Positions 1 to 64,000 are shown, counted from the stretch's first letter. The stretch: DNA of 64,000 bases from an uncultured Cellvibrionales bacterium (GCA_963933215.1 CAWVSB010000014.1:1933-65932); one strand, 5' to 3'. Translations and numbers: made by a program. The notes: generated from the letters alone by a model not told the origin.

Positions 1-2406
1 TCGTTTAATCAATTTTTGAATCTCGCCAATATCGCTGACCAACACCATACTATCAGCCGAGATGCTGTCGCAGAATTTTCCGCCACCAATACCCTGAATG
101 ACCTGTTTTCACTGCTAGATGATGAAAGTATTGCTAGGGATACAGTGACTAAAGCAATTGCAGAGTTAAATATAGAATTGGTACTGACAGCACACCCTAC
201 CGAGATTACTCGTCGTACTTTAATTCATAAATATGGCGAAATAGACGACTGCCTCGGCAAGCTAGAACTAAGTGGCATGACCGAGCGAGAACACGTCACT
301 CTTGAAAATCGGCTACGAGAATTAATTACCCAAATATGGCATTCTAATGAATTCAGGCAAACACGTCCGACGCCAGTTGATGAGGCTAAATGGGGCTTTA
401 CAGTAGTAGAAAATTCATTATGGCAGGCCGTCCCCGATTTTTTACGCCGGCTAGACAGTACATTATCCAAAGCAACCGGTGCAGTCTTACCAATCGATGC
501 AGCGCCAGTAAAATTTGTTTCATGGATGGGTGGCGACCGCGATGGTAATCCTAACGTAACCGCTGACATCACCCGCGAAGTATTAATGCTTAGCCGCTGG
601 AAGGCCGCTGATTTATACCTCCCAGAAATAATGGCACTGATAGAAGAACTATCAATGAAGCGTTGTTCAAGGGACTTACAAAACCACGCTGGTGATGCCT
701 TCGAACCTTATCGAACAATCCTTAAACCCTTGCGTAATTTATTGAATAACACAATAGAAACCCTTAACGCCAAACTTATTGGCTCGGGCCGAACTCACGA
801 AGTGATTCTATTTGATGAAAGCCAATTATGGGACCCTTTATTACTTTGCTGGCAATCATTACACGAATGCGGCATGGCTCGCATTGCCGACGGCCGCCTT
901 TTAGACTTACTGCGCAGGGTGAAATGCTTTGGGGTTCATTTAGTTCGTCTCGATGTTCGTCAAGAAAGTGACCGCCATACGGAAGTATTATCAGAACTCA
1001 CTCAATATTTAGAGCTAGGCGATTACGCCCAGTGGAATGAACAACAACGCAGCGATTTTTTACTAAGCGAACTTAATAATAAACGACCACTATTTCCCAA
1101 AGACTGGCAACCGTCAGCTAATGTCCAAGAGGTTTTAAATACCTGTGCCGTTGTTGCCGAGCAACCTGCTGCAGCGATGGGTGGTTATATTATTTCTATG
1201 GCTAGGCAAGCGTCTGACATTTTGGCGGTACAGCTACTAATGAAAGAAGCTGGTGCAAGCTTCCGTCTACCGGTGGGGCCATTATTTGAAACCTTGGATG
1301 ACTTAAACCGAGCTGAACAAGTAATGGAATCACTTCTTAGCAACGACTGGTACCGCAGTAAGTTAAACGGCCAACAAATGGTAATGATTGGTTATTCGGA
1401 CTCAGCCAAAGACGCCGGTGTTTTTGCCGCTTCATGGGCGCAATATCGCGCCCAAGAAAATCTATTAAATGTCTGTAGCAAGCATGATATTAAGCTCACC
1501 TTATTCCACGGTCGTGGCGGCACTATTGGTCGCGGCGGCGCGCCCGCTCATCAGGCCCTACTGTCACAGCCTCCAGGATCGCTGCGCGGCGGTTTAAGAG
1601 TCACTGAACAGGGAGAAATGATTCGTGCCAAATTGGGTCTACCAGCCATCGCGATTAAATCGCTAGCACTTTACGCCAGTGCAATAGTGCAAGCCAACTT
1701 ATTAGAGCCACCCAAACCTCAACCTAGCTGGCGTAAAGCCATGGACATATTGGGCGAAAAATCTTGTGAGCAATATCGTGAAATGTTGCGTGGAGAGCCG
1801 AATTTCGTCGAATATTTTCGCCAAGCAACGCCAGTACAAGAGCTTGCCGACCTGCCCTTAGGTTCGCGTCCAGCAAAACGTAAAGCCACTGGCGGCATTG
1901 AAACGCTGCGCGCTATTCCGTGGATTTTTGCTTGGAGTCAAAACCGATTATTAGTGCCCGCATGGTTAGGTGCTGGCGCCGCATTAGAGGAATTTATTAA
2001 AGCAGGCAACGAGCCCATCATTCATGAAATGCGCAGTAATTGGCCATTTTTTAATACCCGGCTGTCGATGTTAGAGATGGTGTATGCGAAAGCTGATGTA
2101 CAACTGGCGGAGCATTACGACCAGTTACTGGTCGATGACAACTTACGCTATCTAGGAGATAAACTCAGAACACAGCTAGAAAGCGACAAAGCCACCATTT
2201 TACATATTGGCGGCGAACATGAACTGATGGCAGACCAACCGTGGATAAGAGAATCTATTCACTTACGAAATATTTATACCGATCCGTTGAATTTATTGCA
2301 GGCAGAGCTACTCAAACGTAACCGCGAGAGCTCAGACACAAATACCAAATTAGCATTAATGACAACGATTGCAGGTATCGCTGCTGGCATGCGTAATACT
2401 GGCTAA
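1..2406 (+). CDS. ppc: Phosphoenolpyruvate carboxylase, 5'-truncated by the window edge
   Basis: [54 protein letters not shown] motifs and C-terminal GMRNTG; frame is open from base 1 ([12 protein letters not shown]). Confidence 0.98.
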
Positions 2407-2415
2407 ATAATACCG

Positions 2416-2524
2416 AATCTAAATCTCACAACAATAACTACAATCAATAGGGCACCACCAACTGGGCCTTTCAACCATACCGCTGGTTGCGGGCTATATT
2501 CCATGTCGATACCGTTAACTAATA
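2416..2524 (-). pseudogene. Degenerate copy of the 3' end of the ybbP-like permease gene (direct repeat of 6011-6166, with an internal ~47-nt deletion)
   Basis: 2416-2438 matches 6011-6033 at 21/23; 2441-2524 matches 6083-6166 at 69/84 ungapped; translates LVNGIDMEYSPQPAVWLKGPVGGALLI vs LVNSFDMEYSPQPAIWLVGPVSGALLV. Confidence 0.9.
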
Positions 2525-2676
2525 AGCCATATGTATGAAAAACGTACAGTAATTTCTTATGACAACAACAGTAAAAAATCGCTTTAGAGGCGCTTTAATA
2601 CTGGTACAATAATAAAAAGGTGTATTAATACACAAAAAAAATATAAACAGATATTCTACTCTTGGATAATACCAAT

Positions 2677-5600
2677 ATGGACGTTAAACAGCCTCTGTCA
2701 GTTATTTCTAAATTCCTACTAGCAACATCAATTTCCCTACTAATACATGGCTGTGGCGGTGGTGGTGGTGGTGGTGGTGGTGGTGATGGTGATAGTCAAA
2801 CCACTAACTCAACTCCTCCAAGCACAACGGATAACATTCAAGGGCAAGCAATCTTAGGGCCTGTTATTGGTGCTACGGTAAATCTTTATCAATTAGATAA
2901 TATAAATTCCTCTATTTGCAGCACTGAAACACTAATCAGCTCTAACATTGAAGCAGCTGGAACGATAACCCTACCCGCCTCTTGCCCAGAATTTAATGAC
3001 GATGACTTGTATTTAGTTACTGTTGCAGGTGGTGAAGATATTGATGCTGATGATGACGGCAATATTGATGATGTATATACAAACGTTGAAGGCGTTGTCA
3101 GAGCTATTATTAGCGGACAACAAATTTTAGAAGGCAATTGGAAAGTCACTGCATTATCAGAAGCTATTTATCAAGCAGTTCAATACTCAATATCGTCTGG
3201 TGACATGGATTACATTGCAGCCGAACTCAAACGTATAGCTCCTCTATATCTAACAGAGGATATAACTGGCGATGGCATTATTGATACCAGCGATCTAATC
3301 GCATGGCATCCACGAAGAAACTCAGACAGCATAATTAATGCTGACCGAATTTTGTCGCTAATAACCGATATACATGCAGGCCTGAATCGATCTATTTCGG
3401 CACAAACAACCACAATTGGCGAGCTTAATCTATTTGACCTAGGTATTCGTGTAAACGAACTTATTGTTCAAGGGTCTACTGCGTACATTGCTACTAGTAC
3501 CTCTCTAGTAGTTGCAGATGTTTCAGACCCTAAAAATATCGTCATTCAATCTTCAGTTGCATCAGCATTTATTACTGATATAGATGTAAAAAACAACATT
3601 GTCGCATTAGCGCTGGGTAATTCTGGGATACAGTTGGTAGATATAAGTAACCCATTAAATCCTGCCGTTACAGGCTTGATAAGTGGGAACTTTGATCTGG
3701 TCACATGGACGGATAAAGGGTTAGTAGGCCTCAATGCCGAAAATGGAACTCAACAGGGATCTACAATTTATTCAATAAATACTAGCAATCTAGCAAAACC
3801 AGTAGTTGTGGATTCTCTTGGCATTAAGGGAATTTACTTTAAGCCTAGATCAAATTATGACGAATATTCACATAAGCTAAAAAGTGATGGCAATTTTATT
3901 TACGCATCCCTAGCGAATTTGGAAAAACTCAAAGCTGAGATATACATAATAGACGTTTCCGAGCCAGGTAAGATGGCCTTAAGCACCACTATTTCAACCA
4001 ATCAGTTCGCCGGTATAATATCGGACTTTATAATTTCCGAACAACAATTGTATATGATTGTAATGCCGCAATTTGGTATTCCTTCTATCTCAGCCGATGC
4101 TTCAATTCAAGCAACAGACCTCAGCAACCCATATAAACCAGTTAATTTAGGACAAACACCAGCAACACAACTCAACGGTGTAACAAGCATTGAGATATTT
4201 AATAACGGCATATATGCGCTGGTAAACGACAAAGTTATCGCTTACGCCCTACCTACGTTTGAGCAACTATTTACTGTCTCCTTACCTGATGAAAACAACT
4301 TCGACATCATCATCAGAAATGACATAGCTTATATCCAATCTGACGACAACATTATCTCGGTAAATGTCAGACCTATTTCACCAACAATTGATGTACAGGG
4401 CTATGCATTAACTGGCCGAATAGTAAATGCTGCGGTTTCTATACACTCTGTATCAGACTTGTTAGGCGACGCAATATGCTCAATGGAGTCACAAGACAGC
4501 GCTGAATTTGAGAACGCAGGACTTATAACGATTCCTATTGACTGTATTAGCAAACCAGGCTTTTACAGGGTGACCGTTCAAGGAGGCCTAAATATAGACT
4601 GGGATAACGACGGAGTTAGGGACACTACTCCGGTTGCAGTTGATGGAGCAATGCACAGCTATTTTTCTAGCTTCGAATTAGCGCAAAATTGGTCAATAAA
4701 CCCACTTTCCGAAGTAATTTATCAATTAATTGACCCAATTGTAAAAGATGGCCATATCGATATTGCCATTGATCAAGCGGATCAATATGCACAATTAATT
4801 CTTTCTAATGATATAGATGGAGATGGTAAAATAAATAGAAGTGATATTTTCAGCTGGGCGCCAAACTATAGCTATGAGTCTTATCTTCTAATAGCGAACC
4901 CAGATGATTGGTTGGCAAACATAATCGATGGAATCACCAATGATTTTCCACTGGATACTTATCTATCTTTAGTAACCAACAATGTGAAATTTCTAGCGAT
5001 TGATGACTTACAGCTTTATTTCCCCGATGGTGAGATCTCTCTGGCAACAAGCTCAAGCGAATTATTTATCATTGACGATAAATCGGAAGATAATATACGT
5101 ATACTCTCTCGTTTATCTATATCAGATATAAAAGATATTAGCGTTAGTGACAATATTGCATATTTAGCCCGAGGAGACCTAGGGTTAGCAATAATAGACC
5201 TCAGCGACCCGACTACCCCGCTAGAACTAGATGGGTTTAGTGGAGGATCTTTTGAAGCAGTAGAAGCAGCAACGCCTTTTTTATATTCGGTAGGTAAAAA
5301 CAACTCTTCTCAATCTCATCAAACTACAGGAATAGAATTCAATTTTGCTGACTTTTCTTTGTGGGGAATCAATCCCACTAACGCCCCTGTTCTGCTAACA
5401 AGAGTCAATTACGATGGAGGCATTGAAACCGAACCAGAGTATTTTAATAAACCAAAAATTATCTTAAACGATAGCTATATCTATTTAACCCTTGTGAATT
5501 TTTTGAATAAACCAAATTTTGAATTAGGTGAAGATGTATATGTAATGCAATTTCAAGCGCCTTTTACAGTCACACCTGTCAATCAGTTAAATATAATGCT

Positions 5601-5994
5601 ACAGAGTGACTTAGGAGGGCTAATTAGATCCTCGGGAACGTATCAAGACTCTTTAATAGCTGTAATGCAAGCACCTTCAGGACTATCATCAATAGGGAAA
5701 CTCGCTAGTATAGATATTACCAATCCGAGCACCTCCACATTTAGTATTGATGATTTGCAAAACATAGAATCCGGTACAGTGTTTCTTAACGACCAATTTT
5801 ATCAGCTCGATTATTCAAACATATCCTCGTTGTCAGTTGAGAATTTAACACAACAATGGGCAACACCTTATCCAGCTGGTTTTTCAGTCTTAGATTTAAA
5901 AGCCGCCGACGACGATTACCTTTACTTTAAAGCAAGTAACAATGGTAATTTTTCTATAACCTCGATACTAAAAATACCAGTACCAGTTCTTTGA
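2677..5994 (+). CDS. Large surface lipoprotein with two tandem ~520-aa units (Ca-binding-like acidic loops + LVIVD-repeat beta-propeller)
   Basis: Lipobox-like LIHG-C then poly-Gly linker; LVVADVSDP, LVDISNP, IIDVSEP, LAIIDLSDP repeats; DITGDGIIDTSD and DIDGDGKINRSD loops. ATG at 2677 preferred over the TTG at 2662. Confidence 0.75.
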   Translation: MDVKQPLSVISKFLLATSISLLIHGCGGGGGGGGGGDGDSQTTNSTPPSTTDNIQGQAILGPVIGATVNLYQLDNINSSICSTETLISSNIEAAGTITLPASCPEFNDDDLYLVTVAGGEDIDADDDGNIDDVYTNVEGVVRAIISGQQILEGNWKVTALSEAIYQAVQYSISSGDMDYIAAELKRIAPLYLTEDITGDGIIDTSDLIAWHPRRNSDSIINADRILSLITDIHAGLNRSISAQTTTIGELNLFDLGIRVNELIVQGSTAYIATSTSLVVADVSDPKNIVIQSSVASAFITDIDVKNNIVALALGNSGIQLVDISNPLNPAVTGLISGNFDLVTWTDKGLVGLNAENGTQQGSTIYSINTSNLAKPVVVDSLGIKGIYFKPRSNYDEYSHKLKSDGNFIYASLANLEKLKAEIYIIDVSEPGKMALSTTISTNQFAGIISDFIISEQQLYMIVMPQFGIPSISADASIQATDLSNPYKPVNLGQTPATQLNGVTSIEIFNNGIYALVNDKVIAYALPTFEQLFTVSLPDENNFDIIIRNDIAYIQSDDNIISVNVRPISPTIDVQGYALTGRIVNAAVSIHSVSDLLGDAICSMESQDSAEFENAGLITIPIDCISKPGFYRVTVQGGLNIDWDNDGVRDTTPVAVDGAMHSYFSSFELAQNWSINPLSEVIYQLIDPIVKDGHIDIAIDQADQYAQLILSNDIDGDGKINRSDIFSWAPNYSYESYLLIANPDDWLANIIDGITNDFPLDTYLSLVTNNVKFLAIDDLQLYFPDGEISLATSSSELFIIDDKSEDNIRILSRLSISDIKDISVSDNIAYLARGDLGLAIIDLSDPTTPLELDGFSGGSFEAVEAATPFLYSVGKNNSSQSHQTTGIEFNFADFSLWGINPTNAPVLLTRVNYDGGIETEPEYFNKPKIILNDSYIYLTLVNFLNKPNFELGEDVYVMQFQAPFTVTPVNQLNIMLQSDLGGLIRSSGTYQDSLIAVMQAPSGLSSIGKLASIDITNPSTSTFSIDDLQNIESGTVFLNDQFYQLDYSNISSLSVENLTQQWATPYPAGFSVLDLKAADDDYLYFKASNNGNFSITSILKIPVPVL
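2758..2784 (+). repeat. (GGT)9 trinucleotide microsatellite encoding the poly-Gly linker
   Basis: Nine perfect GGT units read directly. Confidence 0.95.
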
Positions 5995-6008
5995 TATCTT
6001 TTGCCGAT

Positions 6009-8474
6009 TCAATCTAAATCTCGCAACACTAACAAAGGTGGTTGAGAAACCGCTTTGCGACTAGCGATATAGCCCAATAGCCCAACCAATAAAGCGCCAC
6101 TAACTGGGCCTACCAACCATATCGCTGGCTGCGGGCTGTATTCCATATCAAAACTATTAACTAATACTAATCCTGCCATTAATTCGGCGCCAACAGCGGC
6201 CAACACGCCAGCAATTAAGCCTAACAAACCAAACTCTAAGGCCAAGCCACCACTAATCAATCGGGTTTGTGCGCCTAGGGTTCGCAAAATCGCACTCTCA
6301 CGCAAGCGCTCTTCCATGCTCGCGCGCACGGTAGCAATTAACACCAACGCACCGCAGCAAATCACTAACCACAACACTGCTTCAATCGCTAAACTGACTT
6401 GACCAACAATAACCCGCACTTGCTTAATAATGGCATCGACTTCAAACACTGCCATAGTAGGAAACTGGCGCAGTAGCTCTAGCAAATAGCGCTTATTCTC
6501 AATCGGCAGATAAAAGCTAGTGATAAAGGTCGCTGGCAAATCTGCCAACACATGCTGAGGAAACATAAGGTAAAAATTAGGATTCATTTGCTCCCAATCC
6601 AGCTCTCTTATACTGGTGACATTGGCCGAGAAGCGTTGATCAGCTAATTGAAATAACAATTCGTCACCAAGCTTTAGATCTAGCCGCTTAGCAAATTCTG
6701 CTTCTACCGAAACTTCATCTTGCCGGCTACCGCCTGTCCACCACTGCCCTTCAATTAATTCATTGTCTTCAGGTTTGGTCGCACTCCAGGTAAGATTTAT
6801 CTCTCTGTCTAGATTTACATTGGAATCACTTTCATTATTAATCTGGTTTACATCAACATTATTAACTTGAATCACTCTTGCTCGCACTAACGGGTATAAG
6901 CCAGCATGAGATAAGCCTTTTTCAGCCATCCATTGCTCTAACGGTTGAATCTCTTCATCGGCCACATTCACTAAAAAGTGATTGGGAGTGCCTTCAGGTA
7001 GCTGCTGCTGCCAGTCGTCTAACAACGATGACCGCAGTAATAACAACATCAAAAACAGCATTAAGGTAATCGTAAAAATAACAATTTGAATAGAGTTTTC
7101 TAATGCCCGTCGGCGTAAAGATGAAGTCGCCAAACGCCAAACACTACCGGCCTGCATACCCGCCAAATGAGTTGCACGCAGCATTAACCAAGCAATACCA
7201 CCGACAAAAACGGCGGCAAATATTAGGCCTGCGAACACCGCCCCGGTAATTACCGGATCACCGGTGTACCAAAGCATTAAACCAAATAATGCAACACCGC
7301 CACAAAGCCATGCAGTAGCCGCATTGCCAATACTTTGACTCAGTTCTTTGCGTAATACTCGTACCGGCGAAACCTTACCCAAGGTGAGTAGCGGCGGCGC
7401 AGCAAATGCCAGCAGGCAAACCAAGCCAGTAACACCGCCAGTCAGCAAAGGCTTAACGCTGGCAGCGGGCAAGGCGACATTCATAACACTGACCACAAAC
7501 GAGGCTATCAGCGCCTGTAGCCCCCAGCCCATTGCCCAGCCAATAACAATCGCAATAAGGCCGATAGCTATAAGCTGCTGCATATAAAGAATAATGACGG
7601 CGAAGCTTTTGGTACCCAAAGTTTTAAGTACAGCAACGACGCTTTCTTGCTGCAGGGTATAACGCCTAGAGGCAATTGCCACGGCGGCACCAGCTAACAC
7701 CAAACCTAATGCGCCACCTAACAGTAAATAACCTTCGGCGCGCTCCATTGCCTCCGCTACTTGCGGTCTGCCCTGCTTAACGCCGTAAACGCGTTGCTCA
7801 GGTAACTTGTTCTCATCGAGAATTACTTGCGACTGCGCTAGCGCTTCACTAGTGCCAGCTAAATAGTAGAAATAACTTACCCTACTACCTATTTGTACTA
7901 CCGCGGCTGCAGCTAAGTCGGCATTACTCATTAATGCTACAGGTGCTAAGCCACTAGTGCTGCCTCCCGGTTCACTTACCAGTACTGCAGCTATAGTTAA
8001 ATCAATATCACCCAATTCAACGCTATCACCAACATCTAAACCCAAACCTTGTAGCAAGCGGGCATCCGCCCATATCTCACCTTGTTGGGGCGAGTTTGTC
8101 ACCGTTGAGGTATCACCAAATAAAGATTTAGCAATCCGTATGCTGCCGCGCAGTGGGTATTGCTCATCCACCGCTCTTACCGCCGCTAACTGAAAATTAT
8201 CACCACTGGATAACATACTGGCAAAGGAAACACCGGTAGCAACGTCTAGACCATTAGTCGCTCGGGCGAACCAATCAGTTTCTATAGGCCGCGGTGTTTG
8301 TACAATTAAATCAGCACCCAATAAATCACTGCTTTGAGCATTGATCGCGCCACCTAAGCGCTCGGCAAACATACCTATACCGGTTACAATACCAACCGCT
8401 AAGGCTGTAGCGGCGAGTAATATGCCCAAGTCGCCACCGCGCCATTCCCGCAGTAATAAACGTAATCCCAGCAT
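6009..8474 (-). CDS. ybbP: ABC transporter permease, FtsX/YbbP family
   Basis: LREWRGG start, LLGADL, two FtsX-like halves (LKTLG, LRTLGA), PNHFLVN; next to the ybbA-like ATPase and tesA. Confidence 0.9.
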   Translation of the reverse strand: MLGLRLLLREWRGGDLGILLAATALAVGIVTGIGMFAERLGGAINAQSSDLLGADLIVQTPRPIETDWFARATNGLDVATGVSFASMLSSGDNFQLAAVRAVDEQYPLRGSIRIAKSLFGDTSTVTNSPQQGEIWADARLLQGLGLDVGDSVELGDIDLTIAAVLVSEPGGSTSGLAPVALMSNADLAAAAVVQIGSRVSYFYYLAGTSEALAQSQVILDENKLPEQRVYGVKQGRPQVAEAMERAEGYLLLGGALGLVLAGAAVAIASRRYTLQQESVVAVLKTLGTKSFAVIILYMQQLIAIGLIAIVIGWAMGWGLQALIASFVVSVMNVALPAASVKPLLTGGVTGLVCLLAFAAPPLLTLGKVSPVRVLRKELSQSIGNAATAWLCGGVALFGLMLWYTGDPVITGAVFAGLIFAAVFVGGIAWLMLRATHLAGMQAGSVWRLATSSLRRRALENSIQIVIFTITLMLFLMLLLLRSSLLDDWQQQLPEGTPNHFLVNVADEEIQPLEQWMAEKGLSHAGLYPLVRARVIQVNNVDVNQINNESDSNVNLDREINLTWSATKPEDNELIEGQWWTGGSRQDEVSVEAEFAKRLDLKLGDELLFQLADQRFSANVTSIRELDWEQMNPNFYLMFPQHVLADLPATFITSFYLPIENKRYLLELLRQFPTMAVFEVDAIIKQVRVIVGQVSLAIEAVLWLVICCGALVLIATVRASMEERLRESAILRTLGAQTRLISGGLALEFGLLGLIAGVLAAVGAELMAGLVLVNSFDMEYSPQPAIWLVGPVSGALLVGLLGYIASRKAVSQPPLLVLRDLD

Positions 8475-8476
8475 AA

Positions 8477-9151
8477 CTAGGCTACCTCAGCCGCATTAAC
8501 CAATAAGCCTTCCGCTAACTGTAAGTGTCGATCGCAACGACCAGCCAAGGCGTGGTCGTGGGTAACTAATACTAAGGTTGTGCCTAATTCTTTATTAAGA
8601 GCAAATAATAATTCTATAATTTGACCGCCGGTTTTCTCATCCAAATTACCAGTAGGTTCGTCGGCAAATAAAATTTTAGGCTGGCTCGCAAAAGCTCGCG
8701 CTACCGCTACCCGCTGTTGTTCACCACCCGATAGCTGACGGGGATAATGAGTTAGGCGCTGGCCTAGCCCTACTTTATCTAAAAAACCTTGAGCAATATC
8801 TTTTGGGTTAGCGACTCCTTTTAGCTCCAACGGCAGCATCACGTTTTCTAACGCGGTTAAAGCAGGTAGTAGTTGAAATGACTGAAACACAAAGCCTACC
8901 AGCTCACTCCGTACTTGCGCTCGCTGGTCTTCATTCATCGTTGTAATGACTTTATCGCCTAACACCACACTGCCCGACGTTGGCACATCTAAACCCGCTA
9001 ATATACCCAACAAAGTAGACTTACCCGAACCAGAAGCACCGGTAATTGCAACACTTTCACCATCAGTGATTGTTAATTCCACCCCATTTAGTATCCTTAC
9101 TAACTCGTCTCCAACCGGAATGTGTTTAACCACTTCATTTGTCTTAATCAT
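8477..9151 (-). CDS. ybbA: ABC transporter ATP-binding protein, YbbA family
   Basis: Walker [19 protein letters not shown] signature, [14 protein letters not shown]. Confidence 0.92.
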
Positions 9152-9764
9152 GTATAAAACTCTTGTTAATTATATTCGTGCTGCGTTGTTTACTCTGGTA
9201 TTGCTTGGAGCCAGCTCTACTGTGCTGGCCAATACTGTACTCATCTTAGGCGATAGTTTAAGCGCTGCCTATGGCATTGATCCCAAACTAGGTTGGGTCG
9301 AACTACTCAAACCTCAACTACCTAACACAAATATAATAAATGGCAGCATTAGCGGCGAGACTACTAGCGGCGGTTTAAAACGCCTGCCCGAATTATTAGC
9401 CAAACATAAGCCTTCACTAGTGGTGGTCGAGCTCGGCGCTAACGATGGTTTACGTGGCCAACCACTAAGTTTATTAATGTCTAACCTCACCGCTATTGTT
9501 GATTTAAGCCAAACAATTAATGCCAAAGTACTGCTGTTAGAAATGCATGTACCTCCCAACTATGGCCGCCGCTACAGTGAACGCTTTAACCAAACCTTTC
9601 ACATCATAGCTGCCGACAAAGGCGTCATTGTTGCTCCATTTTTTTTAGACAATGTATCAACTAATCCAGAGCTCATTCAAGCCGATGGCTTACACCCAAC
9701 AGCGCAAGCGCAAGCAATCATTCTGGAAAACTTGCTACCTCATATCAAACCACTACTTAATTAA
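9150..9764 (+). CDS. tesA: Arylesterase / acyl-CoA thioesterase I (SGNH hydrolase) with signal peptide
   Basis: GDSLSAAYG, ISGETTSGG, ELGANDGLRG, QADGLHP; ATG at 9150 overlaps the ybbA start codon head-to-head. Confidence 0.92.
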   Translation: MYKTLVNYIRAALFTLVLLGASSTVLANTVLILGDSLSAAYGIDPKLGWVELLKPQLPNTNIINGSISGETTSGGLKRLPELLAKHKPSLVVVELGANDGLRGQPLSLLMSNLTAIVDLSQTINAKVLLLEMHVPPNYGRRYSERFNQTFHIIAADKGVIVAPFFLDNVSTNPELIQADGLHPTAQAQAIILENLLPHIKPLLN

Positions 9765-9785
9765 CCGCTACGGTATTAATATTCA

Positions 9786-11075
9786 ATGACATTATCTACG
9801 GAACAATTACTGCAACTGGATCAGCAACATATTTGGCATCCATACGCATCACAAATTAATCCGCCGCCTGCTTATCCCGTGGTATCGGCTAGCGGTGTCC
9901 GCTTGCAGCTCGCTGACGGCCGCCAGCTTATCGACGGCATGTCGTCTTGGTGGTGCGCTATCCATGGTTATAACAACCCGGTACTCAATAACGCGGCCAA
10001 AGATCAAATAGATAAAATGAGCCATGTGATGTTTGGCGGCATCACTCATCCGCCGGCGGTAGAACTAGCTAAAAAATTAGTTGAGCTAACCCCTGCGTCG
10101 CTCACCAAAGTATTTTTTTCAGACTCAGGCTCTGTCGCTGTAGAAGTGGCGATAAAAATGGCGCTGCAATACTGGCTGTCTAGTGGCACATCAACTAAAA
10201 CCCGATTATTGACAGTGCGTGGTGGCTATCATGGCGACACCTTTGCTGCCATGGGCGTATGTGACCCAGTTACCGGTATGCACCATTTGTTTAAAGATGT
10301 TTTAAATGATAATTTATTTGCGCCAACACCACCGTCTGGCTATGACCGCCCCTTTGAAGGCCAGGACCTAGCCGAATTTGAAACGCTATTAATTAAAAAC
10401 AACCATCAGATAGCCGCAGTAATTCTAGAGCCAATAGTACAAGGCGCCGGTGGTGTAAGATTTTACTCGCCACAATATTTAAAACATATTCGTACCTTAT
10501 GTGACAAATACGATGTATTGCTAATACTTGATGAAATTGCCACTGGCTTTGGCCGCACCGGCGAATTATTTGGCTGCCATCACGCCGATATAAGCCCCGA
10601 TATAATGTGTCTCGGTAAAGCTATCACTGGCGGCTATGTGACGCTAGCCGCAACGTTATGTAGCGACAAAGTGGCGATAGGCATCAGCCAAGGCGAAGCT
10701 AGCGTCTTTATGCATGGCCCTACTTTTATGGCTAACCCCTTGGCTTGTGCAATCGCCAATGCGAGTATTGATTTGCTAATTGCTAGCGACTGGCAAGCCA
10801 AAGTTAGAAATATAGAAAAAATTCTAACAGAAGAGTTAGCGCCTGCACGGAAACTTAAACATGTTGCTGATGTGCGCGTTTTAGGGGCTATCGGTGTTAT
10901 TGAGTTACATAAGGCGGTAGATATGGCTGCTATTCAAAAACAGTTTGTAGATGCTGGGATATGGATTAGGCCGTTTGGAAAACTGGTCTACACTATGCCA
11001 CCGTTTATTATTAATGACGAAGACTTACGGTTTTTAGCTCGCAAAATGAATAGCGTTGTCGCTGAAATAACTTAA
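9786..11075 (+). CDS. bioA: Adenosylmethionine-8-amino-7-oxononanoate aminotransferase
   Basis: HIWHPY, DGMSSWWCAIHGY, DSGSVAVEVAIKMA, YHGDT, DEIATGFGRTG, LGKAITGG, HGPTFMANPLAC. Confidence 0.97.
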   Translation: MTLSTEQLLQLDQQHIWHPYASQINPPPAYPVVSASGVRLQLADGRQLIDGMSSWWCAIHGYNNPVLNNAAKDQIDKMSHVMFGGITHPPAVELAKKLVELTPASLTKVFFSDSGSVAVEVAIKMALQYWLSSGTSTKTRLLTVRGGYHGDTFAAMGVCDPVTGMHHLFKDVLNDNLFAPTPPSGYDRPFEGQDLAEFETLLIKNNHQIAAVILEPIVQGAGGVRFYSPQYLKHIRTLCDKYDVLLILDEIATGFGRTGELFGCHHADISPDIMCLGKAITGGYVTLAATLCSDKVAIGISQGEASVFMHGPTFMANPLACAIANASIDLLIASDWQAKVRNIEKILTEELAPARKLKHVADVRVLGAIGVIELHKAVDMAAIQKQFVDAGIWIRPFGKLVYTMPPFIINDEDLRFLARKMNSVVAEIT

Positions 11076-11077
11076 CC

Positions 11078-11111
11078 TTAGATGCCTGACTGATATCAGT
11101 TTGGCATCTAA
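11078..11111. terminator. Near-perfect 34-bp inverted repeat between convergent bioA and CBS genes; probable bidirectional terminator
   Basis: ttagatgcc-tg-actgat/atcagt-tt-ggcatctaa; no clear U-tract. Confidence 0.6.
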
Positions 11112-11168
11112 CTCAACTACTGGGCTAATATTTATATAAAATTTGTTACGGCTACAGATTCATCTCGC

Positions 11169-11579
11169 TTAGCCGGCAACAGAAAACTCTTTAACCGCAC
11201 TCAGTAATTGCCTAACAGTTACCTGTCCTACCAACTTACCAGCCAGTACTACAGGGCGTCTTCTGTGCCTTACTTTCATCATAGCTGATGCAGTATCGAC
11301 AATATCATCGTCTGGTGATGCGGTGACCACTTCCTTAGTCATTATACTTTCAACACTGCCAACTTCACTGCCCGCACCGTTATAGGTGGCATTAAGGATA
11401 GCATTGAGACAATCGAGCTCTGACACGATACCAACGAGATTATTATCACTGTCAACAACACACACCCCTGATACTTTGTTAGTAATAATATTGTCGATAG
11501 CATGAAGTACTGAATCTTTAGCTGACACAGTAATTGGGTTGGTGACCATATGATCTTTGAGCTTAACTGATCGAAGCAT
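11169..11579 (-). CDS. Stand-alone tandem CBS-domain protein
   Basis: VKLKDHMVTNPITV, VVDSDNNLVGIVSELD, MTKEVVTASPDD, LVGQVT. Confidence 0.9.
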   Translation of the reverse strand: MLRSVKLKDHMVTNPITVSAKDSVLHAIDNIITNKVSGVCVVDSDNNLVGIVSELDCLNAILNATYNGAGSEVGSVESIMTKEVVTASPDDDIVDTASAMMKVRHRRRPVVLAGKLVGQVTVRQLLSAVKEFSVAG

Positions 11580-11722
11580 TTGCTTTCCTTTTGCTAATTT
11601 AATTATTCAAACTACAAATACAACGTCGATGATATAACTATATTGACCAAACTCCCATAAAAACATCCAGATGCACGAGATCGAAATGACTGCAGAGGGT
11701 CGAGCGAAATAGGGTGACTAAG

Positions 11723-12280
11723 CTATGGCATTGATGTCATAAAGCTAGTCCAGCGTTTTTGTGCGCCGACGACTATAGCGGGTCTACCTTGGCCTTCGCC
11801 AGCGTTACGCAGCCTAGGATGAGCGTCAGCTACTTCATTTAATATGGTTTCATCCTCAGCATTAATATCGACAAAGAAGATATGCTTACCCGAGTCCATT
11901 GCGTTTTGAAACCGTTTAAAGTCATGATGTGTTGCCTGAATACCAAGAAAGCCGCCCTCCCAAGTACAAAAACCGAGCACCACAATTGACAACAATATAA
12001 ACGGTAGCCAGCCTGCAGCGGTATTAGTTGCCCCTAATAGATACGCTACTAACAAAACCAAAGCTGCAGCTATAACCCCTATAACGGCGCCTATTTCGGT
12101 GGCACGCACAACGTCTTTTCTTAATACCGCTTCAACATCATTTAAGTGATGTAATTGAACTTGACAGTCATCGTTACTAAGAACATGCATATGCGGCTTA
12201 TCAACACCGCGTGCTTGCAGCTCTTGCTCTACCAGTTCTAAGTCGTCTAGGTCTTGGCTAACAAAAAAGTGACGTTTCAT
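11723..12280 (-). CDS. Conserved membrane protein with a central two-helix hairpin (family often annotated 'NAD/FAD-utilizing enzyme')
   Basis: MKRHFFVSQDLDDLE start, GFCTWEGGFLG motif, two hydrophobic segments; GGAG RBS. Confidence 0.7.
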   Translation of the reverse strand: MKRHFFVSQDLDDLELVEQELQARGVDKPHMHVLSNDDCQVQLHHLNDVEAVLRKDVVRATEIGAVIGVIAAALVLLVAYLLGATNTAAGWLPFILLSIVVLGFCTWEGGFLGIQATHHDFKRFQNAMDSGKHIFFVDINAEDETILNEVADAHPRLRNAGEGQGRPAIVVGAQKRWTSFMTSMP

Positions 12281-12444
12281 AATGACTCTCCAGCGCTTAG
12301 CGGCTTAGTTTCAGTAGCTATTTTTACACTGCTTAATCTAACTTGTCTTAGACCAAATCTTTTTTAGCCAGCGATTTTAACAACTTAAGGGTATAAAGCA
12401 GGCATAAAGAAAGCCACATAAGTGGCTGTTAACGACATCAACTC

Positions 12445-12909
12445 TTACATATACATAAACATTAGCTCGTAAACTAACACCGGGCGGTCTTGCCCTGTTA
12501 CATGTACATGCTGCTCCATTGTCACCGTGGTACCTTTCGGTGACTGACTAATATCTTTTACTCGAGAGCGTGATTGCAGTGGAGAATCAACGGGGACTGC
12601 ACCCGTAAAGCGTAATTTATTGGAACCATAATTGAGCATATTATTGAACCCCACTACTTCCCATTGTGGCCGTGTGGTAAGTTTTGGCAGTAGCGCTAAG
12701 GTTAAAAAACCATGTGCAATAGTGGTGCCAAACGGACTGTGTTCCTTGCATCTAGCAGGGTCTGTATGGAGCCAGTAGTCATCACCACTTAATTCGGCGA
12801 ACTGGTCAATCATTGCCTGAGTCACGGTAATCTCAGTGCTCCACTCACCAAACTCATCGCTTACCAATTCTTGCAGGGCGTCTATGTCATCAAATTTGTA
12901 TTGCTTCAT
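12445..12909 (-). CDS. MaoC-family (NodN-like) dehydratase
   Basis: FAELSGDDYWLHTDP, TIAHGFLTL, NYGSNKLRF; start moved to MKQYKF. Confidence 0.9.
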   Translation of the reverse strand: MKQYKFDDIDALQELVSDEFGEWSTEITVTQAMIDQFAELSGDDYWLHTDPARCKEHSPFGTTIAHGFLTLALLPKLTTRPQWEVVGFNNMLNYGSNKLRFTGAVPVDSPLQSRSRVKDISQSPKGTTVTMEQHVHVTGQDRPVLVYELMFMYM

Positions 12910-13142
12910 TAATTTACTCTCTAGAATAACAGCGTAGGCCAATGGTACCGAAAACCACTCTGGCCCAATACTTACCAAACCTTAAAGTTTGTATTGTCAT
13001 ATTATGATCGTTTTCACCACCCAGTTTACGCCTTATTTCATTAACGTACCGTATAGCCATCAGCATTGAGTTTGTCGAGCTCACCTGTATCCTTATGTTC
13101 TGAAATTTTAATAGAATTAAACTGGTAACCAAGGATAAACCT

Positions 13143-14318
13143 ATGCGCGAAGCCGTCATCATTGAAGCTATTCGAACCCCTATTGCCAGAGGTAAACCGA
13201 TCATCGGCGATCTGAATGGATTTCATGCCACAGAGCTACTGGCGCTAACGCTGAACGAAGTAGTTAACCGTGCCGGCATTGAACATAAAGACGTGGACTT
13301 CGTAGCCGGTGGCTGCGTAACCCAAGCAGGCGAGCAAGCCGGCAATGTTGCGCGTAATGCCTGGCTGTCACTGGGCAAAGACTACACTGCTGGTGGCTTA
13401 ACGGTTGACGCACAATGCGGCAGTGCACAAGCCTGTAATCACATTTTGTCATCACTCATCGGCAGCGGCTCGGTCAATATAGGCATTGCGGCAGGTATTG
13501 AGTCAATGAGCCGTGTTGGTATGGGTATGAACATTATGAATGGCCCTGGCTATTTCACTCCGCAGAACTGGCCCTGGGATAGTACGCCTGACCAATTTGC
13601 TAGCGCAGAACGTATTGCAAAAAATCGTGGTATTACTCGTCAAATGGTTGACGAGTTAGCTTGTGAATCTCAGCGACGAGCCAAAGCTGCTTGGGACGAA
13701 GGTCGTTTTGACAGTCAAGTAATGCCGGTCAACGCGCCGGTTGTAGACAACGAAGGTAAGCCAACAGGAGAGACTAAGTTAATTACTCGCGACCAGGGTA
13801 TTCGTGACACCACCATTGAAGGCTTAGGCAACTTAAAAGCTATTGCCGAAGGTGGCATTCATACCGCCGGCAATTCCTCGCAAGTATCTGATGGCAGCGT
13901 TGCCGTATTATGGATGTCAGCCGAAGAGGCAAAAGATAGAGGCTTAAAACCTCGCGCCAGAATTATCACTGACTGCGTTGTTGGTACTGACCCCTATTAT
14001 TTGTTGGATGGGCCGGTTGATGCAACCGCCCGATTATTTAAAAACAGTGGCATGAACATAGGTGATATAGACCTCGTTGAAATTAACGAAGCGTTTGCAG
14101 CGGTCGTTTTATCGTGGGCCAGTGTCTACAATCCTGACATGAGCAAAGTCAATATAAACGGCGGCGCAATGGCATTAGGTCACCCGGTTGGATCTACTGG
14201 TGCGCGCTTAATTACCACTGCTCTGCACGAGTTAGAGCGTCAAGACAAGACCACAGCCCTAATTACTATGTGCTGTGGAGCATCGGTCGGTACCGGTACT
14301 ATTATTGAGCGCTTATAG
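13143..14318 (+). CDS. 3-ketoacyl-CoA thiolase, resembling steroid thiolase FadA5
   Basis: GGCVTQAGEQ, DAQCGSAQ, EINEAFA, GGAMALGHPVGSTG, TMCCG. Confidence 0.85.
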   Translation: MREAVIIEAIRTPIARGKPIIGDLNGFHATELLALTLNEVVNRAGIEHKDVDFVAGGCVTQAGEQAGNVARNAWLSLGKDYTAGGLTVDAQCGSAQACNHILSSLIGSGSVNIGIAAGIESMSRVGMGMNIMNGPGYFTPQNWPWDSTPDQFASAERIAKNRGITRQMVDELACESQRRAKAAWDEGRFDSQVMPVNAPVVDNEGKPTGETKLITRDQGIRDTTIEGLGNLKAIAEGGIHTAGNSSQVSDGSVAVLWMSAEEAKDRGLKPRARIITDCVVGTDPYYLLDGPVDATARLFKNSGMNIGDIDLVEINEAFAAVVLSWASVYNPDMSKVNINGGAMALGHPVGSTGARLITTALHELERQDKTTALITMCCGASVGTGTIIERL

Positions 14319-14375
14319 GTATTGAACGCTTTAAAACTAATATTTTAATTAGACAGCTATTAAAGGAGATAACGA

Positions 14376-15287
14376 ATGGGAGATCTTAGCGGAAAGGTAG
14401 CCATTGTAACTGGTGCGGGCCGAGGCTTAGGTAAAGAAGAGGCAATTCAATTAGCTAAACAAGGCGCCAGCGTTGTCATCAACGATATCAATTTGCCGGA
14501 TGCAGAACAAGCTGCTCACGCCACTGTTGAAGAGATTAAAGCTTTTGGCGGCGAAGCAATTGCGGTGTTCGGCGACTGTGCCAACAGTATTGATTCTGAA
14601 AATTTATTTAAAACTGCCATAGACAAATATGGCGACGTTAACATTATGGTTAACAATGCCGGTTTTTGCCGTGACAAAACTATTTTTGGCATGAGCGATG
14701 ACGAATTTGACTCAGTGGTGCGCGTGCATCTACGCGGTCACTTTATCAATATGCGCAATGCAACGGCTCACTGGCGCAACAAAGCAAAAACCGACGGCAG
14801 TGTTTACGGCCGCTTAATTAGCACATCATCAGAGGCAGCAATTTTTGGCTCAGCTGGTCAACCCAACTATGCGGCGGCTAAAGCAGGTATTTTATCAATG
14901 ACAATGGGCGCTGCTCAGTTAATGATTAAATACGGCGTCACCTGCAACGTGATAATGCCACGGGCATTAACTAACATGACAGCCGAAGGAATTTCTGGCC
15001 AAATGTTCGCTAAACCAGAAGATGGCTTTCATATGTTCAGCGCTGAAAACGTCGCTCCGATTGTGGGTTACTTAGCGTCGCCAGAAGCAGGTCATATTTC
15101 AGGGGAGGCAATGATTGTCTGGGGTAATCAAGTCAATATTATGGAGCAGCCGAAAATATTGCCTGCTCATATTAATCCAGCAGGGGTTGAAAAGTGGTCC
15201 GTAGAAGGCTTACATGAATCACTTTCTAGCCATTACAACGAGAGCTATGTTTCAGTGCAAGACGGCTTCTCAGTTCCACCGCAATAG
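14376..15287 (+). CDS. Short-chain dehydrogenase/reductase (3-oxoacyl/hydroxyacyl-CoA type)
   Basis: TGAGRGLG, NNAG, YAAAK; VRVHLRGHF segment typical of HSD17B4-like SDRs. Confidence 0.9.
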   Translation: MGDLSGKVAIVTGAGRGLGKEEAIQLAKQGASVVINDINLPDAEQAAHATVEEIKAFGGEAIAVFGDCANSIDSENLFKTAIDKYGDVNIMVNNAGFCRDKTIFGMSDDEFDSVVRVHLRGHFINMRNATAHWRNKAKTDGSVYGRLISTSSEAAIFGSAGQPNYAAAKAGILSMTMGAAQLMIKYGVTCNVIMPRALTNMTAEGISGQMFAKPEDGFHMFSAENVAPIVGYLASPEAGHISGEAMIVWGNQVNIMEQPKILPAHINPAGVEKWSVEGLHESLSSHYNESYVSVQDGFSVPPQ

Positions 15288-15304
15288 GCTTTTATAACAA
15301 TATT

Positions 15305-15337
15305 AAGCCGCCCTGCTTTGCTCGGCGGTTTTTTATT
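15305..15337 (+). terminator. Rho-independent terminator of the thiolase-SDR pair
   Basis: aagccgcc...ggcggtt stem followed by ttttatt. Confidence 0.75.
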
Positions 15338-15376
15338 GCCCGCAACTCATCAGTTGTTCATCATCAAATGGCAGGC

Positions 15377-15405
15377 AAAAAAAAAGCCAGCTTGCGCCGG
15401 CTTTT
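15377..15405 (-). terminator. Rho-independent terminator of the TonB-dependent receptor gene
   Basis: aaaagcc...ggctttt stem with an A9 run on + (U-tract on -). Confidence 0.75.
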
Positions 15406-15421
15406 ATATTAAGCAATTAGC

Positions 15422-17851
15422 TTAGAACTTTTTGTTTACAGTTAAACCATAAGTTGCTGGCTCACGATTATAAGCACCTTGCTTACCAGACTGCAATACT
15501 GCATCAAAGCTAGTACCCAAATACTCTTCATCCATTATGTTACGTCCCCACAAGGTGATTTCAGTTTGATAGTCTTCCAAGTTCAAACCTAGACGTAAAT
15601 TAACAGTATTATAAGCATCTTGCTTAGTTAGAGGATCGTTAGAAGCATTCAAGAACATATCACCAACATATGAATACTCAACCATGCCATAAGCTAATGT
15701 GGAGTCAGATACGTTAAATTCTTGTCTAACGCCTACGATGAACTTATCTTCAGGGTTGACGGCTAAACGACCACCGGTTCTGTCGCAAAAGTCTGGAGCA
15801 AACTTTTCTTCATCAGTTACAGCCGCGCGACTAGTCACACCATCAGCGTTAAGAATTCGCGCTTGTGGATCAGGAGTTCCGTTACGAAACGGAGTTGTCG
15901 ACCAGCAGTTACCTTTCTCAAACTCATCAAAATCAGCTATTGTTTTCGAGTATGCGAAATTAACGGTTGTCGATTCGGTTGCTTGCCACAGCATATCTAC
16001 CTCAAGACCGTAAGTGTCGGCAGCAGCAGCATTTTGCACGTTAAAGCCACCGCCATCGAAAGAACCAACTTGCTGGTCTTCAATATCAGCTTGATAGACT
16101 GCAACATTCAATCGTAAACCTTGATCAGGAAACTCAGCTTTCATACCTAGTTCGTATGAAGTTGAAGTTTCTGCATCAAAAGATTGATCAAAAGCAGGAT
16201 CTATTCGGTCAGTATTAGTACCACCTGCTTTATAGCCAGTAGTGTATGAACCGTATAACATAATATCGTCAGTCATAAACCAAGAAAGCTTAACAGTACC
16301 AGTCGTTTGATCATCGTCGATTGTTTCGTCAACATTTGAACGTTTTTGGGTCGCTGGAAAATCACTCAAATTAAAGCCAATTTCATTACCAGACTCGAAA
16401 TACTGTGTACTAAGCTCTTTATGCTCATCTGAGTAACGCAGACCAGCGGTAAGAGTTAATGTATCTGTCAAAGCATAATCAGCTTGGCCAAACACAGCCC
16501 AACTTTTGTGATCCTGCTCATTGATATCATAAGCGAATCCATCAGCTGGGAAAACGAACCCGCCTGCTCCGCTAGCTGGAAACAAGCCAGAAAATACACC
16601 AGCAAAAAACTCAGTGTCCTCACCGAAATCTAATCGAGTGAGTGAATCTAACGACTGTTGGAAATAATTAGCCCCAACAACATAGTTAAGCTTTTCACCA
16701 ATGTAAGAAAGTCTGAATTCTTGTGAAAACTGGTCTTGCTCAGCATCACTTGTGTCTTCCAGTCCATCCAAATCGCTAAAATCTGCATCTATGTGATCTG
16801 TAAGATCAAACGATCTGTAAGCTGTAATCGATGTCAGTGTCAAATCGTCAATATTCCAGTCTACCTGAACAGAAAGACCTGAATCTTCTGAAGTAGACTG
16901 AGGTAGGAAACTATGCGCCAGAATATTATCGTATCTGCGGTCTTCAGAAATGAAAGTTCCGCCTTTTCCCTCGAAGTAAGAGTCTGAACCAGGTCCATTA
17001 GCAGTTGCCGGGGTAGGCTGGCCGACTCTCTGATCATCTCTATTATTGTCATAAAGAACAGTAGAGCCACAGCACACTTCATCTAGCTCAGCATAGTCGG
17101 CAATAACATGAATGCTCAAATCTTCATTTGGTGTCCATAAAGCCTGCACTCTAAAACCAAAACGGTCTCTGTCATTCATTTCTTCGCTGCTAGGATTAGA
17201 AGGCGAGATATTATCAATATAGCCATCACGGTCACTAGAGAAACCAGTTAAACGAAATGCTAACTCATCTTCAATAGCACTAATAGAAACTGCGCCACTT
17301 AGATTTAACAGGCCATAGTTACCAACCACTACTTCACCAAAACCACTGCCATCATGATCAGGTTTAACCGTAGTGAACTGAATAGCACCAGACAAAGTGT
17401 TACGACCAAATAGTGTTCCCTGTGGCCCACGTAAAATATCAACCGATTGAATGTCTACCAGCTGGTTAATCATTGAACTTTGACGCGAACGGTATACGCC
17501 ATCAACGTACAAACCTACTGAAGATTCGAAACCAAAGTTATTACCACCGGTACCAATGCCACGAATAGAGAAGTTAGACGTTGTCGCGTTTTGGTTTTGA
17601 TCAACGGTTAAACCTGGAGCGTTAGCCTGCAAGTCAAACATATCAAAAATACCTGAGTCAGATAAAGCTTGCCCAGTGAATGCTTGTACCGAAATGGGTA
17701 CGTCCTGCAAGTTCTGCGCACGCTTTTGCGCAGTTACAATTACTTCTTCTAGCATACCTTGCGCAACAACGTGGCCTGGCAACATGCTAGCGCCAACTAC
17801 GCCAGCACATGCTGCGAAGAAACGAGTACGTTTGAAAGGAATCTTATTCAT
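15422..17851 (-). CDS. TonB-dependent receptor
   Basis: Signal peptide, LEEVIVTAQKR TonB box, ILRGPQGTLFGRN plug motif, C-terminal F. Confidence 0.95.
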   Translation of the reverse strand: MNKIPFKRTRFFAACAGVVGASMLPGHVVAQGMLEEVIVTAQKRAQNLQDVPISVQAFTGQALSDSGIFDMFDLQANAPGLTVDQNQNATTSNFSIRGIGTGGNNFGFESSVGLYVDGVYRSRQSSMINQLVDIQSVDILRGPQGTLFGRNTLSGAIQFTTVKPDHDGSGFGEVVVGNYGLLNLSGAVSISAIEDELAFRLTGFSSDRDGYIDNISPSNPSSEEMNDRDRFGFRVQALWTPNEDLSIHVIADYAELDEVCCGSTVLYDNNRDDQRVGQPTPATANGPGSDSYFEGKGGTFISEDRRYDNILAHSFLPQSTSEDSGLSVQVDWNIDDLTLTSITAYRSFDLTDHIDADFSDLDGLEDTSDAEQDQFSQEFRLSYIGEKLNYVVGANYFQQSLDSLTRLDFGEDTEFFAGVFSGLFPASGAGGFVFPADGFAYDINEQDHKSWAVFGQADYALTDTLTLTAGLRYSDEHKELSTQYFESGNEIGFNLSDFPATQKRSNVDETIDDDQTTGTVKLSWFMTDDIMLYGSYTTGYKAGGTNTDRIDPAFDQSFDAETSTSYELGMKAEFPDQGLRLNVAVYQADIEDQQVGSFDGGGFNVQNAAAADTYGLEVDMLWQATESTTVNFAYSKTIADFDEFEKGNCWSTTPFRNGTPDPQARILNADGVTSRAAVTDEEKFAPDFCDRTGGRLAVNPEDKFIVGVRQEFNVSDSTLAYGMVEYSYVGDMFLNASNDPLTKQDAYNTVNLRLGLNLEDYQTEITLWGRNIMDEEYLGTSFDAVLQSGKQGAYNREPATYGLTVNKKF

Positions 17852-18016
17852 TTAATGCCCCTAATTATATTTATATTCATTAAATTTAAATGTATTACTT
17901 CATTAGCTGCCTTATTAACCGAATTTTCTGCAGAGATGTCAACTAAAAAAACGGTAAACTACCAGCTAGACATTAGTTGAACATAATCAACCCTTAGGCT
18001 CAACCTTAATTACCAT

Positions 18017-18964
18017 TCAGTTAGCGCCAATATCCTCAATAAAGTCAGCGCTTGTAGCGACGATAACGTCAGTTAAATTAGGCGCTAGTATAGCGCCTGC
18101 TATCACATGAGAATGTTGCATTCCGTTGGTATCTATAGCAACTAGCTTTTTGTTGTTACTGCCAAATTTTGTGAAGAAGTTCTCAACAGCTTTAACATTA
18201 ATTACTTCATCTTCTGGTGAATAAAAAATAACAACTGGGATTTTAATCGTGGATAGGTTTAATCGAGAAATATCCTCAACTAATTCCAACATCGGCAACA
18301 TCGACTGAAGCGGAAAAGAATGTGTCCAATATTTTGCATGTAATTTATTTTTTGGCTCCCAGCTATAGTTGTCACCAAATAACCATTTAACAATTTTTAC
18401 TACGTAAGGTAGCCGCAGCAATTTCATATATGGGCTGCGCTCCTTAAAATTAGGCGAAATTAAAATCATTGCATAAATGTCAGAGCTATCTTGCGCGGCA
18501 TATAGTGTTGCCAAAGTCGCACCGGTTGAGACACCAATAACGATAACTTTTTCACCCAGCTGACGACCAATAGCTATAGCCTCAATTGTGTCGTCGAGCA
18601 AATCTTGTTTAGTTATTGCAGCCATTGCCGCGCCATCACGCCCATGTCCAGTCAGCCGTGTATAAAATACGTTAGCCCCTAATTGCTGAGCTATATCGTG
18701 GCTTAATGGATGGGTTTCTTGGCGAGTAGCGCTATAGCCATGCAGGTAGACAATAGCATAGTCGGTTTTAACATTAGGCTTACTATGCCAAACAACAAGC
18801 TTTTCTGTGCCTTCGGTAATACCAGAGATTTTTGCTTCAGCTTGAGCGACTAATAACGCTAAATCTTGATTAACACCATTGGAAAACGCAATATTACTAG
18901 AGCAGCATAGCAATATCGATACGCCTAATGTCAAACAGTTACATAGGTCTCGAACAACTGCCAT
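18017..18964 (-). CDS. Exported alpha/beta hydrolase (lysophospholipase/esterase-like)
   Basis: YLHGYSA, RLTGHG, GVSTG nucleophile elbow, D..H(VIAG); N-terminal hydrophobic segment; start overlaps the SDR stop. Confidence 0.85.
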   Translation of the reverse strand: MAVVRDLCNCLTLGVSILLCCSSNIAFSNGVNQDLALLVAQAEAKISGITEGTEKLVVWHSKPNVKTDYAIVYLHGYSATRQETHPLSHDIAQQLGANVFYTRLTGHGRDGAAMAAITKQDLLDDTIEAIAIGRQLGEKVIVIGVSTGATLATLYAAQDSSDIYAMILISPNFKERSPYMKLLRLPYVVKIVKWLFGDNYSWEPKNKLHAKYWTHSFPLQSMLPMLELVEDISRLNLSTIKIPVVIFYSPEDEVINVKAVENFFTKFGSNNKKLVAIDTNGMQHSHVIAGAILAPNLTDVIVATSADFIEDIGAN

Positions 18965-19785
18965 TAACTATTTCTCTGACGATACTTATCTTTGTTTTTT
19001 CTACCCTGTTCATACAACTTAGGCCGCAACTTTCGTCTCAATGACGGAAACAAATAACTGAGTGTCGTCAATTTTCCGCTGAACGCTGGCATAGATATCT
19101 CCACCGTGTCTTCCGTTGCCAATTCAATAATAGCGTCGGCAACTTGCTTGGCTGTGCTCATCGGCTGAGAAAATACAATATCTTCGACTAAATCTATCTC
19201 ATCCATAATAAAACCAGTATCAATTGGCCCCGGCGAAACAATACCAATTTTAATGCCGCTATTTTGTATTTCATCAGCGAGGGCATAAGTAAATGCTCTA
19301 AGGCCTGCCTTAGTGGCGCAATAAGTGGACGCGCCTTGCAATGGCGCTCTACCCGCTAGCGAGCCAACATTAACTATTGCGCCACCGCCCACTTTACGCA
19401 AATAAGGGATAACCGCACTAGACAACACTAATGGTGAGCGCAGATTGACATCAACCATTGCCGCAATGTCAGTAGGGGTTTTAGTTTCAACGTTACCTCG
19501 CGCATGCATACCAGCGTTATTGATCAACACATCAATGCGCCCAAATTCAGCTTCAGCTTTTGTCATAAGATCAATACAAGCTTTAGTATCAGCAACATCC
19601 ATCGCCACAGTTAACACGTCAGTTTTTGCACGCAACTCAGTAGCTGCGATTTTTAAGTCGACTTCACCACGTGCCACTAAAACAAGATTAGCCTTTAAAT
19701 CTGCAAACGCCTCGGCACAGGCTCGCCCTACGCCTGCTGAAGCGCCAGTGATAATTACGGTTTTACCTTCGAATATATTAGTCAC
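18964..19785 (-). CDS. Short-chain dehydrogenase/reductase
   Basis: TGASAGVG, NNAG, YCATK. Confidence 0.9.
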   Translation of the reverse strand: MTNIFEGKTVIITGASAGVGRACAEAFADLKANLVLVARGEVDLKIAATELRAKTDVLTVAMDVADTKACIDLMTKAEAEFGRIDVLINNAGMHARGNVETKTPTDIAAMVDVNLRSPLVLSSAVIPYLRKVGGGAIVNVGSLAGRAPLQGASTYCATKAGLRAFTYALADEIQNSGIKIGIVSPGPIDTGFIMDEIDLVEDIVFSQPMSTAKQVADAIIELATEDTVEISMPAFSGKLTTLSYLFPSLRRKLRPKLYEQGRKNKDKYRQRNS

Positions 19786-19989
19786 TATTTGATCTCTCGC
19801 TTAATTAAAATATTAATAAAGAATCTAACTCTAACTACCCGACAGTTACAAGTGATTATAGGCAGCTAATACTTTGTCTTAATGTTGGTTACTGTTGACA
19901 TTTACAATTACCCCATGAATAGCTTTAATAAGACCTAGATTAGGAATAAAATATGATAAATTCGAATACTAATAATAATAGGGTTTAAA

Positions 19990-21747
19990 ATGAACTATCG
20001 CGCAGCTGCTGCTACGGTCTTACTGATCATCTATTCATTTCACCTTAATGCACTCACTATTATTGATGAGCAAGGCCAAGCACTAGCGCGGGTTATGGTG
20101 ACCCAGACTGCTATGCCTGTTGGTGAAAGTGACCTATCTGATGGTGGCTATGCACCAGCTGGCGTTACTAATAATAGCGCAGTTGCCATTACCCGCTTTA
20201 CCAATATCGCCGGCCAAGTCAACTTTAATGACGTTGTTAACGAGGTGAAATATCGCGCCCGTGGACAGGGCTATGTAGACCAGTATTTTGTGGCATTGCC
20301 AGAAAAACTTACAATGAAAAAGATGAGTAAGCAGCAGTATATTGCTAGCTTTCCCTCTAACGTTTGGTTGTCGCAAATGAAATTTGAAGGCGACCAAGAG
20401 CTGAAAAAGATCTTTCAACTTAACTGCGCATTTTGCCATCAACAAGCATCACCGTTTATGCGTAATGAGCGCACCACAGAGCAATGGATTACCGTATTTG
20501 ATCGAATGAATACATTTGGTTCTCGCCTGCCAGAAGATGAGTTCGATCGAGTCGCCAACATCCTTCAAACTGAATATCGCTATTTACGTGAAAACTCTGA
20601 CACTGTGCCAGAACCGAAGCAATGGGAAGATCATTTATCAGCTGTGGAATTCACCGAATGGCCTATTGGCGACGGCTTTTCACAAATGCATGATTTTTTA
20701 CTGCATCCCAATGGCCTAATTTATGTGGGTGACAATCTACACGATAGAATTTATGAAATTAACCCGGAATCTGGCGATTATAGCGTATATAAAGTACCCC
20801 ATACCGATGACGACAGGCTGGGTGGCATCTTAGGTAACCGCTTTACCACCTTTCCGAAAATGGAAAACTATTACGGCGTTCATTCGTTTTCACTGTCGCC
20901 AAAAGACGGTAATATTTTTATAACGCCGTCAATGCAACAAGCGTTGCTAGAGTTTAACCCCAAGACTAAAGAATTTACCGTACACCGAATGGAAGAAGGC
21001 TACTATCCGCACACTATTCGAAGTGATGCTAATGATGATGTGTGGTTTACTTTGGCGCTGTCATCACAAGTTGCCAAATTCGACCGAATAACCGAAGAAT
21101 TTACCCTCTACGACTTACCCGCTCGAAACCTTAAGGAGTGGCTTATTATAAAGTCGCTACCGCTAGTATTTTGGTTTGATCCAGAAAATCGTCCTACGCC
21201 ATCTGGTGACAAAGAGGGCAACGGTCTACCAATGCCTTATGGAATAGATGTATCACCGGATGGCAGTATTTGGGTAACCCGATTATATGCCAACGACTTA
21301 GCACATATTGACCCAAAGACAGGCCAAGTGACTATGGTCGACTTCCCCTATAGCGGCCCACGTCGATTGCGAGTAGATGCTGCCAACAATGTTTGGATAG
21401 TCGCCTTCCAAGATTCATTGTTAGTCAAATATGAGCCTAAAACTCAGACATTTACTAAATTTGAGCTTCCCGTTGTTAATGAGATTCCTTATGCATTAAA
21501 TGTCGATCGGGCGCGCAATACTGTATGGGTTAATGGCAATCAGTCAGACACTATAATGGCATTTGACATAAGTAGTGAAAACTGGAAAACCTATCCCATG
21601 CCTCGCCAGCGTTTCTTCACCCGTGATATCGAAATCTCTGAAGAAGATGGCGCAATTTACACAACCAATTCACACTTCCCTACTTGGCAATCGGAAGGTG
21701 GTGTACCGACCTTGCTCAGAATTGAACCTATAGCAACAATGCAATAG
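19990..21747 (+). CDS. Exported c-type cytochrome fused to a virginiamycin-B-lyase-like beta-propeller
   Basis: Signal peptide; CAFCH heme motif; RTTEQWITVFDRM helix; propeller repeats YYPHTIRSD, PYGIDVSPDGSIW, GPRRLRVDAANNVW, PYALNVD. Confidence 0.75.
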   Translation: MNYRAAAATVLLIIYSFHLNALTIIDEQGQALARVMVTQTAMPVGESDLSDGGYAPAGVTNNSAVAITRFTNIAGQVNFNDVVNEVKYRARGQGYVDQYFVALPEKLTMKKMSKQQYIASFPSNVWLSQMKFEGDQELKKIFQLNCAFCHQQASPFMRNERTTEQWITVFDRMNTFGSRLPEDEFDRVANILQTEYRYLRENSDTVPEPKQWEDHLSAVEFTEWPIGDGFSQMHDFLLHPNGLIYVGDNLHDRIYEINPESGDYSVYKVPHTDDDRLGGILGNRFTTFPKMENYYGVHSFSLSPKDGNIFITPSMQQALLEFNPKTKEFTVHRMEEGYYPHTIRSDANDDVWFTLALSSQVAKFDRITEEFTLYDLPARNLKEWLIIKSLPLVFWFDPENRPTPSGDKEGNGLPMPYGIDVSPDGSIWVTRLYANDLAHIDPKTGQVTMVDFPYSGPRRLRVDAANNVWIVAFQDSLLVKYEPKTQTFTKFELPVVNEIPYALNVDRARNTVWVNGNQSDTIMAFDISSENWKTYPMPRQRFFTRDIEISEEDGAIYTTNSHFPTWQSEGGVPTLLRIEPIATMQ

Positions 21748-21759
21748 GGAAATCAGCTG

Positions 21760-22785
21760 ATGATAAAGATATTAATAGGCTTACTAGCAACTGTATTTAT
21801 GCAGCTATTTTTATTGCATAACGCAGCAGCAAATACTCGCTCGGTTGAAGCAGTTCAAGAAATTGGTATTGCAGTTAATAATATCCATAAAGCGACACGG
21901 CAATACCAGCAAATTATGGGTGTCAGTAAATGGGAGTATCAAGATTTATATAATGCAGACGGCGACAAAAAATACCCTTCGGTAAGACTTGCTAGAGCAC
22001 AGTTCGGTGATAAATGTATCGCCCTAATACAGCCTCTAGCAGGCTCATCACTGGTAAAAAGCCATTTAGAAAAACATGGCCCCAGTATTTTTCATATTGG
22101 CATAAAAGGTGAGAATGATGCGCTAGCAGCTTATCCATCACACTCGGTGACTGATGGCATAGGCGCCAAGGCAAAGTGGATTGACACCTATGCAGATTTT
22201 GGCGTCAACATATTTTCTTATGACCCCAACACCGCGCTCACAAGCTGGGGCTCTACAGGCAACAACAAAACACCAACAATAACTGACGATAATCAACTAT
22301 TTCAGTTAGGCATAGTCAGCCGTGATTTAGCTAAAACTGCCATGAGTTATTTTGAACAACTAGGCATTGGTCCTTGGCTGGTGGTCGACTTCAAAGGTGA
22401 ACATATTACTAACGCACAATATCTTGGCGCTAAAGGTGCTGTAAAACCTCACATCAAAGTTGCCTATGCCATGTGGGGCAACTTGCAACTTGAATTGTTA
22501 ATGCCCATTAGTGGCCCTAGCCCCCATCGAGACTTTTTAATTACTAGAGGCTTTGGCGCACATCATTTAAGTTATGGCCCAATTAAAAATCATGATGCAG
22601 TTGTCAGGGCGTTAACTGAAAAAGGCATTGCCATCCAAATGCAATCAGACAACGGTGGCGAAGGCAGAACAGCAACTTATATGGACACCCTAGACCAACT
22701 CGGTTTTGTGCTCGAACTTACCCGCCCGTTTAAGGGCGCTGGCACTCTGCCTATCGCCGGCACGATTCCAGCAAGGGTGCAATAG
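21760..22785 (+). CDS. Tandem VOC (glyoxalase/methylmalonyl-CoA epimerase-like) protein with N-terminal signal peptide
   Basis: QEIGIAV...HGPSIFHIG and QLGIV...LELLMP...GAHHL...LELT; hydrophobic leader ending in AAA. Confidence 0.75.
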   Translation: MIKILIGLLATVFMQLFLLHNAAANTRSVEAVQEIGIAVNNIHKATRQYQQIMGVSKWEYQDLYNADGDKKYPSVRLARAQFGDKCIALIQPLAGSSLVKSHLEKHGPSIFHIGIKGENDALAAYPSHSVTDGIGAKAKWIDTYADFGVNIFSYDPNTALTSWGSTGNNKTPTITDDNQLFQLGIVSRDLAKTAMSYFEQLGIGPWLVVDFKGEHITNAQYLGAKGAVKPHIKVAYAMWGNLQLELLMPISGPSPHRDFLITRGFGAHHLSYGPIKNHDAVVRALTEKGIAIQMQSDNGGEGRTATYMDTLDQLGFVLELTRPFKGAGTLPIAGTIPARVQ

Positions 22786-24689
22786 TGAAACTGTTAATCA
22801 CAACAGTTAGCGTCGTACTGACCATTATGACTAATCTTGTATTGGCTGACGATTGGACTTACTACGGCGGTGACCAAGGCGGTAAACATTATTCCAGCGC
22901 CAAACAAATAACCAAAACTAACGTAGAAAACTTAGACGTCGTCTGGGTATATCAGAGTGGCGATATGAAAAAATATGGCGAGGCAATGGCGCAGACCTCA
23001 ACTCAGGCCACGCCTATTTTACTGCCAGCTGCAGCCGGTGAATCCTTGGTATATTGCACGCCTTACAGCCGAGTAATAGCGCTAGACCCGGCCACTGGCG
23101 CCCAGCGCTGGGACTACGATCCTGAAATAAGTCTCGATGGCGACAGACCGTTTCGTTGCCGCGGCGTCAGCTATGCAGAAGACATCCAAATCGATATTGG
23201 AACCCACTGCCGCCACCAAATATACGTCGCTACTCACGACCGAACAATTCGCGCTATCGATTCACACACCGGTAAAGTTTGTGCAAGTTTTGGCAACAAC
23301 GGCATCGCCAACCTATACGGTAAAGAAGGTTTTCCAGCGGGGGATGTTAGCAATTCGGCCACTCCAGTTATTGCCAATAATATTTTGGTAACAGGCTCAT
23401 CAGTTATCGACTTTTCCAAATCAACTAGCCCCCGCGGCATTGTCACCGCTGTAGATACTCACAGCGGCGCAACCTTATGGACTTTTGATCCACTAATAGG
23501 AAATCAACAAAGTGGCAGCGCTAATGTGTGGTCACAGATGTCTGTCGATGCAGAAAATAATTTAGTCTTTTTGCCTACTAGTGCGCCTTCGCCTGACTAC
23601 TATGGCGCTGACCGCGTTGGTGATAATTTATATGCTAATAGCCTAGTAGCACTAGATTTAACCACCGGCAAAGTACAATGGTACTTTCAGCATGTGCGTC
23701 ATGACCTGTGGGATTACGACACCCCGGCCCAACCGATATTATTTGAATGGAAAAAAGAGGGTAAAACTATTCCTGCAGTTGCTCAGCTAACCAAGCAAGG
23801 TTTTGTGTTTGTCTTTAATCGCCTCACTGGCGAGTCGATGTGGGAGATTACCGAGCAACCGACACCGCCATCAATGATAGACGGTGAATTAACAGCTCGC
23901 TGGCAACCAAAACCCATCGCACCGCCGAGCTTGCTAAATAATTTTCTCACCGCAAACCAAGCTTGGGGCTTAACGCCAATAGATAAAGCTGACTGCGTTA
24001 GGCAAATTGAAGGGTTAAACAATCTTGGTTTATTTACTCCTATCAATGAAAACTTATCGATGATGTTTCCTGGTAGTTTAGGCGGCCCGAACTGGGGTGG
24101 CGGCGCTTACAATGAAGCCACTGGAATCCTGATTACCAACGTTAACAATGTACCCTTTACCGGCAAATTAATCCCGACCGTTGCTGGCAGCGAAGCGACC
24201 AAGTCGGACCACCCTGCCGCCGGCCACCGCATGCAAGTGACTATGCACGGTACGCCATACACGATAGAAATAGGCAGCTTGCAGTCTTTTCTTGGCATCC
24301 CCTGCAATAAGCCACCCTGGGGTAAATTAGTTGCGGTAGATCTAATCAATGGCGTTATCAATTGGGAGGCACCGCTTGGCTCGGTGCATGAAATGGGGCC
24401 TGTAACCGCGCCATTTCAAATTAACTGGGGCACGCCTAACTTAGGTGGCGGCATCGCCACGGCTGGCGATTTATTTTTTATCGGCGCTACTATGGACCGG
24501 AAAATACGCGCCTTTGATGTTAACAGCGGCACAGTCTTATGGGATTACACACTGCCAAACGATGCCACTGCAACGCCCATGACCTACACCTTTAAAGGTC
24601 GCCAATATGTGGTTATTAACGCTGGCGGTCACCATATGTATAACCGTGGCTATGGCGATTATCTGTACGCCTTCGCACTCCCTGAGTAA
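22785..24689 (+). CDS. PQQ-dependent dehydrogenase (glucose/quinate/shikimate-like family), soluble exported form
   Basis: DWTYYGG, CRGVSY, HDLWDYD, GGPNWGG, PCNKPPWG, ATPMTY, GRQYVVINAGGH; VLA signal cleavage site; GTG start overlaps the previous stop. Confidence 0.88.
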   Translation: MKLLITTVSVVLTIMTNLVLADDWTYYGGDQGGKHYSSAKQITKTNVENLDVVWVYQSGDMKKYGEAMAQTSTQATPILLPAAAGESLVYCTPYSRVIALDPATGAQRWDYDPEISLDGDRPFRCRGVSYAEDIQIDIGTHCRHQIYVATHDRTIRAIDSHTGKVCASFGNNGIANLYGKEGFPAGDVSNSATPVIANNILVTGSSVIDFSKSTSPRGIVTAVDTHSGATLWTFDPLIGNQQSGSANVWSQMSVDAENNLVFLPTSAPSPDYYGADRVGDNLYANSLVALDLTTGKVQWYFQHVRHDLWDYDTPAQPILFEWKKEGKTIPAVAQLTKQGFVFVFNRLTGESMWEITEQPTPPSMIDGELTARWQPKPIAPPSLLNNFLTANQAWGLTPIDKADCVRQIEGLNNLGLFTPINENLSMMFPGSLGGPNWGGGAYNEATGILITNVNNVPFTGKLIPTVAGSEATKSDHPAAGHRMQVTMHGTPYTIEIGSLQSFLGIPCNKPPWGKLVAVDLINGVINWEAPLGSVHEMGPVTAPFQINWGTPNLGGGIATAGDLFFIGATMDRKIRAFDVNSGTVLWDYTLPNDATATPMTYTFKGRQYVVINAGGHHMYNRGYGDYLYAFALPE

Positions 24690-24700
24690 AATTATAAATC

Positions 24701-26653
24701 ATGAAAAAGCTCGTTATTTTTATTGTCTTGATTGGTATTACCGCTTTGGTAATCAGCACAGAACGCCTGCCAGTGAAACAATGGTTGATGACTAATGGAG
24801 AAAATTTAGCCATAGAATATGCCGATGTTTTACCGCTAGACTTTATCGGTGAAAAACTATTCGACAAAAATTGTGCCCAATGCCATGACAATCCGGCAAT
24901 GAAGGCACCTACTCGTGAAGCATTATCACGTAACTCTATAGAAAGCATAATGATCGCCCTAGAATTTGGCAAAATGCAGCCCATGGCGACACATTTAAGC
25001 AAGCAAGAGCGTGGCTTAATCGCTAAATATTTGGCCAGCAAAGACACTGCTAGCTATCAGTGGCTAGAAACAAATAGTTGTACTCAGGCCACATCCACTG
25101 AGTCAACTCAATGGGTTAGCAATTGGGGCCTGGGTATTGATAATAAGCGTCACATACCTGATGGACTAAGCAAAATCAACAGAGCTAATGTAGGTAGCCT
25201 AAGCCTGCAGTGGAGCATCGCTTTTCCTAAGGTAACCGACATGCGTTCGCAGCCGGTTATTATCGGCGACACCATGTATATAGGTGACAAAGCCGGCAAA
25301 CTTTATGCGCTGGATAGAAAAACTGGCTGCGTTCGCAATCACACTAAAATTTTCAGTGGTATTCGCTCATCAATAACTCTGGCTACATTAGCTAGTGGCA
25401 GACAATTGCTTATATTTGCCAACAATTTGGCAACTGTATTTGCGGTTGACCCTGATAGCTTTAAAGTTGTTTGGCAGCAACCAGTAAAAATCAGCGACTA
25501 CTCAGTTGTAACCGGTTCAATCAGTTATTTTGACGACAAATTATTTGTACCAATTTCTTCCTTTGAGGTAGCTGCATCAGGTAGCCCTGAACATGAATGC
25601 TGTACTTCACATGGGGCGGTTGTATCACTGAATGCTAATAATGGTGATGAGCGCTGGATTTGGCATGCGACAGAAGATGCAACCCGGCAAGCCAATAACG
25701 CCAACGGCGCGGTTGTTTACGGCCCCTCTGGCGCAGCAGTATGGACTACCCCAGCAATAGATCTAAAACGTAATCGAATTTACTTTGGTACCGCCGAAAA
25801 TTTAACCCACCCGGCCACCAATACCAGTGACACTATTGTGGCTCTTGATCTTGATAGCGGCGCAGAAGCATGGAAGTTTCAAGCGATTGCCGCTGACGTA
25901 TGGAATGCTGCTTGCCACAATGATGGCCCTAACTGCCCGGAAAACCCCGGTGGTGATTTTGATTTTGGGGCGTCGGTTATCATCACCCAAAATTCAGCGG
26001 GGCAAGACGTACTTCTCGCGGGTCAAAAATCTGGCGAGGTATTTGCCCTTAACCCAGACACCCAAAACCCAAAAGGTGAAGTATTGTGGCGCAATCGCAT
26101 CAGTCAAGGCACAACCAATGGTGGCATTCATTGGGGAATGACAGTTGCCGGTAACACTGTATTTGTGCCAATGGCAGATCCAGAAAGAGAACGTGACGGC
26201 TACACTCCCAAACCAGGCTTATATGCATTGAGTATTGATTCTGGTGAGATTATTTGGCAACAGCCAGTCAAGCGTGGCTGCGATTTTGACTACGCTAACA
26301 CCCCTCTTATCGGCTTAGAACATACCCGTGCGCCCAAACCAACTAACCCTGAAGCGCAATATGAATGTTCTTTCTACTATGGTTTATCAGCGGCTGCGAC
26401 TTCAACTTCGCAGTTGATATTCACCGCTGGTTTAGATGGCAAGATTCGAGCATATAACAATGCCAATGGTGAAGTGTTATGGCAAACCAATACCGCTGTC
26501 GAGCATAAAACAGTCAATGGTATTGCAGGGCATGGTGGCGCTATCGATGTTGCGGGGCAATCGATTGCTGGGGAATGGCTCTATGTATTATCTGGCTATA
26601 GCATGTTTGGGCAATTGCCAGGCAATGTGCTACTGGCGTATAAAATTGACTAA
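24701..26653 (+). CDS. Quinohemoprotein resembling polyvinyl-alcohol dehydrogenase (cytochrome c + PQQ propeller)
   Basis: CAQCH heme motif and MQPM; vicinal ECCTSHG, GAAVWTTPAID, DFDFGAS, AGQKSG, GGIHWG, PGNVLLAY. Confidence 0.85.
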   Translation: MKKLVIFIVLIGITALVISTERLPVKQWLMTNGENLAIEYADVLPLDFIGEKLFDKNCAQCHDNPAMKAPTREALSRNSIESIMIALEFGKMQPMATHLSKQERGLIAKYLASKDTASYQWLETNSCTQATSTESTQWVSNWGLGIDNKRHIPDGLSKINRANVGSLSLQWSIAFPKVTDMRSQPVIIGDTMYIGDKAGKLYALDRKTGCVRNHTKIFSGIRSSITLATLASGRQLLIFANNLATVFAVDPDSFKVVWQQPVKISDYSVVTGSISYFDDKLFVPISSFEVAASGSPEHECCTSHGAVVSLNANNGDERWIWHATEDATRQANNANGAVVYGPSGAAVWTTPAIDLKRNRIYFGTAENLTHPATNTSDTIVALDLDSGAEAWKFQAIAADVWNAACHNDGPNCPENPGGDFDFGASVIITQNSAGQDVLLAGQKSGEVFALNPDTQNPKGEVLWRNRISQGTTNGGIHWGMTVAGNTVFVPMADPERERDGYTPKPGLYALSIDSGEIIWQQPVKRGCDFDYANTPLIGLEHTRAPKPTNPEAQYECSFYYGLSAAATSTSQLIFTAGLDGKIRAYNNANGEVLWQTNTAVEHKTVNGIAGHGGAIDVAGQSIAGEWLYVLSGYSMFGQLPGNVLLAYKID

Positions 26654-26709
26654 TAACTGTCGATAAGCTTTGTTAGATTGGGTTTCGCTATTGGGTGTTA
26701 AAAAATCGA

Positions 26710-27948
26710 CTAGATAGACCAATAGCCTGATGTGTTATTTTGATAACCAAGACTTAGATAAGCAGCGTCCACTAAACTTTGCCCTCTGTGATTGAGTAAC
26801 ACCCCAGGCCCCATTAAATTCATTGTGTAAGCAAACGCTAGCTTATTATCAGGGTCGGCAAATACAGTGCTACCCCCTGCCCCAACATGTCCAAAAGCCC
26901 GATCGCCGATAATAAAGCTATCAGTATTGCCAGCCTTGCAAGCGCGATTATCCATAGACTTCATAAATCCGAGCGCAAACCTAGTAGGTACTAATAAAGT
27001 AGCGTCAAGCATGGTCGCCGTTGAGACTGTACTCATGCGCTGAATCGACTGCTGCGAAAAATATTGTCTATCACCGACTACTCCACCATTAGCTAGCGGT
27101 GAAAACAACTTTGCCATTGCCCGTGCATTTGATACTCCACCCGCACCGCCTATTTCAGCACGCAATGTGGCAGCACTATTAGCATTGTTGCCGCCAGAAT
27201 TTGATAACGCTAAATGAGAAATAGAAGTTGGGTCGTTGATAATAGCAGTCATGAAATCGGACATAGGCTGGGACTGATCGATTGGCCCCATGGCAACTGG
27301 CGCAACCCTATTAGCCTTATCTTCAGGCAAGCCTATCCAAAAGTCAGCCTGCAATGGCTGCGCCAACTCCTGATCAAAAAACTGTCCTAAAGACATACCT
27401 GATACTCGCCGAATTAACTCACCGACAGTCCAACCAAAGCTAATCAAGTGATAGCCAGTGCGTGTCCCTGGCAGCCAAAATGGTTCTTCTTGCTCAAGAC
27501 GTTTAACCATATAGTCCCAATCATCATAGCCGTCCGGTTTTATCGGCTGTCTAAATGCTGGTAACGCTGAAGAATGATTGAGCATCATTTCAACGGTAAT
27601 CTTATCTTTACCATGTTGTGCAAACTCAGGCCAATAAGTAGCAACCGGCTCTTTGAGCTTTAACTGTCCGCGCTCAATAAGTAAATGGGCACATAGGGCA
27701 GTCATTGCTTTAGTACAAGAAAACACTACTGCCACGGTATCTTCTTGCCAGCGCTGGATTTTCTCAACTGAGCTAAAACCGCCCCATAAATCAACAACGG
27801 TCTGCTCGCCTATGCGCACACAACAGCTTGCACCCAGTTCATTACGCAAAGAGAAATTTTGGATAAAAGAGTCTGCAACTGCTTGAAACTCAGGCTCTAC
27901 GAAGCCACTAATATGAGCGCCTGCCACTTCTTCATAAATTTTTTTCAT
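26710..27948 (-). CDS. Serine hydrolase, beta-lactamase-like (family VIII / EstA-type esterase)
   Basis: FSCTK (SxxK), PGTRTGYH, FGHVGAGGS. Confidence 0.9.
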   Translation of the reverse strand: MKKIYEEVAGAHISGFVEPEFQAVADSFIQNFSLRNELGASCCVRIGEQTVVDLWGGFSSVEKIQRWQEDTVAVVFSCTKAMTALCAHLLIERGQLKLKEPVATYWPEFAQHGKDKITVEMMLNHSSALPAFRQPIKPDGYDDWDYMVKRLEQEEPFWLPGTRTGYHLISFGWTVGELIRRVSGMSLGQFFDQELAQPLQADFWIGLPEDKANRVAPVAMGPIDQSQPMSDFMTAIINDPTSISHLALSNSGGNNANSAATLRAEIGGAGGVSNARAMAKLFSPLANGGVVGDRQYFSQQSIQRMSTVSTATMLDATLLVPTRFALGFMKSMDNRACKAGNTDSFIIGDRAFGHVGAGGSTVFADPDNKLAFAYTMNLMGPGVLLNHRGQSLVDAAYLSLGYQNNTSGYWSI

Positions 27949-27984
27949 AGGGTAGTAAAACTCGAATAAAATAATAACAAATGA

Positions 27985-30060
27985 CTAAACCTTTGCTTTG
28001 GTTTTGAGAAACTCTGTTAATTGAGTTATAGACATAGGGCTGCCATAGAGGAAGCCCTGCACTGAGTCACAGCCGCAGGCTTTGACAAAATCATTCTGGG
28101 CTTGGGTTTCAACACCTTCAGCAACCACCTTAAGCTTCAGACCATGTCCCATCCGTACAATCGTCTCTACCAAAGTATCGTCATTACTGCTGATGCCAAT
28201 ATCCATAATAAACGACTGATCTATTTTTAACGTATTTAACGGCAGCTCTTTGAGTCGCGATAAAGACGAGTAAGCTTTACCAAAGTCATCAATCGAAATC
28301 TCTACACCCAACTCTCTCACCGAATTTAACACTTTCTCTAAACCTAAAGATTCGGCGCCAAATAATGTCTCTGAGACCTCTAACTCCAAGCGGTTTGCAG
28401 GTAACCCTGAATCATCCAAAATAGTGCCAATAGTTTTGGCTAAGTCTTCTCTCACAAATTGTCCAGGTGATAAATTAACAGATAAACCTAAACATTCAGC
28501 GCTCTCGCCAGACAAAGCCATCACATCAGCACAGGCAACTCCCATCACCCACTCATCAATCATTGGTGTTAAGCCACACTCATCGGCAACAGGAATAAAC
28601 TCACTAGGTAAAATTTCTCCTTCGTCAATATCAAACCAACGCACTAACGCCTCAACGCCTTCGACTGCAAGGGTATGGACGTTTACCCGCGGCTGATAAT
28701 AGACTTCGAACTTTATGTGTAGCAAAGCATGGCGTAGCTTAGTTTCCAAGCTTAATCGCCGTACTGCTTTTTCGTTTAAATCGGGACTGAAAAACGAATA
28801 TTGATTACGTCCCAAGTCTTTGGAAAGATACATTGCCGTGTCAGCATTTTTTACAATTTCGTCGGCCGTATCGCCATCTTTAGGAAAAATACTTATGCCA
28901 ATGCTGGTAGTAATATGCAAACCATAGCCCGCGACAGTAAACGGCTGATCGATTTCTTCGATAAGCTTTTCCGCTTGCTGAACAATATATTCATCTGATT
29001 CAGGATCGACAATCAGTAGTGCGAACTCATCGCCTCCTAAGCGGGTTAAAAGGTCGTTGCCAGAAACTGAGCGGGCGAATCTTTTGCCAACCTGTTGCAG
29101 CAGTTTATCACCGACAATATGACCAAGCGTGTCATTAATAACTTTAAATCTGTCTAGATCAAGAAATAGTACGGCTAACTTCCCGCCAGACATTTCAAGC
29201 TGCTCTAAACTGTAGGCCAGCTGCTGATCGAAAGTAGTACGATTAGCTAAGCCTGTTAGCCCATCAAAAAAAACCTGATATTCAAGCTGCTTAGTTAGCT
29301 CAGTCAATTCGATGGTGCGTTCAGTAACTTTTTCTTCTAGCTCTTCAGTTGCTTGCTGGAGCTTTATATCTCGTAACTGAACTTCTCCGACCATGTCATT
29401 GAAATCATCAACTAATAATCCAATTTCATCGTTTGATGTTTTATCAGCACGTAAATAATAATTTTGACTGCTAGTAATATTGCGTGCGGTATTTGCAAGT
29501 TTGATAATTGGTGTCGTAACGACCCTCTGTAAAAAATTAGAAAGCAGAGCAACTATTAGTAATGCCAACAAAAACAGTCCGGATGCTGTTAACAACCTTG
29601 CGGGCAAATCGACTCGCCATTGATTTAACTCGGAGACAGCTACTATCTGACCGACTTTTTCTCCATCAAATAAAATAGGTAAAGAGACATAAATTAAATC
29701 ACCAAAATCACCGCTAATAAACTTTGGTAAAAATATATCAAAATCGCTGTCACTGCGCTTAAACATGGCAAATAGATTGTTATTTACGTCATATAAAGCA
29801 GCCGCCACAATATCATACTCACTCTTTAAGCTAGACAAAGTGTTTTCACCTGCTTCAACATCATTAAACATCAGAGCAGCAACCGAGTTCGCACCAACAA
29901 TTCTACTTTGAACCTCCAACCGCTGAAAAGCTAAGTCGCGCGACCGATACCAATCATTAACTAAATAACCGAACGTTGACAGCAGTAAAGCAATACCGCT
30001 GCACAATACCATTACGATCATTAAGGTGCGGCGAATAGATGGCGGATTTGAATGGCTCAT
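27985..30060 (-). CDS. Membrane sensor-HAMP-GGDEF-EAL protein (diguanylate cyclase/phosphodiesterase)
   Basis: Two TM helices around a periplasmic domain, HAMP (DEIGLLVDDFN), RLGGDEF, EALVRW, IDDFG, LKIDQSF, AEGVE, QGF. Confidence 0.93.
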   Translation of the reverse strand: MSHSNPPSIRRTLMIVMVLCSGIALLLSTFGYLVNDWYRSRDLAFQRLEVQSRIVGANSVAALMFNDVEAGENTLSSLKSEYDIVAAALYDVNNNLFAMFKRSDSDFDIFLPKFISGDFGDLIYVSLPILFDGEKVGQIVAVSELNQWRVDLPARLLTASGLFLLALLIVALLSNFLQRVVTTPIIKLANTARNITSSQNYYLRADKTSNDEIGLLVDDFNDMVGEVQLRDIKLQQATEELEEKVTERTIELTELTKQLEYQVFFDGLTGLANRTTFDQQLAYSLEQLEMSGGKLAVLFLDLDRFKVINDTLGHIVGDKLLQQVGKRFARSVSGNDLLTRLGGDEFALLIVDPESDEYIVQQAEKLIEEIDQPFTVAGYGLHITTSIGISIFPKDGDTADEIVKNADTAMYLSKDLGRNQYSFFSPDLNEKAVRRLSLETKLRHALLHIKFEVYYQPRVNVHTLAVEGVEALVRWFDIDEGEILPSEFIPVADECGLTPMIDEWVMGVACADVMALSGESAECLGLSVNLSPGQFVREDLAKTIGTILDDSGLPANRLELEVSETLFGAESLGLEKVLNSVRELGVEISIDDFGKAYSSLSRLKELPLNTLKIDQSFIMDIGISSNDDTLVETIVRMGHGLKLKVVAEGVETQAQNDFVKACGCDSVQGFLYGSPMSITQLTEFLKTKAKV

Positions 30061-30620
30061 CGGTCATCCGTGTAAACGTTTCTAGCCAACTTAAGCAACT
30101 TAGAGCTCATCTTGAGCTTAGCCGCCTCAACCTGTAACAGGTTAATATCAAAAACAATACTGCCTCCCTTGCGATTCAGCGATACCATTGCCAATGATGA
30201 CTCGATAGAAAATTCATTAAATGCAGTATTATCAACAATTATCAACGTAGGCTGTTGAGCTATGTTCGGATAACTCTCGGTAAACTTTGAGAATTTTTCA
30301 CCAGTAATAAATATTATTTGGCAACTTTTTACCGTTTCAACGTCTAGCCTATAGTTTACAGCCAAAGTCTGTCCTGCTATCTCTTGGCCTACTATCGAAT
30401 CCGTAGCAAGCCCAAGAAACTTATTTTCAAACAAACACAGTGTCATTTGGTCAGACTCTGCCGTTGCATCAACAGGCCAAATAATGAAACGAGCAAGATT
30501 GAGAGCAAATGCCGCCTTAATTTTATTGGAGCGATCATCTTCACTATACTGCGCGCTAACTGGCAGCGTTACAATTAGCAACAGTAAAGTAAAATTAATA
30601 ATGAAAATACGTCTTAACAT
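30057..30620 (-). CDS. YfiR-family (DUF4154) periplasmic protein
   Basis: IKAAFALNLARFIIWP, conserved Cys pair, FDINL, MSSKLLKLA; start moved to ATG 30620, which overlaps the TBDR stop. Confidence 0.88.
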   Translation of the reverse strand: MLRRIFIINFTLLLLIVTLPVSAQYSEDDRSNKIKAAFALNLARFIIWPVDATAESDQMTLCLFENKFLGLATDSIVGQEIAGQTLAVNYRLDVETVKSCQIIFITGEKFSKFTESYPNIAQQPTLIIVDNTAFNEFSIESSLAMVSLNRKGGSIVFDINLLQVEAAKLKMSSKLLKLARNVYTDDR

Positions 30621-32605
30621 TAGTAAGCAAAGTCCCACTGTAGACCAACCCAAATTTCACGTTCAGCTTTTATCGTATTATATTGCCTGCCGTAATCTGC
30701 AGCAGGATCAAAGATTTCCTCATTAAACAAATTATCTATACCGAAAGCGTAACCTAATGAATTAGTAAGCGATCCAGAGCCAAATACCTTAGCCATAAAA
30801 AATGATTCAGCATTGTCTTCTTTAACATCATTAAGATCGTCACGTTCATCATTATAGACAACTGAAAAGCCGATCAAATGATCGCTATAATAATTATAGT
30901 CGGTATTAAAACTGGCACTTAATGTCGCCAAGTACGGAATTGTGTCAGTTAAATCAGTAGCCGCTTCTAAATATGCAGCCGTTAAGCGAAAGTTTAACTT
31001 ATCTGTCGGCTGGAAATTAACTACCGACTCAATTCCATTCAAATCAACAACAGTATTAACATTATTAAAAAATTCATCAACACCGTCAGGCGTCGGGAAC
31101 TCTATAATATAGCCATCTATTTCGTTGTGATAAGCCGACAGTGAAATATTAGTGTTTTCCCATTGGTATAAATAACTTATTTCTACTGACTTAATTTTTT
31201 CAGGCTCAGGCACTGGCGTTATAAAACTCAGTGATTCTGAGACTTTTAAATATTCTCTAAAACTTGGGGTGCGGATAGCTGTGCCATATAGTAGCTTAAA
31301 GGTTTGATGCACAGACGGGGTATAGACCAGTGCTCCACGATAATTTATGTGCTCACCAAATCTTTCAAAGTCGTCGTAGCGGGCACCAAAAGTTAACTGT
31401 AAAGCGTCATTGACCGTCCATACATCTTGCAGGAATAACGCCCGATCAGTATTATCTATATCAGGAATAGATAATAAATTACCAGTTTGAACTGTCGGTG
31501 AGAAACCCCTAGAAAAAGAAAACAACCTAGTGTATTCAAAGTTTTCGGCTGACTCTTTTGTAATAGCGCCCCCTAGTGCCACCACATGATCGCCAAACTG
31601 CTTTAAATAATTAATATTAAAACCGCTCATAGTAGCGTCTTGGTTTTCTTGATAACCTAAAGACTGTGTAGCTTGCTCTAACTCATATTCGCGCCCGTTG
31701 TCTGAGGTATAATAAACATCAGTTTCAAATCTACCATGCTCAGTATCGCCAAAATCATAAGACATAGCCAGGTTAAGCATTTGCTGTTCTACAAAGGCAT
31801 CTTGAGTTGAAGGAATAAAAACAAATGGCGTTTCACTTTCGTAAAAATCAGCGAACACTGTCAAACCGTTAAACGGCGAAGCTTTAATAAAGACATTACT
31901 ATAGTGTTCAGCAAGCGGCTGTAAGGCGTCTTGGCCTATAAAGCTTTTTCTATCTTTATCGAACGGCGCATCTTGCCCAACATGGCTGGCAAATATTTGA
32001 AAGTTATCACTGTTATATAAACCTGTTGCCTTAGCTCGGTCATTATTACCAACTTCAAGGCTAGCTTCAAATTCATTTCCTTCAGAAAAATTTCGAGTAG
32101 TAATGGAGATAATACCAGCGAAAGCATTGGCACCATATAAACTCGAAGCAGGTCCCATTATCACTTCTACTTTTTCGATCTTTTCTAACGGGAAATTATC
32201 CCCTAAAGAAAAATGGCCATAATACAAATGACGTAAGCGGACACCATCAACCATCAGCACCATTTTATCGTTATAACGATCCAACATGCCTCTAGCCCAA
32301 ACAGACTGATGGCGCTTACGATATTGATTAAGTTGCATACCAGGTATAAATTGTAGTAACTCGTCCACTCGACGTGCGCCGTAGCGAGAAAAATCATCGC
32401 GACTAAAAGAATATACCGTACCCGGTGCTTTTGAAATTTGAGTCGGTATTAGTGATGCTGCCTCGAATGTATCTAAAGCCATCAGCTCTTTTAACGACAT
32501 GTCAGCGAAGCCCGTCTCAGCCGCAATTACTATATTGGGATAACTACCGATCAATATTAGTAGCAGACTACACTGTAAAAACTTTTCATTGAGTGAGCTA
32601 AACAA
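30620..32605 (-). CDS. TonB-dependent receptor of the YfiR-associated type
   Basis: MSLKELMAL, VLMVDG, IEKVEVIMGPASSLYGANAFAGIISITT plug motif, beta-barrel C-terminus. Confidence 0.9.
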   Translation of the reverse strand: MFSSLNEKFLQCSLLLILIGSYPNIVIAAETGFADMSLKELMALDTFEAASLIPTQISKAPGTVYSFSRDDFSRYGARRVDELLQFIPGMQLNQYRKRHQSVWARGMLDRYNDKMVLMVDGVRLRHLYYGHFSLGDNFPLEKIEKVEVIMGPASSLYGANAFAGIISITTRNFSEGNEFEASLEVGNNDRAKATGLYNSDNFQIFASHVGQDAPFDKDRKSFIGQDALQPLAEHYSNVFIKASPFNGLTVFADFYESETPFVFIPSTQDAFVEQQMLNLAMSYDFGDTEHGRFETDVYYTSDNGREYELEQATQSLGYQENQDATMSGFNINYLKQFGDHVVALGGAITKESAENFEYTRLFSFSRGFSPTVQTGNLLSIPDIDNTDRALFLQDVWTVNDALQLTFGARYDDFERFGEHINYRGALVYTPSVHQTFKLLYGTAIRTPSFREYLKVSESLSFITPVPEPEKIKSVEISYLYQWENTNISLSAYHNEIDGYIIEFPTPDGVDEFFNNVNTVVDLNGIESVVNFQPTDKLNFRLTAAYLEAATDLTDTIPYLATLSASFNTDYNYYSDHLIGFSVVYNDERDDLNDVKEDNAESFFMAKVFGSGSLTNSLGYAFGIDNLFNEEIFDPAADYGRQYNTIKAEREIWVGLQWDFAY

Positions 32606-32684
32606 AATAAACCCTATATTAAATTATTATTATAAAAGCAGATCAGACTCGTCTACTTATTATTTTAGAACAAAACGGTAATTG

Positions 32685-33593
32685 CTATTTTTTATCTCTA
32701 ACCAATTCTGCCACTAACATACCGCCAATAATGAATATGGCACCTATCCAAGCGTACAGCCCCAGCACTTCCCCCAGTAATAAAAAACCGCCAAGTGCTG
32801 CAAATAGTGGCTCTGTTGCATAGATTAAAGCCACTCGCCAAGCTGCTAACGTTTGCTGACCTATTGTTTGGGCTACAAACGCCAGACATGTGCCCAGCAC
32901 ACTGCCTATTATAACCGCTAACCATATCGTCATCGCTTGCTCTGAAAGACCATTACCAAACAGACTATTTGGCACACTTAACAATGATTCCGGCTCAAAT
33001 ATAGCACTCGCTAACACGCTAAATACAGTAATAGTAATCAACTGCACCTGCGTCAACGCCAGCGGGTTAACCTGCTTTGCGTAAACTCCGGTGTAGACAA
33101 TATGCGCAGCAAAAGCAAAGGCACAGCACAACACCCATGCTTCACCCACACCAAAGCCATAAACACCACCAGTGAGTAACAATGTCCCAAACAAGGCCAT
33201 GGCAACCCCAACCCACACATACCAACCCTGCGGCTGCTTTAGCCACAACCAACCAATAACAGGCACTAACAACACATTAAGCCCAGTGATAAAACCAGCG
33301 TTGCTCACTGTTGTATATTGCATCCCCACAGTCTGAGTAGAAAATCCAAATGACAATATAACACCCAACACAATGCCATGGTGGATGGTGGTTTTGTTCA
33401 TACAACCCATAAAAGAAAACTTAGTAACAATAAAATAAAACTGTAAAACAACTATCGAAACGCCAAACCGAACGGCATTAAAGGTGTTAGGGCCCATAAA
33501 GTCTAACGCATTGTGAATAAGGGAAAACTCTATACCCCAGACAAAACTAACAAAGAGTAAAACCCAACCCCAAAAGTGCTTTCCTACTTGCAT
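32685..33593 (-). CDS. DMT/EamA-family transporter
   Basis: About 10 hydrophobic helices; WG, SNAGFITG, EPLFAA motifs; start moved to MQVGKH. Confidence 0.9.
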   Translation of the reverse strand: MQVGKHFWGWVLLFVSFVWGIEFSLIHNALDFMGPNTFNAVRFGVSIVVLQFYFIVTKFSFMGCMNKTTIHHGIVLGVILSFGFSTQTVGMQYTTVSNAGFITGLNVLLVPVIGWLWLKQPQGWYVWVGVAMALFGTLLLTGGVYGFGVGEAWVLCCAFAFAAHIVYTGVYAKQVNPLALTQVQLITITVFSVLASAIFEPESLLSVPNSLFGNGLSEQAMTIWLAVIIGSVLGTCLAFVAQTIGQQTLAAWRVALIYATEPLFAALGGFLLLGEVLGLYAWIGAIFIIGGMLVAELVRDKK

Positions 33594-33721
33594 AAAACCG
33601 CCAACTAAACCTGCGCAAAACTGCAACCGCATTCTAGCACTTGTTTAACCGCTTGGTTACACGCTTATTGCGAAAAATAATAGGCTATGTTGTGATAATG
33701 GAATCTAACTGAGGTCAACAA

Positions 33722-34420
33722 ATGAGCGAAACGATTACCATCAACCAACGATTTAACGGATCACCGACAGCAGGCAACGACGGCTATAGTTGCGGCCTAC
33801 TGGCAGCACGATTGACCGGCCCCGCTAAAGTACGCTTATATGCCCCGGCACCACTTAATAAGCCCTTAGCTTTAACGGTGGCCGATTCGCTGGTTCAAAT
33901 GCATGATGGCGATACCTTAATTGGCCAGGCTGAAGCTTTTGAATTTGAGCTAAACTTACCAATGACTCCAACACTTGCTTGCGCCCGAGACGCTAGCGCC
34001 AGATACCCATGTAAAGATAAACATATCTATCAAACTTGTTTTGTCTGCGGCACACATCGCTACGAAGATGATGCTTTATGCCTTTACCCAGGGCCAGTAA
34101 CTGATTGGAGTTTGCTCGCTTGCGTATGGCAGCCAAATGCTAGCTTATTAAATAGCAGCGGTGATATATGTGCTGAATATATATGGGCTGCACTTGACTG
34201 CCCAGGGTATTTTGCCGCGGTCGGAGAAAACCTGCGAATAGCATTATTAGGCGAGCTTAACGGCAAGATATTAGCTTCTATCTCTGGTGATCAAGAGCTA
34301 GTGGTGTTTAGTTGGCCACTTGGTAGAGATGGCAGAAGTTTATATAGTGGAGTGGCAATAGCCAATGCGCAAGGGGAAGTACTGGCCTATTCGCACACCA
34401 CTTGGATAAAACGAAGGTAA
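33722..34420 (+). CDS. Conserved protein, probable double hotdog fold
   Basis: RFNG..GN.GY, CFVCG, WAALDCPG, GR..YSG motifs; GAGG RBS. Confidence 0.7.
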   Translation: MSETITINQRFNGSPTAGNDGYSCGLLAARLTGPAKVRLYAPAPLNKPLALTVADSLVQMHDGDTLIGQAEAFEFELNLPMTPTLACARDASARYPCKDKHIYQTCFVCGTHRYEDDALCLYPGPVTDWSLLACVWQPNASLLNSSGDICAEYIWAALDCPGYFAAVGENLRIALLGELNGKILASISGDQELVVFSWPLGRDGRSLYSGVAIANAQGEVLAYSHTTWIKRR

Positions 34421-34435
34421 TTTAGCTGCTCCTAA

Positions 34436-34678
34436 TTAGGCGTAGCGTTCAAACATTCTTATCGCGATGAAAACCGCCATAACACCTATGCCTATGTATG
34501 TTTTATAACTACGCCTAGACTTTATTTGATTGAGTTTTTTTTTCTTAGCTTCTTTTTTCAAACCACGTAATTCTAATTCAACATCCAAATAGCTTTTACT
34601 TTTTAATGGCAAGTCAGCCGACGACAATTCTATAACTTGTTCGTCGGTATAACTTGCATATTTTTTAGATCTCTCCAT
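34436..34678 (-). CDS. Small hypothetical protein with a C-terminal membrane anchor
   Basis: 80-aa ORF, ELELRGL segment, basic stretch, one TM helix; fills the gap between genes. Confidence 0.55.
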   Translation of the reverse strand: MERSKKYASYTDEQVIELSSADLPLKSKSYLDVELELRGLKKEAKKKKLNQIKSRRSYKTYIGIGVMAVFIAIRMFERYA

Positions 34679-34743
34679 TGCTAAGCAGCTAACTCTGTTA
34701 AATTATTTGAAGTAATTATACATCTTGGTAGAAAATTTACACC

Positions 34744-35916
34744 TTATTCTATTTCGAAACTAATACCGGCATTTTGCTGTAAGCGCGCAATCAGTTTTTC
34801 ACCCATTGCTGGAGCTGGTGTCGTTATACCACCCTCACCTTCATTTGGATTCAATAGTAAGCAAACTGCACTTTCTGCAATCATTTTACTAGTAGAACCA
34901 TAACCAGGATCTTTATCGCCCTTAACGCCAGCAATTAACGACTCACCAGACTCATTAGAGCCGACAAACATAACGTCATAAGAACCGTTCTCACGCTCGT
35001 CTTTGGTAGGACCTTCGCCGGGCTGAGTTTTATCAGTCATCATTGAGGTATCTGAAGCTACCATTTTGGCAATCGTCTCGCCTTCCTCACCGGCGCCGGT
35101 TAGCATCATTTCGTCATATACAAAATCTTGCCCATATTGATGACCTAACAACAAATTTGAACGGTGGATATTTTTAGTATTAATCGTTGCCATAACAAAC
35201 GGCGCCGCCCAACTACCAATACCCTCGTCATACTCTACATCCATTCCGGTAGGCTGATCAGCGCCAGTAAAACCCTCGGCTAAGGCAAAAGGATTAACCA
35301 ATACACTAAACAATGAAGGATCTTTTTGTACCGCTGCCATGGTTTCTTTAAAGCTAGCTAGCGTGCCGCCAGAGAACGTACCATTCATTGCCCGGACACG
35401 GCCCTTAACGCGGGCAAACGGCTTGCCAAATTTTTCTTGCGCAGCTTGCTGTAAAAAGTAAACACCCAAATCAAATGGCACAGAGTCAAAACCACAAGAG
35501 AATACAATACGTGCGCCGCTAGCTTTAGCCGCTGCACTATGCAAAGGAATCATTTCATGCATCCAGTTTGGCTCACCACATAAATCCACATAATCAGTAC
35601 CAGCCTTAGCACATGCTGCCACTAAATCACTACCATACAACTGGTAAGGACCAACCGTAGTAATAATTACTTTGGTGTTATTAACCATCGCTTCAATAGA
35701 GGCATGATCATCTGCATCTGCCACCACCAAAGGTATGTCTTTGCCAATACCCATTTCGTCGCGCACAGCTTCAAGCTTAGCCATACTCCGGCCGGCCATT
35801 GCCCAGTTAACTTCACCACCAACACCGTATTGTAGATTTAAATATTCGGCCACTAGGCGCCCGGTATAGCCAGTCGCACCGTAAACGACAATTCCATATT
35901 CTCTCTCGTTGTTCAT
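34744..35916 (-). CDS. Saccharopine dehydrogenase-like oxidoreductase (trans-acting enoyl reductase family)
   Basis: VYGATGYTG, TVGPYQLYG, DYVDLCGE, CGFDSVPFD, SGGT, DPGYGST. Confidence 0.9.
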   Translation of the reverse strand: MNNEREYGIVVYGATGYTGRLVAEYLNLQYGVGGEVNWAMAGRSMAKLEAVRDEMGIGKDIPLVVADADDHASIEAMVNNTKVIITTVGPYQLYGSDLVAACAKAGTDYVDLCGEPNWMHEMIPLHSAAAKASGARIVFSCGFDSVPFDLGVYFLQQAAQEKFGKPFARVKGRVRAMNGTFSGGTLASFKETMAAVQKDPSLFSVLVNPFALAEGFTGADQPTGMDVEYDEGIGSWAAPFVMATINTKNIHRSNLLLGHQYGQDFVYDEMMLTGAGEEGETIAKMVASDTSMMTDKTQPGEGPTKDERENGSYDVMFVGSNESGESLIAGVKGDKDPGYGSTSKMIAESAVCLLLNPNEGEGGITTPAPAMGEKLIARLQQNAGISFEIE

Positions 35917-36114
35917 AATAAAATACTCATGTAAATAGGTGGAAGTTATGCTGCACAGCAGCTTACATAGATAGGCATGTTACTGCATACGCCTTGTGGT
36001 GCCAGAGCTAATCACTATAAACACCATTTATTATGCTGATCAATCGCCATCACTTTATCTAATAATAAAAAAGGCCACCATAATAGGCAGCCTTAGGCTA
36101 TCGAGGCCGAAAAC

Positions 36115-37263
36115 TTACATTTCCATCCAGCGCACACCACTGTCGTCGTTGGCGGCTAAATATTCGCCTAGCTTAACTAACTGGGTAGTTCCGTTACCAA
36201 ACATAAATTCCATATATTTAGCCCACAAAAAGAAACGATGTATAGGATATTCTCTGGTGGCTCCCATGCCTCCGTGTAAATGCTGGCAGGTGTGCGCCAC
36301 TCTGTGGCCTGCTTCACAAACCCAATATTTTGCCGCCCTTACTTCTGGCTCAGCCTCTAAGCCTTCACTTATGCGCCATGCTGCCGCCCAAAATGTAGAT
36401 CGTAACGCTTCAATGTCCATAAACGCGTCGGCGGCACGCATAGCCACTGCCTGAAAACTACCAATAGGTGCGCCAAACTGTTTACGTTCACCGGTATAAG
36501 CCGCTGTGCGCCTTAACGCCTCATTTAGTACGCCAACCTGAATAGCCGCTTGGGCGATATTTACGCACTGCTCTAAATACTCAAGTATCTCCTCGCCTTG
36601 ACCAACCCCGCCCAACACCTCGCTGACTGCGGCATTGTCTAAAACAAGCTCAGACTGAATCCAACCAAGGTCTAATTCCTGTGCAGTAGTACTAACGCCA
36701 GCACTGGCAGTATCGACGATAAACACACTAGTCGAATTATCTGCATCAACTGCTGGCACCAAAATATAGGCAGCATCACAACCATAAGCTACTGCCTGCC
36801 TAACACCATTTAACTGCCAACCATCGCCTTGTTTAGTTGCTATTACTGTAGCAGTGGAATTTCTCACCATACCTAGTTCTGCTACTGCTGCGGTTAATCT
36901 GTGAGCGCCAGTTGCTAGCGGACCAAGTAGTTTTTGTTGCTGTTCATCACTACCAAATTTAGCTATCGGCATGGCACCCATAACTAAACTGCTTAACAAA
37001 GGTACCGGCGCTAATCTTCGCCCTTGCTCTTCCAGCACTGTACATAATTCAATAAAACCAAGCCCTGACCCACCACATGCTTCTGGGATAGATAGGCCTA
37101 ACAAGCCCTGTTCAGCAAGTAAATCCCACAACTTGATATCAAAAGTTTTGTAAGTGACTTTTCGATCTCGGTCCATTAGATACTGATCAGTCACCTGATC
37201 GGTAAAAATCTGTGCTGCCAAATCTTTGATAACGATTTGATCTTCAGTTAAATTAAAATCCAT
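36115..37263 (-). CDS. Acyl-CoA dehydrogenase, likely one subunit of a heterotetrameric steroid ACAD (FadE27/FadE28-like)
   Basis: RKQFGAPIGSFQAV, QHLHGGMG; degenerate N-terminal FAD motif (AAVAE); GAGG RBS before ATG 37263. Confidence 0.82.
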   Translation of the reverse strand: MDFNLTEDQIVIKDLAAQIFTDQVTDQYLMDRDRKVTYKTFDIKLWDLLAEQGLLGLSIPEACGGSGLGFIELCTVLEEQGRRLAPVPLLSSLVMGAMPIAKFGSDEQQQKLLGPLATGAHRLTAAVAELGMVRNSTATVIATKQGDGWQLNGVRQAVAYGCDAAYILVPAVDADNSTSVFIVDTASAGVSTTAQELDLGWIQSELVLDNAAVSEVLGGVGQGEEILEYLEQCVNIAQAAIQVGVLNEALRRTAAYTGERKQFGAPIGSFQAVAMRAADAFMDIEALRSTFWAAAWRISEGLEAEPEVRAAKYWVCEAGHRVAHTCQHLHGGMGATREYPIHRFFLWAKYMEFMFGNGTTQLVKLGEYLAANDDSGVRWMEM

Positions 37264-37277
37264 ACTATTTGCCTCAG

Positions 37278-38009
37278 TCAAAACTTTTTTACAAATTTAT
37301 CTAAGTCGGCGATATAACGTAATTTTTCTGCTGGTGGATTTTGCAAAAACAATCCTCGATAAAAAATCACCGTTAGCAATTCCGTCATTTCATCTACTGT
37401 TACTTTATTTTCGATTAACGCAGGTTCGCTATTAATATAGTAGTCGCGCAAAATCGTCTCACCGGTGCCACCCAGTGCATACACCATCATTAAAAATTGA
37501 TGTTTACTAAAAGTGGCTTGTGGATATAATCTTGGCATTGCATCCACTAACCAGCCCAGCTGCTTAACAAAATTATTACGCAAGAGCTGCGCAAACTCTC
37601 TATCTTCATCGGCCAGCTGTAACATACAGCGCATAATGCCAGGGCGCTCTGCGTAGCTAACAACCACTAAGCGATTATGCGCAAAAATGCGCCCATACCA
37701 GTCACCTTTGGAAACGCTCTTTTCAATACTTTCAACATTAAGTGATTTCGCAACAAAGTCTTCCATCACTTCATGGGTAAGACTTTTTAAATCTGTAAAA
37801 TAATGATGGAACAAACCCGCTGCCACGCCCGCTTGTTTAGTCACATCACCTATGCGCATTTTGTGATAACCCACTTCACTCATCACTGCTAGGGCAGCTT
37901 TCTTTAGCTTCGCTTTCGCCTTTTCACCTTTAGTGCTCAGCACAACAGCCGCTTTAGCGCTACTTTCGTGACGCTTATCAAGGGCTATGCTACTGGTTGA
38001 TTGGGCCAT
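37278..38009 (-). CDS. TetR/AcrR-family transcriptional regulator
   Basis: GYHKMRIGDVTKQAGVAAGLFHHYF helix-turn-helix; start uncertain (38009 or 38030). Confidence 0.9.
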   Translation of the reverse strand: MAQSTSSIALDKRHESSAKAAVVLSTKGEKAKAKLKKAALAVMSEVGYHKMRIGDVTKQAGVAAGLFHHYFTDLKSLTHEVMEDFVAKSLNVESIEKSVSKGDWYGRIFAHNRLVVVSYAERPGIMRCMLQLADEDREFAQLLRNNFVKQLGWLVDAMPRLYPQATFSKHQFLMMVYALGGTGETILRDYYINSEPALIENKVTVDEMTELLTVIFYRGLFLQNPPAEKLRYIADLDKFVKKF

Positions 38010-38067
38010 TTCACTCGCTGCTTTATTCAACTAAATTAGTCAATAAACATAACGTCATCGAAAATAG

Positions 38068-38089
38068 TTGAAATTGAATTCAAATTCAA
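38068..38089. promoter_or_regulatory. 22-bp near-perfect palindrome; candidate TetR operator in the divergent promoter region
   Basis: TTGAAATTGAA|TTCAAATTCAA with 1 mismatch, between tetR and the ACAD operon. Confidence 0.65.
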
Positions 38090-38175
38090 TACTATATCAC
38101 TTTAATTACCGATACAACTGCGAGTGATAGCTACCAAGCAGCACTCTTAGACCGTAATACTACTCAGGCGATCAG

Positions 38176-39339
38176 ATGAATATTGATATTGGCGACAACC
38201 AAAGAGAGCTTCGCACCAAGCTACGTAATTACTTTGCAAACCTTATAAGTCCAGAGCTTTATGAACAATTGCGGGGCGCTGAAGCTGGCGCTACTTATAA
38301 ACGAGTCATCAAACAAATGGGTACTGATGGTTGGTTAGCAATCGGCTGGCCCAAAGAATATGGCGGCCAAGGCCTAAGCGATGCCGACCAATTAGCGTTC
38401 TTTGAGGAAGCATTACTGGGCGGCGCGCCAATACCATTTGTAACACTAAACACCGTTGGCCCTGCTCTAATGAGCTATGGCAGCGAAGAACAAAAAGCAG
38501 AATTCCTACCGAAAATTGCCTCTGGTGATATCCATTTTTCCATCGGTTATTCAGAGCCCGAGGCCGGTACTGACTTGGCCGTATTAAACACAATGGCCGT
38601 TGAAGACGGTGATTACTATGTGATCAATGGCAGCAAAATGTGGACCAGCGCCGCCGAAGGCGCTGATTATATTTGGCTTGCCACCCGCACCGAAGCAGAT
38701 ACCCGCCACAAAGGCATCACTATGTTTATTGTTGACGCCAAAGACCCTGGCTTTAGCTATGCACATATAAAGACGGTCGGTAATGTTGGCACCAACATGA
38801 CCTACTACGAAAATGTCCGAGTTCACAAATCAATGATGGTTGGCGGCCTTAATAAAGGCTGGGGCTTAATTATGTCGCAGTTAAACCACGAGCGCGTTGG
38901 TTTGGCGGCTTGGGGTATTCATGGCTGGAAGCTATATAAGCGAACCCTGGATTGGGCACGGCAAAATCATAACGGCAGTCGCCCTATTGATGAGCCGTCA
39001 GTGCAACGAAATTTGGCAGAGGCATATACCCGCTTAGAAGCGATGCGACTACTGAATGCCCGGATGGCATGGGAATTAGAGCAAGATCGGCTCGACCCTG
39101 GCCTTGCCGGCGGCGTTAAAGTATTTAGCACCGAAGGTTTAGTAGAAATTGTGCGCTTACTAATGGAAGTATGCGGCCCCGACAGTTTGGTAAAAGCCGG
39201 TAGCTCGGCAGCAATATTAATGGGCGACTTAGAACAAGAGTATCGTCGCAGCCAGATTAATACTTTTGGCGGCGGCGTTAATGAAATACAGCGCGGCTTG
39301 GTCGCAACATTTGGTTTAGGCATGCCCCGCCATCGTTAA
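38176..39339 (+). CDS. Acyl-CoA dehydrogenase, FadE26/FadE29 (ChsE)-like subunit
   Basis: IGWPKEYGG, IGYSEPEAGTDLA, GSKMWTS, QLNHER, TFGGGVNEIQR. Confidence 0.88.
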   Translation: MNIDIGDNQRELRTKLRNYFANLISPELYEQLRGAEAGATYKRVIKQMGTDGWLAIGWPKEYGGQGLSDADQLAFFEEALLGGAPIPFVTLNTVGPALMSYGSEEQKAEFLPKIASGDIHFSIGYSEPEAGTDLAVLNTMAVEDGDYYVINGSKMWTSAAEGADYIWLATRTEADTRHKGITMFIVDAKDPGFSYAHIKTVGNVGTNMTYYENVRVHKSMMVGGLNKGWGLIMSQLNHERVGLAAWGIHGWKLYKRTLDWARQNHNGSRPIDEPSVQRNLAEAYTRLEAMRLLNARMAWELEQDRLDPGLAGGVKVFSTEGLVEIVRLLMEVCGPDSLVKAGSSAAILMGDLEQEYRRSQINTFGGGVNEIQRGLVATFGLGMPRHR

Positions 39340-39363
39340 TAGAAAATATCCACAGGAATAACT

Positions 39364-40329
39364 ATGAATCAAGCAGAAACAAAAGCCTTTGAAGCTGAGA
39401 CCGCCAGCTATGTAGGTCGCAGCGCTGCCCCACCGAGTGCCGGCAAAGATAAAGTTAACCAGGCCATGATTCGCCAATGGGCCGAAGTGATGGGCGATGA
39501 AACTGGTTTATACAGCGATGAGTCGATTGGTACAGCCTGCGGCAAAGGCGGCATTATCTCGCCGCCGGCAATGTTACAAGTATGGGTAATGGAGGGTTTT
39601 CCAATGGCTAACAACCCCGTAATTGATACCCAGCGCGAGTTACATCAATTTTTTGATGATCACGGTTTTACCGGTGTCCTTGGTACCAATAGCCGCCAAG
39701 AAAACTTCCGCGATATAACAGCCGGCGAGACCGTTAAAGAAAGCACCGTCATCTCAAGTATTTCAGCGCAAAAAGCCACCGCTAGAGGCATTGGTTACTT
39801 TATTGAAACAACCACAACCTATGATGATGAAAATGATAAACCCATCGGTAAGCAAGTCTTTCGCGTACTAAAATTCATTCCTAATAAAGATAACGATGCA
39901 ACCACAAGCAGCAGTGAAGACCACGCGCCGAAAGCGGCAACGCGTATTCCCTCACCACGCGGGCCGGACAATAAATGGTGGTGGGAAGCAGTTGATAATG
40001 GCGAGGTATTAATTCAACGCTGTAAAAGCTGTCAAACTCTGCGCCACCCGCCCAGACCAATGTGTGGCCAGTGCCAATCTATCGAATGGGACTCTATCGA
40101 GTCTAGTTTAGAAGGCGAAGTTTATAGCTTCATCGAAATGTATTACCCGAAATTCCCAGGCTACCCTACGCCGCTGTTGTGCGCGGTCATAGACCTATCA
40201 GAAGGCACTCGCTTGGTTGCCAACATAGCAGGCTGCAGCGCAGAAGAAGTAAGTATTGGGATGAAAGTAGTCGGCAAAGTAGAACAAGTTGATGCAGCAA
40301 CAATGCTGCCTCAATTCTATCTCGCTTAA
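39364..40329 (+). CDS. ChsH2-like MaoC dehydratase fused to a DUF35 (Zn-ribbon/OB-fold) domain
   Basis: VNQAMIRQW, PPAMLQVWVM, IQRCKSCQ..HPPRPMCGQC, LSEGTRLVANI. Confidence 0.85.
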   Translation: MNQAETKAFEAETASYVGRSAAPPSAGKDKVNQAMIRQWAEVMGDETGLYSDESIGTACGKGGIISPPAMLQVWVMEGFPMANNPVIDTQRELHQFFDDHGFTGVLGTNSRQENFRDITAGETVKESTVISSISAQKATARGIGYFIETTTTYDDENDKPIGKQVFRVLKFIPNKDNDATTSSSEDHAPKAATRIPSPRGPDNKWWWEAVDNGEVLIQRCKSCQTLRHPPRPMCGQCQSIEWDSIESSLEGEVYSFIEMYYPKFPGYPTPLLCAVIDLSEGTRLVANIAGCSAEEVSIGMKVVGKVEQVDAATMLPQFYLA

Positions 40330-40356
40330 TCAACTTATTCTGACTGGTAATAAACA

Positions 40357-40785
40357 ATGACTACAAACATATTAACAATCAATGACATTAAGGTCGGTGA
40401 CAAGCTGCCGCCGCAAGAAATACCTATTACCACCTCACTTATTGTCGGTGGCGCGGCGGTTACTAATGATTTCACCCAAGTGCATCACGACAAGAAACAA
40501 GCCCAAGCAGTAGGTCTACCCGATGTTTTTATGAACATATTAACCAGCAACGGTTTAATGGGTACATACATTACTAATTGGGCGGGTCCTGCCTCGACCA
40601 CTAAGTCATTAGACATAAAGCTTGGGGCACCAAATATGCCCGGTTTTATTATGACAATTAGCGGTGAGATAAGCGCCATTAATGAGCAGACTGGGGTAAT
40701 AGATATTGCTGTCTTAGGTGAGAACAATGTTTGGGGTATGCATATGCAAGGTACCGTACAAATCACATTAACGGGAGATGCATAA
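40357..40785 (+). CDS. ChsH1-like MaoC enoyl-CoA hydratase subunit
   Basis: DFTQVHHD, PDVFMNILT, WAGP, LGAPN. Confidence 0.85.
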   Translation: MTTNILTINDIKVGDKLPPQEIPITTSLIVGGAAVTNDFTQVHHDKKQAQAVGLPDVFMNILTSNGLMGTYITNWAGPASTTKSLDIKLGAPNMPGFIMTISGEISAINEQTGVIDIAVLGENNVWGMHMQGTVQITLTGDA

Positions 40786-41960
40786 TGGCTGTCAGTATCA
40801 AAGACCAAAGCGCCATTGTTGGTATCGGTAATACAGCATTTTCTAAAAACTCTGGTGTTAGTGAATTACAACTAGCCTGCGAAGCGATTAAATCGGCCTT
40901 AGATGATGCCGGTTTATCCGTCACCGATATTGATGGCATGGCGACCTTCACCATGGACAATAGCGATGAAATTGAGATTGCCCGTGCGCTAGGTTGCAAC
41001 GATTTAACCTTCTATGCTCGCACGCCTTATGGTGGCGGCGCGGCAACGGGGCTTATTAGTCAAGCCGCGATGGCAATTGCAACAGGTATGGCCGAAACAG
41101 TGGTTATTTATCGTGCTTTAAATGGCCGCTCTGGCCATCGTTATTCTGGTGGCGTATCAGGCGAGATAGTTACCGCTGATGCCGTTCACTGGGGCTGGTA
41201 TACGCCGTTTGGCCTGCTCACACCTGCCAGTTGGGTGGCAATGTATGCACAGCGCTGGATGCACCTAACCGGTACAACTAAAGATGCACTATTTGAAGTG
41301 GCGCAATCTACCCGTAAATATGCAGCTAACAATCCTGCTGCATTCTTTTATCAACAACCGTTCAATAGAGCCGAATATGATGCTCAGAAAAAAATTGCTG
41401 GCCCGCTGTCTTTATATGACTGCTGCCAAGAAAGTGATGGTGGCTCGGCGCTAATTTTGACCACCCCGGAGCGCGCTGAAAAATTAAAACATGCACCCGT
41501 TATGGTTAAAGGCGTTGCTCAAGTAGCCGCAAAAAACCAAGAACAAATGACATCTTTTTATGATGGAGAAATCATCAATACACCGGAAATGGATAAAGCA
41601 GCAAAACTCACCTATGAAATGGCAGGTATGACGGCAGATGATATTGATGCCGCAGTTCTTTATGACGCATTTACCCCAACTGTATTGTGGCAACTTGAAT
41701 CATGGGGCTTTGCTAAGCCCGGCAAAGCTGGCGAATTTGTCTTGAGTGGCGCACTACGCAGCGGCGGCAGACTACCAACAAACACCAACGGGGGGCAATT
41801 AAGTGAAGCTTATATTCATGGCGTCAATGGTATTGTAGAAGCGGTAAAGCTAGTGCGCGGCACAGCTGTTAATCAGCCCAAGAAAACTGTTAATAATGTG
41901 TTGGTAACCGCCGGTGTTGGCGTGCCAACTGGCGGCGCTATCTTAGGGAAAATGGAATAA
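40785..41960 (+). CDS. Ltp2-like lipid-transfer protein / steroid aldolase (SCP-x thiolase fold)
   Basis: FSKNSGVSEL, DCCQESDG, LYDAFTP, NTNGGQLSEAYIHG; no thiolase nucleophile Cys (GGGAA); ATG overlaps the chsH1-like stop. Confidence 0.85.
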   Translation: MAVSIKDQSAIVGIGNTAFSKNSGVSELQLACEAIKSALDDAGLSVTDIDGMATFTMDNSDEIEIARALGCNDLTFYARTPYGGGAATGLISQAAMAIATGMAETVVIYRALNGRSGHRYSGGVSGEIVTADAVHWGWYTPFGLLTPASWVAMYAQRWMHLTGTTKDALFEVAQSTRKYAANNPAAFFYQQPFNRAEYDAQKKIAGPLSLYDCCQESDGGSALILTTPERAEKLKHAPVMVKGVAQVAAKNQEQMTSFYDGEIINTPEMDKAAKLTYEMAGMTADDIDAAVLYDAFTPTVLWQLESWGFAKPGKAGEFVLSGALRSGGRLPTNTNGGQLSEAYIHGVNGIVEAVKLVRGTAVNQPKKTVNNVLVTAGVGVPTGGAILGKME

Positions 41961-41978
41961 GACCACACTCATCATCTA

Positions 41979-42026
41979 CTAAAACTAAAACTAAAAATAA
42001 AACTAAAAATAAAACTAAAACTAAAA
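41979..42026 (+). repeat. Tandem hexamer repeat [C/A]TAAAA x8
   Basis: ctaaaa x3, ataaaa, ctaaaa, ataaaa, ctaaaa x2. Confidence 0.92.
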
Positions 42027-42039
42027 TAATTTAACCTAA

Positions 42040-42067
42040 CGCCTCGCTTGAGGCGATTTTTATTTTG
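42040..42067 (+). terminator. Rho-independent terminator of the steroid side-chain operon
   Basis: cgcctc-gctt-gaggcg followed by a T-rich tail. Confidence 0.75.
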
Positions 42068-42141
42068 TTAAAAAATTCGCGAAAATCAATATCACCTTCT
42101 ATATTCAAATATAAGTATTAGCCAAAAAACTTGATAGATAG

Positions 42142-42522
42142 GTGGCAACCATTAGAAATAAACAGCGCAAATCTTCTCGTTATCGCATTAGTGATATAGC
42201 CGTCATTGGTATTATTAATCCAACCTCGACTGCCCCAGAATTAATAGAAGACATTACCACAACGGACTTTAATTTTTACTGCATTGGTATCGAAACATGT
42301 GCCATTCTGGGCATTGGCGACAAGCTTTCTTTAGCAATCAAAACCGCTGATGAGACAACATCAATTGTCACTGCAATTGTTTGTGCCCGACCTACAACCA
42401 ACCGCGAGGCTAACCGCTACGGCCTTCATTTTGATTATTTATCTGAGCTAAATAATGAAACAGTAAATACTCACTTAAAAAGTATTGAAGCTAAAGCTAA
42501 GCAAAAAAATTCACCTTATTAA
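42142..42522 (+). CDS. PilZ-like domain protein
   Basis: QRKSSRY (RxxxR), DFNFYCIG (degenerate D/NxSxxG), RYGLHF; GTG start. Confidence 0.6.
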   Translation: MATIRNKQRKSSRYRISDIAVIGIINPTSTAPELIEDITTTDFNFYCIGIETCAILGIGDKLSLAIKTADETTSIVTAIVCARPTTNREANRYGLHFDYLSELNNETVNTHLKSIEAKAKQKNSPY

Positions 42523-44240
42523 GCTAACTCAGTTAACTTAGCGCTATAGTCGGTCTTCAAGCCTTTCTTGTATATTTTACCAGTCGCTATCCGTGGCAGC
42601 GGCTCAGCCTCTATCCAGTAATGACTAGGAATTTTAAACGCCGCCATATTTTCAGCTAAAAAATCACGCAACTCTTGTTTGCTTAGTTGCTCACCAGCGT
42701 TTGGCACCACCACTGCAGCAACAGCTTCGCCTAAGCGCTCATCAGGCACGCCAAATACAGCTACTTCTAGTACTTTTGGATGTTCATATATAGCCGACTC
42801 CACTTCAATACAGCTAATATTCTCGCCACCGCGAATAATGATATCTTTAATTCTATCAACAATTGTCAAGAATCCATCTTCATCCATTCTGCCAATATCA
42901 CCGCTACGAAACCATCCGTCTACAAACGCTTCTGCAGTAGCTTCCGGCTTATTCCAATAGCCTTTGGCATTGCCAGGAGTATAAATACAAACCTCCCCCA
43001 CTTCGCCTTCAGCTACGGTTTTACCATTATCATCAATCAGTTTAATTTCAGTAACTGCGGGTAAAGCTCGGCCGCAACTATGGGGTTTTAACTGGTAAAA
43101 TAGCCCGCTAGTTATAGCACCAATACCGTTAGTTTCAGTTAAACCGTAGCCTAAACCAGCTTTGGCATGAGTAAACGTCGTCGCAAGTTTACGCACTTGC
43201 TCTGGCGGGCGCGGCGCACCGCCAGCATTAATTTCTCGCAGCGTAGAAAGATCATGCTTAGTCGTTAATGCCGCTTGTTCAAGTTCTGCCGACATCGTTG
43301 GGACACCACTAAAGCTAGAGATTTTTTCACTCTCAATCAACTCCATCGCAGCGTCAACATCCCACTTATACATAATCACCATTTTTCGACCGACAATTAT
43401 CGACAACAGAAAAATACTATGACTAGCAGTAACATGAAACAGCGGTATTGTTAACAACACCGCGGCCTGTTGCTCTAAAGCAGCTGGCGCAAGTTCGGGA
43501 GCTAGTTGCTCGACTGTCGCTAAGGCAGCAAATGCGCCGGTCAGCCAACTGTATAAAGCCGACAATACCGAGCGATGCGAAGAAAAAACACCTTTGGGCA
43601 TGCCAGTACTACCTGATGTATATAAAATAGTAGCGCCGTCTTCCGGCTCTATTACCACCACCGGCATGGCCGCACCTTGGTAACTATTTAACACCTCGTC
43701 AAAATCCATCTCACCAGTAATACGATCATTTGAATCGCCGACTACGAGCTGAGTAATATTCAACGCATCAGCAAAAGACCTGATCCGACGACAACGCTGC
43801 GGATCAGATATAACTATGCAGGCGCCACTATCAGCAAAACCATACTGCAACTCTTCACTGGTCCACCATGCATTCATTGGCACTGCAATGGCGCCAATAG
43901 ACACAATTGCCATAAACGCAATACACCACTGTGGATTATTGCGCATGGCAATGGCAACTCTGTCACCTTTTATTATACCTAAGTCTTGCACTAAGGCCTG
44001 AGCAAGTTGCGCTGATAATTGATGTGTCTGTGCAAAGGTATAACGCTCTTGTTGATAGACTAAAAAGATCTCATCACTGTGCAGGTGTGACTGCTCTAAA
44101 TACTCGCGCAAAGTAGGACCAGCTTTGCCATAAACGCGAAATAGATTACCGTCTATCTGATGCTCAATAACTTCTAAATCTTCTCCGGGCGCGGTAAGTA
44201 CTGCAACATTAGCGTCTAAAACATCAAGAAATTCTTTCAT
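42519..44240 (-). CDS. Long-chain fatty acid/acyl-CoA ligase (class I adenylate-forming enzyme)
   Basis: YTSGSTGMPKG, GYGLTET, GWFRSGD, DRIKDIIIRGGEN, TGK. Confidence 0.93.
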   Translation of the reverse strand: MKEFLDVLDANVAVLTAPGEDLEVIEHQIDGNLFRVYGKAGPTLREYLEQSHLHSDEIFLVYQQERYTFAQTHQLSAQLAQALVQDLGIIKGDRVAIAMRNNPQWCIAFMAIVSIGAIAVPMNAWWTSEELQYGFADSGACIVISDPQRCRRIRSFADALNITQLVVGDSNDRITGEMDFDEVLNSYQGAAMPVVVIEPEDGATILYTSGSTGMPKGVFSSHRSVLSALYSWLTGAFAALATVEQLAPELAPAALEQQAAVLLTIPLFHVTASHSIFLLSIIVGRKMVIMYKWDVDAAMELIESEKISSFSGVPTMSAELEQAALTTKHDLSTLREINAGGAPRPPEQVRKLATTFTHAKAGLGYGLTETNGIGAITSGLFYQLKPHSCGRALPAVTEIKLIDDNGKTVAEGEVGEVCIYTPGNAKGYWNKPEATAEAFVDGWFRSGDIGRMDEDGFLTIVDRIKDIIIRGGENISCIEVESAIYEHPKVLEVAVFGVPDERLGEAVAAVVVPNAGEQLSKQELRDFLAENMAAFKIPSHYWIEAEPLPRIATGKIYKKGLKTDYSAKLTELA

Positions 44241-44310
44241 TCAACTATCTCTTTTATTATTAATATGGCGTTGGCTTATTGAACACTAAAATTACTGCTG
44301 ATTAAAGCAC

Positions 44311-44325
44311 TTAGGTGACACCTAA
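44311..44325. promoter_or_regulatory. Perfect 7-1-7 palindrome in the divergent ligase/thiolase intergenic region; operator candidate
   Basis: TTAGGTG-A-CACCTAA. Confidence 0.5.
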
Positions 44326-44417
44326 CTTATAAGTCATCTTGTTCTATACCTAAGAATAACGCATAGTATCCAACTTTAATTCAGATTAACTTTAAACCTA
44401 TAAACAAGGAATAAAAA

Positions 44418-45659
44418 ATGAGTGAAGCATGGATAATTGATGTCTGCCGCACACCACGTGGTATCGGTAAATATGGCAAAGGCGCACTGGGCGATATACA
44501 CCCGCAACAATTAGGTGCCACCGTGCTAAAAGCGCTAGCAGAGCGCAACAATTTAAATACCGCTGACGTCGACGATATTATCTGGGGCACTAGCTCTCAG
44601 CGTGGCGAGCAAAGTGGCGACCTAGGCCGTATGGCGGCGCTCGACGCAGGTTATGACATTCGCTCTAGTGGCGTCACCTTAGACCGTTTTTGTGGCTCAG
44701 GTATTACTACTGTAAATATGGCGGCCATGGCTATTATGTCGGGCATGGAAGATGTTGTTATTGCCGGCGGTACTGAGATGATGTCTAGCTATGCCAAAGG
44801 CAATGTAGATATGCCGATGTTTATGGATAATGGTAATTTACGCTTACGTGAAGCCCACCCTCAGCCCCATCAAGGCGTGTGTGCCGATGCTATCGCCACT
44901 CTGGAAGGCATTGACCGTGAAGCCTTAGACAGGCTGGCCGCGACAAGCCAGCAACGTGCAGCCCATGCAATAGAAAATGGTTACTTTAATAAAAGTTTGG
45001 TGCCGGTCTATCACGAAGATGGCAGCCTTGCATTAGACCACGAAGAGTTTCCGAGACCACAAACAACCATAGAAAGCTTAGCCGAATTAAAACCTGCATT
45101 TACCCAAATTGCTAGCTACCCGCTGAATGAAGAAGGCACCACTTACAATTCCTTAGTAAAAAAAGTTTATCCAGACTTAGAAATAAACCATGTTCATCAT
45201 GCCGGCAACTCATCGGGTGTGGTTGATGGTGCGGCGGCATTATTACTAACTTCGCCTGAATACGCTAAAGCGCATAACTTAAAACCACGCGCTAAGGTAA
45301 TTGCTATCGCTAATATGGGTGACTCTCCTACCTTGATGTTGAACGCACCAGTGCCAGCAACCAAAAAGGTATTAGAGAAAGCCGGCTTAACTATTGCTGA
45401 CATTGATCTATTTGAAATCAATGAAGCGTTTGCAGTGGTAGCAGAGAAATATATTCGCGATTTAGACTTAGACCGCGAGAAAGTAAACGTTAATGGCGGC
45501 GCGATGGCTTTAGGTCATCCAATCGGTGCGACTGGTGCGATTTTGATTGGCACCTTGGTTGATGAGCTAGAACGGCGTGGATTAAAACGCGGCCTAGCAA
45601 CAATGTGTGCAGCCGGAGGTATGGCTCCAGCTATTATCATCGAACGCATAGATAGCTAA
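44418..45659 (+). CDS. Acetyl-CoA C-acetyltransferase (thiolase)
   Basis: DRFCGSG, HHAGNSSG, EINEAFA, GGAMALGHPIGATG, MCAAGG. Confidence 0.93.
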   Translation: MSEAWIIDVCRTPRGIGKYGKGALGDIHPQQLGATVLKALAERNNLNTADVDDIIWGTSSQRGEQSGDLGRMAALDAGYDIRSSGVTLDRFCGSGITTVNMAAMAIMSGMEDVVIAGGTEMMSSYAKGNVDMPMFMDNGNLRLREAHPQPHQGVCADAIATLEGIDREALDRLAATSQQRAAHAIENGYFNKSLVPVYHEDGSLALDHEEFPRPQTTIESLAELKPAFTQIASYPLNEEGTTYNSLVKKVYPDLEINHVHHAGNSSGVVDGAAALLLTSPEYAKAHNLKPRAKVIAIANMGDSPTLMLNAPVPATKKVLEKAGLTIADIDLFEINEAFAVVAEKYIRDLDLDREKVNVNGGAMALGHPIGATGAILIGTLVDELERRGLKRGLATMCAAGGMAPAIIIERIDS

Positions 45660-45669
45660 ATTTTTACTG

Positions 45670-45708
45670 GCGAAACTGAATAAACTCATAGCTATAATTC
45701 AGTTTCGC
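45670..45708. terminator. 12-bp-stem inverted repeat between convergent genes
   Basis: gcgaaactgaat ... attcagtttcgc. Confidence 0.6.
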
Positions 45709-45771
45709 TACCATAACTCCGCCTGTAACAGATCACTTTACAGCCGTTAAACAAATTAAATACATCACCTA

Positions 45772-46212
45772 TTAAGCCGCGATTTTTCTCAGTTGATAAG
45801 TAGCAGCTGTGGTCGCTACAATTTCTCCAGCGATATTCTTTAATTCAGTTTCCATGGTAAAATTAGCTTTGCCATCTTTGCTGGCAGTTTCAATTAGCTC
45901 ATTTATTTGCCCTGTGGTTAACCGCATCTCCACTGAGATATCTGTCCGTGCTGGGGCCTTATACTTTATCTGCATATCTTTAATAATTGGATAGAAAACA
46001 TTCATATCAAAACTGCCTATAGACAAGGCACCGCCGGCCATTTCAGACAAGGTAAACAGTGCGCCGGCATACATAGTATTAATATGGTTGCCATTGCCTC
46101 CGAGCGGCATTACTAATTTGGTATAACCGAACTCTAAAGCTTCAAGTTTTAAACCGCAGTTAGTTATAAATGGAAATGGTTGTTCTATAGCAGATCGTAG
46201 TTCTTCTAACAT
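45772..46212 (-). CDS. Hotdog-fold thioesterase (PaaI/DUF4442-like)
   Basis: NHINTMYAGALFTLSEMAGG. Confidence 0.85.
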   Translation of the reverse strand: MLEELRSAIEQPFPFITNCGLKLEALEFGYTKLVMPLGGNGNHINTMYAGALFTLSEMAGGALSIGSFDMNVFYPIIKDMQIKYKAPARTDISVEMRLTTGQINELIETASKDGKANFTMETELKNIAGEIVATTAATYQLRKIAA

Positions 46213-46249
46213 GACAACAAATAACTCCTAAAGTCTACATTAATAACAG

Positions 46250-47620
46250 TTACTGACTAAGATACTTCTCGATTTCTTTAGCCACTAACCACAAACGATC
46301 CTGTCCCCAGGTACCCAATAGCGTATTGCCATCTTCATCTAGCAGACGAAAACTGGGGACGCCCCAGGAGTCAAATTCGTACATTGCTAAACGATTAGCT
46401 TCCAACTCTTGCTGCCAATCGTCATTATCGATAACCGATTGCGCATCACTCCATGACAACCCGGCGTTTTCAACCACCAGCTGCATCCCTTTATCATTAT
46501 TGGTATTCACCCCGTCAAAAAATGCTGCATGAAAAAAAGATCTTAAAAACTGTACTTCCTTACCCTGCTCTCTGGCCCATGGAAATAAGGAAAATGCTTT
46601 TCTTGTTGGCGAACCAATAGGGTCGTAAGTTTTTTTCGCCCAGTCAATACCCAAGGCGTATGCTTCACGGCTGGCGTCTGCAAAGATATATAAACCTTTA
46701 GTGCGAGTCAGCGAAACGCCGCGCATAACCATTGGCATTACCGGCCGCAACACCATATTAATACCCGTTGCCTCTACTAAGTCGATTGCTTTGTCAAAAA
46801 TAAACGAACTATAAGGACTCCGTAACGAAGCATATATTTCAAGGGTTAGCGTACCTTTATCTTTTAATTCTCCAGCACTTATTTCTGGCCTAGGCATTAC
46901 TAATTTTGTATCGCTATTTTTATTAGCACCTAGCGCTATCAACCTGTTTTCTAGATGGTAAAATCTATCGACCCCCCAATACCATTCGCCGCCATAATAA
47001 AACATCGCACCAGAATAATGCTTAAGTTCAGCTTGGCGTGCGTCGCCTGAGCTCACTTCTGCCAACGACTGTACGTTGCTGGCAACGCCAAATTTATCTT
47101 TAAGACGCAGTAGGCTTTCGTAGTCGTCAGACCAGATGGCATTACTAATTTGCAGTAAACCCGCCAGCCGCTGCTGAGGACTTAAGGCGGTAAAAATTGC
47201 TATAGCTAAAGCGACATTTTCTGACGCTGGGGGCTTGGTATGTTGATTAAAGTTTAATCCGTAGTAAGGGGCAACCTTAATGCAATCAACGACCGACAAC
47301 TTAGCCAATAGTTCTGGTTCCGGTGAATTATTACCAGCGGGACCGCTAACCAAATGTACTCGGAGTTCAACATTGTAGACGCGTATCAATTTAGGCAATA
47401 ACTGAACAGCTAAGCAACTGTAGGCATCGTCTAATTGGTGAAAATATTCCACTACATGCGGCTGCTTAGTACTAACACGCCGTCTTTCTACTTTTCGACG
47501 CTTTGTTTGTAACCGAGATTGGCTGGCTGTTTGGGTCATAACTTTCGATGTTACCCAACGGGCGAGAGGCGATGGATTACTCGTTGCAGCGCCACCTTGA
47601 TCGGTAAATTTCTCTGACAT
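46250..47620 (-). CDS. Tandem DsbA/kappa-GST (2-hydroxychromene-2-carboxylate isomerase-like) protein
   Basis: YFHQLDDAYS...WYWGVDR and SLRSPYS...WGVPSF...WGQDRL; start moved to MSEKF. Confidence 0.8.
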   Translation of the reverse strand: MSEKFTDQGGAATSNPSPLARWVTSKVMTQTASQSRLQTKRRKVERRRVSTKQPHVVEYFHQLDDAYSCLAVQLLPKLIRVYNVELRVHLVSGPAGNNSPEPELLAKLSVVDCIKVAPYYGLNFNQHTKPPASENVALAIAIFTALSPQQRLAGLLQISNAIWSDDYESLLRLKDKFGVASNVQSLAEVSSGDARQAELKHYSGAMFYYGGEWYWGVDRFYHLENRLIALGANKNSDTKLVMPRPEISAGELKDKGTLTLEIYASLRSPYSSFIFDKAIDLVEATGINMVLRPVMPMVMRGVSLTRTKGLYIFADASREAYALGIDWAKKTYDPIGSPTRKAFSLFPWAREQGKEVQFLRSFFHAAFFDGVNTNNDKGMQLVVENAGLSWSDAQSVIDNDDWQQELEANRLAMYEFDSWGVPSFRLLDEDGNTLLGTWGQDRLWLVAKEIEKYLSQ

Positions 47621-47720
47621 ATGCGGCCTCAATTGGTAGAATATAATCTTATTGTGAAACAAATTATGACATAAGGATTGGCATAATTCTTTAAATCAAA
47701 ACACTAATTGAGAGCACTCC

Positions 47721-48572
47721 TTGAATCCAGCATTGCAAAATTTAACGTCAGTAATTACCCCCAGTAGAACAAGCACAGATGTCTATACTGGGCAAAACAT
47801 GCATCCTAATGCATTTCGAATTTATGGCGGCCAAGTATTGGCTCAAATAATCCGCGCAGCGGCAGACACTGTAGGCATAGATCGAGTCTTACATAGCCAA
47901 CATGCTTATTTTTTACGCCCGGGAGACCCAAAGCTTGCCATAACGTTTGAGGTAGATCGCGCCAGAGACGGCGGTACTTTCAGTTCCAGACGGGTAACCG
48001 CCTTACAGGGTGGCAAACCTATTTTGGTTAGCACTCTGTCTTTCCAAGTAGCTTGCGAGGGTGATCAGCATCAACCTGTAATGCCGCAAGTAGTTGGACC
48101 AGAAGACTTAATAAGTGAGCGTGCTATTGCTATCGCTAACAATGATCTAAATGAAGACTTTATGATCACCTGTGGCTTGGATGTTGATATGCGCTGCGTT
48201 AATCCAATTGACTGGAATAACCCAAGGCCACGCGAGCCAAAGATGCAAATCTGGATTCGTGTAGATGGTGAAGTTGCCGATGACTTAAGCTTACATCAGG
48301 CACTACTAGCCTATATGTCTGACTCGTTCTTAATCGACATCGCATTAATTACTCATGGCCACACCTATAAAACTGCCAATATGCAAATTGCCAGTCTTGA
48401 CCATACCCTCTGGTTTCATCAAGACTTTAAAGCTAATGAGTGGATACTGCATGAAGTCATTGGCAAAAGAACTGGTGGCGGCAGAGGTCTAAGCGAAGGT
48501 CGTTTTTATAGTCAAGATGGCCGCTTAATTGCGACCACCATGCAAGAATGCTTAGTGCGCAATAAAGATTAG
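47721..48572 (+). CDS. tesB: Acyl-CoA thioesterase II
   Basis: IYGGQVLAQ, FLRPGD, RDGGTFSSRRV, LAYMSD, ASLDHTLWFH, QE. Confidence 0.88.
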   Translation: MNPALQNLTSVITPSRTSTDVYTGQNMHPNAFRIYGGQVLAQIIRAAADTVGIDRVLHSQHAYFLRPGDPKLAITFEVDRARDGGTFSSRRVTALQGGKPILVSTLSFQVACEGDQHQPVMPQVVGPEDLISERAIAIANNDLNEDFMITCGLDVDMRCVNPIDWNNPRPREPKMQIWIRVDGEVADDLSLHQALLAYMSDSFLIDIALITHGHTYKTANMQIASLDHTLWFHQDFKANEWILHEVIGKRTGGGRGLSEGRFYSQDGRLIATTMQECLVRNKD

Positions 48573-49624
48573 CCAACCTCTTTAACAAAATTTTCTATCT
48601 CGTCAAATGCCTGTGTAGCTTCAGCCAAATCGGGATGGAAAATCTGCCACACGTGAACCATATTATCCCACAGCTGTAACTTTGCCGGCGAACCCTGCTG
48701 TTGGGCTTTGCTGACATAACGCTTGGCATCATCGACCAACATTTCGCTAGCACTGGCCTGTATCAGTATTGGCGGTAAATTAGCTAAATTACCAAACAGC
48801 GGTGACACGATAGGGTCAGAGGGATTAATTCGGGTATTCAAAAAACCGAACCACAACAAAAAAGCAGTTGGAAACTTAGTAATTTTGCCAAATATGGGCC
48901 CCAACATCGGGTCAGTTTTAATATTAGTCTTCATACTCGGACTGCTAATCGTATTGTCAGTCTGCGGTGATAAAGCAACTGCACCATTAGGCGCACGCAA
49001 GCCTTGATCTCTCACCCAGGCAATCAAAGACAATGTTAAATTACCGCCAGCTGAATCTCCCGATACAAATAAGCTAGTGAGCTCTTCTTCCCCATTGGGG
49101 CCATTGTCTAAAATCCACTGATAAGCGCTGCGACAATCTTCTATACCATCCATACGACTATTTTCAGGCATTAAGCGATAATCAATTACCAACACAGCAG
49201 CGTTTGCCAGCCGTGACCACTCAGTAGTGATTGGCCGATGGCTTTTAGAGCTACCCATAGTGAACGCGCCGCCATGTAAATAAAGCACACGGCGCTTAGT
49301 ATCTGCTCCCGGCGCCAGGACCCACTCGCCCGGCACACCACTAGCGATGGTTGTGTTAAATTCAGCATTAAATTCTTTATCGTTAAACATCGTATTCATC
49401 ACTTGGCGTAAAGCACCAATATGCTTTTTCCCAAATGGGTTACCGCCAATGCCCGCGCTCTGAATGTCGCCAAGCCTGCTAAGTATTTGTTGCTGCTCGA
49501 CAATGCTACTAGTCGCCGGAAATTTCTCATTTGACTGTTGATCAAAACAAGAATGATCTTCACCTTGCAAATAAAACTTAGCGATAGCAAAAAATGCGAT
49601 AATTACTGTGATAAACCACAACAC
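48569..49624 (-). CDS. Hormone-sensitive-lipase-family esterase with N-terminal membrane anchor
   Basis: LHGGAF, DYRLMPE, GDSAGG, HVWQ; GTG start after a GGAG RBS. Confidence 0.88.
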   Translation of the reverse strand: MLWFITVIIAFFAIAKFYLQGEDHSCFDQQSNEKFPATSSIVEQQQILSRLGDIQSAGIGGNPFGKKHIGALRQVMNTMFNDKEFNAEFNTTIASGVPGEWVLAPGADTKRRVLYLHGGAFTMGSSKSHRPITTEWSRLANAAVLVIDYRLMPENSRMDGIEDCRSAYQWILDNGPNGEEELTSLFVSGDSAGGNLTLSLIAWVRDQGLRAPNGAVALSPQTDNTISSPSMKTNIKTDPMLGPIFGKITKFPTAFLLWFGFLNTRINPSDPIVSPLFGNLANLPPILIQASASEMLVDDAKRYVSKAQQQGSPAKLQLWDNMVHVWQIFHPDLAEATQAFDEIENFVKEVG

Positions 49625-49641
49625 TATTATGTCTCCCAAAT

Positions 49642-49672
49642 AAAAATGCCTAACCATCTCTGGCTAGGCATT
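49642..49672 (-). terminator. Rho-independent terminator after the ACAD pair, just upstream of the esterase RBS
   Basis: aatgcctaacca-tctc-tggctaggcatt with an A-run on +. Confidence 0.65.
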
Positions 49673-49691
49673 AGGTCAGATCAGTTTATTT

Positions 49692-50837
49692 TCAGCTATT
49701 AGTCAATGCTGAGAACTTTTGCTGTTGCGTATCGGCATCACCAAAGGTGGTGTTAATCATCATTAAACGCTTGGCATAATGACCAACGTTCAACTCATCA
49801 GTTAACCCCATACCACCATGTAATTGGATTGCTTCAGCGCCAACCAATTTACCAGCACGGCCAACCATGACTTTAAGTGCCATAATGTTTTTCGCAATAT
49901 CAACTGAATCGGCACCAGGATCGTCCATTGAACAAGCAGCACGATACATTAGTGATTTAGTTTGCTCACAAGCAAAAAACATCTCTACCATACGGTGCTG
50001 TAGGGCCTGAAAAGAACCAATTTTAACTCCAAATTGCTCGCGAGTTTTACAGTACTCAACCGTGGTATCAGTAAGCTTTTGCATAATGCCATAAGCTTCA
50101 CCACAAATAGCAACCGTCGCACTTGCTATAACAGGGAGCATAATCTCTAGACCCTTACCTTCTTCACCAACCAGCGCATCAGCACTTACTGTTACATTAT
50201 CAAAACTAATATTGGCAACAACCTGTCCGTCCATCATGCGAAAGCTAGAGCGAGTTACACCAGTTGCATTAGTATCAAGCAAAAATAGACTAATGCCAGC
50301 TTCATCTTGTTGCTCACCACTGGTGCGCGCCGACACAATAATTTTGTCAGCAGCCATACCGTTTGACACCACAACTTTGTCGCCGCTAATGCTATAACCA
50401 TCAGCAGACTTGGTTGCTATAGCAGCAACGTTATTCAAGTCATAACGGCTTTGTCGCTCAAGATAAGCAAACGCACCCAAAGTACTGCCGTCAATCACGC
50501 TAGCAATTAAAGCATCTTTTTGCCCAGCATTAGCGCCGGCTTGCAACAACCCACCATACAACATAACCGTAGATACAAACGGCTCAACAATTAAGCCTTT
50601 ACCAATTTCTTCCATCACAGCCATTACATCAACGGCACCTCCGCCAAAACCGCCATTGGCTTCAGCGAACGGAATTGACAACCAACCTAGCTCAGCAAAA
50701 GTTGCCCAAGTTGCTCTATCGAAACCCTCTTCTTGCGCCACATGTGCGCAGCGAGTATCAAAATCATAATCGTCAGTTACAAAGCGTGAGACGCTTTCTT
50801 TGAGCATGTTTTGTTCTTCAGATAAATTAAAATCCAT
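49692..50837 (-). CDS. Acyl-CoA dehydrogenase, PimD-like small subunit
   Basis: REQFGVKIGSFQALQHR, QLHGGMG; degenerate N-terminal FAD motif. Confidence 0.85.
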   Translation of the reverse strand: MDFNLSEEQNMLKESVSRFVTDDYDFDTRCAHVAQEEGFDRATWATFAELGWLSIPFAEANGGFGGGAVDVMAVMEEIGKGLIVEPFVSTVMLYGGLLQAGANAGQKDALIASVIDGSTLGAFAYLERQSRYDLNNVAAIATKSADGYSISGDKVVVSNGMAADKIIVSARTSGEQQDEAGISLFLLDTNATGVTRSSFRMMDGQVVANISFDNVTVSADALVGEEGKGLEIMLPVIASATVAICGEAYGIMQKLTDTTVEYCKTREQFGVKIGSFQALQHRMVEMFFACEQTKSLMYRAACSMDDPGADSVDIAKNIMALKVMVGRAGKLVGAEAIQLHGGMGLTDELNVGHYAKRLMMINTTFGDADTQQQKFSALTNS

Positions 50838-50874
50838 CGTAACTACCCTTTAATCTGTTCTTATCAAGTCGATT

Positions 50875-52053
50875 TTATAAACCAAGAATGTACTTGGCAG
50901 TAATGTTCTTTTGTACTTCGTTGGAGCCGCCGTAAATTGTCGCCGCTCGGCCATACATATAAGACAGACGTGCTTTGTTAGAAAAGTCATGTCCTGCAAT
51001 ACCTGCATTCTCTTCAGTTTCTTCTAAACCACAGTAATGGGCCGCCAAATCCATGTTCAGCTCTTGCAAAGATTGCTGAATCTCAGTGCCTTTTAACTTA
51101 AGCAAAGACGATTCTGCACCTGGGCCATGGCCTTCAGAAGCTGATGCCAACGCACGTAAATCAGTAAATTCCAAAGCCATTAATTCAATTTCTATATCCG
51201 CTAGGCGTGCTTGAAATAATGGATCTTCAATTAATGGCCTACCACCGCCTATCTCTTTCTTTGCTTGCTCACGAATCATCGCCAAACCGCGTTTTGAATC
51301 AGGCACTGCAGCAATAGAAGTGCGCTCATGGGCAAGTAATGCCTTAGCATAAGTCCAGCCTTTATCTTGCTCACCAACACGGTTAGCTTGAGGTACACGA
51401 ACATTCTCGAACACAACTTCATTCAAGGTATGTTGGCCATCAATGGAATGAATTGGGTTAACCGTAATACCGGGCGCCGTCATATCAATCAGTAAGAAAG
51501 TAATCCCTTCCTGTTTACGACCAGAGTTATCGGTGCGCACTAAGCAGAAAATCCAGTCAGCATACTGAGCGTAAGTAGTCCAAATTTTGGCGCCGTTAAC
51601 GATGTAGTCATCGCCATCAACTTCAGCTTTAGTTTTTAGTGAAGCCAAATCAGAACCAGAACCCGGCTCTGAATAACCCTGACACCACCAATCATCAGAA
51701 CTTAAAATGCGCGGTAAAAACTTAGCTTTTTGCTCGTCATTACCGAAAGTGTAAATAACCGGCGCAACCATTTTTAAACCAAATGGAACAACGTCAGGCG
51801 CACCCGCTAATGAACGCTCAGATTCAAAAATATAACTCTGAGTTAAGCTCCAACCGGTTCCACCGTGCTCAACTGGCCAAGCTGGTGCAACCCAACCCTT
51901 AGCATTAAGTCTATTCTGCCACTCTATATTGCCTTGTTTGTGGGTACTTTTTGCAGAAAATAAATGTTTAATATGATCGTCGAATTCTTGGGCAAAAAAA
52001 CCGCGAACTTCTTCGCGAAACGCCAGGTCTTCAGCAGAAAAATTAGTATCCAA
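50875..52053 (-). CDS. Acyl-CoA dehydrogenase, PimC-like large subunit
   Basis: WWCQGYSEPGSGSDLASL, GAKIWTT, LAHER, TIYGGSNEVQK. Confidence 0.88.
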   Translation of the reverse strand: MDTNFSAEDLAFREEVRGFFAQEFDDHIKHLFSAKSTHKQGNIEWQNRLNAKGWVAPAWPVEHGGTGWSLTQSYIFESERSLAGAPDVVPFGLKMVAPVIYTFGNDEQKAKFLPRILSSDDWWCQGYSEPGSGSDLASLKTKAEVDGDDYIVNGAKIWTTYAQYADWIFCLVRTDNSGRKQEGITFLLIDMTAPGITVNPIHSIDGQHTLNEVVFENVRVPQANRVGEQDKGWTYAKALLAHERTSIAAVPDSKRGLAMIREQAKKEIGGGRPLIEDPLFQARLADIEIELMALEFTDLRALASASEGHGPGAESSLLKLKGTEIQQSLQELNMDLAAHYCGLEETEENAGIAGHDFSNKARLSYMYGRAATIYGGSNEVQKNITAKYILGL

Positions 52054-52186
52054 GTGAATCTCCTCTTATACAACTGTGGTTATTAACAACTTACTAGTTT
52101 CTAGGGTTAACTAAATTGGGGGCTATTTTGAAACTGATGCTCTAACCGAGCAATTACCTGCAAGGTTATACTGGGTAAAGATAAAC

Positions 52187-52219
52187 AAAGGCCAAATTTT
52201 ATTCGAATCTGGCCTTTTT
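52187..52219. terminator. Inverted repeat downstream of icd; probable terminator
   Basis: aaaggcca...tggccttt. Confidence 0.55.
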
Positions 52220-52233
52220 ATTACCCATAACTG

Positions 52234-54486
<2,253 letters not shown>

Positions 54487-54690
54487 TTATTCACCATTGT
54501 TGTTATTGATCAGGCAGCTTTTGGCCGCCTATCAGGCTGGATAAATCTGTGGATTATTCACGCAGCATTATAACGACAATACGCTAATAAGGATATTGCT
54601 ATGGCCATTAGTTTTAGGAAAGGTTCAATCTCGCCCTGATGGCGATAGCCGCATGCATCAGCAGCCCGGCATATTTGTTATTGATATTTG

Positions 54691-54719
54691 TTGACGTTAA
54701 CGTAAAGGTTAGTTAAGTT
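54691..54719 (+). promoter_or_regulatory. LiuR-type operator overlapping a sigma70 promoter of liuR
   Basis: TTGACGTTAACGTAAA near-palindrome matching the known LiuR box; -35 TTGACG, 17 bp spacer, -10 TAAGTT. Confidence 0.8.
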
Positions 54720-54746
54720 AGCCGAAGTCAGCGCAAAGGTCAGCCC

Positions 54747-55130
54747 ATGTCTAAGCAATATAGCATTTCAGAACTTGCCAGCGAATTCGACATCACTACT
54801 CGCACTATTAGGTTTTATGAAGAAAAAGCCCTGCTAAGCCCTATGCGTAAAGGCACCAAGCGCCTCTACAACCAACAGGATCGGGTAAAGCTGCGGCTAA
54901 TTATTCGTGGCAAGCGCCTTGGCTTAACCCTTGAAGAAAGCAAGCACATTATCGACATGTACACCCCTGCCGGCGGTAATGAGCAGCAACTGCAAGCATT
55001 GATCAGCCAAGTACGCCATAAACGCAGCCAGCTGCAAGAACAACTCATCGACCTGGAAAACATGATTAGCGACCTTACGGACGCCGAAAAGAACTGCATG
55101 GCCGAACTAGACAAGCGGGCCACCTCTTAA
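54747..55130 (+). CDS. liuR: MerR-family regulator LiuR
   Basis: YSISELASEFDITTRTIRFYEE, RGKRLG; precedes the liu operon. Confidence 0.9.
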   Translation: MSKQYSISELASEFDITTRTIRFYEEKALLSPMRKGTKRLYNQQDRVKLRLIIRGKRLGLTLEESKHIIDMYTPAGGNEQQLQALISQVRHKRSQLQEQLIDLENMISDLTDAEKNCMAELDKRATS

Positions 55131-55173
55131 ATCCATTCATCCCAACTTATAAAAAGCCAATCTAGGACAATCC

Positions 55174-56343
55174 ATGAACACTAACTACCCTACTTTGAAT
55201 CATAACCTTGGCGAAGAAATCGACATGTTGCGCGACGCAACCTATTCACTATGCCAAAAAGAGTTAGCCCCACGCGCCCAGCAAATTGATAAAGACAATG
55301 AGTTCCCCATGGACATGTGGCGCAAATTTGGCGACATGGGCCTATTAGGCGTAACCGTTAGCGAAGAGTACGGCGGCAGTAATATGGGCTATCTTGCCCA
55401 CTGCGTAGCCATGGAAGAAATCAGCCGCGCGTCGGCCTCGGTGGGCTTAAGCTATGGCGCCCACTCTAATTTATGCGTTAATCAAATTCATAAAAATGGC
55501 AGTGAAGCCCAAAAACAAAAATACCTACCCAAACTTTGCTCTGGTGAACATATAGGCGCCCTAGCGATGAGCGAGCCTAATGCCGGCTCTGACGTGGTCA
55601 GCATGGCCTTAAAAGCCGATAAAAAAGGCGACCACTATGTGCTTAATGGCAATAAAATGTGGATCACCAACGGTCCAGATGCTCATACTTATGTTATCTA
55701 CGCCAAAACTGATATCAGTGCTGGCGCCCGTGGCATGACCGCCTTTATCGTCGAGCGCGACTACCCAGGTTTTTCCCGTCACCAAAAATTAGACAAACTG
55801 GGAATGCGCGGTTCAAACACCTGCGAGCTAGTATTTCAAGACTGTGAAGTGCCGGCAGAAAATATCTTGGGCGGCGAAGGCCGTGGCGTAAACGTGTTGA
55901 TGTCTGGCTTAGACTTCGAGCGCACTGTGCTGTCTGGTGGCCCGGTCGGCATTATGCAAGCCTGCTTAGATATCACCCTGCCCTATGTACATGACCGCAA
56001 ACAGTTCGGCCAAGCCATTGGCGAATTCCAGCTAATGCAAGGCAAAGTAGCCGACATGTACACCGAGCTTGGCGCATCACGGGCTTATTTGTATACCGTA
56101 GCGCGGGCTTTAGACAACGGCCAAGAGTCGCGTAAAGACGCCGCCGCGGTTATTTTGTATACCGCCGAACGCGCCACCCAAATGGCACTGCAAGCTATTC
56201 AAGCCTTGGGCGGTAACGGCTATATCAACGAATTTCCGGCTGGTCGCTTATTGCGCGATGCCAAACTGTATGAGATTGGTGCCGGCACTTCCGAGATTCG
56301 TCGGATGTTAATTGGCCGCGAATTATTTAAAGAATCGGTTTAA
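55174..56343 (+). CDS. liuA: Isovaleryl-CoA dehydrogenase
   Basis: [36 protein letters not shown]. Confidence 0.96.
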
Positions 56344-56373
56344 ATAGCCCCATAAAGACAAGAGCAAAAATCT

Positions 56374-57981
56374 ATGGCTACCATCACTTCAAAAATAAAC
56401 GCTCAAAGTACTGCCTTTACCGACAACCAAGAAGCAATGCAGGCCTTAGTTGACGACCTGCAGGCTAAAGTTGCCGCTATTAAATTAGGCGGTGGCGAGA
56501 CGTATCAAGCGCGTCATATTGCCAGAGGAAAATTATTAGCGCGAGACCGCATCGATGCATTAATTGATGAAGGCTCTGGTTTTTTAGAGCTGTCACAACT
56601 AGCAGCTTATGAGGTCTACGGCGAAAATGTAGCCGCCGCCGGGATTATTACTGGGGTTGGTCGTATTTGCGGGCTGGAATGCATGATAGTCGCCAACGAC
56701 GCCACGGTTAAAGGTGGCTCTTATTATCCGCTAACGGTTAAAAAGCATTTACGCGCTCAAGATATAGCCGCCCAAAATAATTTACCTTGTGTTTACTTGG
56801 TTGATTCTGGTGGCGCTAACCTGCCCCGCCAAGATGATGTATTCCCAGACAAGGAACACTTTGGCCGCATCTTTTTTAACCAAGCCAATATGTCAGCCCA
56901 AAACATTCCCCAAATAGCCGTAGTGATGGGTTCTTGCACCGCCGGTGGCGCTTATGTGCCAGCCATGGCCGACGAGTCAATTATTGTCAAAGACCAGGGC
57001 ACTATATTTTTAGCAGGCCCGCCGTTAGTGAAAGCAGCCACCGGAGAAGTTGTCACCGCCGAAGATTTAGGCGGCGCCGATGTGCATTGCCGCATTTCTG
57101 GTGTGTCAGACCATTATGCCAATAACGACCACCATGCCTTAAAGCTAGCACGCCAAACCATTCGTAATTTAAATCGTAAAAAAACAGTTGATCTAGATAT
57201 CAGCGAACCTAAAGAGCCACTTTATGACACTAGCGAGATTTATGGCCTAATCCCTAAAGATGCCAAACAACCGTATGACGTACGCGAAGTTATTGCCCGC
57301 CTAGTTGATGGCAGCGAGTTTGATGAATTTAAAGCACTCTATGGTGAAACCCTTATTTGTGGTTTTTCCCGGCTGTATGGCTACCCGATTGGCATTGTCG
57401 CTAACAACGGTATTTTATTTGGCGAGTCGGCGCAGAAAGGCGCGCACTTTGTCGAGCTCTGCGCAATTCGCAAAATACCATTGGTGTTTTTACAAAATAT
57501 CAACGGCTTTATGGTTGGCAAACAATACGAAGCAGGCGGTATCGCCAAACATGGCGCTAAAATGGTAACCGCGGTAGCGTGCGCCAAAGTCCCTAAGTTA
57601 ACCGTACTTATTGGTGGCTCATTCGGCGCTGGCAATTACGGTATGTGCGGCCGCGCTTACGACCCGCGCTTCATGTTTATGTGGCCCAATGCCCGCATAT
57701 CAGTAATGGGCGGCGAACAAGCTGCTGGCGTATTGGCCCAAATTAAACACGACCAAAAAACTGCCCGCAACGAGACTTGGAGTGATGTAGAAGAAGCCGC
57801 ATTCAAACAACCCATACTTGAAACCTATGAGCAACAAGGCCACCCCTACTATGCCTCGGCACGGCTATGGGACGACGGCGTAATAGACCCCGCCGACACC
57901 CGCCGCATATTAGGGCTAGCCCTTAGCGCATCATTAAACAAACCCATCGAAGACACGCGCTTCGGTGTGTTTAGAATGTAA
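56374..57981 (+). CDS. liuB: Methylcrotonyl-CoA carboxylase carboxyltransferase subunit
   Basis: [40 protein letters not shown]. Confidence 0.95.
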
Positions 57982-57991
57982 GGTGACTATT

Positions 57992-58807
57992 ATGAGCGAT
58001 CACATAATGGCTAATGAATTAGTACTGACAACCATCAACAACTCCGTTGCCACGGTTACCTTAAATAATCCGGCCAAACACAATGCCTTTGATGATGAAA
58101 TTATTGCGTTGCTAACCAGTACCTTTAATGCCTTAGCCAGCAACACTGACATTAGAGCTATGGTGTTAACCGGCAATGGTAAAAGCTTTTCAGCAGGTGG
58201 CGACTTGGCGTGGATGAAGCGCATGGCAGATTACAACTATGATGAAAATTTAGCTGACGCCCAAAGTCTAGCCTTAATGCTCAAAACACTTAACGCATTG
58301 CCCTTCCCCACTATTGCCAAAGTAGCAGGTACGGCATTTGGCGGCGCAGTAGGTTTAATTAGCTGTTGCGATATTGCCATTGGTGCCAGCAATGCTAAGT
58401 TTAGCTTAAGTGAAGTGAAAATAGGTTTACTGCCTGCAACCATCAGCCCCTATGTTATTGCAGCTATTGGTCAGCGCGCCGCGCGCCGCTATTTTTTAAC
58501 CGCCGAACGCTTTAATGCTAATGCTGCAGTGCAGCTAGGTCTATTAGCTGAATGTGTTGAGCTTGATGCGCTAGACGGAAAAGTTGGAGAAATTATTAAT
58601 GCCATATTAGGTAACAGCCCCGTAGCCATTAAAGCTAGCAAGCAACTGATTTTTAATGTGGCAGGTAAAGCGCTAGATCAACAACTGATTGATTACACCT
58701 GTGATGAAATCGCCAGAATTCGCGCGTCAGCTGAAGGCAAAGAAGGCTTACAAGCATTTTTAGACAAGCGCCCTGCTCACTGGATAAAAACAGACGGACA
58801 CTCATAA
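57992..58807 (+). CDS. liuC: Methylglutaconyl-CoA hydratase
   Basis: HNAFDD, FSAGGDL, SEVKIGLLPATISPYV; start moved to 57992. Confidence 0.92.
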   Translation: MSDHIMANELVLTTINNSVATVTLNNPAKHNAFDDEIIALLTSTFNALASNTDIRAMVLTGNGKSFSAGGDLAWMKRMADYNYDENLADAQSLALMLKTLNALPFPTIAKVAGTAFGGAVGLISCCDIAIGASNAKFSLSEVKIGLLPATISPYVIAAIGQRAARRYFLTAERFNANAAVQLGLLAECVELDALDGKVGEIINAILGNSPVAIKASKQLIFNVAGKALDQQLIDYTCDEIARIRASAEGKEGLQAFLDKRPAHWIKTDGHS

Positions 58808-60795
58808 TGTTTACAAAAATTCTTATCGCCAACCGTGGTGAAATCGCTTGCCGAATTATCACTACCGCCAAAAAAATGGGCATTAGCACTGTTGCGGTTT
58901 ATTCTGATGCCGACAAAAACTCACTGCATGTAACCCAAGCCGACGAAGCCATTTATATTGGCGCTAGCCCGTCACGCGAATCTTACTTAGTGATTGATAA
59001 AATCATTAATGCAGCGCTCAAAACTGGCGCTCAAGCAATTCACCCAGGCTACGGATTTTTAAGTGAAAACGCCGAGTTCTGCCATGCCTGCGAAGCCAAC
59101 AACATAGTATTTATTGGCCCACCGGTAGCGGCCATAAAAGCTATGGGGTCAAAGTCGGCCGCTAAAACTATTATGGAAAAAGCCGGCGTACCACTAGTGC
59201 CCGGCTACCATGGTGATGACCAAAATCCTGCCATATTAAAACAAGCCGCCGACGACATGGGCTACCCAGTGTTGTTAAAAGCCACCGCCGGCGGTGGTGG
59301 TAAAGGGATGCGCCAAGTATGGAGCGCAACAGAGTTTACTAGCGCATTAGATGCCGCTAAACGTGAAGCACTAAACGGCTTTAATGACGACAACATGTTG
59401 GTAGAAAAATACCTTACCCAGCCGCGCCACATTGAAATACAAGTATTCTGCGACAACTTTGGCAGCGCCGTTTATTTAGCCGAGCGCGACTGTTCAGTAC
59501 AGCGTCGTCATCAAAAAGTAATTGAAGAAGCTCCCGCCCCAGGCATGACAGCTCAGTTGCGCCAACAAATGGGTGATGCCGCTATTCGTGCGGCCCAAGC
59601 CATCGACTATCGCGGCGCTGGCACTATCGAGTTTTTGCTAGACGTTGATGGCTCATTCTACTTTATGGAAATGAATACTCGATTACAGGTTGAACATCCC
59701 GTCACTGAAATGATTACCGGCCAAGACTTAGTTGAATGGCAGCTGCGCGTTGCCAACAACGAGCCACTGCCGCTGAAGCAAGCGCAAATACAAATTAACG
59801 GCCATGCATTTGAAGCACGTATTTACGCCGAAGACCCACGCAATAACTTTCTACCCGCAACCGGCACCTTAGCGTTTTTACAAACGCCAACAACTAGTGA
59901 TGTGGTGCGCGTAGACACCGGGGTCATTCAAGGCGATGAGGTTAGCGTATATTACGACCCAATGATCGCCAAGCTTGTAGTATGGAGTGACACCCGCGAA
60001 TCTGCCCTGCGCCGATTAGCACAGTCGTTACAGCAATACTTAATTGCAGGGGTTACCACTAATATAGAATTTTTACATTGTTTGGCAACACATGAAGCAT
60101 TTAAAAATGCCGACTTTGACACAGGTTTTATTGAAAAACATCACGATACATTAAAAATAAAAGACACTGAGCAACCAGAATTATTAGCGCAGCTGTGCGC
60201 ACTGTATTTAAATTTAAAGCTGCCCCAGCAACCGCCAAAAAAAACCCATGATCCACATTCACCGTGGCAAAGCAGTCAAGGCTGGCGCGCTAATAGTGAA
60301 AACATCAATAGCTTTGATTTAATATTTGCAGAGCTGGCGTTTGCTATCACGATAGAAAACAACACCTCCCAATACACAATTACCACTAACACTGTTAGTG
60401 CTGTAGCCAGTGCAACGCTAGCTGGCAATGAATTAACAGCATGTGTTAATGGCCACAACGTCAAGGCGACTGTATTTAAGTCAGGCACCGACATTTATAT
60501 CTATACCGCTGACTACCATAGTCGACTTGAATTAATACTGCCGGACTTAGGCACAGATAACCTAACCGCTGATGGCGGTGCACTAACCGCTCCAATGCCA
60601 GGTACAATTGTTGAGCTGCTGGTAACAACAGACCAAGTGGTGCAGGCTGGCGATCCATTGCTAGTAATGGAAGCTATGAAAATGGAACACACCATTAGTG
60701 CCCCCAGTAGCGGTAAGGTGGCAGAATTTTTCTATCAAGCTGGCGACTTGGTAAACAACAATGCAGTATTGTTAGACTTTAACGCCGAGGAATAA
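58807..60795 (+). CDS. liuD: Methylcrotonyl-CoA carboxylase biotin carboxylase/carrier subunit
   Basis: IANRGEIA, GGGGKGMR, EMNTRLQVEH, EAMKM biotinylation site. Confidence 0.95.
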   Translation: MFTKILIANRGEIACRIITTAKKMGISTVAVYSDADKNSLHVTQADEAIYIGASPSRESYLVIDKIINAALKTGAQAIHPGYGFLSENAEFCHACEANNIVFIGPPVAAIKAMGSKSAAKTIMEKAGVPLVPGYHGDDQNPAILKQAADDMGYPVLLKATAGGGGKGMRQVWSATEFTSALDAAKREALNGFNDDNMLVEKYLTQPRHIEIQVFCDNFGSAVYLAERDCSVQRRHQKVIEEAPAPGMTAQLRQQMGDAAIRAAQAIDYRGAGTIEFLLDVDGSFYFMEMNTRLQVEHPVTEMITGQDLVEWQLRVANNEPLPLKQAQIQINGHAFEARIYAEDPRNNFLPATGTLAFLQTPTTSDVVRVDTGVIQGDEVSVYYDPMIAKLVVWSDTRESALRRLAQSLQQYLIAGVTTNIEFLHCLATHEAFKNADFDTGFIEKHHDTLKIKDTEQPELLAQLCALYLNLKLPQQPPKKTHDPHSPWQSSQGWRANSENINSFDLIFAELAFAITIENNTSQYTITTNTVSAVASATLAGNELTACVNGHNVKATVFKSGTDIYIYTADYHSRLELILPDLGTDNLTADGGALTAPMPGTIVELLVTTDQVVQAGDPLLVMEAMKMEHTISAPSSGKVAEFFYQAGDLVNNNAVLLDFNAEE

Positions 60796-60797
60796 TA

Positions 60798-61694
60798 ATG
60801 AGCTTACCTACCCACGTTAAAATTGTAGAAGTTGGCCCACGCGATGGTTTGCAAAATGAAGCCGTCGACGTACCTGCTGAGGTAAAGCTTGCGCTGATTC
60901 ACCAGTTGGTTGACGCGGGTATTAGCTACATTGAAGCTGGCAGTTTTGTAAACCCAAAGTGGGTGCCGCAAATGGCCAACAGCGAAGATGTATTTACGCA
61001 GTTAGTACATGGCGACAATATTACCTACGCCGCTCTAACCCCAAATTTAAAAGGCTTTGAGCGTGCACTTAGCGTTAACGCAACTGAAGTCGCCATTTTT
61101 GCCGCCGCCAGTGAAGCCTTTAGCCAAAAAAATATTAATTGCTCGATAGCTGAAAGCATTGCACGGTTTGAACCTGTAATGGCTGCCGCTAAACAAGCCA
61201 ACATAAAAGTGCGTGGCTATGTGTCTTGCGTTCTAGGCTGCCCCTATCAAAAAGATGTGCCCGTTAGCGATGTGGTAAAAGTCAGCACGCAACTATTCGA
61301 CATGGGCTGCTATGAAATATCTCTCGGTGACACCATTGGCACCGGTACACCCACTAAAGTCAAAGAATTAATTGCAGAGTTGTCTCAAGTAATCCCGGTT
61401 GAAAAATTAGCCGTACACTTTCACGACACCTATGGCCAAGCGCTAGCTAATATATATGCCGCATTGGAATGCGGCGTTGCGGTTGTTGACAGCTCAATAT
61501 CTGGCCTAGGCGGCTGCCCTTACGCTAAAGGCGCATCGGGTAATGTGGCCTCTGAAGACTTAGTTTATATGCTTAATGGTATGGGTATAGAGCACGGAGT
61601 GGATTTAGATAAGCTTATTTTGGCCGGTAATAAAATTTCTGATTTTTTGCAAAGGGATAGTGGCTCTAAAGTGGCATTGGCAAACCATCAATAA
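60798..61694 (+). CDS. liuE: Hydroxymethylglutaryl-CoA lyase
   Basis: EVGPRDGLQNE, LGDTIG, HFHDTYG, GLGGCPYA. Confidence 0.96.
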   Translation: MSLPTHVKIVEVGPRDGLQNEAVDVPAEVKLALIHQLVDAGISYIEAGSFVNPKWVPQMANSEDVFTQLVHGDNITYAALTPNLKGFERALSVNATEVAIFAAASEAFSQKNINCSIAESIARFEPVMAAAKQANIKVRGYVSCVLGCPYQKDVPVSDVVKVSTQLFDMGCYEISLGDTIGTGTPTKVKELIAELSQVIPVEKLAVHFHDTYGQALANIYAALECGVAVVDSSISGLGGCPYAKGASGNVASEDLVYMLNGMGIEHGVDLDKLILAGNKISDFLQRDSGSKVALANHQ

Positions 61695-62349
61695 CACTGG
61701 GATCAACAGTTCGAGACTTTCTTTATCGACCTTTTTTAGTGGGTTACCGTTATTTTTTTATCATATTGACTCTGTTATTTCATCAACCTCGGCTTAACTG
61801 GATACTTGTCCCGTGGAAAAACATTCCCCAATAACGCCTCAATTCTTACAACAACAATAACAATAGATAAAAGCCTCCGATTAAGAATAAGTTAACTCAC
61901 TGACTGTATTAGGGGATGTATAGTTGGTTTTTTTAAGTGCGAGGCTCTATTAGCGACAGATGCAGACAATGAATAATAGACAGTAACTGCCGATAGTCGG
62001 CAATTATTGATATAAAAGAGGGGTATATATGAGACTGCATAAATTTTAATTTTATCAATAATTGCGTTTTGATATAACTACACTCCCACGCCTCTAATGC
62101 TCAAAAAAGTTACTAATTAACACATAAAGCAATAGCTTAAACAGCCAATGTTCAGCTTTTCAAGGGGCTTATATATTGCAATCTAACGTATTATATGTTA
62201 AAGCTGAATGTAGCTTATCGGGTGTGTTTAAATTAATTATTGTAATAATTGCTCGCCTTACAGATCCGTAATAGTTCTACCTTCGTAAGTATGTTAGGAC
62301 CACTAGCAAATCATTTACTAATAACATTTAACGAGCTTGGAGAATTCCT

Positions 62350-62814
62350 ATGATAAATTATTTTTTACTACTTTTTGTAAGTCTCTTTTTGGCACTGGCC
62401 TCATCTGCTAACGCCGGATCTGATACGGGTACACTTGATGTGACCACTACGGTCAGTAATAGTTGTTCAATTGGCGCCGGAGGCGAAATTGATTTTGGCG
62501 TCTATGACCCCTCAGCAATCAGCTTAGGTACAGCTACCGGACTTAACGTAACATGTAACGGTCCCACTGTAGCATGGGCAATTCACTCTACCGAGTCTGT
62601 TGCTACAAGGCTGATGGAAAGGGTCGGAGGTACTGAGACATTAATTTACACACTGACTAACTCCAGTGCTACAGCGCTTGCGGTGACAAACACATCAGGA
62701 ACGGCTGATGGTGTTGGTACTGCAGCTGCAGTCATCAATGGCGCGATAGCAGCAGGACAAAACGTCGTTCCCGGCACTTATAGTCAAAACATTCTGCTAA
62801 CCATAGTGTTTTAA
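62350..62814 (+). CDS. Spore-coat-U-domain (Csu-type) fimbrial subunit
   Basis: Signal peptide ending in ANA; VSNSC...IDFG.Y, VTC, PGTYSQNILLTIVF. Confidence 0.85.
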   Translation: MINYFLLLFVSLFLALASSANAGSDTGTLDVTTTVSNSCSIGAGGEIDFGVYDPSAISLGTATGLNVTCNGPTVAWAIHSTESVATRLMERVGGTETLIYTLTNSSATALAVTNTSGTADGVGTAAAVINGAIAAGQNVVPGTYSQNILLTIVF

Positions 62815-62817
62815 CTA

Positions 62818-63552
62818 ATGAACGCGGCAATGAAAGGGAAACTTATTGCTGCTTTACTTGGACTAGGATTGTTTATAACCCTAGTATCACGTTCTCACGC
62901 GGTGATAATTTCGCCGGTTCATCTCAATATGTCTGTTAAAGAACCCATCATTAGCTTTACAGTAACAAACGATTCAGCAGACGTAATCACCTACCAAATT
63001 AATACCTTATCATGGCAACAAATTGACGGTAAGGACACTTATAATGAAACAAGAGAACTTATAGTAAGCCCACCCATCGTTAGCATTGAGCCTAGTAGCA
63101 CCCAAACCTTCAGAGTAGGACTTTTCAAAGAAAGCTCTCACTTGGTAGAACAAGCATACCGCGTAGTATTGGATGACATAACAACTTATCTCCCTGACCA
63201 CTCAAAAAATAGCCTTAAATTTATATTCAACCACAATTTGCCCCTGTTCTATGCACCAGTAAAAAGGATCGATTCAGTTGTTTGGTCTACATGCGAATCG
63301 GCAGTGAGAGGAACAAGCTGCTTACTTATTGAAAACAAAGGCAATCGACATGTAAAACTAGTTAATTTTGTTGCAGTATCTGCGACTCAAGAAAAACCAT
63401 TGCACAATGCTAAGACAGTACTTGCGGGTAGTACTAGCAAGCTGTTCTACCCGACAACGCAAGGAGGAATAGAGACTACAACTAGCATCAAGGTAAGATC
63501 AGATAAAGGTCCTATCGTTTTGCTGTTAGCAGATTTACCCTATACGAATTAA
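62818..63552 (+). CDS. Fimbrial chaperone (CsuC/PapD-like)
   Basis: ISPV, WQQIDG, LIVSPP, QTFRV, EQAYRVVLDD, NKGNRHVK. Confidence 0.88.
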   Translation: MNAAMKGKLIAALLGLGLFITLVSRSHAVIISPVHLNMSVKEPIISFTVTNDSADVITYQINTLSWQQIDGKDTYNETRELIVSPPIVSIEPSSTQTFRVGLFKESSHLVEQAYRVVLDDITTYLPDHSKNSLKFIFNHNLPLFYAPVKRIDSVVWSTCESAVRGTSCLLIENKGNRHVKLVNFVAVSATQEKPLHNAKTVLAGSTSKLFYPTTQGGIETTTSIKVRSDKGPIVLLLADLPYTN

Positions 63553-63555
63553 ATA

Positions 63556-64000
63556 ATGAAACTTTTAATCAAGGTGAATCAATTTTTAATCAAATTGAGC
63601 CTAGCCTTGATTTTCTTCCCTGTCTGTCGAGAACCTGAAGCGGAGGAAAACGTCGCTGAAGTTAAGTCTGCACAAACTGTAGTATCTCCAAAAACTGTCC
63701 ATACAGCGACAAGCTTGCTTATAGCTCTGGAGGTAAACACAAAGAAAATAAATGGTATTTTTTATGCTGAGAAACATTCCGACGGTAAAATGGTCTTGGC
63801 TGAAAACGCTTGGACTGCATCGAACTTAAACGTCTCAGGTGATAAGTTTGCTATGCGTTTTGGTCTATTTGGTTATGATATTGGGTCATTAAAAGAAGCC
63901 AGTTACGGACTGGATACTTACTCCGAAGTTATTAAAATTAATGCGTCAACTCAGTCATTTGGTGTCATAGATCTTACTAATAAAGTAAATCTAGATCAAT
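63556..64000 (+). CDS. Probable fimbrial usher (CsuD-like), 3'-truncated by the window edge
   Basis: Open frame from ATG 63556 to the window end (MKLLIKVNQF...LLIALEVN...); position after pilin and chaperone. Confidence 0.65.
   Translation, partial: MKLLIKVNQFLIKLSLALIFFPVCREPEAEENVAEVKSAQTVVSPKTVHTATSLLIALEVNTKKINGIFYAEKHSDGKMVLAENAWTASNLNVSGDKFAMRFGLFGYDIGSLKEASYGLDTYSEVIKINASTQSFGVIDLTNKVNLDQ

Follow-up and report, generated by a model that had tools for sequence, protein, structure and literature searches.

A conserved operon of predicted exported haem c and PQQ-type propeller proteins in some marine gammaproteobacteria

The window, a stretch of 64,000 nucleotides from an uncultured Cellvibrionales bacterium (GCA_963933215.1, CAWVSB010000014.1:1933-65932), contains four co-directional genes (G1 to G4) at positions 19990-26653. 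They and their neighbours are arranged as follows:

15422-17851, minus strand: TonB-dependent receptor (TBDR) with Plug and TonB_dep_Rec_b-barrel matches
18017-18964, minus strand: alpha/beta hydrolase with a hydrophobic N-terminus (Hydrolase_4, 71.4 bits)
18964-19785, minus strand: cytoplasmic SDR, divergent from G1 (adh_short, 173.9 bits)
19786-19989, no strand: divergent intergenic region of 204 bp between the SDR gene (minus) and G1 (plus), presumed promoter region
19990-21747, plus strand: G1, ORF of 585 aa, cytochrome c and Vgb-like propeller
21760-22785, plus strand: G2, ORF of 341 aa, predicted exported VOC protein
22785-24689, plus strand: G3, ORF of 634 aa with GTG start, soluble PQQ-type dehydrogenase of the glucose/quinate type by profile
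24701-26653, plus strand: G4, ORF of 650 aa, PVADH-like quinohaemoprotein
26710-27948, minus strand: family VIII-type esterase with a beta-lactamase fold, convergent with G4 (Beta-lactamase, 229.7 bits)

The spacing between G1 and G4 amounts to 12 bp, -1 bp and 11 bp, with the GTG start of G3 and the TAG stop of G2 overlapping by one base, and these coordinates agree with the tight coupling reported in a preliminary description of the locus. The N-termini of all four proteins are hydrophobic, with a best 12-residue Kyte-Doolittle mean of 2.18 to 3.12 within the first 40 residues (neighbouring esterase 0.80, SDR 1.47), and this export-type character suggests that G1 to G4 are exported, as had been proposed from their N-terminal export or anchor sequences. 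Motif and Pfam searches recovered the two CxxCH haem sites and the two PQQ-type propellers (G3 and G4) described earlier; one CxxCH is located in G1 (CAFCH, residue 146) and one in G4 (CAQCH, residue 58), while the motif is absent from all 14 other proteins checked. A periplasmic location is read for the haem proteins because haem c attachment needs the periplasm. The intergenic region contains one sigma-70-like match (19925-19952, plus strand, 9/12), the number of promoter-like matches in it is not above that of shuffles (28 versus 21.8 +/- 4.7), and the promoter and terminator scans generally performed no better than shuffles. Short contigs from one metatranscriptome library map to G1, G2 and G4, with DNA carry-over as a possible source.

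The gene order is conserved far beyond the window. A co-occurrence search found G1, G3 and G4 adjacent in all 12 sampled genomes with a G1 of at least 56% identity, thereby dispelling the concern of the preliminary description that the genes might not occur together elsewhere. In the nine loci fetched from the order sample (L012-L020; G1 identity 56-68%) G3 always adjoins G1, and G4 is present in eight of them, the contig of L012 ending before it; the same arrangement was found in genomes G000, G089 and G115 and in loci L006, L011 and L045-L049. Order and orientation are maintained with short gaps over G1 identities of 56-93% and in differing genomic surroundings. The proposed conserved unit of four genes is supported by the triad and by the complete order G1-G2-G3-G4, which recurs in a second, divergent lineage (metagenome loci L045-L049) besides the clade of the window. 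G2 is missing from most triads. Where present, G2 is always located between G1 and G3, and its homologues of at least 36% identity adjoin a G3-type gene in 7/7 loci, one of them being only a truncated remnant. In a quick tree of G1 the two clades with all four genes do not group together, an argument for G2 as a long-standing but optional part of the operon.

Because the arrangement recurs in other genomes, it is more than chance. A mere neighbourhood of functionally unrelated genes would be in line with the variable flanks, the lack of G2 in most triads and the occurrence of G3- and G4-like genes alone elsewhere (orthologue-level relatives of 46-50% identity are found unlinked to G1), but such an explanation is hardly credible in view of the order and orientation kept over 56-93% G1 identity and the invariable position of G2. 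The association of G1 with its partners has limits. Distant G1 paralogues (30-32% identity) are found beside G3-type genes in two of the 12 paralogue loci examined (L030, L035), and G1 orthologues of 42-52% identity have neither G3 nor G4 nearby in 9/9 loci. Five G1-only genomes yielded no match of PQQ-dehydrogenase size, only PF01011 matches of 21-25 bits in frames of 384-405 aa that we read as probable BamB, and the haem motif of their G1 is intact. The G1 haem accordingly has a role independent of G3 and G4, because G1 occurs without any PQQ dehydrogenase, and G1 may be a lyase or lactonase or else a redox enzyme.

The G1 protein has the following composition:

approximately residues 1-22: signal-like N-terminus
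approximately residues 23-110: beta-sandwich domain
approximately residues 112-218: class I-type cytochrome c domain (CAFCH 146-150, M173)
approximately residues 214-585: 7-bladed Vgb-like propeller

The CxxCH motif, the distal Met and the export-type N-terminus are features of class I c-type cytochromes, and haem binding is predicted, although the Pfam cytochrome model scores 16.6 bits, under its cut-off of 27. The propeller passes the Vgb_lyase model (PF24684; 70.3 bits, cut-off 50), and the SGL model (PF08450; 31.7 bits) matches in a single short stretch (415-454) with no stretch passing alone; both families match G1 and all 120 listed homologues. The AF2 model (pLDDT 87.7) superimposes on Vgb 2z2n with a Z of 36.3 and an rmsd of 1.9 A over 290 of 293 residues, and the next fold family, YncE, follows about 3 Z below (Z 33.5). 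Ten residues are invariant in 28 aligned relatives (C146, C149, H150, M173, H234, H298, Y417, R458, Y501, R545) and H341 is kept in at least 90% of them. In successive blades the motif carries H234, H298, H341, Y417, R458, Y501 and R545 at its second position, a ring of His, Tyr and Arg that differs from the residues of Vgb at equivalent places.

Vgb is a cytoplasmic resistance enzyme, in which Glu268 and His228 are further catalytic residues in addition to His270. In the HMMER alignment to 2qc5, which is to be read with the caveat that repeat proteins may align out of register, Vgb His270 is opposite G1 Tyr501, Glu268 opposite Ile499 and His228 opposite Leu460, or Arg458 if the blade motif is followed; the G1 residues at the catalytic places, none of them His, vary little or not at all among its relatives. 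The H270A mutant of Vgb is inactive (title of PDB 2Z2P), and because an invariant Tyr replaces this His, a Vgb-type C-O lyase reaction lacks support for G1, which appears Vgb-like in fold only. The haem c domain and the Vgb fold of the previously proposed "heme-c/Vgb lyase" are thus retained, and its lyase assignment is weakened. With the NCBIfam models for Vgb(A) and Vgb(B), whose cut-offs are 600 bits, G1 reaches 25.8 and 31.4 bits. G1 shares the 7-bladed fold and the Pfam Vgb_lyase match with Vgb of Staphylococcus aureus (2Z2N, 2Z2P, 2QC5), but the identity is 15-19% and G1 has the signal peptide, beta-sandwich and cytochrome c domains in addition.

An alternative that we consider possible but doubtful is that G1 itself is a haem c-coupled redox enzyme that would oxidise or reduce a periplasmic substrate, with a cofactor or metal in the His/Tyr/Arg ring at the propeller mouth and the haem as electron exit or entry; its architecture would resemble cytochrome cd1, and the operon would encode three oxidoreductases in series or parallel rather than dehydrogenases plus a lyase. 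The ring, six positions of which are invariant, is unlike that of Vgb, and CxxCH and Met173 are invariant in all 28 sequences, including orthologues from three genomes that yielded no PQQ dehydrogenase (L024, L027, L028). Furthermore, the G1-only loci L007-L010 and L027 have a different conserved operon comprising AraC, a BASS-type symporter, an NAD-dependent epimerase/3beta-HSD-like gene, G1 and MFS, to which an SDR is sometimes added. However, the Vgb fold is not known to have a redox cofactor site, the solved structure nearest to G1 is that of a Mg-dependent lyase, and no cofactor-maturation gene is conserved nearby.

G3 matches the PQQ profile PF01011 over its entire length (662 bits, positions 1-595 of 595) and aligns with positions 152-783 of TIGR03074 (597.1 bits, E 3.9e-179), without reaching the cut-off of 832.65. 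The profile search and the CxxCH check revealed neither a haem motif nor the N-terminal membrane domain of that family, and the N-terminus is signal-like. By profile, G3 belongs to the glucose/quinate/shikimate family and is a soluble, predicted exported dehydrogenase of the PQQ type; its best PDB sequence relatives are type II quinohaemoprotein alcohol dehydrogenases (E 5.8e-30). The entire G3 propeller fits the mGDH/QDH profile, but a signal peptide takes the place of the ubiquinone-reducing membrane part (positions 1-151). Lacking both a haem and a membrane domain, G3 depends on an external acceptor, and this must be a soluble one because the ubiquinone-reducing part is missing.

The family assignment of G3 also bears on a route of sugar oxidation, in which G3 would oxidise aldoses at C1 in the manner of membrane glucose dehydrogenase, the G1 propeller would serve as a periplasmic SGL/SMP-30-like lactonase fused to the cytochrome that accepts the electrons of G3, and G4 would oxidise a further position. 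Apart from the TIGR03074 match, the SGL matches of G1 and its homologues, the deposition of 2qc5 as 'streptogramin B lactonase' and the precedent of a redox domain fused to a six-bladed SGL propeller lactonase in Deinococcus (accessible text of PMC12362111) all speak for it. We nevertheless regard this route as rather unlikely: the SGL match is short and the fold is closer to the 7-bladed Vgb (Z 36) than to other propellers, a PQQ sugar dehydrogenase is absent from the G1-only genomes, and the triad has neither a sugar transporter nor a kinase as a conserved neighbour.

G4 combines two domains in one chain:

residues 50-111: haem c domain with a Cytochrome_CBB3 match, CAQCH at residues 58-62
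approximately residues 130-650: 8-bladed PQQ-type propeller

The Cytochrome_CBB3 match (29.0 bits) passes its cut-off of 27, the propeller scores 86.4 bits with PQQ and 78.7 bits with PQQ_2, and TIGR03075 gives 89 bits against a cut-off of 480. An alignment of 15 G4 sequences shows C58, C61, H62 and M92 of the haem site to be invariant, from which haem binding is predicted, and likewise E289, C300-C301, N367, D419 and D421. Among the expected metal/PQQ ligands the Glu is retained (E289) and the Asn falls within one residue of N367. The usual vicinal Cys-Cys of alcohol dehydrogenases is Ser-Ser in G4, which has the separate invariant pair C300-C301, and the Asp after Trp in the 'DxWDY' of solved alcohol dehydrogenases faces the invariant Asn402. 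An invariant D419-F-D421-F-G motif after a 16-residue insert may be the true equivalent of the catalytic Asp site. G4 may be catalytically atypical because of Asn402 at the Asp place and Ser-Ser for Cys-Cys.

The best PDB sequence relatives of G4 include the type II quinohaemoprotein alcohol dehydrogenases 1KV9, 1KB0 and 1YIQ, which likewise combine a PQQ propeller and a c-type haem in one periplasmic system, but their haem domain is C-terminal in the same chain, whereas in this operon it lies at the N-terminus of G4 or belongs to a separate propeller protein, G1. The haem c site ahead of the PQQ-type propeller and the predicted periplasmic location are those of PvaA (EC 1.1.2.6), which has an N-terminal haem c followed by a PQQ domain, and the designation as a PVA-DH-like quinohemoprotein is borne out to the extent of this domain order. 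G4 is set apart by the replaced Cys-Cys and the ambiguous position of the catalytic Asp.

G2 was assigned to the VOC proteins by its Glyoxalase_4 score (PF13669; 74.8 bits in two stretches) and two-module fold. Its sequence matches PDB 3gm5 (E 2e-14), and the AF2 model (pLDDT 89.1) is nearest in fold to the two-domain HPPD/hydroxymandelate synthase (TM 0.58). Seven residues are invariant in 22 G2 sequences (E245, H256, H268, H269, H278, D279, E319), and the position of E245, H268, H269 and E319 suggests that a conserved metal-type site is retained by the C-terminal module only; this His/Glu set and the two-module fold constitute the likeness to HPPD/hydroxymandelate-synthase-like proteins. In sequence G2 resembles methylmalonyl-CoA epimerase (TIGR03081), but it stays under the cut-off (60.8 bits versus 114.95), is predicted to be exported and belongs to a tiny family, of which a search of about 5.8 billion proteins gave 34 at E <= 1e-5. 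Its more distant members (30-32% identity) instead have genes of CoA metabolism or aldo-keto reductases as neighbours.

The SDR, hydrolase, TBDR and esterase emphasized in the preliminary description are all present, but as flanks they are conserved only in the nearest relative (L004), which also has the only copy of the hydrolase (71% identical); elsewhere the surroundings consist of unrelated housekeeping genes, and no substrate-specific neighbour is conserved across the loci. The SDR is a recurrent neighbour of G1-family genes outside the conserved triad: proteins of 26-32% identity divergently adjoin G1 relatives in L021-L023, L029, L036 and L041, and a match is absent from the triad loci L012-L020. 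TBDRs of 26-31% identity are found near G1 relatives in L009, L016, L017, L029, L035 and L047, and relatives of the esterase (24-26% identity) adjoin G1 paralogues in L037 and L043. The esterase scores 206 bits with the LipL-type model against a cut-off of 650, and its N-terminal hydrophobicity gives no export signal. The best PDB relatives of the hydrolase, which is the only exported-type serine hydrolase in the vicinity, are monoacylglycerol lipases (7e04, E 2.2e-10), and oxidised-PVA hydrolase (OPH) is not among its 18 PDB matches (E <= 0.01), although remote homologues may escape a search by sequence.

These neighbours are relevant for the question whether the operon degrades PVA or a similar 1,3-polyol polymer in the manner of pvaA/pvaB(oph)/cytC. 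PvaA has the same domain order as G4 (PMC11644497), and a second haem c carrier is a further likeness between our operon and the pva operons, known from Pseudomonas sp. VM15C and Sphingopyxis sp. 113P3; G1 and G3 are extra partners not known from them. JGI names G4 homologues of 60-84% identity 'polyvinyl alcohol dehydrogenase (cytochrome)', a label also found in one NCBI record, and a serine hydrolase is nearby. The labels are automatic, however, G4-type proteins occur in 66 of the 301 genomes of the order, often in several copies, the sequence itself is found in ice, seawater and marine-sediment metagenomes, and the lipase-like hydrolase is encoded on the opposite strand and conserved only in L004. 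PVA degradation is therefore very unlikely, and with a hydrolase resembling monoacylglycerol lipases and no OPH among its 18 PDB matches, a parallel to the PVA pathway beyond the domain order of G4 is not apparent.

The search for cofactor genes that the preliminary description had suggested gave a divided result. CcmE is present in the genome (120.9 bits), while pqqC is absent from the carriers and the genome search did not find pqq biosynthesis genes; because pqqC is lacking, the carriers must scavenge PQQ. The PqqU model reaches only 37 bits on the TBDR against a cut-off of 1200.

We tentatively favour the interpretation of G1-(G2)-G3-G4 as one conserved periplasmic operon that oxidises a hydroxylated substrate, probably a sugar, cyclitol, polyol or other secondary-alcohol compound, and processes the product further. 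G3 and G4 would oxidise hydroxyl groups with scavenged PQQ, and the electrons would leave via the c-type haem of the G4 domain and the cytochrome domain of G1, the presumed acceptor for G3, towards the respiratory chain. The resulting carbonyl compound may next undergo ring opening, an elimination or an isomerisation by the G1 propeller, together with G2 if present. The logic, but nothing else, would resemble that of glucoside 3-dehydrogenase type pathways and a broad-specificity cluster of Bacteroides. Such oxidise-then-eliminate glycoside systems rely on oxidoreductases that depend on NAD or FAD and on lyases of the TIM-barrel type, and no protein family is common to them and this operon. 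In these systems the oxidised hydroxyl activates a neighbouring proton for elimination or isomerisation (accessible parts of bioRxiv 10.1101/2024.03.25.586180 and PMC8121099), and the transfer of electrons from periplasmic PQQ enzymes to cytochrome c is described for the Sphingopyxis pva operon in the accessible text of PMC11644497. The earlier proposal of a route that oxidises, isomerises and eliminates is a coherent inference rather than a result, with which domain content and gene order are in accordance, but the catalytic His of Vgb is not kept. Literature searches found no description of the module, as anticipated for the four-gene combination. G1-(G2)-G3-G4 represents a real, conserved and hitherto undescribed module in some marine gammaproteobacteria, for which we infer an oxidative periplasmic chemistry.

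The cluster comprises four genes on the forward strand, which are designated G1 to G4 in the order of their occurrence:

G1, 19990-21747 (+): ORF of 585 aa; haem c protein with a propeller resembling Vgb, the streptogramin B (virginiamycin B) lyase
G2, 21760-22785 (+): ORF of 341 aa; VOC protein
G3, 22785-24689 (+): ORF of 634 aa; soluble PQQ dehydrogenase of the glucose/quinate type, whose GTG start overlaps the TAG stop of G2 by one base
G4, 24701-26653 (+): ORF of 650 aa; N-terminal haem c and PQQ propeller, similar to polyvinyl alcohol dehydrogenase (PVADH)

The intergenic gaps across 19990-26653 amount to 12, -1 and 11 bp. G1 (at residue 146) and G4 (at residue 58) each have a single CxxCH motif, which all 14 neighbouring proteins checked lack, and the hydrophobic N-termini of all four proteins are read as signal or anchor sequences. 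ORFs, motif and profile matches hence confirm the preliminary description of four tightly coupled genes with export-type N-termini, two haem motifs and two PQQ propellers. The flanking genes that it named are also present, namely, an SDR, an alpha/beta hydrolase with a hydrophobic N-terminus, a TonB-dependent receptor (TBDR) and a beta-lactamase-fold esterase, the last of which is devoid of an export signal. The numbers of promoter-like (28 vs 21.8 +/- 4.7 in shuffles) and terminator-like sites (9 vs 10.2 +/- 3.2) between 17800 and 28200 are uninformative on operon structure. Near-identical DNA occurs in ice, seawater and marine-sediment metagenomes from 20 studies. In the contigs of a single metatranscriptome library (X20), seven short pieces of 151-204 nt map to G1, G2 and G4 and one to the end of the TBDR gene; none lies on G3 or spans two genes, and the uncovered parts prove nothing. 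These contigs are a weak sign of transcription of G1, G2 and G4, with DNA carry-over as a possible source.

Our comparative analysis documents that the association of G1, G3 and G4 is conserved well beyond the window. A pattern scan with G1 over species-representative genomes retrieved eight loci. One of them (L004, G1 93% identical) harbours all four genes with the same flanks, two contain G1-G3-G4 (L006 from the SAR92 clade and L011 from Haliea alexandrii LZ-16-2), one G1-G4 only (L005) and the remaining four G1 alone (L007-L010). The G4 homologue of L005, a MAG, has one in-frame stop (L005:11685-13553) and is a pseudogene or the product of an assembly error. Of 301 evenly sampled genomes from the window's order, 39 match G1 at E <= 1e-20 and 20 possess a near-full-length orthologue, and 18 orthologue loci plus two paralogue loci were fetched from this sample. 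G3 is adjacent in all nine loci whose G1 shows 56-68% identity, and G4 is located within eight of them; it is missing from the ninth (L012) because the contig ends first, and its G4 resides on another contig. With the window's own genome (G000), G089 and G115 added, the association is kept in 12 of 12 genomes. At 42-52% identity, neither G3 nor G4 is present within 9 kb on either side of G1 (0/9 loci). One family exhibits the gene order G4-TBDR-G1-G3 with the receptor inside the module (L016:7064-15109, L017:4570-12626), and distant G1 paralogues (30-32% identity) stand beside G3-type genes in two of 12 paralogue loci (L030, L035). The flanks of the G1-G3-G4 triads are unrelated housekeeping genes. 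Outside the window's order G1 is rare: none of 400 other genomes of a gammaproteobacterial class sample has a match at E <= 1e-40, and the pattern scan recovered it in Alteromonadaceae and Endozoicomonadaceae records.

The VOC gene G2 has a much narrower distribution, with full-length matches only in G000 and G089 among the 301 genomes and a small family of 34 proteins at E <= 1e-5. A metagenome scan with the G2 alignment as query yielded 11 loci. Three of them (L045, L048 and L049) contain G1-G2-G3-G4 in the same order with identities of 56-58% (G1), 36-44% (G2), 47-48% (G3) and 49-52% (G4). Two more (L046, L047) run from G1 through G2 and G3 to the contig end, L053 starts directly with G2-G3, and in L050 G2 is followed by a PQQ gene remnant of 152 aa. 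The latter ORF (L050:476-934) covers just the start and the end of the PQQ propeller profile and is apparently what an internal deletion left of a G3-type gene. Thus, counting this remnant, all seven G2 homologues with at least 36% identity adjoin a G3-type gene; the four remoter ones (30-32%) are located among genes of CoA metabolism or aldo-keto reductases. In a quick maximum-likelihood tree of G1 the two four-gene clades are separate, each supported by at least 99, and the window clade is nested among triad-only rows. A recent insertion of G2, as its occurrence in just two genomes of the order would suggest, was rejected in view of its presence in the same slot of a second lineage. The simplest reading is that G2 represents an old optional member that was repeatedly lost, and a transfer into the same slot is a possible alternative. 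The neighbourhood comparison hence bears out that the genes co-occur elsewhere, as documented by the 12 genomes, the loci L004, L006 and L011 and the second four-gene lineage.

G2 consists of two VOC modules (Glyoxalase_4, 74.8 bits). Its model (pLDDT 89.1) is nearest to the two-domain arrangement of HPPD and hydroxymandelate synthase (TM 0.58), and the invariant His/Glu set (E245, H268, H269, E319) is confined to the C-terminal module. G3 matches the PQQ propeller profile from end to end (662 bits). The glucose/quinate/shikimate family TIGR03074 is hit with an E value of 3.9e-179, below its cut-off and only at profile positions 152-783, and G3 therefore lacks the membrane domain of this family. 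In G4, a haem c domain precedes a PQQ-type propeller whose predicted PQQ site is unusual. E289 retains the Glu ligand, Ser-Ser replaces the usual Cys-Cys, a second invariant pair is located at 300-301, and the invariant Asn402 is aligned to the Asp that is catalytic in solved alcohol dehydrogenases. The actual counterpart of this Asp may lie in an invariant D419-F-D421-F-G stretch downstream of a 16-residue insert. With D421 as catalytic Asp the +2 residue would be Gly423 instead of Asp, which would argue against a lanthanide-type site, on an uncertain alignment.

The preliminary description had called for a genome check of cofactor supply, which gave a split result: the ccm side is represented by CcmE in G000, and the pqq side is missing. 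No match to pqqC or pqqB was detected in G000 (98.8% complete), and the best pqqE match scores 45 bits (cut-off 381). PqqC is equally absent from all ten other carriers of G1 or the triad; the search works, as the gene was found in three of three genomes of one genus of the order with 406-411 bits. The best match to a PqqU-type importer in G000 reaches 147 bits and that of the TBDR neighbouring the operon 37 bits (cut-off 1200). The genome nevertheless encodes at least three PQQ-type dehydrogenases, namely G3, G4 and a G3 paralogue (G000:C3:86772-88604). The marine carrier lineages thus look like PQQ auxotrophs that obtain the cofactor from outside.

The hub protein G1 matches Pfam Vgb_lyase with 70.3 bits (cut-off 50) and SGL weakly. 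Its AlphaFold model, calculated with 28 relatives as input (pLDDT 87.7), comprises a beta-sandwich, a helical cytochrome c and a seven-bladed propeller. Vgb is the top structural match of the propeller (VIA-align Z 36.3, rmsd 1.9 A, 290/293 residues, 18% identity), followed by YncE (Z 33.5) and generic WD40 propellers (Z 30-32). Judged from the HMMER alignment to 2qc5, this likeness stops short of the active site: His270 of Vgb, the residue mutated in the inactive H270A structure 2z2p, corresponds to Tyr501, Glu268 to Ile499 and His228 to Leu460 (Arg458 by blade motif). Moreover, the NCBIfam models of Vgb(A)/(B) score 26-31 bits (cut-offs 600). The earlier proposal of a Vgb-type lyase accordingly stands for the fold and lacks support from the catalytic residues. 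The second positions of the G1 blade motif (H234, H298, H341, Y417, R458, Y501, R545) form a ring, six residues of which are invariant in 28 sequences down to 33% identity, as are CxxCH and Met173; at least 90% of the sequences keep H341. The G1 family is large, with 1383 proteins at E <= 1e-10 among 8000 candidates scored.

We tentatively propose a mechanism, to which we give slightly less than an even chance, of PQQ oxidation by G3 and G4, haem exit and product processing by the G1 propeller and G2. Loaded with scavenged PQQ, the two dehydrogenases would oxidise hydroxyls of an imported or periplasmic substrate, with electrons leaving via c-type haem. G3 would use the cytochrome domain of G1 as acceptor, because it has neither a haem nor a membrane domain of its own. 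The carbonyl product would then be processed by the G1 propeller and G2. A complex prediction of G3 (22-634) with the G1 cytochrome domain (112-218) scored 0.00 in two runs without controls and is no evidence either way. The mechanism would account for G1 as the hub of every variant (G1-G3-G4, G1-G2-G3-G4, G1-G4 and the G1 paralogue with G3), for the fusion of a cytochrome to a non-redox fold and for the constant position of G2 between G1 and G3.

Two observations argue against it, namely, that G1 does without PQQ enzymes in other genomes and that the Vgb catalytic residues are lost. Both favour the main alternative that G1 itself performs haem-coupled redox catalysis at a new active site, which we consider possible and less probable than the mechanism. 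A second conserved operon around G1 orthologues with 44-48% identity (L007-L010, L027; e.g., L009:6978-13844) occurs in genomes devoid of a PQQ dehydrogenase. It places G1 between an NAD-dependent epimerase/3beta-HSD-like gene and the gene of an MFS transporter, preceded by those of an AraC-type regulator and a BASS-type symporter and in some cases followed by an SDR. The nearest models of the regulator are GliR/QhpR, below cut-off, and the same kind of regulator divergently precedes the four-gene clusters of L048 and L049. A PF01011 search of five G1-only genomes (97-99% complete) returned nothing in one and only 21-25-bit matches in the other four, whose frames of 384-405 aa are read as BamB. 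In some organisms, G1 therefore functions in the absence of a PQQ dehydrogenase, with its haem motif kept. Other recurrent neighbours of G1 relatives are a divergent SDR (window, L004, L021-L023, L029, L036, L041), beta-lactamase-fold esterases beside paralogues (L037, L043) and TBDRs (L009, L016/17, L029, L035, L047), the latter immediately upstream of G1 in L035 and L047.

Two further readings are less likely than both the proposed mechanism and a redox function of G1. A pathway from sugar via lactone to acid is improbable. A true PVA operon is very improbable: G4 homologues at 60-84% identity bear the JGI label 'polyvinyl alcohol dehydrogenase (cytochrome)', but this reading is rated low because the sole exported hydrolase in the vicinity is similar to monoacylglycerol lipases rather than to oxidised-PVA hydrolase.

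The window harbours several other gene sets. Many genes of a steroid-side-chain-type beta-oxidation are located at 12445-15287 and 34744-52053. The thiolases comprise one of the Ltp type and a steroid 3-ketoacyl-CoA thiolase equivalog (586.6 bits, cut-off 515), and further genes encode MaoC and ChsH2-like hydratases, five acyl-CoA dehydrogenases, an acyl-CoA ligase and a TetR regulator. These genes are unlinked to the operon outside the window's genus, and were rejected as a substrate clue since the flanks are not conserved beyond it. A three-gene set at 27985-32605 (-) encodes a TBDR (TOL_0244-like, 114 bits), a YfiR-like periplasmic protein (TOL_0243-like, 72.8 bits), both below cut-off, and a CHASE8-HAMP-GGDEF-EAL protein. 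At its N-terminus, the latter scores 162 bits vs 194 with the model of the 'sensor, YfiR-like protein-associated' domain. This set is a putative YfiBNR-like c-di-GMP module with a TBDR replacing YfiB; it is absent from the otherwise syntenic L004, where an EamA gene directly follows the esterase. The cluster at 55174-61694 (+) is a complete, ordinary leucine/isovalerate (liu-type) cluster with acyl-CoA dehydrogenase, carboxyltransferase, enoyl-CoA hydratase, biotin carboxylase subunit and HMG-CoA lyase genes. The sole Pfam match of a 1110-aa ORF at 2662-5994 (+) is one LVIVD repeat (49.4 bits).

We rate the module as a variant of the well-known periplasmic PQQ dehydrogenase systems that have cytochromes of their own. 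The combination of G1, G3 and G4 with an optional exported VOC protein is undescribed in the literature accessible to the search, in line, within this range, with the earlier remark that the four-gene combination is not recognised as a described pathway. The same search found no paper on the G1 family, and the hub protein is possibly novel. Likewise, no paper joining PVADH and the marine clade names was found (PMC8371827 makes no mention of PQQ), and nothing relevant on the natural substrate of quinohaemoprotein/PVA dehydrogenases.

The most far-reaching interpretation, which we regard as unlikely, is that G1 founds a new enzyme class, a cytochrome with a Vgb-fold propeller whose His3/Tyr2/Arg2 ring would hold a metal or a derived cofactor, within a new extracytoplasmic route of the type 'oxidise, then cleave', together with two PQQ dehydrogenases and, in some lineages, a periplasmic VOC protein. 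If true, this would allow PQQ-auxotrophic gammaproteobacteria that are abundant in the sea (Halieaceae, SAR92 and their relatives) to degrade a naturally occurring polyhydroxylated compound and to pass the electrons directly to respiration. The carrier lineages, which cannot make PQQ, are frequent in sediments, sea ice and coastal seawater. The module thus bears on the natural substrates of PVADH-like enzymes, on marine PQQ sharing as a public good and on the role of the cytochrome-fused Vgb-like propeller, and cultured carriers such as Haliea alexandrii and Halioglobus species make direct testing feasible.
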